This document shows positions 1 through 48,274 of a stretch of 48,274 nt of DNA, in pieces. Position 1 is the stretch's first letter. Each line of letters begins with the position of its first letter. Position numbers and translations under genes: made by a program. The stretch is from Parvularia atlantis. Its lineage: Eukaryota. The stretch spans positions 1 through 48,274 of the forward strand of contig CALSCO010000683.1 of NCBI GenBank assembly GCA_943704415.1, given 5' to 3'. Under the pieces are notes generated by a model that had not been told where the DNA came from, ran no database searches, and saw nothing but the letters and a program-made list of their open reading frames with translations.

Positions 1-63
1 CCCCCCCCTCTGACCGCGCGCCGCCTGTGTGCGCCCGCTCACCGCACGACGGCCCCGCCCCAG

Positions 64-2227
64 TTCTTTCACGACAAGGCCGCGACGGCCCAGCGCATCG
101 TCCGCGGCTTCCTGCAGCGGCGCCGGTACATCAGGCTCCGTCGCCAGCACCGCGCCGCGGTCAGGATCCAGGCAGTATACCGCGGACACAGGTGCGCCGG
201 AGCGACGGGCGGACAGCGGTAGCTCATGCCCGTCCCGCCCGGTGCAGGCACGCGGCGCGGTACCGCCGGATGATGCGCAGCGCAGTCGTGATACAGGCCA
301 TCGTGCGCATGCACCTGGCCAAGCGGGTGCGCGCGCAGACACACATATCGCGCGTGCCCGTTTCACCCACGCGGCATCGCAGGAACGTGCGCGGCTCAAG
401 CTCGAGGGCAACATCGTCAAATACCACCAGAAGCGCACGTTCATCTTTAGGGAGATCCTCTCGACTGAGGAGTCGTTCGTGTTGGACATGACCACCTGCG
501 TGGACGTGTGCCGCACGCGACGCGTCGCTCTCGACGCCGCCGGCCGCTTACGCCGCCCGCATCTGCGCAGGTGTATCTCAAGGGTCTGCGCGTGCTGATG
601 GACCCGAACATGGAACAGCGCCGGCGCACTGAGGACAGCCCTGCGAGCCCCAGTCCCGGTGCGCGCCGCGTTGCCTGCTGCGATCGCGCTTGATGCCGTG
701 CGCGCAGCACACAAGGCGAGCGCGAGCATGGCCACGAGCTCACCGAGCTCCGCGCGCCTCACACGGCAGCAGGCACGGGCGTTGCTCTGTGTCGCGGCGC
801 TCGCTGACGAGTGCGCACACAGACGGAGGGCGACATGTCCAACGCCGAGACGGTGAGCAGGATCTTCAGCAACATCGAGGTGCGTGCGCGCCCGCGGCCT
901 CGCCGACGCCGGTGCTCACGGCCTGCGCCGCGCGCAGGACATCCTCGCGCTGCACCAGAAGTTCCTGGGTGTGCTGCGCATGCTCGAGAAGGACTGGTCC
1001 GAGCAGGCGAAGATCGCGCACGCGTTTCTCGACATGGTGTGGGCGTGCGTGTGCCGGCAGCAGCACGGCTCACGCAAGCGGTGCACAGACCAACGAGCTT
1101 GACATCTACGAGACATACGCGATCAACTACGACGACGCCATGACGCTGCTCGAGAAGATGAAGAAGAACAACAAGACCTTCCGCGACTTTCTCGAGGTGC
1201 GTGCGGGGCGCACTCGGCCTCTGCCGGTGCTGACGCGCACGCGACGCAGCGGGTGTCGGACGTGCCGCGCGTTAAGAAGCTCGACCTGACCGGCTTCCTG
1301 CTCGGGCCCATCCAGAGGCACGAAGGCGGCGCGCGCCCTACCCGCGCACTCATGCGCGCCGTGCCAGGCTGCCGCGCTACGTCCTGCTGCTCAAGGACCT
1401 CGTCAAAAACACGTGGCCGGAGCACCCGGACCGGCTCGACCTGTCCGAGGCGCTGACGCGCATGCAGAAGGTGCGCGGCCGGCGCCGCGGCTCTGTGGGT
1501 GCCCCGACACGCCCCGTGGCCACAGACCGTGTCGTACCTGAACGACGCCAAGCGGATGGACGAGAATATCAAGCGCACCAAGTCGCTCCTGCAAAAGTTT
1601 CGCGAGCCGGCGCAAGTGCAGGTGCGCATGCGCCGGCGGCGACGGGTCACGGGCCGCGGGGCTGAGCGCGCGCTGTGCGTGTGCGGCAGGAAATCCTCAA
1701 CTCGCCCGACGTCGTGTGCATCTACGAGGGGCCCGTCGCGTCCGTGTCGGGCTCGCGCGCCGGCACGGGGCCCGACCCGAGCAACTCGCAAAAGTCGTGG
1801 CTGCTGCTGTTCTCGGACCAGCTCATCGTCACGCAGCGTAACAACAGCCGCAAGAAAGTGTACGCCGCCGGTGCGAGGCCCCGCCGCTGCTGCGCTGACG
1901 CTGCGCCACGACGCGCACACAGCGTCCAGGGCAAGGGTGCCGCGTACGTCAACACGGTGCGGTTCAACAACCCGGTCTCGATCACGATCGCAGACCTGCA
2001 GGAGGACGCGGCGCCGTTCGAGGACAAGAAGCACCGTGGGCCGCCTGCCGACGCTGACGCCGCGCACGCTGACGTCGACGCACGCGCACACAGCGTTCGG
2101 TTTCACTGTCTGCAGCGAGCAGCTCGTCTTCCGGTTCTTCGCTAAGACGGAGGAGGCTCGGCGCAAGTGGATCGGCGAGATCAACGCGGCGCGCAAGAAC
2201 CTGGTCGTGTGGAACTACTCCAAGTAA
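64..2227 (+). CDS. IQ-motif + DH-PH Rho guanine nucleotide exchange factor (5' end outside window; multi-exon)
   Basis: Spliced exons give three IQ motifs (AQRIVRGFLQRRRY, IQAVYRGHR, IQAIVRMHLAKR), DH motifs (REILSTEESFV, IFSNIEDILALH, FLLGPIQR|LPRYVLLLKDL) and a PH domain (WLLLFSDQLIV ... RKWIGEI). Stop TAA at 2225-2227. Confidence 0.88.
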
Positions 2228-2395
2228 CTTCACGGCGATCTGTTGTGATTAATTCTTCTTCTCTGCCTTTGCTTCTTGAGGCCACATGCGCACGGCGCCG
2301 CACAAGACAAGCGGCAGAGGCGCGCGGGTTGGGAGACACACAACGGACGCACACGGCACAGATTCGGGCTCGACCATGGATCTTTTCTGCACGCC

Positions 2396-3678
2396 TCACG
2401 CCGTCTTCTTGGGCGTCTTGGGCGGCGGCCTGGTGCGGCTCAGGCCGTGACGCACGCACACAAAGCAGCGCGGCACGCACCGGTATGTGCCGATGACGAC
2501 GGCGTGGTCGCGCTCGTACGGCTCGAGCGTCAGCTGCTCCTGCGGCTTGAGCTGCTCGACCTTGAGCTTCTCGATCTCCTTGGCGAAGACGACGGCCGCG
2601 TCGACGGTCGAGTCAATGCAGTTGGCCTGCGCGCAGCGGCCGTCAGCTCATCCCATGCGCCCGCACGCGGCCACCAGCGCGCGCGCACCTTGATCGAGAT
2701 GACAAAGTGACCCTGGTTCTTGAGGAAGTGGTGCGCATTGATCGCGACGATGCGCGCCTGGTCCGGCTGGGCCACGTCCGCAAAGACCACGTCAACCATG
2801 CCCACGAGCATGCGGTACTTCTCCGGCCGCCGCGCGTCCTCGACGATCGGGATGACGTTGGTGCGCTTCTTGGCCATGTTGATCAGGTCGCGGCCCGAGC
2901 GCGGCGAAAACTCGACGGCGTACACGAGGCCCTCCTGCGGGTCCGCGGTCAGGCCGGGCGGTGCAGCGTGCGTCGCACACGCACCGGGCCAACAATGTCC
3001 GCCACGTGCGAGACCGACGTGCCCGAGGCCGCGCCGAGGTACAGCACCTTCATCCCGGGCGCGATGTAGATCTTGTCCACGCCGCCGAGGATGGCCGCGG
3101 CCAGCTTGGACCGGAACGGGTTCCACACGCGGTACTCGACCTTCTGCCCGTTGTCCTGCTCGCGCGTGCGCATGCGCGTGGCGTTGGCCGCGGGGTGCGC
3201 GGGGGGAGAAGCTGTCACGCGCACGCGCACCTCCACGCTTATCCGCTTCTCGCCGTAGACCGACTCGCCGGGGACGAGGTTGCGCGTGAGCAGCGCGTCC
3301 TCCTTGCCGCGCGCGATAAAGACGCCTGTTCCACGCCGTCAGCCGCGGCCGGGCGTCGCGGCCAGCGCCGCGCGTACCCTCGTGCCGGTGCGGCTCCACG
3401 ACCACCTTCGAGCCGCCCTTCATGCCCGGCCGGCCGCCGCGCTTCCCCGCGCCGCCACGGCCGCCGCCGCCGCGACCGCCGCCACCGCGTCCTCCGCGAT
3501 CAAAGCCGCCGCCGCGCCCGCGGCCGCCGCCGCCCCGGCCGCCCCGGTCGAAGCCGCCGCGGCCACCGCGGCCGCCGCCCCCGCGCCCGCCACGGTCAAA
3601 GCCGCCGCCGCCCCGGCCGCCGAAGCCGCCGCCGCGCCCGCCGCCGCCGCCGCTGCCGCGCGCCGGGAAGGGAGCCAT
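2396..3678 (-). CDS. FBL: Fibrillarin (box C/D snoRNP 2'-O-methyltransferase) with N-terminal GAR domain
   Basis: RGG-rich N-terminus, then [47 protein letters not shown] and [15 protein letters not shown], all hallmark fibrillarin/Nop1 motifs. Confidence 0.97.
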
Positions 3679-3740
3679 CGCTGGTCTGGTAAAGCGAGAG
3701 GCCGCGTGGCAAGCGCTCGGAGCATTCGAGAAGGTGCTGG

Positions 3741-6635
3741 TCACTCCTGCGCGCCGAGCTGAGCGATGAGCTCGTCGCAGATCTTGGTCAGCTCGGCGTT
3801 CTCGCGCTCCTTGGCCTCGAGCGACGCCTTGAGCGCCTTGGCCGTCAGGTCCTGCGCGCATCGCGTGAGCCCTGCGGGCCGGCGCTGCCGGCCTGTGCGC
3901 GGCGCACGCACCGACTTGGTCAGCTTGGCGTTGAGCGTTGAGACCTCCTTGTCAAAGTGCGCGCGCACACGCGCGATCTCGACGTTGGCCCTGTGCGCAT
4001 GTCCACGCCGCGTGAGCGGACGATGGCGCGCCCCGAGGTGCGACGCACGCCGTGATCTTCTCCTCCGCGTGCGACTTGAGCACCTCGTAGCGCTTGTGGC
4101 TGTTGCCCAGCTCCTCCTGCAAACCCGTGACCGTCTGGCGCAGCGTCTCGTCGTTCTGCGGCGCGGGGTGTGTCAGCCGCGCAGCCCACGCACACGTACC
4201 CGCGCTGCCTGCCGCGCACCTTCTTGTACGTCTCGATCATCGCCTTGACGTTGTCGTACCGCTCGCGCATCTCCAGGAACGAGCGCTCGACCTCCTGCGC
4301 CTCCTTGGCCTGGTGCGCGCGCGCGCGACGTCCCGTCAACCGCGGCGCGGTGCGGTGCAGGCGACCGCAGCGCGTACCATGCGCGCGTTGTCGGTTGACA
4401 GCGCCAGGATCCGCCGCGCGTCCTCGTCCTTGGAGGCCTTTGTTTGCGCTGGCGCGGCGGCCCCGCGGCTGTCAGGATCAATCACAGCACGCCACGCAGC
4501 ACGCACCGATGATCGCCGCCATCGTCTGCTCGTACTCGTCTACAACCTTTTGCATGCGCTGCGCACGCACGGGGCCGGTCAGCGCTCCGGCGAAGCGCAC
4601 AGACAGCACGCGGACGCACTTTGCGCTGGTCGGCCTCCTGCTTCCAGCGCCGGTCGAGCTCCTGCAGCTCGGCCTGCAGCAGCTCCTTCTCCTTCGCCGC
4701 CTGTGCGCAGCCGCGCCGGGCGTCAGAGAGCAGCGCGCCCGGCGGCCGTAGGAGGCGTGCCTGGTCGCCCATCATCGCCTTGAGGCGCTCCACGTCACGC
4801 TCGGTGTACTTGGGCACCGAGGCCGGGCTGGGTGCCTCGAGATTGACGTCCAGCAGCGACACGACGCGTGTCCCGCCGTGATCTGTGCGCTCGCTCAGGC
4901 GCTGACCACGACAGGCCGGCAGGCGCACCTGGCGTGATCGCTGGCTGAGGCCGGATGAGGCCGGACGACACGGATGGCACTGGCTGACGGCGCATGCACG
5001 GTCAGCGGCGCGTACGGCCCGTGTGCCGCGGCTGCGCACCCTGGGCGTCTCGAAGCCGATCATCCACTCCTGCGTCGCGAGCGGGTCAAACTGCTCAACG
5101 CTCTCGACCGTAGCCGCAGGCAGTTTCTGCGCGAGCACGTCAGCGACTTGGCTGCGCGCGCCAGGCGGTCGCACTGTCTGCGCCTGCTGCTGGGCAGCGA
5201 CGGGCGCGAACGGCGCTGGTGCTGTTGCTGGTGCGGGAGCTGGCGCGAGCACCGCTGCAGCAGTTGGGGCAGGTAGGGGTGCAGGTGTCGGTGCAGATGG
5301 CGGCACGGGTGCCGCGATAGTCACAGCGACCGCCAGCACAGGTTCAGGCGCGGGCTCGGGGACGGGCTCAAACGTGGGCGCGGACTCCAGGACGGGCTCA
5401 GGCGCGGGTTCAGGCGCAGATGGCGCCTCCACGGCCGGCGACGGCGCCCGGTCGGCCACAGGTTCGTCCGGGGCGGGCAACGGCATCAGTGGCGACTCCA
5501 CAGCCGCTGCCTCGCGCCTTGCGAGTGCCTGCTGCGCCCGTGCGCGGATGTCGGCGATCTTGGCGCTCGCGGTGGCCGGCGACAGCGCGGCGCCGCGCTC
5601 AGATGCCCGCTCCGAGGCCTTCTTGGGCGGGTTCTTCATCGATGACAGGACCGGGCGTGCGCGCGGTGGTGCGGCGGCGTTGCCCGGGGCGCCGCCAAAG
5701 TTGATCTCGAGAGCAAAGTCGTCGCCCGCCGCGGTCTCGGCAGGCTCGTCGGACCGTGGTGCCTCTGCGGCGGTTGCCGGCGCCGGGTCTGCGGCCGTGG
5801 ATGGCGCGGCTGTGGGCCCTGCTTTCTCGGCCGATCGTTCGGATGCCTGTGCCGTTGACAGCGTGTGAGTGCGTACAATGCCCGGCTCGGTGCAAGCGTT
5901 CTGACCTTCTTTGGCGGGTTGCGCATTGACGAAAGTATCGGCATGGGCCGCGCCGGCGCGGCGGCCGCCTTGCCCCAGACGATCTCGACCGCCTCGGCAG
6001 GTTCTGCTGCGCTGGTCGCGGGAAGCGTTTGCTCGTCGAAGCTACTCGCCTTGACTGGCAGTGGTTGGTCGTCAAAGCTACTCGTCTTGGGCTTGTTCAC
6101 GGGCAGTGGTTGGTCGTCAAAGCTGCTCGCCTTGACGGGCAGCGGCTGCTCGTCGAAGCTACTCGCCTTGACTGGCAGTGGTTGGTCGTCAAAGCTGCTC
6201 GCCTTGGGCTTGTTCACGGGCAGTGGTTGGTCGTCAAAGCTGCTCGCCTTGACGGGCAGCGGCTGCTCGTCGAAGCTGCTCGCCTTGACGGGCAGTGATT
6301 GGTCGTCAAAGCTGCTCGCCTTGACTGGCAGTGGTTGGTCGTCAAACAAGCGCACGGCCGCGCTCTTGACCGCCCGCCCGGCGCCCGTCGGCGCGTCGTT
6401 CTCGTCCGCCCTGGCCGTCGTGGCCATGCTCTGCTGCAGCGCCGCGCGCACCATCTCCTGCCAGCGCGCGTCAGCAACCCCCGGCCCCCCACGGCCCGCG
6501 CGTGCACGCCTTGGCCATCGCAAGATACACGCGGTCGTCGTCGGCCGGCGCCGCGGCCTCATCCAGCGCCACCGTGCGCTGCGCACCCGCCAGCGCGCTC
6601 TGCACAACGTCCGCCGCCGCACTGTTTGGGTCCAT
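3741..6635 (-). CDS. TACC-domain (transforming acidic coiled-coil) spindle protein with long Pro/Ala-rich N-terminus
   Basis: C-terminal coiled coil ending [27 protein letters not shown], the typical TACC C-terminus; also [24 protein letters not shown] and [13 protein letters not shown]. Confidence 0.8.
6020..6347 (-). repeat. Coding tandem repeat: 9 copies of (KASS)FD[DE]QPLPV, 36-bp units with periodic 45-bp variants
   Basis: Directly visible in the DNA (repeated ggcagtggttggtcgtcaaagct...) and in the translation within the TACC gene. Confidence 0.95.
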
Positions 6636-6677
6636 GGCAACGCGAAACAGGAACTGTGATCGGTTGCCAGGCACAGG

Positions 6678-8772
6678 TCAAAAAAAGGTGGTCGCGACGC
6701 GCGTGAACCGGCCGCGCTTGGGCGGCGGCCCGCCCGGCGCGGGCTCGCCCGGGTGCTGCGCGGCCTGCTGCAGCTGCCGCGTCAGCGACGCGTTCTTGAA
6801 GCGCTCCTCGTGCAGCTGCCGCTTGAGCTCCGCTCCCGGCTGGCGATCGAAGCGCTGCACCAGTTCCTGCGCCGTCGGCCGCAGCGCCTTGGTGGCGCTG
6901 AGCATGCGCTGCGGGCGGCGGCAGCGAGTGGGTGTGAGATGCGCGGGCGGGCCGGCGGACGACGCACTCGCAACAGCGCGTTGAACTCGGCCGAGTAGCT
7001 GTCGACCGACGGAATGTCGTCGCTGCGCAGTGCCGCGTACTCGTCGCCGTCCTTGGGCAACTCGCGCCGGCGGGCCTGCGCGGGCACGCACGCGTCGCCT
7101 CGGGCCCCATACATGCGCACCGCATACGCACGCACCAGCTCGTACAGCGACAGGCCCAGGGCGAAGATGTCGGCGCGGGGCAGGTCGGTGTAGTCGTCCT
7201 GATACAGCTCCTGCCGCGCCGTGAGCTCGCGCGTCAGCCGAGCGGTCCGGCCCGCAGAGCGCGCGCGCGCACGTTACCCGACCTTTGCGAGGTACCGGCA
7301 GTCGCCGTCCTTGACGGCCGGGTTCTCGATCGAGGTCATGTGGCCGAGGTCGCCGATCTTGTAGATCGGGTGCTCGTCCACCGCTTCGGGGTCACTGCTC
7401 TCGGCGTGCGCGGCCGTGCGCAGGCGCGACTGGAGGCTAAGCGGCACGCTGGCCGTGTGGTGGTACTTGACGAGGATGTTGCGCGGCTTGATGTCCATGT
7501 GCGCCATCTTGTTGGCGTGCACGAACGCAAGGCCCTGCACGCACCGTGCCATCAGCACATGCCAGCCATCACTAGGCGCAGCGACGCGCAGCGCACCTTG
7601 GTCACCTGGCAGAGGATGTCGAGCAGCCGCTCTTCCGTGTACCCGGGCCCGACGTCGAGCGCCCTGGGCACGCGGCGCGCTGAGCACGACAGCGCAACAC
7701 CACGTCCGGCACGCGCACCCGCCGTCGCACAGCTCCGTCTGGACGTAGATGTCGCCGTTGGGCTCCGTCCAGACCGAGTAGTAGCTACGCCCGCGGGAGT
7801 GAGTTCGGCCGATGCGCGCCGCGCGCGTGCGCACCGGACGATGTTGACCACCTGCTCCTGGTCGCCGAGCGCCGACAGCGTCGCCAGGGCCTGAATCTCA
7901 CGCAGCGCGCTGCTGTGCGACCTGAGGCGCGCACACGCGATCAGCACGCCGGTGTGCGCGCAAGCACGGTGCGGCGCACTTAAACTTGGCCTTCTTGAGC
8001 TGCTTGATCGCGTAGAGGCAGCCGTCGGTGCGGTTGCGGCACTTGTACACGACGCCGTACTCGCCCTGGGGCGGCGGGGGCGCCTCAGCGCGCGTGCGCA
8101 CCGTGCGCTGGCTGGCACCTCGCCCAGCCGCGACAGCTCCTCAAAGTCGCTCAGGTAGCGCGACGCCGTGGCCGGCACGGGGCTCGCGATGCTGTTGGCG
8201 CCGCTCGAGTTGCGCTTGTACCGCGCGAAGACGACTGCCGCGTTGCCGAGCTCGTGCAGCGGCGTGCGCGCTGGCGTCCCTGCGGCGGTCCCCGCTGCTC
8301 AGCGCGCGCGCGCCCTGTCGTGGCAGCGCACCGCGCACGGGCGACTGGTCCGGCGACTCGCTCACGCCGGCGCCGAAGACGAGCTGGCGGCGCGCGTCGA
8401 CGACCCGTGCGGGACTGGCGTTCGGTGAGCCGGTGCGGCAGGGCGCGACGGCGAGCGCACGCACCTCGGCGCGCTGCGCCCGCCGCTGGCGAACGCGCTG
8501 TCGTCGGCGCCGCCCACCGGGTGCCACGCGTCGTCACCGTCGTCGTCGCCGTCGCCGTCGCTGGCCTTCAGCGCGGGCGAGAGCGGCAGTGGCGCGCGCG
8601 ACCGTTGCTCGTCGTCGGGCGGCGTCAACGGCTGCGAACTGCCCACGGCCGGCGGCACGGCGCGCCACAGCTGCTGCTGCTCATGCGGGCGCGTCGGCGT
8701 GGCCGGGTGCGGCGCGGGCGCGTTAGGCGGCGACGACAGCAGCAGGTGGAAGCCGTCGAAGCCTTCGGTCAT
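6678..8772 (-). CDS. WEE1: Wee1-family protein kinase
   Basis: SRYLSDFEELSRLGE|GEYGVVYKC, GCLYAIK, HMDIKPRN, YKIGDLG, DGDCRYLA and ADIFALG; C-terminal coiled coil LHEERFKNASL resembles animal Wee1. Confidence 0.92.
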
Positions 8773-8837
8773 TTCTATTGTGGTTCAATTTTTTTTTTTG
8801 GGGGGGCGCGCTTTTTCGTGGACAAGTGCCGCGCGGC

Positions 8838-11800
8838 TCACGCCACGTACTCAAACTGGTCGGGCTGCTGCTCGGACCGCTGCAGATACTCCTTCTCCAG
8901 CAGGATGTCGATGCATTTCTGCGCGGCGCGCGCGTGTCGTCAGCGGCGGTCGCCCGACGCGCCAGCGGCCGCGCCTTGATGTCGGCAACGCTCGGCTTGA
9001 AGCGCGCCTGTGTGCGCCGTCAGCGGCCGCGCCCCAGTGCCGCGGCGCGCACACGCACTTGCAGCTGCGTGATGACCTCGTTAACCAGCGCGACGTGCTT
9101 GAGCACCTTGCGCGTCTTCATGATGCGCACGATCGCGGCCTGGCGGCGGCCAGGCTTTGAGCCCCCGCGCCGCGGCCCATGCGCAAACGTGCACACCTGG
9201 ATCAGCAGCTTGCGGTCCTCCTGGATGTTCTTGTGCGTCTCGTCCTGCTCGGTCTTCTGCTCGGCCTTGAGCGGCATGTTGAGGTTGACCTTGATCTTCT
9301 TGCTGCGGGGGCGGCAAATGCACGTGAGCGACCAAGCGCGCGCTGCTGGGCGGACGCGCCACCTCTTAAAGTCGTAGTTGAGCGCAAACTTGGACTTGGG
9401 CTGGATGCTGTCGTCGGCGTCGCCGTTGAGCACGCGCGCCTTGACGAGGATCGTGAGCACCTGGCGCGAGCGGGTGAGCGCACGCGCCGCGCGGCACTGA
9501 TTGCACCGCACCTGCTTGAGCACGTCTGGCGCAAGCTGTGTGCTCGCCGCGAGCTCTTCCAACACATAGTTGTCCTGCGTGTTGTACTGCAGCAGCACGC
9601 CCATCTGGAACGTCGAGACCTGCGCCGCGCCGGCGTCAGCGTGTCGCACACCCGCGGCAACGCGTGCGTGCCTGGAAGGTGTAGCCGGTCTTGGATCCGC
9701 GGCAGTAGCTGGCCTTGAGCTCGCCCTTGGACAGCTGGAACAGCCAGTTGAGCTTGCGCCCGCTGTGCTTGGCTTGATAGAAGCGCTGGAAGCGCGTGAC
9801 CGCGCGCTCAAACTGCGCACGCACGCACGACTCGTCAGCCGATGCTCTCTGCGCCATGCGTGCCCCACGCACGTCCTGCGGGATCGCAAACGGCGTCGTC
9901 GGCTGGCTGAGTGGCCACGCACCCGTGCACAGCACCAGCACGTTGATGTCGACTGCGGCGGGGGCGTGCGGCCGGTGAGCGGGCACGGAAATGGACACAG
10001 CGACCCGCAGCCAGCGCACTCCCGAGCTCGTCCGTCGCGTGCTGCTTCTCGACGTGCTCGCGGAAGTCCGAGTTGAGGTCGCGCGAGGTCTGCATGTCAT
10101 TGAACATGCGGTGTAGCTTCGACGTGTACTCGTACCCGCACGCCTCCTACATAGGCGTGCGTGTGCCGTCCGTCGGCCGTTCGTTCACCGCCGTGCGCAG
10201 CCGCCCCGCGCACCTTCAGCTTCGAGATCATGCTCTCCTCGGCGTCCTCGAGGGCCGACATGTTGTTCACCAGGCGCTTGGCCAGCATCTTGGAGTAGAA
10301 CTTCTGGAACACGTCCTTGTCCTCGACGTACTTGAAGACGATCATCTGCGTTTCCCGGCGCGGGCGTCGGCGTGCGCGCGAGCGGCGGCGCAAGGGCGCG
10401 CCACGCACCACGTCCTTTAGCACCTCCTCCAGCTCCTGCTCCTCGGGCGTCTTGGGGCTGCGATCGCCGTGAGCGCCACGGCCCAGCCAGCGGAGCGCGT
10501 GCGCGCCGCACCCTTTCCGCAGCAGCGTGTCGCAGTACCGCGCGAGCAGCTCGGGCGACTTGGTCGAGTTCTTCTGGCACACGGTGTTGCGGTTGACAAA
10601 CTCGCGGCACGCCTGCGGGCGCCACATGTCAGGCGGCGTGCGCTTGTGTCTTCTGGCGCACGCACCTTGTCAAGCGACGCCACAAAGCCCGCGTCCCCGC
10701 TGAACGCCTTCGTCACGAGCTCGCCGTACTTCCTGTGCACGGCCAGGAGCGCGTCGACGTAGCTGGCCGGCTCCTGCATCGATAGCCGCAGTCAATGAGC
10801 GCTTCGCGCACACCCGCGAGAGCGCACGTTGTCGGCCACATCGGCCACCTTGTCGACCGCCTCGGCGCCCATCGTGCGTACGTGCTGCCAGACGCCTCAG
10901 TGCACCGCGCGGAGGGCAGCGCTGCCAGCGCGCACCTTCTCAAACGCCGCGCGCAGCGGATCGAGCCCGTTCTTGAGCCGGCTCATGAGCGCAAACATAC
11001 GCTTGAGGTCTACCCGTGCGCCCGCACTCAGACGCCGCGCGCGCGAACTCCCTCGCCTCCTCCGCGCAGGCTCACCGTCGCCTTTGTCGTTGGCCAGGAG
11101 CGAGGGAAACTCGTCGCAGATGGCGTCCTTGTGCGCCTCGATTAGGCACTTTTCGCACATCTCAATCAGCTGCAGAGGCGGGTCAGCGCGTGCACCGTCC
11201 AGGCAGGCCGCGCTGGCCGACGCACGGGCTTGCGCGAGCTGGCGTAGAGGTACAGGTGCACGCGGTTCTCCTCCTCGGCCAAGCGCGCCTCGACCTTGAT
11301 CAGGTACTCGGTAATGCTATTGTCGCGAATAAACTTGTCCGACTCGGTCTGGTAGTACTTGGCTGTCGCCTGCGGGCCCCGCGCCGTGCCCGTCAGCCAC
11401 CGCGGCCGGGCTCGACGCGCGCATGCGCCGCACCTGCAAGAAGGGCGCCTCAAAGTGGTTCTGGTACACGTCGAGCGACGTCTTCTTCATGTCGCTCTCG
11501 TCCAGGCCGAGCGAGACTGCGCCCCGCGGCAGGGCGTCAGCGCATGCCATGCGGGTAGCGTGCCGGCCCGCACCGTAGCAGTTGACCACGCCCTTGATGA
11601 GGTTCGTGTTGATGCCCTCGCCGTTGCGCTCCTTTTCCACCAGCTCGATCGCGGCGTTGGTCACGCTCGCCTTGAGCTCCTCGAACAGGTGCTGCCGCCA
11701 CACGACGAGCGCCATCTGCGGGCGCGTCAGGAGGCTGGCGCGCGCGCGCGGGGGCGGGGCTCACCGTCGACACCTCGTACACGTTCTTCTTGCTCTCCTC

Positions 11801-12383
11801 GATGCCGCGCTTGATCCAGAAGCGGTTGAGGTAGTCGAACAGGTGGTTGAGCACCTTGGCCGAGCGCGTGTACCGCGCCCACTCGCGTGTGAAGTAGATG
11901 AGCCGGTTCTCGTCCAGCATCGGCTCGGCGCCCTGGCGCGTACAAGACCGTCAGACCGCTTGGGGCGTAGCCCGCGCGCAGGCAGGCCCGTGCCTCGCGC
12001 AGCTTGCGCATGTGCTTGACGAGGTACTCGTTCAGTGACTCGTACATCTCCTGCCCGCCAAACTTGGCGCCTGTATGGCAAAGCGCGGTGTCAGCCACGG
12101 GTGCGGCGCCACGCGCGCGCGCGCGGCCCACGCCTTGCCCGGACGGCCGCGTGTCGGTCGCGGGCTGCGGCGTCGGCCGCGTGCAGAACTTGTAGATTTT
12201 GTCGTACGTCTCCATGTACGGCTTGGGCGCCCAGCCGGCCTCAAAGTCGTTCAGTACCCTGCGCACGCCGCGGGGGTCGTAAGCCCGCGTCGCTCGCCGT
12301 GTGCCGGCGTGCCGCGCTCACCTCGTCAGGGCGGGCTCGACGGCGGCCCAGGTTGAGCCAAAGTCCATCTCCTTGGCACCCAT
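8838..12383 (-). CDS. CUL1: Cullin-1-like SCF scaffold
   Basis: [50 protein letters not shown], and the neddylation motif [11 protein letters not shown] ... [12 protein letters not shown]. Confidence 0.95.
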
Positions 12384-12690
12384 GCGCGCGTGCGGGTGCT
12401 CGGTCGGCGGCGGCGGCACTTGCCTGGCGTGCGCGCGCATCACGCCCGCGTCAGCCCGTGTGACGACGCGCAGCGGCAAAGGGCAGGGCGAGCGCAAGCC
12501 AGCGCGGGCAAAGAGCACCACGTCACGATAGGTACGTCGGAGGGCCGGCGGGAGGCGCGACGTGCGCGCCGAGGGTGGTGGCGCACGCCGCGCACGGCCG
12601 GCCAGCGAACAAGCCGCCACCTCAGCAGAATTGTATACTCGGACATTAATTAGTATTGGCAATCGACGTTCTGTGACACCGTGGCATGAG

Positions 12691-13759
12691 ATGCAACGTG
12701 CCGCGCGCCGTCTCAGCCTGCGCCGACCGCGCCCGACCGCCACCGCCGAGGCCGAGCTCGAGGGGCTTTACGCGGCGGACGCGGGCCCTGCCGAGACCGA
12801 CGTGTGGCGCGGACCGCTGCTCACGCCCGGCCTGGACGTGCTTTTGCGCTCGCGCGCGTACCGACGGGCGCTGCTGCGCGAGCCGGCGGCGCTGGCCATT
12901 TACGTCGACAGCGTGCGCACGACGATCAATGCGGCCACGGGCTTCGACCGGATCGACCACTTGAAGGAGCGCGTGCAGACGCTGCGCACCGAATATGCCC
13001 TGGCCGAGCGCCTCGCGCGCGACTGCCGGCGCGCGTGGACGAACCATGTCAAGCACGAGCAGGAGCTGCGCATCCAGGTCAACATGTCGATGCTCAGCTC
13101 GGGCATCCAGCAGCTGCCCGAGATGCTCCGGCACATTGCCGCTGAGCGCGCCGCCGCCGAGCGCGGCATGCTCGACAGCGAGCAGGCGCGCGAGCTTGCG
13201 CACGACGCGTACGAGCACGCCCAAAGCACGCTGTACCTCGAGGAGAAGCTGTACGCGGAGAAGGTGCGCTTGGCCGGCTGCGCACTGCGGCCGGGCCCTG
13301 ACGGCTCTGTGGGCGCAGGTGCGCAACCTGGGCTTTGTCGCGCAGGCGTGCTTGACAGGGCTCAACGTGGTCATCTTCGTCACCAACGTCATGTGGATGA
13401 TGCCCGCGCGCAACCGCCAGATCGCGCACGAGGTCAACGACGCGCTCGGGCCGCTCCTGCGCGAGCAGACGGCCGCGCTTGAGCACGTCTTGACAGCCGC
13501 CCAGCCCGCATCCGCGCCGCCTCAGCCGCCAGCGGCCCAGTCGACGCCAACGCCAGTGCCAAAACAGCCGCCAGCACAGTTGATACCAACAACGCTCGAC
13601 ACCCGGCTCGACGCGCTCGGCGCACAGCTCGACACGCTGTCTGCCCGGCTCGAGCAGCCCGCGGCGCCCTGGTCGGCGGCGATCGCCGGCTCGCTCAGCG
13701 TCGCTGCGCTGGTCGTTGCGGCGTTCGCGCTCGTGCTGCGACAGGCCGCGGGAACGTGA
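12691..13759 (+). CDS. She9/Mdm33-family mitochondrial inner-membrane coiled-coil protein
   Basis: Arg-rich presequence-like N-terminus; INAATGFDRIDHLK and LYLEEKLYAEKVR...GLNVVIF resemble She9 motifs recalled from fungi; two hydrophobic segments; one intron at 13264-13318. Confidence 0.7.
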
Positions 13760-13817
13760 GCAAGAGCAGGGCAAAGTTCTCAAAAGCTAAGGCTACGGCT
13801 ACAAGGGGATAGATGGT

Positions 13818-16800
13818 TCACGATTCGCGACGGTTGCTCCGCCGCCCGCCGTCGGCTCGGTCGGGTGTGGTCGGAATGTTGAAGCTGTCGTACGACGTGA
13901 GCGAGGGCACGACCGGCCCGAACGGCGGTGGCGCAGCCGCAGCGCCCGCGCCTGCCGGTCTGTCGCGCTCAAAGTACGGCTGCGCGCTGTCCTCGGGGAC
14001 GGCGGGTATGAGCGGCTCCACGGGCGAGTTGGACCCGCCCGGGAAACGGCGCGAAAATTTCTTGAGCGACCTGGCAAGGCGTTGGCGGCCAATGTGTGAG
14101 CGTGCGCACGAGCAAGTAAAAGCGGCCACGCACCTCTTCAGGTCGTCGTCGCGGTTCACAAAGTAGACAATCACAAAGACGCCGACGATGACCGTCAGCA
14201 GCACAAGCAGCAGGAGCACGATCAGGATCACGCCGCCGCAAGACAGCGACGGGCCGCCGCAGTCTGCCGCGCGTGCGGGCGCGTGAGCAGCTGTAGAGGG
14301 GGCGCCGGGCGGGCGACGCACTCTGCGGACACGACGCGACGTCGCCGAGGCAGTTGGCCGTTTCGCCGCACCAGTGGCAGCTGCCGATCGTGCCGCACTC
14401 GTCCGCCGAGCTCGCGCTGTAGCACGCCTGCTCGAAGCTGTACGTCGCGTCCGAGATGCCGCGGCCGCCCGAGGTGGTCGTAACGATGACCGAGCCGTTG
14501 ATCTGCCCCTGGACCGTGGGCGTGACGCATGTGATGTGTCCCGACGAGATGTACACGAGCGAGTAACGGCACGACACGCCCGCGACTTGCACGTCTAGGA
14601 CGTCGTCGGCCGAGAACCCGAGGTCCTGCCAGCGCGCGCGCACCGTGAGCACGCGCTCACGCTCACGGCGCAGCCCGCGCACCTGGCCGTAGATCTGCAG
14701 CAGCGTGAAGCCGTTGTTCGGGCCCGACGGCGGCGACACCGAGCGGACGGCGGGCAGTGGGTTGTACTGGAAGCGCGTCACGGACGCGTCCACGCCCGTC
14801 CCGGCCGAGCGCGTCGTGACCGTGATCGTGCTGCTCTCGCCCGAGCTGCCGCCGTCGGGGTCCTTGGGCGGCAGCACGCACGACACGGTCGAGCTGTTGT
14901 AGTACGTGAACGTGTCAAAACAGCTTGCCGCGTCCACGGCCACGTCGAGCACGTCATTGCGGTTGAAGCCCAGGCCGTCGCCGTAGATGAACAGGAGCAC
15001 GCCGCCAGACTGCGGGCCGCTCACGGGCGAGACGCTGCGCGTGGTCGGCGGCTCGTTGTAGGTGTAAAGCGTGCGGTTGCGGTCGGCCGGGTTGACCGAG
15101 CCCGTGCTGCGCGTCTCGATTAGCACGGCATCGCGCCGCGGCGACGGCGCGCGGCTGGTGGTGCAGTTGACGCGGCCCTGGTTGATGTAGACCGTGTTGT
15201 TGCAGGTCACGCCTAACGCACGCGCGCGCGACGCGTCATCAGTGCACTGCCCGGCCACGCACCGCAGCACGCACCGGCCACCGTCACGGCGATGATGTCG
15301 TCCAGCCCGCTGCCGAAATAGCTGCCCGAGATCGTCACAAACGTGCCGCCGCCCACGGGCCCGTTGGTCGGCGTGATCGACGTGACCTGCGGCGGCAGAT
15401 TGTAGATGAAGCTGGCCTCGCTCCGGCCGACCGCGCCGTACAGCTTCTCGACCACGACTGTACCGCGCGTCTGCCGCGGAGCACGTCAGCGCGTGGCTCA
15501 CCGCAACGCTCGTGCGTGCGCGCACCGGCACCGGCGACGCGCCCGTGACGCAGATCATCTGACTTGGGCTAATCACGTTGAAGGTGGCGCACTGCACTCG
15601 CAGCTCCGACCCCAGCTCGATGCGGACGTGCAGCACGTCGGCGTTGCTCGAGCCAAAGTCTAGCGCATCGCAGCCGCCTCAGCTCGGCGGCGCGCGACGC
15701 GGAAACGCGCACCGCTGCCGGTGAGCGTGATCGACGTGCCGCCGGCCTGCGGGCCAGACTCTGGCGAGATGGAGCTAATGACCGGCACTGCGCAGCGCTG
15801 CGTGAGCGGGGCTGCCGGTGCAGACGGGGCGCGCGAGGTGCACCCGGCACGTAGGTGAACTGGACGTCGGAGCCGGACCGGCCCGACTGCGGCAGCGTCG
15901 CCACGACCGCGTACATCCCGGCCTGCGCACTCGGCACGTTGGGCAGCGTGCAGTTGATCTGGCCCTGCAGTCGCAGCGGCACGGGGTTGCTGCACGGGTA
16001 CTCGACGCCGGCTGGGCGCGCGCCCGCGTCAGCAGGCGGCGCCAGCGCACAGACAGCGCACGCACCGCCGCTGACAAACAGGATCATGGCCACCGAGTTG
16101 AACGGCGCCGCGCCAAACAGGCCCGTGCCCGTGAGAAGCACGGGGATGTTGCCGCTGACGGGCCCGATGGCGGGCTCCACGCCGAGCACGACGGGCGCTG
16201 TGCGTGGGCGCCAGCGTGAGCACCCACACGCACGCGGCTGCTGAGCCGGCACGCACGCGCGTTGTACGTGTACGTCAGGTCCTCACCGCTGCTGCTGCCG
16301 CCGCCAACTGTCGTGACGACGACGGGCCCGGATGTCTGCGCGCTCGCGATCAGCCGCCATGCGCGGGCTCCGCTGGCCACACGCACCGGCTCTGCCGCGG
16401 CACCCGAGACGCACTGCACGAGCTGCGACGACTGCCACAGCACGGACGTGCAGTCGACGCCGGCGAGCGTCACGCTGGAAACTTCCGCCGCATACTCGCC
16501 CAGGTTGTCGCCTGCGTCACGCGCGTGGGCACCAGGGGGGCAACGCGGCGGCAGACAGGGCACGCACCGGTTATGTTGACGAACGTGCCGCCGGCGCGCG
16601 GCCCGTTGTCAGGGCTGACGCTGTCGATGATGGGCGGGAGCGCGACGTAGGTGTACTCGTCCGTGCTGTTGGCCTCAGCGCCCGTGCGCAGCCGGACGGT
16701 CACAATGCCGCTCGTGCCCGCCTCGACCGCGCCCGTCCTGCACTCGATCGTCGTATCGTTGCTGACACGCGCCTCCTTGCAGGGCACGCTCGCGATGAGC

Positions 16801-17108
16801 ACCGCCTCCAGCTGCAGCGTCGAGCCGAAGCCTGGGTGGGCGAGGGCGCTGAGTGTGATGCCTGCGCCGCGTCAGGTGCGCACGCACCCGTGCCGCGGAC
16901 GCTCAGCGCGGTGCCGCCCGCGATCGTGCCCTGCGTCGGCGCGAAAGACGAGACGGCGACTGCGCACGAGGGGCCGGTGAGCGCCGGCGAGCAAGCGGCC
17001 GCGCAGGGGGGGGGGGGGGGGGGGGGGGGGGGGCCGAAACGCACGCTGTGCGCGGACGGTGACAGCGGCCGCGGCCACAACGGCAAGGCACGCGATCACC
17101 GCGCGCAT
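13818..17108 (-). CDS. Type I membrane protein: signal peptide, 7 IPT/TIG repeats, PSI-like Cys knot, TM, ~80-aa cytoplasmic tail
   Basis: Seven PxIxSIxPxxGPxxGGTxxxIxG starts (e.g. PQVTSITPTNGPVGGGTFVTISG); CYSASSADECGTIGSCHWCGETANC; TM ILIVLLLLVLLTVIVGVFVIVYFV. Confidence 0.85.
17006..17033. repeat. G28 homopolymer inside the first intron of the IPT gene
   Basis: Direct count of the G run; lies between a GTGCG donor and a CGCAG acceptor on the minus strand. Confidence 0.9.
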
Positions 17109-17154
17109 CGCCGTGGTGATCTAAGCGTAACTGTGCATGCAACACGTATACACA

Positions 17155-17821
17155 CTACGCGATGCTCGTCTTCACGTGCCGCTCGAGCGCCGCGAACGGG
17201 TCGGCGCGGAACGCGGCGCTCTGGAGGATGCGCTGGAAATGCGCGGCCTCGGCAATGCTGCGTGTGGCGCGTCAGCGGTGCACGCGTGCTGAGGCACGAA
17301 CGCTCACCTCACCGCGTTTCGCCCACGTCGCGTCGCCACCCGCCGCCCGCCCGCGACGCCCGCCTTGGCCGCCTGCTGCGCGCGCGGGGCGGTGCTCGGC
17401 GCCTTGGCAGTAGCAGCGCCCGCGTCCGCGCCGTCCTCGGGCTCGTCCGGCAGCGCGCTCGCGACGTCTGACAGCGTGCCGAACGGCCCCTCCTTGGCGC
17501 GCTTGGCGCGCTGCGCCGCCTCACCGTCGCGCTGCACGGCCTCCTTGAGCCCTGCGCGCGGTGCGCGTTGGCCAGGCACGGCGCGCGGGCGCACGGGCGT
17601 ACGCACGGTTCAGCAGCTGGTCGCGCCGCAGCCGCTGCCGTTGCTTCTTGTCGCTCTTGGGCACGCGCGCGCTCTGCGCCCCGCGGCCCGCATGAGCCTG
17701 TGCGCCGGAGCATGCGTGTAGCACCCACCCGCTTCGTCACCGCGCCCGCCGCGCCCGCCGTGCCCGCCGTGCCCGCCGTGCCCGCCGTGCGCTTCTCGGC
17801 TCGCGCGCGCATGCGGGCCAT
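17155..17821 (-). CDS. Slx9/FAM207A-like ribosome biogenesis protein
   Basis: Small basic protein with KKQRQRLRRDQLL and C-terminal FQRILQSAAFRADPFAALERHV, matching the Slx9 family pattern from memory. Confidence 0.65.
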
Positions 17822-17929
17822 GTCCGAGCAATGCCCGCGAACGGCGAACAATGACACTTCATTGCTGGTCGCCGGACCGACCCGTCCCACACGCTCCAAA
17901 CCGCGCCGCAGACCGGTCGAGCGCACGCC

Positions 17930-22483
<4,554 letters not shown>

Positions 22484-22612
22484 AGCAATATCTTCGTTGG
22501 GGCGAGCGAAGCTGTGGAGTCTGAAATTGTCTGTGTGTGTGTGAACTACGACGCCGCTGCCTGGCTATGTACAACGCCTTTAGGATGAAGACAGTAAGTT
22601 GCAGATCGATTG

Positions 22613-23698
22613 ATGCGCCGATCAGTCGCACTGCTGCGCCGCACATCCACAACGATGGCCAGCAGCGGTGCCGAGCCGGCCGACGTGGTGCAGCGGCAGC
22701 AGGAGCTCGCGGCCAACCTGGCGGCGATGCGGGCGCGCGTGGAGGCCGCGGCCGGCGGGCGCCCGGTGCGGCTCGTCGCTGTGAGCAAGACCAAGCCCGT
22801 GGCCGACGTGCTCGCGGCGTACGCATGCGGCCAGCGCGACTTTGGCGAGAACTACATCCAGGAGCTGGTCGACAAGGCGTCGGCGGTGCGTACGACGGCG
22901 ATCGCGCGTGAGCTGGCCGCCTGACACGCGCGCGACGCAGCTCCCGCGCGACATCCGCTGGCGGTTCATCGGTCATCTCCAGTCCAACAAGGCCAAGCTG
23001 CTCGCCGCGGTCGACAACCTGGCCGCGGTCGAGACGATCGACTCGGCGCGCCTGGCAACGCTCGTCGACAAGGCGTGGGGCGCGCGTGCCGATCGCGCTG
23101 CGCCGCTAGATGTGCTCGCACAGGTCAACACGAGCCGCGAGGAGAGTGCGTGCCGCGCAAACGTCCGCTCGTCTGCCGCGCTGAGCGCACGCGCGCTCAG
23201 ACAAGCACGGCTTGCTGCCGGACGAGTGCGTCGCGCTCGTGCGGCACATCCGCGACACATGCTCGCACCTGCGCTTCCGCGGGCTCATGACGATCGGCGA
23301 GTACGCCCAGTCGGTCGCGGTCGTGCACGACGCCGACCACCCCAACCCGGACTTTGTCGTTGCGTCGGCCGCGGGCCGCCCTGGACGGCGCGATGGCTGA
23401 CGGGGAGACGGGGCGCGCAGACGTTGCTCGAGTGCCGCGACCGCGTTGTGCGCGAGCTCGGCATCGCCACCAACGAGATCGAGCTGAGCATGGGCATGTC
23501 GCACGACTTTGAGCACGCCGTGCGTCCGCGCCGTGCCGTGCCACGCCGCACCGCCTTACCGCGCTCAGCTGACCGACCTAGATACGCATGGGCAGCAGCA
23601 ACGTGCGTGTGGGCTCGAGCATCTTTGGCGCGCGGCAGTACGACGAGGGCAAGACGCCCGAGGACGTGCACAAGCAGCGGACCGGCGGCGCCGTGTGA
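22613..23698 (+). CDS. PLPBP: PLP homeostasis protein (YggS/PROSC); second in-frame ATG at 22655
   Basis: LVAVSKTKP (PLP lysine), [34 protein letters not shown] and VRVGSSIFG. Confidence 0.95.
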
Positions 23699-23744
23699 GG
23701 GCGTCTGTTGACGCAGATACCAGCAAGGACATGCAGCGTCGCGG

Positions 23745-26370
23745 TCACAGACGCGCGGGGCCAAGCGCAAGCGCGTAGTCTGCGCGCAGACGTGTCACTG
23801 GCACGCGCATGCGGCACAGCGGTGGCGCCCGCACCGTCACGCCGCACGCTGTCGTCGCGCAACGTCAGGCCGAGCGCGTGCGGCGTGATGTGCGTGAGCC
23901 AGCGCTTGGCAGCGATCGCGTCGTCGGGGCTCTGTGGGTGCGCGCGGTGTCAGGGACGAGCGAGCCACGCTGCGTCGCGCCTTTGTGTGCGACGCGTGCT
24001 CGACCAGCAGCGCGGCGCAGTACGTGCGCGCCAGGGCGTAGGCGAGCTGGCGGGCGCCGGCCTCGACCGACTCGCGGCTGCGATGCCACGCCGACGGTCA
24101 GCGACGCCCGCCGCAGCAGACGAGCGCGCGCACCTGAGCGACGTCGCCTGCGCGATGTACGAGCGGATGTGCTGCACGGCGTCAGTCACGGCCTTCTTGT
24201 CGACGCTGGACGCGGCGGCAGCCTGGGCGAGCAGCGTGTCGATGCGCTGCAAGGTGATGCAAACCGTGTCAGCAGATGCGACTCAGTTGTCAGGGCGCGC
24301 ACGCACCTTGGCGTAGAGGTCCAGCGACGCCGCCGAGCCCGAGAAGACGCGCAGGACGTCGAGCGAGAGGATGTTGGTCGTGCCCTCCCAGATGCTGTTG
24401 ACGAACGTGTCGCGCAGGATGCGCGGCACGCCCGTATCCTCAATGTAGCCCTGCGCGCACGGCGGCTCCGGCTGAGCGCGCGCCACGGGACGCCGACGTA
24501 CGGTGCGCACCTGGCCGCCGAGCGCCTCCATGCACTCGGAGATGACGGCGATCGACTGCTTGGCCGTGTACAGCTTGAGGATCGGCGTGAGCAGGCGCAG
24601 CATGCCGTCGTCGTCCTTGGTCGCTGAGTTGGTCTCGCTGGGCGCGGCGGGGCGTGAGCGTCTGTCTGCCGCCCGTGCGCGTGTGCGACCAACGCACGTC
24701 TTGCCCAGGAGGTGCGCGACGTCGAACGAGAACAGCTCGACGGCGCGCGTTTCGAGCTCGATTGCCGCGAGAGTTGACACGTGCAGCGGGTGGCTGGTGA
24801 GGCGCTGGCCAAACGCCTGCGGCCACGCGCTCAGCGTTGTCGCTGTGCTGCGGGCACACGAACGGGCGCACTTCGCGCCGCGTGGCGTAATCGCGCGCGA
24901 TGTTGACCGCGCGCCGCATGCCGGCAGCGCAGGTGATGCCGGCCCAGATGCGCGTGACGTTGAGGATCGTCGCGATCGTCGGCACGCCGCGGCCCTCCTT
25001 GCCGACGAGCGTCGCGACCATGTTGTCCAGCTCAAGCTGCACGCGGTGCCGCTGAGCTGCTAGGACGCACTTATGTGCCTGCACGCAAGCGCACCTCGGC
25101 CGTCGGCAGCGCCTTGGTGCCAAACTTGTTCTTGAGGCGCTGGATGCGGATGCCGTTGAGCTGCTTGTTCTCGTCGCGCACCTACAGCACGCGCGTCGTG
25201 AGCGGCAGGCGCATCGGCCCGGTGGCCAGGCCCGTACGCGCGCGAAGAAAAGCGACAGGCCCTTGCTGCCCTCGACCACATGGCCGCTCTCGTCGCGCGT
25301 GCGCGCGAGCAGGAGCGTGATGTCCGAGTCGGTCGCGCTGCTGAACCACTTGAAGCCGCTGATGACCCATGTGCCGTCGGCTAACCCCGTGTGTGTGTGT
25401 GTGTGCGCGCGCGCGCGTCAGTGCCACCCATGTGCCGGTCGCGCAGCCGCGCGCGCGCGCGGACGCACGGCGCCGCACGGCCTGGGTCTCGGTGCGGCCG
25501 ACGTCGCTGCCGCCCGGGCGCTCGGTCATCCACCTGCGGCGCGCGTCGCGCTGAGCGACGGCTGCGCGTCGCGACGGCGTGCGCACTGGCCCGATGTCCA
25601 GAACTGCTTGGGGTCGCGCGTGATCAAGTGCGGCAGGACCTCGCCTGCGGTGACATTGGGTCAACCTAGCACGCGTCGGCGCCCCCCCCCCCCCCCCCCC
25701 CCCGCACGCACGCTTCAGCCGGTCATCGTCCGACAGCTCGATCAGGCGGGCGGCGCCGTCGGTCATGGCCAGCGGGCAGCCGTAGGTGGCCGTGGTCGGC
25801 GTCCAAATCATCAGCTTGGCGATCTGGTAGATGCGGCTGAACGCGCCGTACTTGCGCTCGTACGCGGTCGCGACGAGACCCTCGGCTGCACTCACGTCGT
25901 GCTGCACGCGCCCCACAGACGTCATTAGCCTGGCGCACCGCCCGCGCGCCGCGCCCGCACCAGCCGGCGCCAGCCGTCCGCCGTCACCAGCCGGTCGACG
26001 CGGCGCCCGAACGCGTCAAACTGTTCCACGCGCGGCTGGTTGAGCTCAGCGTCGTCGCCGTAGGCCTTGTACTCGCCCAGCGAGGCGTCGCTCAGGCGGC
26101 GCAGGTCGGCAACGACGGCGGCATGGTGCTCGGGTGGGCAGTGCTGGCGGCGGCGGCGCGCCGTGTCAGGGCAAGGCCGCTGAGCTGGGGTCGGCGACGA
26201 CGCACGCGCTTGATCACGGCCGCGAGCACGGGGTCGTCGTCAAACTGGTTGCCCAGCTGGAACGGCGTCTGCAGGAAGCCCGTGCGCGACGAGGCAAACT
26301 CGGGCGCCGGCACAGACATCACGGGGCGCGACGCGGCGGACGCACTGAGACGACGAACGGACAGGCGCAT
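23745..26370 (-). CDS. Acyl-CoA dehydrogenase (AidB/acdh-11-like) with predicted C-terminal PTS1 (ARL)
   Basis: [65 protein letters not shown] and [12 protein letters not shown]. Confidence 0.92.
25682..25703. repeat. C22 homopolymer (G22 on the transcribed strand) in an intron of the acyl-CoA dehydrogenase
   Basis: Direct count; follows a GTGCGT donor on the minus strand. Confidence 0.9.
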
Positions 26371-26488
26371 AGGCCCTAAGCCTGCGTCCCAGCTGAAAGT
26401 TGAAAGCACAACGTAGTCCGCACGCAGCTCCCCCGCTCTCTTCGTGCTCGCTGACTCGCCGTCCTCGGCGCGAGCCGCAGGAGGCGCC

Positions 26489-27034
26489 ATGGCCAGCGTG
26501 GACGAGCTTGCCGTGCGCGCGCTGCTACGCGAGCTCCAGCGCGAGATCGCGGCCGCGCCCAAGCTCATCGGCACGCTCGCGGGCATCTTCCAGGTGCGGC
26601 CGCGCACACACGCCGTCGCACGCTCACGGTCAAGCCGGCGCGCACGCGGCAGGTCAACATCGAGGTGCACGGCAAGCCGATCGGCACCTGGCACATGATC
26701 CTCGCCGGCCAGGCCAGGCCGCCCGTGTTTGGCGACGGCAGGCCGCCGGGCAAGGCCGACGTGGTCATGACGCTCGAGGAGAACGTGCGCTGCCCGTATT
26801 GGAGCACAGACTCGGCGAGCTGACCTAGCCGCGCAGGACCTGATCAAGCTCATCTCGGGCGGCCTGAGCGGGCGCAAGGCCGTCTCGCAAAAGCTCGTGC
26901 GCATCAAGGGTGACTACGCGCTCGCGCAGGACATGGAGGCACTGTTCGTCAAGGCGGGCGGCCCGGCCAAGGCCGAGCGCTTCATCCGCCTGAACCCGTC
27001 GCTGTTCCAGCGCGTCGCACCAGCCAAGCTGTGA
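26489..27034 (+). CDS. SCP2 sterol-carrier-domain protein with PTS1 (AKL)
   Basis: GIFQ|VNIE...GTWHMIL...KADVVMTLEEN|DLIKLISGGLSGRKAVSQKLVRIKGDYALAQ is the SCP2 fold pattern; ends PAKL*. Confidence 0.85.
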
Positions 27035-27077
27035 TAAGCTCGCTCTCTCCTGTACATCGCAGCGCCCTCCCCGTCGA

Positions 27078-28735
27078 TCAGTACGCGTCCGGCAGCGGGC
27101 GCGACACTTCGTCCTGTACCAGCCGGCTGAACGCCGCGTCGTCCGCGAGCACGTCCTCGGACCAATCCCAGCCGTACCCGTTGGTGAGCAGCCCGGTCAG
27201 CGACACGCCCAGCGCCGACGCCATGGCCTGGTCGAGCCAGTGCATGACCGACATGCCACTGACGTCGTAGATGACCTTGTTGGTCACCCGCAACCGCGCC
27301 CACCACCTGCGGGGCGCACGTGCGCGCGCGCGCGAGGTCGGACGGCCATGACGAGGGCAGGTTTCCGCGCGTGCCACGCACTGCGGGCCCGAGACCGGGT
27401 TGCACATCTGGTAGAACGCCATCGGGTCCGGCTCACCGCGCCCCTGCCGCACCGGGTCGAGGTTGTACACGAAGACGAGCGAGCGGCGCACGGCATCGGC
27501 CGTGGCGCCTGTGTGCGTGCGCGCGCGGGAGCGGGGGATCAGCCGTGCCGCGACACGCACGGCCGCAGCACGCACCGGCCGCGCACGCGTACACGCCGCT
27601 GGGCAGGAACACCTGCAGCTGGCCGGCCGGGCTCTCGCTGATGTAGTGCTGCGCATTGGGCAGGCCCGCCATGGGGAAGTTGATGCCGCCGCCGTCGGCC
27701 ACGTCGTTGAGGAACAGCGCCGCGGTCACGAGCTGGTTAATGCCGCGCGCGAGGCCCGCAAACGCCGGCGTGTCGCCCTTGTGCATAAAGTCGCTGCGGG
27801 CCAGCGGCCGGTCACGACAGCCGCACACACGACGGCCAGCGAGCACGGCGCACCGCTCCGGGGCCACGGTGCCCTTGCTGCGTGTCTGGCGCGCGCGCCG
27901 CATGACCACGAAGCCGTCGTGCATCTCCATCAGCCGCGGCGGCAGGCGCAGGAGGTCGCCGATACGGTCTGCCACGTCGCTCGTCACCTGATCGTCGGCC
28001 GCGGGGACGTGCTTGGCCTCGTTGAGCATGTAGTACTTGGCTGCACGTCGCTCAGTGGCGGCGGTGCGCGCGTGTGTATCGAGCCCCACGCACGCGTATC
28101 CGAGATGTTGCTCAGTTTCTTGATCGCCTCGGTCTCGGCGTCGGTGAGGAAGTCGAGCACCCGAAAGGCCTGGCCGCGCGTTCGACAGGGTTGAGCGGCG
28201 CGCGTACCAGGCCGCCGAGGGCGCACCCGCGGGCGCGTTGAGACGGTGCGGACGACGAACGACTGGCCGCCGGCGACCGTGACCGTGCGCTCGTAGCCCA
28301 CGTGGAAGGGCGGGTAGACAAAGACGTCGCCGCGGCGGACGAGCACGAGCGAGCCGTGCGAGAGGCGGAGGCACTCGCGCACGTCGCGCACGAGCCGCCC
28401 GTCAACGGGGTCGTGCAGGTCGAACACAAACGACACGCCGTCGTCGTCCAGCAGCCCCAGGCGGTGCGCGACGGCCGTCACGGACGCGTTGAGCCGCGCC
28501 GCGTTGGCCTCGTGCAGCTCGACGTAGAACTGCGGCCCAGCTGCGCGCGCACACGTGCATCAGCGGCGCAGGCGCAGGCGTGGGCGCGGGCGCGCGCACG
28601 GTCGCCGTTCGGGATGAACCGGCAGATCAGCCGCGCGGGTGCGCTGGCGCGGGCGCCGCACGCAACCAGCACGGCCGCCAGCAGCGTGCCGAGGACCGCT
28701 GGCGCGGCGGCAGCTGTGAGGAGCCGGCGTGGCAT
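27078..28735 (-). CDS. Secreted prolyl-4-hydroxylase-like (2OG-Fe fold) protein, apparently lacking the catalytic His residues
   Basis: Signal peptide MPRRLLTAAAAPAVLGTLLAAVLVACGA; VRTVSTRPR|AFRVLDFLTDAE, VADRIGDLLRLP and TAALFLNDVADGGGINFP are P4H-family motifs. Confidence 0.72.
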
Positions 28736-28750
28736 CGAGATTCGACCGCC

Positions 28751-29967
28751 ATGCGCCGCACAACGCGACGCGCCGCCGCCGCCGCCGCCGCGAGCTCGTC
28801 GGACGTCGAGACTGAGCCGGCACGGCCGGCTACGCGGCGACGCGCAGGCAACGCGGCCGCAAACTCGTCGGACGTTGAGGTGGAGCCAGCACAACCGACA
28901 CAGCGGCACCCGGACGCAAAGCCAGACACCGAGCCATCGAGCACACTCGACGGCCCGCTGCGACAGGCGCTGGCGGACGAGCTCGCGCTGCTGCAGTGCG
29001 GCGGCGTGCGCTCGCGGCTCGCAGTAGAGTGCTCACGCGCGCGGGCTATCGCAGTGCCAACCGCGAGGTGGTGCAGAGCAAGCCCTCCGCCGCGTACCGG
29101 CAGCCAGCTGCGCGCGACCCGGCCGCGTTCGGCTCGCTGCGCTCCGGACTGGAGACCTTGCCGCTGTACATCACATTCAACGAGCAAGGAGGCACGCGCG
29201 ACACGCAACTGCTCGGTCGCGCTGACGGCCTCGCGCGCTCGCGCGCAGGCGCCGAGTTTGCGATCGATGCGGCCGACGACGGTGACACGGAGCTGGCCAA
29301 GGACGCGCCGTCAATGCTCATGAAGCGGTCCGTCGTCACGCCCGACCTTGAGCGCCATCTGGTCGCGCCGCGCCCTGGGCGGCCTCGGCCGGACGAGGAG
29401 GGCGCCGCGAACGACAAGGTGCGCGCGGGCACGGTGAGAACACTCTTCGTCCGCTGACGACGAGGACGCGCAGAGCGGGCCGAGCGCGGGCCCCGAGTGG
29501 TTCAACATGCGCGCCCCGAAGATGACCGACGAGATCAAGCGCGACCTGCAGCTGATCAAGCTGCGCAACGTCATCGACCCCAAGCGCTTCTACAAGAAGG
29601 ACAACAGCCGGACGCTGCCGAAAGTGTTCCAGGTGCGCCGGCGCCGACACGACGCGGCAGCTCGCCCACTCGCGCGCTGCGCCAGATGGGCACGGTGGTG
29701 GAGGGTGCGGCGGACTTTTACGCGGCGCGCGTGCCAAAGCGCCAGCGCAAGGCGCACATCATGGACGAGCTGCTGGCGGATGACAAGACCAAGCAGTGCG
29801 TCTGCGCCGGCGGCATGCGCCCGCGTGCATCCTCACACTCGCGCCTGGCCGCGCACAGGTACCTCAAGCGCCGCTTCGCCGCCGTGCAGCAGCGTGGCGG
29901 GCTGCAAAAGGCGCGCCAGGGCGGGCGGCCGGCGGGCAAGAAGGCGCGCGGCGGGCGCAGCGGATGA
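28751..29967 (+). CDS. FCF2: Fcf2/DNTTIP2 pre-rRNA processing protein
   Basis: AGPEWFNMRAPKMTDEIKRDLQLIKLRNVIDPKRFYKK...PKVFQMGTVVEGAADFY...IMDELLAD; the start codon is less certain. Confidence 0.88.
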
Positions 29968-30017
29968 TGTGCCCTCATGCATGTGTGTTGTACAGAAGAA
30001 GACGGCGGCGGCATTCG

Positions 30018-30919
30018 CTACTCGCTCAGCTTGGGCGGTCGGTTGGGCGCGTTGACGGTCATGCCCCGGACCAGCCACGACATGGCCTCGCGTGCGCCGT
30101 CCCTGCCCGCGCGGCCCGCTCAGCCGCAGCGGCGCAGGCCGCATGGGTCGCGCGCGCACCCTTTCAGAGCCACCAGCGGCTGCACGCGGCAGTCATGCTC
30201 CTCCAGGCCGGACGTGTCGGCGATGAACTTCTCAAGGATGCGCTCGACGCCGACGGCCTGCTTGCTGTCCTGCTTGTTGGCGAGGACGAGGATCGGCACG
30301 GTTCGCACGGCGCTGTGGGCCACGACGTTCACTGCCGCGGCACGCACGCGTGTATGCATGTGGTAAGCGCATCGTCCCACGCCCACACTCGCGGCGCGGC
30401 GCGCACTGAACGCGCGGATGGACGTCTCGAGGCGGTCGACGTCGGTCGAGTCGATCACAAACACGATGCCGTGGCACTCGTCGTAATACTGCACGCGCCG
30501 CGCTCAGGACGGGTGCGGGCCCCGCGCGCAGCCCGTCGCCGCACCTTCTCCCATATCCCGTGCAGCTCAAGCTGCCCGCCGAGGTCCCAGATGCTGAGCT
30601 TGATGCCGTCGACGTTGATTCGCCCGACTGTGCGCGTGCGTGTGAGTGCGTGCTGTTGCCGGCGCACGCGCGCGCCGCCGACGAGCACGCACTGTTGAGC
30701 CCTACGGTCGGTACGATCTGGTGCGGCGGCCGCGGCACAATGCCCGCGTAGACCGACTTGAGGCTCTCGAGCAGAGTCTGTGGCGCGTGTGGGCGGGCGG
30801 CCCCGCGTCGCATCACGCGCGCGCACCGTCTTGCCGGCGTTGTCGAGCCCGAGCAGCAGCACGCTGTACTCCTCCTTGCGCGTGGCCTGCTTGTACGCGC
30901 CGTACAGGAGCGTGTACAT
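30018..30919 (-). CDS. ARFRP1: ARF-related protein 1 (ARFRP1/Arl3p)
   Basis: MYTLLYGAYK...EEYSVLLLGLDNAGKT, IVPTVGLN, WDLGGQ and LANKQD; the MY- N-terminus without a myristoylation Gly is typical of ARFRP1. Confidence 0.92.
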
Positions 30920-31025
30920 GGACGCGCGTGCGCGTGTGCGCACTCACGGCCGTGACGGCGCAGACAAAAGCGTGACACAAAAGACATCGACATCGCGCGA
31001 CGGCGGTCGGGGCGGATGTGCACGC

Positions 31026-31826
31026 TCACTCGCTGCGGCGCGGCGCAAAAGAGTCGGAAACCCAGCAGCCGCGAACGAAATGGACGCACCTGTGCATGAT
31101 CGGGCCGCCGGCCTGGCCACGGACGCTGCCGAACTTGAGGACTGAGAGTGCGCATGAGCCGCAGAGGGAGCAGGCCGCGCCAGGGGACGTACTGGTCTTG
31201 ACCGCGCGCTTGGACTTGTGCTCCTCGCTGTCGGCCTCCTTCTGTGCCGCGTCCTCGCGCACGCGCTCGAGGCGGATGCGCTCAAGATGCGCAATCTCCT
31301 GCTCAACCGCGATCTGCTTCTGCGCAAGCACCTGCGCCTTCTGCATGAGCTGCTCCTCGTGCTCTGCCCGCACGGCCTCGTTGTCACGCTCGATCGTCTT
31401 GCGCACTGCGTTCGGGCCGCGGTCAGTGCTCGCAGCCGCGCACCGCCGCAGGAAGAGCACACCGAGGGCGACGCGCAGCTCGATCAGCTCGCGCTCCTTA
31501 CTGCGGCGCGCCTCGCGCGAGCGCTTGAGCTCGTCACGCATGCGCGCAACCATCTCTGCGCCGCGATTGAGCGACGCAGCGTTCGGCAGGGCAGACGGCG
31601 AACCGTTCGCGGGGGCGACGGCGGCCGCGCTCTGCTCGGCCTGCGCCTGCTCGGCCACCGACAGCTTGCTTTGCTCGTGCTTCATGTTGCGGCGCTGGCG
31701 CTGCATGTCCGTCAGCTCGGCCGTGACGGCCGCCTGGTTCTGCTCGCGGGGCTAGGTTGGACGGTCTCGTGAGCCGCTAGCGCCCGTTTTCTCGCCCCTT
31801 CCGCGCCCGCGACGCACGTTTGACAT
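31026..31826 (-). CDS. Hypothetical coiled-coil protein
   Basis: Consistent GT-AG spliced model MSN|PREQNQAAV...ELIELRVAL|VRKTIERD...KFGSVRGQAGGPIMHSE*; E/K/R/Q-rich heptads; no family recognised. Confidence 0.6.
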
Positions 31827-32005
31827 GACGGCGGCCATGCTGCAAGAGAAGCGCAGGGACGACTGTTCACGCGCGCGGACACGTGCTCCTGCGCGCCGGG
31901 CCGAGCGCGGTCAGCGGCGCTGATAGCGCGGAATGAGGCGGGCACGTTCGGCTAGCGCGAGCCAATCGTATGCATTGCGTCGTTTCCTGTGCGCGGCATC
32001 ACAGC

Positions 32006-33573
32006 ATGGCGGAGCTCGGAACTCTCGACGGCCCAGATGCGTGGCTCGGCAAGGACCTGCAGGCGCGGCCGGAGCGCTGGGTGCACCGCCTGACCGAGGC
32101 CGAGGCGCGTGCGCGTGCCTGGCATTGCCCCCCGCCGGGCCATGTGCGCTGAGCGCTTGCTTGCCGCGCGGACAGATCGGCGCGATTGACGCAGCGATGG
32201 CGCACGTCGAGCAGCGCGGCCTGGCCGTGCACGACGTCACCAAAGCCGACTTCCCGCTGGGCGACGACTTTGGCGCGACGATGGCGCGCATCGCCGAGGA
32301 CGTCGTCAACGGCATCGGCTTTGTGCTCATCAAGGGCCTGCCTGTGCACCGGTGCGCCCGCCGCCCCAATTCTCACGCGCTCGCAGCTCACGCCGACGCC
32401 CGCGCACACAGCTACACGCGCGAGCAGAAGTTCCTCGCGTACTGGGGCATCGGCGCGCACATCGGCGTGGGCGTGCCACAGAACGCAAAGGGCCACCTGA
32501 TCGGCCACGTGTACGACCTCGGGCTGGTGCGCCCCGTGCCACGCGTGAGCCCCGCCCGGCCACTCAGCGGCATGCGCCCCGTGCCTCTCGCCCGCCTGCT
32601 CGCAACAGGACCCAAACAACCCCGTCACGCGCAAGTACGCCACCAACGCGCGCCAGATCCCGCACACCGACTCGACCGACGTCGTCGGACTGCTGTGCCT
32701 AGCCACGGCGCGCGAGGGCGGCCTGTCGTCGATCGCCTCGTCCGTCACGATCTACAACGAGATGCTCAAGCTGCGCCCGGACCTGGCGCACCTGCTCAGC
32801 CAGCCGTGGTACATCGACCGCAAGAACGAGTGCGTGCGGGCGCGGTGTCGCGGTGTCGCGGCCGGCTCGCTCACGCGCGCTTCCCTCAAGGGTGCCGCCC
32901 GGCAAGCTTCCGTACTACCAGATGCCGGTCTTCCACCACTACGCCGGCCGCCTGAGGCACGTGCGCGAGCACCTGTCAACTGGCCTGTCGCTGACGAGGG
33001 CCGCCGCCGCGCAGCACAATCTTCGCGCGCGACTTTATCGACGCGGCGCAGCGCTTCCCCGAGGTGCCACGGCAGACACAGCAGGAGAAGGAGGCGTTGG
33101 ACCTGATGATCGAGCTGGCCTCGCGCGACGACATCCAGCTAAGCATGGAGCTCGAGGGTGCAGCGCGGCTGCGTGAGGCCGCGGTTGCAGCGCGGCTGAG
33201 CCGCCCCCGATCGCGCGCAGTGGGCGATATCCAGTTCCTGCACAACCACCAGCTGCTCCACGCGCGCACGGCATACCAGGCACGTGTGTCCCTGACGCGC
33301 ACGTGGTGTAGTAGGCCAAACCGCGCCGCGCAACAGGACTGGGACGACCCCGCCAAGAAGCGCCACCTGCTGCGCCTCTGGCTCGCCCCGCCCAACGGCC
33401 GCCCGCTGCCCGAGGTCTTCGCCGAGCGCTACGGCTCGGTCGAGATCGGCAACCGCGGCGGTGCGTGCGCCCTGCGCACTGGGTCTGCCGCTGCTCACCC
33501 GCGGCTAGGCATCCGTGTCGCCGGCGTCCAGCCCTACATCCCCTTCGAGCCCGACTACGGCTCCATGATGTGA
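32006..33573 (+). CDS. TauD/TfdA (clavaminate synthase-like) Fe(II)/2OG dioxygenase
   Basis: QNAKGHLIGHV, HTD facial-triad motif (PHTDSTDVVGLLC), GDIQFLHNHQLLHART and RHLLRLWL. Confidence 0.9.
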
Positions 33574-33593
33574 CCCGACGCCGCGATAACGTA

Positions 33594-35129
33594 CTACTTT
33601 GCAGTGAAACCCGTGCTGCTCTCGTCACTGCCGCGCTGGATGTAGTGCCGGTTGCGCTGCACGCGCTCGGCCATGCTTGCGGCGTCGTCGGCCGTGTACG
33701 CCTTGCGCTTGACATCGCTGGGCAGCGTGCGCGTGCACATCGTCAGCAACGCGAGAGCTGCCGCGGCCGTGTCCGCACCGCAGAAACTCGGCGTCGGCGT
33801 CGCTGTGCCGCTTGGACGCCGTCAAGCGCTGCGCCTCAGCCTCCTCGCGCTGCATGTCCTCCTCGAGCTGGCGCTGGCGCTCGGCGGCGTGCCACGTCGC
33901 GCCAGCCCGCATCGCCGCCAGCCGCGCCTCGCGCTCCTCGGCGGTCAGCGCGGGCTTCCGCGCCACGGGCTCGCGCTGGCTGTGATGGCCGTTGGCTTGC
34001 CCGTTGGCGTGTCCGTTGAGGACTGGACGGTCGTGCTCGCGGTCACGGCTGCTGTGCGGGCGCTCGTGGTCACGGCTGCTGTGCGAGCGCTCGTGGTCAC
34101 GGCTGCGGTCGCGCTCTCGGCTGTGGTCGCGCTCTCGTCCCCGGTCGACCTCGCGCTCACGCCCGCGGTCGACATCGCGGTCGCGTCCACGATCAGCCTC
34201 GCGCTCACGCCCGCGGTCAAACTCGCGCTCACGCCCGTGCTCCACCTTGCGCTCGCCTCCCCTCGCAACGTCGTCATCAGAAGCGCTGCTCGACTCGTTG
34301 TCGCTGCCGCCCGACTGCGCACGCTTGGCCGCCTTCTTCTTCTCCTTCTTCTCCTTCTTCTTGGCCTTCTTCTCGCGGCGCTGCTTCTCGCTCAGCTGCG
34401 CAGCGTCATTGCCAGAGCGATCAGCACACGACAGTTCACACAATCTACGGCGCACCTCGCGCAGCTGCTTCATGCGGATCGGGTTGTCGAGGATCTCCTT
34501 TAGCGACATCTGCTCGCGGCGCTTGATCTGCAGCATCGGATCCTCGCGGACCTTGTTCATCGCGTCGCGGTCCTTGCGGTCGCCGCCGGCGGTCGCGAGC
34601 GACTCGGGCACGACGGCGAGCTTGCGAGGTGCGCGCGTCATCGTCGTCAACACGGGGCGGCCGCGCAAGCAGCCTGGACGCACCCCCGTCGCGCTGCTGC
34701 CCGCGCCCTCGGGCTGGTCCACGCGGCGCTTGCCCAGCAGGTACTCCTCTTGAATCTCGGACGGGTTCTGCACTGACGTCGCGTACATCCAGTCGAGCCG
34801 GTCTGAGCGTTTCCTGCCGCGCCCGGCGTCAGCACCCCGCCCCACGCTCACTCACGCGCACACGCCGCACGCACTTGACCTGGCCGGACTTTTCCAGGCT
34901 CTGCTGCATCTCGGCCAGCTGCCGCTCCTCGGCCAGCTCACGCTGCAGCTGCGCGAGCTTCTTCTTCTCATCCTCGGCTTTCTGCTCGGCCTTCCACACG
35001 CGCTCGAGGTTGCTGAACGTCTGCGTGTGCCAGCTCTTCTTGAGGTTCTGCGGCGCGGCGCGGCGTGGCGCGGCCGTCAGCGCGCAACGCGGGCCAACGC
35101 GGCGAACGCACCAGGTCGCCGCCACCCAT
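33594..35129 (-). CDS. CWC25: Pre-mRNA splicing factor Cwc25
   Basis: MGGGDL|NLKKSWH, RLDWMY, EEYLLGK and KVREDPMLQIK; R/D/E-rich low-complexity C-terminal half. Confidence 0.95.
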
Positions 35130-35300
35130 GATGGCGTTCAACTCTAAAGGGTAAATACAAAAAACATACCAACCCGCCGCCGTCACGCATTCCCCGCCAT
35201 GATGGCAAGAGTGGCTGTCCACCCACGCACTTACGCCATGATGGGATATGCATACGTACGCGCACGCGCGCGGTGCAAGGCCTACTCAACTCGAAACTCC

Positions 35301-36978
35301 ATGCGCTCCACTCGAGCCGCCGCGCTGTGCGCGCTGTGCCTGGGCGCCCTCGCACTTGCGCCCGATGCGCGCGCCATGGCCGTGTTCTACCGCAACGAGC
35401 ATGCGCCGAGCGCCGTGGCGATGGAGCTGTTCCTCGGCGACGCCCCGCTCGGCGTCGACGTCACGCTCGCCCGCTGCGCCGTCGCGGGCTGGTGGTGGGC
35501 CGCCCTGCCCGAGCTGCCCGCGGTCTCGGCCGCGCGCTTCCGCTACATCGACGGCGCCGGCACGCTCATCTACGACAAGAGCGCGGACGTGCACCGCCCG
35601 CTCGACTGCACGTCCAACACAACCGACAACCTTTACCCGGTCGATCGCCGCGTCGCCGCCAACCATGCGCTGTACGTCTACCACTACGGCGGCTCGGGCT
35701 CGCTGCCGTGTCGCAACGGTGACGTGAGCGTCTCGCACGGTGTGCTTTCCCGCGCACGCACGCGCGTCCGGGCGCGTGTTCCTGACGCGCGGATCGGTGC
35801 TGGGTGATCGCCGCAGTCATCAACCGCCACACGTCGCAGTTCCTCGGCTGCGCCGCCCCGACCGCCTTCTACTACCGGTGCGCCCGGCCGCCCCGGCTGC
35901 GCCTACTCCGTCGTGCTTATCGCGACGCGCGTGCAGCAACCCGGCCATGCACGCTGACGCGAGTGTCGCCGCCGTGCGCCTCGACCTGTACTCGGCCTCG
36001 TCCGCCCCGCTCGGCTCGTTTACTCTCAGCCGCTGCACCGCGTTCGACGAGTACTTTGTCGGCCACGTGCTGCCGCCCGCGAGCCCGCCGGATGTGCGCG
36101 TCGCCGTGACGGCCCTGGACGGGTCGAACGTGCGTGTGCGCAATTTATGCGCCCGTTCTCACGCGGCCCGTCGGCGACAACAGGGCGTGCTGCACATCGA
36201 CGCGGCGTCGTGCTCAAGCCTCCAGCCGTACTCGGGGGTGCGTCTCTGCCGCTCCGGCGCCACGCGCGCCGTGTCTTGACGCCCGCCAAACGCAGATCGA
36301 CTTCACGCGCCCAGGCAACCTGCTCAACTCGGACGCGGGCTGCGGTGCAAGCGCCGTGACGCAGTTCGAGGGGCAGTTCACGTCCAGCCTCGATGAGTGT
36401 GCGAGCGCGTCGTCGCTCGCCGGCGCGCAGACGCAGTTCTACTACCGGTGCGCGCACAAGGGGGAATATTTCGCAGATGGCGGCGGGTGAGGATTGACAC
36501 GCGGTGCAGCCACAAAAACTGGTGGGCGTCGAACAACGTGCTGTCAGTCGTCGTGCGCGTCACGCACCCTCTGCGCGGCACCACCGACATCGTCCTGAAC
36601 AAGTGCCCGACGAGCGGCTACTTCACCGCGCGCCTTAGCTTTCCCGGCGCGCCCTCGTCCGACGTGACGCTGCTGCCCATTGCATACCGCGGCGCCGATG
36701 GTGCGTCCCTTGCGCGGCTGCGGCGCACAGCTGACCTGCGCGGGAGCGCAGACACCGGCACTGTCTATGCCACCGACTACGCCAGCTGTAGCGGCCGCGA
36801 CCCGTATCGCAACGTGCGCGCTTTCCGCCGCCGCGACGACCGCCGACTGAGCAGACGCGTACAGGTCATCCGCTTCGCGTCGCTCACGAACCTGCTGAAG
36901 AGCAGCAGCGACGAACAAGACGAGGATGATGACGACGGCGAAGACGACCAGAGCACGCTGCCGCTGCCCACGGAGACG

Positions 36979-37011
<33 letters not shown>

Positions 37012-40000
37012 AACGGCAACGGCAACGGCAACGGCGGAAACAACGGCAACGGCAACGGTAACAACGGCAACAACGGCAACGGCAACAACGGCAACGGGAA
37101 CGGTCGCGGCGGCAACGGCAACGGAACCAACAACACGTGCGGCAGCAAGGCCTCGCAGCCGCTTTGTGCGTTCGGGCAGGATTTTGAACAGGCGCTGACT
37201 CGCCGCTCGCGCAGCTTCGTCGTTTGACAGCAGCTGCGCCGCCGTCATGACCACGCGTATCCAGTACATGTGCGTTCGCAGCCGGCCGCACGGTCGCTGA
37301 CCTGTGCGACGCACACCAGGAACCCTGCATGGACGGTGACGCTGCCTGCGCTCGCTGAGGTGGCCGTCTGGACGTACTCGAGCGACGGCAAGGTCGTCTA
37401 CGCCACGGCACTGCAACGTATCGGGCCGGCGTGCTGGTCCGGGCCCGTCACGGCCGCCACATCCACGCCCGCCAAACAAGCGGTGCGCTGGCGCAGATCG
37501 GTGGCCGCAGTGCGCTCACCTGCTGGCCGTCGCAGGCGGTTCTTGTGGCGTACGACGCCGCTGGCAACGTCCTCGCGTACGACACGCCCACCTGCCAGAG
37601 CACGCCATCACCCGGCCGGACCTACGTGGTGCGTATTCTGCTCTGCCAGCGCACTGATGCACGAGGGTTGACGTCGCTTGTTGCACGACAGTTCAACTTC
37701 ACCCGCACGCTGACTGTGCTAGACTCTGCGAACGGCCGCGGCTGCGGCGGCAGCGTCTCGAGCGGTGCGCTGCGAGCGCCACACGGCCGCTGGCGGCAAT
37801 GCTCAGGCTGCTGCGCCGCGCAGACGTGGTCGTCTCCTGCCCCCTGTTTGACGACGTCATCTGGCCCACGCAGGCGCCCAGCGACGGCCCAACGGGCGCG
37901 CCCAGCACCGTCCCAACGACCTCGCCAAGCGGCGTCATCCCCACGCCCAGCAACGCGCCAACAGACGCGCCAACGGACGCGCCTACTGAGTCGCCGACCG
38001 ACGCGCCGACCGAGCAGCCGACCGACGAGCCGACCGACGAGCCGACCGAGACCCCGACCGACGAGCCGGCCGAAACCCCGAGGCCGTCGCCAACCAGCGA
38101 TGGCGCGCTCTCGTCCGCCCAGGTCGCGGCGATCGCCAGCACGACCGTGGGCATCGTGCTGCTCGTGATGCTCGCGCTGCTCGTGATGCTCATGGTCAAG
38201 CGGCGGCGGCTGACCACGTCGGTGATCGACATGTCCGAGCTCGGGACCGGCGCGGCACCGCACGACAGCCCTGCGCGACTGTACGAGGCGGCGCGCACGC
38301 AGGCGATGGCCCAGGGCGTTCCGCTTCTGGCCTACCGCGACGCGCGCGGGTGTGGCCTGCTGCACTACGCCGCCATGGTCGGCGACAGCGCGACGATTCA
38401 AAGGCTGCTCGGACCGAACTCGACCATCTACGTCGACCAAACCCCGCGGATGCTGCACGTAGCCATCGACGCGTCCGACACCCAGGGCAACACGGCGCTG
38501 CTGTGGGCAGCGCAGGCGGGGCACGTCGCGGTCCGTGAGCGCAGGTGGCTGCTTGTTTGCTGCGCTGACCGTGCTCTCGCACCCGTGCACAGGCTGCCAG
38601 CGTCCTGCTCTCGTACGGCGCCAACGTGTCTTCGTGCAACGCGCGCGGCGAAACCGCTCTGCATCTTGCCTGCCGTCAGGGCCACAACCAGGTGCGCTGG
38701 CGCACTTTTTTTCTTGTCTGTGTGCCGCTGCTCAGTGCCGCGCTGCCGCCGCAGATGGCCATCTTCCTGGCGCAAAACGGCGCGCTGGTCAACGCGCGCG
38801 ACAGCGAGGGCCGCACGCCGCTGTACAGCGCGTGCCTCGCGAGGGCGTCGGCCGTGCCCGTGCTGAACTTCCTCGTGCGCGGCGGCGCCGACGCCAACCT
38901 GCCCGACAACACCAACACGACGCCGCTGATGGCCGCGACCATGAACGGCAACGACGCCGTCTTCAACTTTCTCTTCACGCAGGGCGTGCAGGTCGACGAC
39001 GCCAATCTGCACGCGGGCAACACCGCGCTGCACTGGGCCGCGGCCACAAACAACAAGAACGCGCTGCACCAGCTGCTCTCCGTAGCCTCGCCCATCCCCA
39101 TCACGCGGCCCCTGCGACCGACCGCCGCGCTCGCGCTGCGCCAGATTCTCGAGCTCAATGGCCAGAACAAGCGCGGCGAGACGGCCCTATTCCTCGCAGC
39201 GCGCGAGGGCCACGAGCGCGCTGTGCAGATGCTCCTGCAGTCCAAGGCCGACGCCTCAATCCCCGACAACCAGGGCCGGACACCGCTCGACGTCGCACTC
39301 GCCAATCAGGTGCGGCGCTCGCGCATCCGCCTGTGCCGCTCGCTGCTCACAGATGCACACGTGACCACGCGCACAGCAGCAGAAGGTCGTGGCCATCCTG
39401 CGCGCGGCCACGCGATCCATGCCGCCCCCACCGGAGCAGCCCCGCGACTTTGGCAGCCGCACCTCGTCCGTGTCGAGCATGCGACCGCTCCTGTCGTCGT
39501 CGCCCGCCCGTGCCGACAACGCCAGCCTGCGAGCGCTCGCGTCGTCTTCCTACGAGCCGTGGCCCGCCCCGCCGCCCGCCGTGACCGACGTCGTGCGCCA
39601 AGGCAGCAGCTGGCTGCAGCTGCCGGCGCAGTGGACGACCGTGGCGACGAGAGCGCTGAGCATGCAGGCCGCGCCTGTGCCTCCGGCCTTGGCCCCACCG
39701 CGTCCCAAACAGCAGCAGCAGCAGCAGCAGCAGATGCAGCAGCAGCAGCAGCAAATGCAGCAACATCAGCAGCAGCAGCCGGTCTGGACCCCGCAGCGCT
39801 GGCTCAGCACGCTTGCGCCGCCTGCGATGACAGCCAGGTTACACCATAGCGCCGGCGACGCCGCCGGCGACGAGAGCCGAGCGCCGCTCCTGAACAAGAC
39901 GTCGACGCCGACGTCGCCGACAGAGTGCATTTGCGGGCGCGCAGCGTGGTGCCGCGCTCACACGTGTCTTGCGCCCAGCCCGCGCGCGACGTCGTCCTCC

Positions 40001-40444
40001 GAGTCGGCCACCGTCGCCTCCGAGGACCGCACGCTCTCGCCGTACAGGTACGCGCGTCTTGCCCTCGTTCTGCGCATCGCCTGATGCGCCCGCCACAGCC
40101 AACACTCGTCATCGCTGTCGCCCGGCGTCGGCGTGTCGCCGTCCGGCAGGTGCGCCGCGGCTGTGTGCGTGTGTGTGTGCCGGCATCGCTCACGCAATGC
40201 GCGCGCGCAGGAACCCGTCCGAGCTGTTTGTGGGCCACGTGCACGCCGACATCGACATGTTTGAGGGCTTGCACGTGCTCGACACGCAGGTGCGCCCGCC
40301 GCACTGGTTTCGGCCGGCCCCAACGAGTCGCAGCAGGCGCCGCCGGCACCGCAGCCCGAGCAGACCGAGCAGACCAGCGACGAGCTTGCAAACGTCTTCC
40401 TTAACAACGCCAACGACTCCCTGTTTGACAACGACTTCAGCTGA
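35301..40444 (+). CDS. Single-pass receptor-like protein with novel repeat ectodomain and Notch-like intracellular ankyrin domain
   Basis: Signal peptide; 4 Cys-containing ~110-120-aa repeats; acidic and NG tract; Pro/Thr stalk; TM GIVLLVMLALLVMLMV followed by KRRR; about 8 ankyrin repeats; polyQ; Ser/Pro/acidic tail. All exons join in frame through GT-AG introns. Confidence 0.82.
36978..37134 (+). repeat. (AAC GGC)n / AAC microsatellite-like tract encoding an Asn-Gly linker
   Basis: Direct reading: NGNGNGNGNGNNGNGNGNGGNNG... Confidence 0.92.
39709..39778 (+). repeat. CAG-rich polyglutamine tract
   Basis: QQQQQQQQQMQQQQQQMQQHQQQQ in frame downstream of the ankyrin repeats. Confidence 0.92.
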
Positions 40445-40537
40445 TACGCGGCGCGCGCTAATTAGGCCTATTGATCTTGTACATTATTGGCAGCGCCGCC
40501 GGGCTCGCAACGCACACACGCGCGCACTCACTCGCCT

Positions 40538-43500
40538 TCACGCCCCGCTGCCGCCCCCGGTGCCGCGCGGCGGCCGGTACATCTTGGGCAGGGAGAGCGT
40601 CTGGAGGTAGTTGAACGCTGTGTGCACAAGCGACACGGCTCAGCGGCCGGGCGAGCGTGCATGCGGCGGCCCCACACACACCGTAGCGTGCCGTGCCCGT
40701 GTTCTTCTTCACGTTCTGCAGGCGCACTCCCTGGCTGCGCATGGCGTCGCGCAGCGTGTCCTGCAGGTCGGGGCTGAGCTTGTGCGAGAAGCGCAGGAGC
40801 AGGATCTGCCGCGCGCGCCCGGGGCGTGAGCGTGGACCGCCGTGCGCAGCCAGCGGCCACACCTGCTCCAGCGTGATCGCCATGGACGTGCGGTCTTTCG
40901 CGCTCTTGCAGCTCGTCAGGCGTCCGCCGTTGAGCCTGCCGCGTCGTCAGCGTCAGGCCGAGATGCAGCGCGCGGGCAAGAGACGTACAGCCGGGTCAAG
41001 CGCTCAGCCAGCGTGAGCATTTCCGTGTTTTTGATGCGCTTCGAGTTGCTGATGGCCGTCTGCAGCTCCTTGGTCGTGTCCTCGAGCTGCTTTGTGCGCA
41101 GCTCCACAAACTTGCTCGTCAGCAGGCCCGTCTCGCGCAGCCACGAGCGGAAGCTTCGTCTTGCGGTGAGAGGCGCGCGGGGGGCGCCGCGGCGCATGCT
41201 CGCGCGCACTTTTTGATGTAGAGCCGCAGCAGCGCGAACGACTGCGTGTTGATCAGGTCCTGCAGCGTCGTGTCGCCGACCGCGTTGGCCACCGTCTGCA
41301 TCTCGTTGATGCCCTGTGTGAAGATGACCGGGTAGACGTCGATCAGCTTGCTCTGCGGAGGTGCAGATGAGCATGACACGTCACGGCCGCGACCAGCGCG
41401 CACCGCCTGCAACTCCTCCGGCAGCAGGTCAAAGGCCGCCTGCGGCAGGAACACGACGATCACGAGCGCGTCGGGCGTGCCTTGGAAGTCGAAGAAGCTC
41501 TGGGACGGCCTGGACGTGCCGGCCGGGAGCACTGTGCGCGCGCGATGAGACGCCGCCCGCCGTCCCGCGGAGTACCGCACCGGTCTGTTCGAGCGCGAGG
41601 CGGATGCGCACGGTCGAGAGCTCGCGCACGGCGACGTACATGTCCTCGAGCATCCCGTTCTCGTCGCCCTGCGTGCTCAGCAGGCTAGCGGGCGAGCGGA
41701 CGCGTCATACACGGCCGCGCGGCTGCATCCGGTGGCTGCATCGCACCTCTCAAAGTGCGCAAGGTAGCCCGTGCGGCTCAGCTGCTCCAGGTACGGCTGA
41801 TCCGTGATGCGGTTGCTCAGGTTTGAGGCGAAGATGCTCACCTGCAGGGCGCACGCGCGCGCGCGCGTGAGGACGCTGTGCGTGGGCGCGGGGGCACGAA
41901 CCAGTGCCGTCAGCGCCTGCGAATGTACGGCCGCGAGGCGCATGCGCAGCGACAGGTGCGACAGCGAGCACGCGTCCTCCTTGACAAACTGGCGCGGCGC
42001 CGGTCGTGTGAGCGCGCCCTCGCGCCCGCAGCCGGCCGCGCACATTTGCGTTGAGCTCGGTCTGCACCAGCAGCGCCAGACGCTCAAAGTTGCGCACGAG
42101 CGCGTCCAGCGACGTGATGAACGACTCGTGCGTGGCCGTGCCGAGCGTGCCGTCGGCCACGTTCTGCACTGCGCTGTAAAACGTCGGCCAGGACGTCTTG
42201 GACACGCGCCCGGCGATCGACAGGGCCTCCTCGGAGATGTTTTCGATGCGCTGCGCCTGCCTGGACCGCGGAGCCGCAGAAAAGGGCAGAGTTCAGCCAC
42301 GTACGCGCGCGCAGCTGCAATGCGCACGCGAGGATGTGGTGCACGGCGATGTACATCTGCGAGCGCGCACGATCGAGCGCCGCGAGCCGTGCGGCCTTGT
42401 CATCCGTCTTGGCGGCCGCGCGGATATCTATGTTTGCGGCGCCGTTCAGGGCCGCCAAAGGGGACACCGGCGCGCGCACCGTCCACGAGGCTGCCGAACG
42501 TCACGACGGCCTCCACGGCCGCGAGCCGCTGCGACCGGTACGAGTTGTGCGAGCGCGGGAGCACGGAGCGCGGTGCCGGCGGCTCCTCTGCAGAGGGGCG
42601 ACGGCTCAGGAGGCAGGCATGGGAAGCAGGACGCACGATACTCACCGGACGCGAGCGACGTCGCCGACAAGCTGCTGCTGGCGTTGGTGCCGAAGAAGAG
42701 GCTCGGCATGGTGGCCGCCTGCGGCTGGCCGGTCGACGAGCTCGTGTCGCGCATGAAGCCTTCGCGCATGTCGGCCGTGAGCGCGACGAGCGACCGAACG
42801 ACGTGCGACGCACCGGCCATGCGCGTGCTCATGCTCTTGAGCGCGCTGTACATCGACGACGAGCGCTGCTCCTTGACCGCGGGCTCGGCTCCGCCGGCCG
42901 AGAGCTTGGCGTCATCGTCGGTAACGTCGCGGCTGGCCTGCGCCTCGAGTAGCGAGCGTAGACCGCCCTTCTTGAAGCCGTAGCCGTGCGCGCAGGCGGC
43001 GCCAAAGGTGACGCAGTCGTACACAAAGTCTGCGATTGTGACGCGACTACATGAAACGACCGCACGCGGCCGCGCGGCCACCGGCTGGCGCACTGCCGTT
43101 CTGCTGGCCGTCGCTCACGATCAGGTTCTGGATGTGGCAGTTGAGCGCGATGAACTGCATGTCCTCGCCCTTCTTGGACGTGGACGGCCGGAAGCTCTTG
43201 CCCGTGTACGCCTCGAGGTTGCTGCAGCAGGAGAGCTGTCAGCGCGCCCACCAGCCCCACGTGGCCGTGCGCACGCTAGCGCGTTCTTGAAGTTGCTGAG
43301 GAGGCGGCAGTGCAGCTCGATCTGGCGCTTGCGCACGCTGTCGAGGCCGCTCGGAAGGTGGTCCGGCACGCTGTGCCGCCCTGGTGTCAGCCGGTGCGCG
43401 CCTGCGCGCAGAGGACGCCACCTGTCGAGGTCGCGGATGAGCGTCTCCTCCTCGGCGCGAAGGAAGCGCAGGTAGTGGATCGGCACAATGAACGTCCACG

Positions 43501-45538
43501 GGCTCTCGAAGATGGTCTACACGCGCTGTCAGACGGGACGCAGACACGGACGCGCGCACAGCGCCGTCGCACCTCGCGCACGCGTAGCGCCCGGCCGGTC
43601 TCGGTCGTGACGCGGTACGTTTGCTGCTGGTACTCGAAGCGCACGCGCGTAATAGGGCACACGGTGAACGCGCCTAGCGTGCGGTTGTCCTCGCCCTCGA
43701 CCGGCTGGCGGCGCGCATCAGCCGCGCGCAGAGGCGAAGGCCGCACGCGCCGCACGCACGTCCATCGGCTTGAGAACGATGTGGCCGGCCGGGTCGGTGC
43801 CTTCGGCCGCGCGTCCGTCGCTCTGGAGCTGGAGTGGCGGCCGCGCCCCGGACGCTACCGTGCGCCGCCACGTGTGAACGCACGCCACAGTGCGCATGCG
43901 CGCAGTGTTTTACTCTTGATCTGCATGATCTCGCTCGACGTGATCAGGCCCTCGCCCCACAGGCGCACCTTGTCGTTCTCGACGTCGTCGATCCGCAGCA
44001 GCGCGATCTTGAACTGCTGCATCTGGTTGATGTTGTGCAGCTGCACCGACACGACAAAGTCGACGCTGAAGATTTGCTGCGGCGTGCATGAGCACCACAT
44101 GCTTGTGCGCGCGCGCACACTCGCACCCGTTGCTGCGTCTTCTCGGTCGCGGTGGCCACTTCCGTCCGTCCGACGGTGACCCAGTCGCGCACGACCGAGT
44201 CGAAGCGCGTGACGAGGATCTTGCCACGCCGCGTGAGAGGCGTAGCGAGCGGGGGCAGGGCTTGGCAAACCTGGAAGTCAAACACGTCGTACGCGTCCTT
44301 CTGCTCGGCCGAGCGCGTGACCGTGGCGCTGAACGCGACGTCGATCGTACTGCGTGGCGTCGGGCGGTGTCAGCCGCGTGCCGGCGATCCGCTGGCGCCG
44401 ACCTCCCCGGCTCGATGTCGTCGCGCACAAACGACGCAAAGACGGGCGCGGTCACGGGCGTGCTGATGGCAGCCGTGGGCGGCGGTACGGACGGCGCCTG
44501 CTGCGTTTACGCACGTCAGGAGCAAACCAGCGAGGCGCACAGGGCAGCGCAACGCACGCCGGGCTTGATAAGCGATTTGAGCAGGCCGCCGACGCCGCTG
44601 GGGCTCTGCTGCGGCAGCTGCATCTGCGTGCACGCGCGCTGTCAGCGTGCACGTGCCACGCCGGGGATGGCGGCAGTGCGGCGCACGTCGGTGCCGTCGT
44701 CGTCGTCCCCCGGCGCCTCCAGCCCCTGCGCGTCGCTGCTGTTTCGGCCAAACGTCTGCGCATCGTCCGCGTCGCTGTCGCCCGCCGCGTCCTCCTCCTC
44801 GTCCGAGATCATCTGCCGCAGCGGGCTGTGCGACTGCGCGGGCGCACGGCGTCGGTAATCAGCGAGGCAGCCAGGCGGCGGGCGCACGGCCGAGGGCGAC
44901 AAGGTCGGCACGTCGACCTCGCGGTCGCCGGCGTCCATGCTCGACTTTGACGAGTCTGTCGCATCGGCCTCCCCGGCCGCGCCGCCGCCGAGCAGGCGCT
45001 TGAGGCGTTCGACCTCGGCGCGCAGCTGCCGCACGGTCTCGCGCACGCGCACGTAGGACGCGTTCTGGAGCGCGGCGGCCCACGCGAGCATGTCCTCGCT
45101 GCGCACGCGCGTGCGCACCGTGAGCACACTGGCCCTGTGCGGACGTGCGAGGGCACACCGGTCGCGGGCGAGCAGCAGGTACGAGCGCGAGGCCGGCGTG
45201 CCGAAGGTGATCGAGAGACCAAACTCGACCACCTCGTCGCGCGCCTCGCTCACGCTGCAGTTCTCGAGCAGGATGAACCCGATCGGGTCCTGGTCGCTCT
45301 TGGACTGGAAGTAGAACAGGACGTTGCCTGCGCGGTCGCGTGCGCGCGCAGAGTGGGGGTGGGACGGCGCCGCGCTTGAGTCTCACGAGCGCGCGCTCTG
45401 TTTGGACGCACCTTTGAGCACGAACCAGCGCTGCTTGAACGACGGGTTCGTCTCGCCCTTCTTCTGCAGATAGCCCTCGCGGTCGCGGCCACGCGGCGAG
45501 CGCGCAAAGTACGCGACGTCGCGCTCGTTGTAGCGCAT
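40538..45538 (-). CDS. Inositol polyphosphate 4-phosphatase (INPP4) with N-terminal PH + coiled coil and a C2-like region
   Basis: Catalytic CX5R motif LTSCKSAKDRTSMAITLEQ, FTQGINEMQT and MRSQGVRLQNVKKN; N-terminal PH domain (EGYLQKKG...KQRWFVLKGNVLFYF). Confidence 0.92.
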
Positions 45539-45654
45539 CGCGTCGGCAGGCACGGGAGGAAGCGACTCGGACGCGCGTCGGGAGAACCGGGATCTCTTTG
45601 GAATTTTGCCTGGCTAGGTCTGCGTCGCAGCCGACGTGGCCGCGTGTGTCACCA

Positions 45655-46967
45655 ATGCGGGACGTCGCCGACTTCCTCGCCTCGCTCGGGCTGGGCCAGT
45701 ACGAGAAGGCGTTCGCGGACGAGGGCTTTGACAGCGTCGCGGCCCTGCTGACGATCACCGAGAGCGACCTGGCGGCGATGGGCGTCAAGCTTGGTCACCG
45801 CCGGCTGATGATGCGCGCCATCGCGACGCTCGCGAGCAATCCGGCGGCGCGGCGGGGCGGCGGTGCGCTGTGCGCGGCTGCGGGGTGTGCGGGCGCGCTG
45901 GCTGATACAGCGGCGCCCGGTGTGTGTGCAGATGCCGTCTGCACGCCCGCGGGCACGCTCGAGGGCGGCGTGTTTGGCGCGCCGTTCGCGGTCGACGCGT
46001 CGCTGCTGGCGTCGGCGATGCACGGCCCGAGCGGGCTGATGGGCGCGCACATGTGGCAGGTGCACGCGCCCGGGCAAGTACCCGCACCTGCGCCCGCGCC
46101 CGCTCAAGCGCCCGCTCAAGCGCCCGCGCCCGCCCAAGCGCCCGCCGTTACGCCGAGCGGGCCCGCAACATTCGTGTTCTCGGTGTCGCCGCAGCACCGC
46201 GAGATGCAGATCACGCCGCTGCCGGTCGCGATCGAGGGTGGCGTCATTTCGGGCGGGGTCGAGGCGAGCATCCGCATGAAGCGGCGGTACCGGCGGCGGC
46301 CCAAGCGCGACGAGAACGCGCCCGAGCGGCCACCGTCGGCGTACTTTATGTTTGCGAGCCGCATGCGCGAGGAGCTCAAGCAGGCCAAGCCGGAGCTGCC
46401 GTTCACGGAGATGGCGCGGAACATCGGGCAGCGGTGGCGCGCGCTCAGCCCGGAGGAGCGCGCCGAGTACGTGCAAGCGGCCAACCGGGCACACGCCGAC
46501 TACACGGAGCAGCTCAACCGGTACCGCCAGTCGGACCTGTACCGGGTGCGCGCGCACTGTCCGCACATCCGCGTGCCTGGGCTGATCGATTGCGCCAGAG
46601 CTACCAGCAGTACATGCTCCAGTTCCGCGAGGCCGAGGCCGCCGCGGGGCGCGCCACGAAGCCCAAGCGGCAAGCGCGGAACCGCATCTCGTTCGTGTCG
46701 ATGGGGCCCGCGTCGCCCGGCCGCGCGCAGTCCCAGTCGCCGCCGCCCGAGCCGCCTTCGTCGTCGTCCGAGCTGGACGAGCCCGACAGCGTGCGCACGG
46801 CGGCCGCGCTCGCGCCGCGCGCGCGCTGACGACCGCGCCACCGGCAGGCCGGCACGCCGATCGCCGCGCGCAAGGCCGTCCAGGCGCACCACGTCCAGCA
46901 CCACGTCCAGCACCACGTCCAGCACCACGTCCTCTGGCTCGACGAGACCATCAGTGGGCGACGATAG
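45655..46967 (+). CDS. SAM domain + HMG-box protein
   Basis: [23 protein letters not shown]...MGVKLGHRR (SAM); [25 protein letters not shown]...IGQRWRALS (HMG). The stop is 46967 if the last intron is spliced, otherwise 46829. Confidence 0.88.
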
Positions 46968-47000
46968 CAATTTGCGTGTGTATATACCTCGTCACACAAC

Positions 47001-48131
47001 ATGTCGCGGTCGCGCTCGACGAGCGCGTCGTCGGCCAAGTCGGGCGGCGGAGGCGGCGCGGGCGAGGCGTCATCGTCGCGACGGGCGCGGGCACCGTCGA
47101 CGGAGCGGCCGCGGCGCAACAGTGGCGGCGACGCGCCGTACGACTACCGTGCGTCTTGCGCCTGCGTTGCCGACGTGGCGGGGCCCGTCGATCGCTGACG
47201 CGGCGGGCGCGCTGCCTTGCGTGTGTGCGCGCGCGGCGCCGCAGTGTTCAAGACGCTCGTGATCGGCGACTCGTCCGTGGGCAAGAGCGCGCTGTCGGTG
47301 CGGTTCGCGCACCACTCGTACCACGACAACTACACAAAGTGCGCCGGACGTGCCGCGTCCGTGACGTCGTGAGCGCTGACGCACACGCGCGCGCGCCTCG
47401 CCAGCACCGTCGGCCTCGACCTGACCAAGCGCGTGGTCGACGTGAACGGGTCCAGCTGCAAGCTGCACATCTGGGCAAGCGCCCGCCGACCGCTCCGCGC
47501 GCGACGGCGCTGACCGCGCGCCGCGCGGCGCAGGACACGGCCGGGCAGGAGCGCTTCCGCACGATCGTCGCGGCCTACTACCGCGACGCGCACGGGCTGC
47601 TGCTCGTGTACGACGTGACGAGCCGGACGTCGTTCACGAACGTACGCAAGTGGCTGACCGACGTCGAGCGGCACACGGCCGAGAGCGGCCAGAACATCTG
47701 TAAGGTCCTCGTCGGCAACAAGATCGACCTCGTCAGCACGCGCCAGGTGACCACGGCCGAGGGCAAGGCCCTCGCCGACAGCCTGGTGCGCGTCGCGGCG
47801 GCCGCCTCGTGCGGGAGGCCGGTGGCTGAAGCCGGCCCGCGTCGACAGCACATCCCGTTCTTCGAGACGAGCGCCAAGGCTGACGTGAACGTCGAGACGG
47901 CGTTCATGACGCTCGCGCGCGACATCCTTCGGCGGTGCGCAGGTTTGACAAGCGAGCGCCGGCGCACGTGACACGCAACGCAGGCTGCTGGCCGAGACGG
48001 ACGCGGCGTCGCGTTCGTCGTCGAGCGGCGTCGTGGACCTGACCGCGGCCGACGACGGCGGAGGGGCCGATGGGGGCGACGGCGGGGGCGCGGCGGCCGC
48101 GGGTCCAGTGAAGCGCGCGTGCTGCGGGTGA
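47001..48131 (+). CDS. Rab GTPase (divergent Rab1/Rab8-like)
   Basis: [37 protein letters not shown] and FFETSAK; C-terminal prenylation motif CCG*. Confidence 0.93.
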
Positions 48132-48274
48132 GAGCCACGATGTGACTCACATCTGAATCGCTCGTTCACTGGGCGTTGCCGCGCGCGCGTCGGCTGTTTG
48201 CCCTCGGCCGCCCGCTGCCGCTTGCATTAGTCGCCACCGTCGCCGCGCGCCGCCGGCCCGCGCCTCACGCGCAA

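Follow-up and report, generated by a model that had tools for sequence, protein, structure and literature searches.

Notch-like receptors in and beyond animals

Ankyrin-bearing receptors or receptor-like proteins have been described from unicellular relatives of animals, and those named in the portions of the source papers available to us are Capsaspora CAOG_00333 and CAOG_06027, a Monosiga Notch-like protein, two Ministeria proteins and Mylnosiga Notch (PMC3753549, PMC2770060, PMC13366479, PMC6040629). By description each has LNR (Notch) domains, and the Mylnosiga and Monosiga proteins also have EGF domains. In its accessible part, one of these papers recognises non-animal Notch relatives by an LNR-bearing domain architecture because it considers ankyrin repeats to give too much noise in BLAST or trees (PMC6040629), so a Notch-type ankyrin receptor without LNR would escape notice. 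Another, likewise in the portion available, traces CSL back to the opisthokont ancestor and presenilin back to LECA, and reports that fungi have lost presenilin and that Mastermind is metazoan-specific (PMC2770060). RAM provides most of the NICD-CSL affinity, and ANK by itself requires Mastermind and a very high concentration to bind (PMC3410904); ankyrin repeats 2-7 touch CSL (PMC8229355), and the concave ankyrin face is described as the RBPJ-binding pocket (PMC9118731). A residue-level list of ANK-CSL contacts was not found in our literature search.

The window analysed here, 48,274 nucleotides of Parvularia atlantis DNA from what is likely a single-celled eukaryote outside the animals, encodes a predicted cell-surface receptor with a Notch-type ankyrin block that, unlike the non-animal Notch-like proteins as described in these sources, has no LNR and, unlike those of Mylnosiga and Monosiga, no EGF. 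Its four ectodomain repeats are set apart as unrelated to those proteins by the same descriptions. The missing LNR and the ectodomain are what sets it apart from them. The preliminary description had gone further and suggested an undescribed pre-metazoan signalling system, which is overstated because Notch-like receptors combining a TM with ankyrin repeats are already described from Capsaspora, Monosiga, Ministeria and Mylnosiga.

Gene structure and domain layout

The receptor gene runs from a start ATG at 35301 to the end of the stop codon at 40444 (forward strand) in 20 exons separated by 19 GT..AG introns of 47-77 nt, and encodes a predicted type I, single-pass protein of 1350 aa. From N- to C-terminus the protein comprises a signal peptide, four 4-Cys repeats, a Pro/Thr stalk, one TM followed by KRRR, eight ankyrin repeats, a polyQ tract and a tail that is first Ser/Pro-rich and then acidic, positioned as follows.

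35301..40444, forward strand: whole gene; spliced length 4288, equal to transcript contig position 4288
35301..35375, forward strand: predicted signal peptide (aa 1-25), with a basic start, hydrophobic core and A-x-A end, read by eye rather than by a predictor
35376..35851, forward strand: ectodomain repeat 1 (aa 26-158, 4 Cys), with a beta-sandwich in the model over residues 1-73 of the piece folded
35858..36400, forward strand: ectodomain repeat 2 (aa 161-284, 4 Cys), from repeat-versus-repeat z scores
36431..37237, forward strand: ectodomain repeat 3 (aa 295-492), split by a low-complexity loop
36904..37137, forward strand: acidic plus Asn/Gly low-complexity insertion in repeat 3 (aa 398-475), exonic in the X1 contig (piece 36865-37165)
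37250..37840, forward strand: ectodomain repeat 4 (aa 497-618, 4 Cys), from repeat comparison
37862..38104, forward strand: Pro/Thr/Asp/Glu-rich stalk (aa 626-706; Pfam PT repeat, E 1.3e-9)
38126..38209, forward strand: single TM helix (aa about 714-737) and KRRR; the sole 19-residue windows with hydropathy >1.6, peak 2.84
38333..38416, forward strand: extra N-terminal ankyrin repeat ANK0, from Pfam and repeat register
38468..39412, forward strand: ankyrin repeats 1-7 in Notch ANK1-7 register, strongest signal in ANK5-7
39082..39141, forward strand: 20-aa insertion between ANK5 and ANK6, intron-like yet retained in the transcript contig
39710..39778, forward strand: polyQ tract (23 aa, 20 Gln), from sequence
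39890..40441, forward strand: Ser/Thr/Pro-rich segment leading to an acidic-hydrophobic C-terminus, from composition

The features listed in the preliminary description, from signal peptide to acidic tail, were each found in place; overlooked there were the missing RAM WxP, the exonic 20-aa ANK5-ANK6 insertion and the extra N-terminal ankyrin repeat. Pfam matches across the nine exon-bearing frames were to PT repeat and Ank. The last 75 aa contain 12 D/E, 1 K/R and 14 large hydrophobic residues.

A single contig from run X1 spans 35239 to 40617 across all 20 exons, and its eight listed pieces show 0 mismatches to the genomic sequence. That X1 is an RNA run is a guess, though its contig does skip the introns. 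Fourteen exon joints were seen directly in this contig, followed by a 15th, and the last four are placed by the agreement between the spliced length of the model and the contig position. The pieces, joints and matching length together put the ectodomain and ankyrin exons on one transcript contig, which bears out the splicing and speaks against separate transcripts for the two halves. A contig from X3 is also continuous across the compared stretch of the gene. The first gene model had treated 39082-39144 as an intron, and this was rejected since the transcript contig retains the segment. Paralogs of the receptor were sought in X1 and X3, where the only matches were of at most 37 nt at 80% identity, a search that divergent copies could escape. 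Near-identical pieces of the gene occur in a lake-water run from a separate study. The gene has a GC3 of 0.89 in a window that is uniformly 65-75% GC. For the marker Cullin-1, the named matches were early-diverging fungi at 60-67 bits and human CUL1 scored 71-74; fibrillarin scored 142 against human and 130 against yeast.

The ankyrin block

The ankyrin motifs noted earlier are all present but carry unequal weight. HWAAAxNN and FLAAREG, which had been put forward as exceeding the generic consensus, are each present in 1 of 120 generic ankyrin proteins; GRTPL is present in 90, TTPLx(x)A in 23 and GETxLHLA in 11 of the same 120. FLAAREG/FFAAREG is by itself not diagnostic: the pattern comes with a Notch-type tail at 56 of 115 metagenome loci, and the others are mostly unrelated ankyrin proteins, many of them members of one bacterial-looking family with consecutive WAAA / FFAAREG repeats.

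By raw alignment the best Notch scored 260 and five generic ankyrin proteins scored higher, up to 319; against six Notch blocks the query ranked 1, 6, 10, 15, 26 and 38 of 128. Neither raw alignment nor the Notch HMM is informative here, as the match is broken by the insertion and repeats close to the consensus gain high scores. Neither Notch nor a close ortholog was among the best 120 of 2468 homolog matches (proteins of at most 2000 aa), which were mostly poly-ankyrin. Gap-free similarity to four complete Notch blocks was 236, 236, 238 and 201, versus 203 for the best of 116 controls.

A Notch-versus-generic score separated the query from controls. No control window attained the query score for ANK2-7 (0 of 1187) or for ANK5-7 (29.8, versus a control maximum of -10.2; 0 of 2060), and these zero counts were unchanged under all four pseudocount settings. 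For ANK2-5, a span that leaves out the repeat by which the Notch set was gathered, the count was 0 of 1697. Non-Notch proteins with the same motif also failed to reach the query score (0/47, 0/43 and 0/23), and the collinear repeat order was the best among 20160 orders. ANK2-4 alone is weak, with 25 of 2060 controls reaching the query score and the Notch profiles for repeats 1-3 built on 4 unique sequences, and Notch-specific positions were matched at 0 of 3 in ANK1 and 0 of 2 in ANK7. The Notch-type seven-repeat character is strong in ANK5-6 and weak in ANK1-4, and the query scores 7.6 versus 135-244 for held-out complete Notch blocks. The block is Notch-type and in register, and its sequence makes homology with the ankyrin block of Notch probable.

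Of the Notch-conserved positions, 12 of 24 on the concave face are identical in the receptor (2.9 expected, P 2e-6), as against none of 12 outer-helix positions, the face classes being what we take to be DARPin positions, picked once the alignment had been viewed. In a tree with the 20 closest controls, the query and Notch formed a clade with SH-aLRT 91.8 / UFBoot 95. Other trees gave this grouping SH-aLRT values of 69 and 13 (one control inside) and 58 (none inside), and FastTree supported it at 0.24 with no control inside and at 0.93 when one was included. The animal Notch clade itself had SH-aLRT 96-100, and the query falls outside it. The phylogeny suggested earlier places the block beside animal Notch but with variable support, from rows that do not include IkB, Bcl-3, Swi6 or the described non-animal Notch-like proteins.

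Comparison with animal Notch

Like animal Notch and LIN-12 (loci L061, L069, L080, L036 and L010; PDB 2f8y and 2f8x), the receptor is type I, with a single TM and a juxtamembrane basic cluster, ANK1-7 in register, common signature residues in ANK5-6 and a Gln- and Ser/Pro-rich tail. The KRRR offered earlier as a Notch likeness is present but follows the TM in many type I membrane proteins. Unlike animal Notch, the receptor lacks EGF, LNR, NOD/NODP and RAM WxP, gives no match to the PEST core, carries an additional, intact ANK0 and diverges far more than any of the Notch proteins sampled; unlike the six Notch proteins aligned, it has the 20-aa ANK5-ANK6 insertion.

The absence of EGF, LNR and NOD claimed from the outset was upheld by Pfam and by our own profiles. 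EGF was found neither by Pfam in the nine exon-bearing frames nor by an EGF profile on the spliced protein; LNR was found neither by Pfam nor by a profile built from 3 LNR sequences, and the ectodomain Cys spacing is unlike LNR; Pfam and our profiles also found no NOD/NODP. This last absence weighs little, since NOD/NODP models are described as failing to detect Notch from sponges and choanoflagellates too (PMC6040629). A RAM xWxP about 10 residues past the TM, where all six Notch proteins compared have a WxP, is absent, and the sole WxP lies in the tail. The ectodomain shows no furin site, the region C-terminal to the ankyrin block no second basic cluster and the receptor no TPxx[STE] degron. 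As to the proposed C-terminal PEST, the tail is 33% S/T/P, with neither a degron of this type nor a match to the Notch PEST-core profile, which came from 2 sequences only. With EGF, LNR, NOD and RAM WxP all absent, the receptor is not a Notch.

The ectodomain

The ectodomain repeats resemble one another (R2-R3 z 7.2, R2-R4 z 5.7, 0 of 1000 shuffles each), R1-R2 less so (z 2.5). The ectodomain was rightly called unrecognised: no relative appeared at E<=10 among 7996 candidates, and Pfam, NCBIfam and PDB sequences gave no convincing match. Four matches among 1.84 billion representatives to a 64-position profile of the N-half were rejected as summed short matches in unrelated tandem repeats. Single-sequence folding of the ectodomain reached pLDDT 35, and the repeat model used for the fold search 57; the fold matches were weak (best Z 5.5; best Foldseek E 0.08, not significant), with carbohydrate-binding modules in many of the top rows. 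This weak modelling suggests that the repeat is an Ig-like beta-sandwich. Where repeat 1 was modelled with confidence, it forms a beta-sandwich like CBM25, 26, 48, 56 and FnIII, and a CBM25/26 identity is conceivable; unlike these, the receptor repeats have four Cys each, and there is no sequence match and no significant fold match. The extracellular head, stalk and single TM also resemble the layout of Wsc1, Mid2 and Msb2, fungal surface sensors or signalling mucins with an extracellular head, a Ser/Thr/Pro stalk and a single TM, of which Msb2 is shed; to our knowledge these have no ankyrin ICD, and in this the receptor differs.

Proposed mode of action

We tentatively favor a membrane-tethered receptor with a Notch-type ankyrin block that proteolysis would set free and that would engage a CSL-type partner through its concave ankyrin face, with no RAM involved. 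The four repeats, putative beta-sandwiches with disulfide bonds borne on a mucin-like stalk, may sense a surface or glycan ligand, stalk shedding would be followed by gamma-secretase cleavage, and KRRR could act as a nuclear import signal of the released ICD. The polyQ and the acidic-hydrophobic tail, a composition known from activation domains, may form such a domain in an ICD that would serve as a transcriptional co-regulator, with CSL as the partner bound by the concave ankyrin face. The proto-Notch logic proposed earlier stands as to the single transcript and the ankyrin register, but is weakened by the missing RAM motif, LNR/NOD switch and TPxx[STE] degron and by the lack of a PEST-core match.

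The same Notch-family ankyrin block might instead belong to an uncleaved receptor, an adhesion or surface sensor whose ankyrins serve as a membrane-bound scaffold for a cytoplasmic partner, a plausible reading about which we are doubtful. It would accommodate the absence of RAM, LNR/NOD switch, furin site, second basic cluster and degron, the many carbohydrate-binding modules among the weak fold matches, and the common sensor layout in which a Pro/Thr stalk bears a lectin-like head; the polyQ and acidic-hydrophobic C-terminus, however, seem to suit a transcriptional role better, and the conserved face is that described for RBPJ binding. It is unlikely that the array is a near-consensus generic one on an unrelated receptor, with convergent likeness to Notch in ANK5-6. 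Raw scores that favor no Notch, its absence from the best 120 of 2468 matches, the WAAA / FFAAREG repeats of the bacterial-looking family and the varying tree support fit such an origin, whereas no control window reaches the query, motif-bearing ones included, the repeat order is collinear with Notch, and the block is flanked, as it is in Notch, by a TM before it and by a polyQ and Ser/Pro tail after it. Animal contamination, a recent acquisition from an animal or a chimeric gene model, prompted by the resemblance of the block to an animal family, is highly improbable given the single contig joining all exons, the 19 short introns, the GC3 and uniform GC of the window, the position of the query outside the animal Notch clade and the near-identical pieces in another study's lake-water run.

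Evolutionary meaning

It is conceivable, though we give it low credence, that the receptor keeps a pre-Notch state in which a tethered ankyrin domain signals to CSL by ANK alone, joined to a new family of beta-sandwich sensors. Such a state would mean signaling without RAM, LNR, EGF or Mastermind, and should the host belong to the fungal branch of the opisthokonts, a position compatible with the marker scores, the link from receptor to CSL would be as old as the last ancestor shared by animals and fungi. The assembly of Notch is still an open question, and the receptor provides a concrete protein for asking it, bearing on whether ANK-CSL coupling preceded RAM and Mastermind and on whether a receptor acts upstream of CSL in organisms other than animals. 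The receptor suggests that the Notch intracellular module can pair with other sensors, and it may show Notch-style signaling prior to the gain of the usual sensor and docking parts.

Genomic context and transcript of the receptor gene

The window is eukaryotic and gene-dense, with a GC content of 65-75% and very short introns, and it carries genes that we take to encode fibrillarin, Cullin-1, a Wee1-like kinase, a TACC protein and CWC25 (names partly assigned from translations). The named matches of Cullin-1 are early-diverging fungi at 60-67 bits, with human CUL1 at 71-74 bits for the same query, and the fibrillarin scores do not discriminate host lineage. The host may be a non-animal opisthokont, holozoan or holomycotan, a placement with weak support. 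The following genes accompany that of the receptor (35301-40444, +):

12733-13702 (+), She9/Mdm33-like protein of mitochondria, at a Pfam E of 2.4e-4, just under the cut-off
13848-17038 (-), single-pass receptor carrying numerous IPT/TIG domains (three scanned frames match Pfam TIG)
18274-22208 (+), P-type ATPase similar to the Na/K class, judged by its translations
27081-28535 (-), gene of several exons that scores well for coding; its scanned exons match nothing in Pfam or NCBIfam
33625-35131 (-), CWC25-like splicing factor (Pfam Cir_N)
40458-44348 (-), presumably an INPP4-like phosphatase, judged by the translation
45661-46817 (+), protein combining an N-terminal SAM domain with an HMG box, an architecture that we take to occur in fungi

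The IPT/TIG receptor has a hydrophobic, TM-like segment followed by a short tail. The CWC25-like gene lies head-to-head with the receptor gene, their starts about 170 nt apart, which is probably a coincidence; the Pfam name Cir_N derives from the CBF1-interacting co-repressor CIR. The INPP4-like gene is tail-to-tail with the receptor gene, and the receptor transcript contig extends into it (to 40617 and beyond).

The gene model was built by hand and compared with three sequencing runs. A 4615-nt contig from X1, a run presumed to be RNA, spans 35239-40617 with no mismatches in the eight pieces listed. Fourteen exon joints and a fifteenth are seen directly in the contig alignments, and the four tail introns are supported by an exact length match between model and contig (4288 = 4288). 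Introns are 47-77 nt long and the encoded protein has 1350 residues; a guessed intron at 39082-39144 was rejected, being retained in the contig, where it gives a 20-aa insertion. Ectodomain and ankyrin exons are joined on this single contig, which disposes of the possibility, raised in the preliminary description, that they belong to separate transcripts. X2, a lake-water metatranscriptome, contains near-identical pieces (289 nt with two differences, 216 nt with one), and one of these pieces is unspliced.

Ectodomain

A predicted signal peptide of 25 aa precedes four units (R1-R4) of about 125-135 aa with four Cys each, followed by a Pro/Thr stalk, a single TM and KRRR; an acidic and Asn/Gly loop lies inside R3. 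R2 aligns with R3 (z 7.2) and R4 (z 5.7; 0/1000 shuffles), the remaining four pairs are weak (z 1.6-2.8), and R2, R3 and R4 each begin with a phase-2 intron at an equivalent position. Word search and comparison with Pfam, NCBIfam and PDB sequences brought up no relative of the ectodomain, and a profile of the N-terminal half of the repeats, run against 1.84 billion representatives, gave four matches, all spurious. The predicted model (six-row alignment) is a β-sandwich with mean pLDDT 57 (60-74 over residues 1-70), its best fold matches being Ig-like and often carbohydrate-binding modules, but weak (Z ≤ 5.5). No EGF, LNR, NOD or NODP domain was detected in the receptor. The ectodomain is as unrecognised, and as devoid of EGF, LNR and NOD, as initially described, and the sequence observation as a whole is confirmed.

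Relationship of the ankyrin block to Notch

Notch references were gathered by a motif scan of metagenomes (FLAAREG/FFAAREG); among the at least 115 loci listed, at least 71 carry the exact peptide, at least 56 of these with a Notch-type tail, and LNR, NOD or NODP domains occur in five of the six long candidate loci scanned. The ankyrin block of the receptor (the query) is in register with Notch over ANK1-7, with an intact extra repeat ahead of ANK1; the RAM motif WFP, seen in all six Notch proteins aligned, is missing. Raw alignment scores speak against a link to Notch or are neutral: five generic ankyrin proteins outscore the best Notch, and Notch blocks place the query at rank 1 to 38 of 128. 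Within the best 60 PDB matches, Notch1 is the top named natural short ankyrin domain for two queries; for a third, ZDHHC17 is first and Notch1 second among the natural proteins listed.

In a sharper test, each repeat was scored for its fit to a profile of Notch repeats over its fit to a generic profile, with the query's own best generic matches as control windows. Query repeats 5 and 6 fit Notch 5 and 6 better than practically every background repeat (share 0.000), and repeat 7 fits at a share of 0.001; the signal of repeat 3 is modest (0.015), while repeats 1, 2 and 4 do not stand out from background. The summed query score is reached by 0/1187 controls for ANK2-7, 0/2060 for ANK5-7, 0/1697 for ANK2-5 and 25/2060 for ANK2-4, and the collinear repeat order scores best among 20160. 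An abundant, bacterial-looking ankyrin family (loci L008, L011, L018, L045, L059, L065 and others) mimics Notch ANK5-6, with TALMWAAA and TPLFFAAREG in consecutive repeats, so that the motif by itself is weak evidence; on the Notch profile this family scores much lower than the query, and no motif-bearing non-Notch window reaches the query score (0/47, 0/43, 0/23).

The query, which at a score of 7.6 is much more diverged than animal Notch at 135-244, falls beside Notch in each of six trees, alone in three (FastTree 0.24; SH-aLRT 58; SH-aLRT 92 with UFBoot 95) and joined by one control in three. Support for this placement is variable, on rows without IkB, Bcl-3, Swi6 or non-animal Notch-like proteins. 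Convergence, with which the raw scores and the bacterial-looking mimic would agree, is unlikely given the profile scores and repeat order, and we consider the block likely to be homologous to that of Notch.

Concave face and possible mechanism

On position classes taken from DARPin design, the query is identical to Notch at 12 of 24 concave-face positions (2.9 expected) and at none of 12 outer-helix positions. The concave face has been described as the pocket for RBPJ (PMC9118731), and ankyrin repeats 2-7 of Notch as contacting CSL (PMC8229355). Conservation of this face suggests that its partner is conserved too. The tail, with its polyQ and a terminal acidic-hydrophobic segment, would fit an activation domain.

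We infer from sequence every step beyond this anatomy: the receptor would be shed, intramembrane release would follow, and the released ankyrin domain would bind a CSL-type factor by ANK only. Jointly these steps are a tentative proposal with somewhat less than an even chance. CSL is opisthokont-wide, and presenilin is older, yet lost in fungi (PMC2770060; PMC6792448). Counting against release and CSL binding, most CSL affinity is attributed to RAM, and ANK alone requires Mastermind in vertebrates (PMC3410904); nor was an LNR switch, a furin site, a second cluster of basic residues or a degron found. In C. elegans, ANK alone is described as functional (PMC3410904). An uncleaved receptor acting as a scaffold would accommodate these absences, less readily the conserved concave face and the tail, and is only slightly less probable than release. 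The earlier Notch-like interpretation is partly supported: the single transcript and a likely Notch-type ankyrin block stand.

Comparison with known Notch-like proteins

Published work describes two LNR-TM-ANK proteins in Capsaspora (PMC3753549), one in Monosiga (PMC2770060), an EGF-LNR-TM-ANK protein in Mylnosiga (PMC6040629) and, in Ministeria, two proteins with a Notch domain and ankyrin repeats that are upregulated together with RBPJ in aggregation (PMC13366479). By these descriptions all have the LNR (Notch domain) that the receptor lacks, which places it outside both the Notch family as published and the LNR-bearing Notch-like group. Among the matches listed in full-text searches, which cover subscription journals only in small part, no Notch-type ankyrin receptor lacking LNR is described. 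The intracellular module is likely common to the receptor, Notch and the LNR-bearing Notch-like proteins; that an ANK-only link from receptor to CSL predated Notch would be a further step, and an improbable one.
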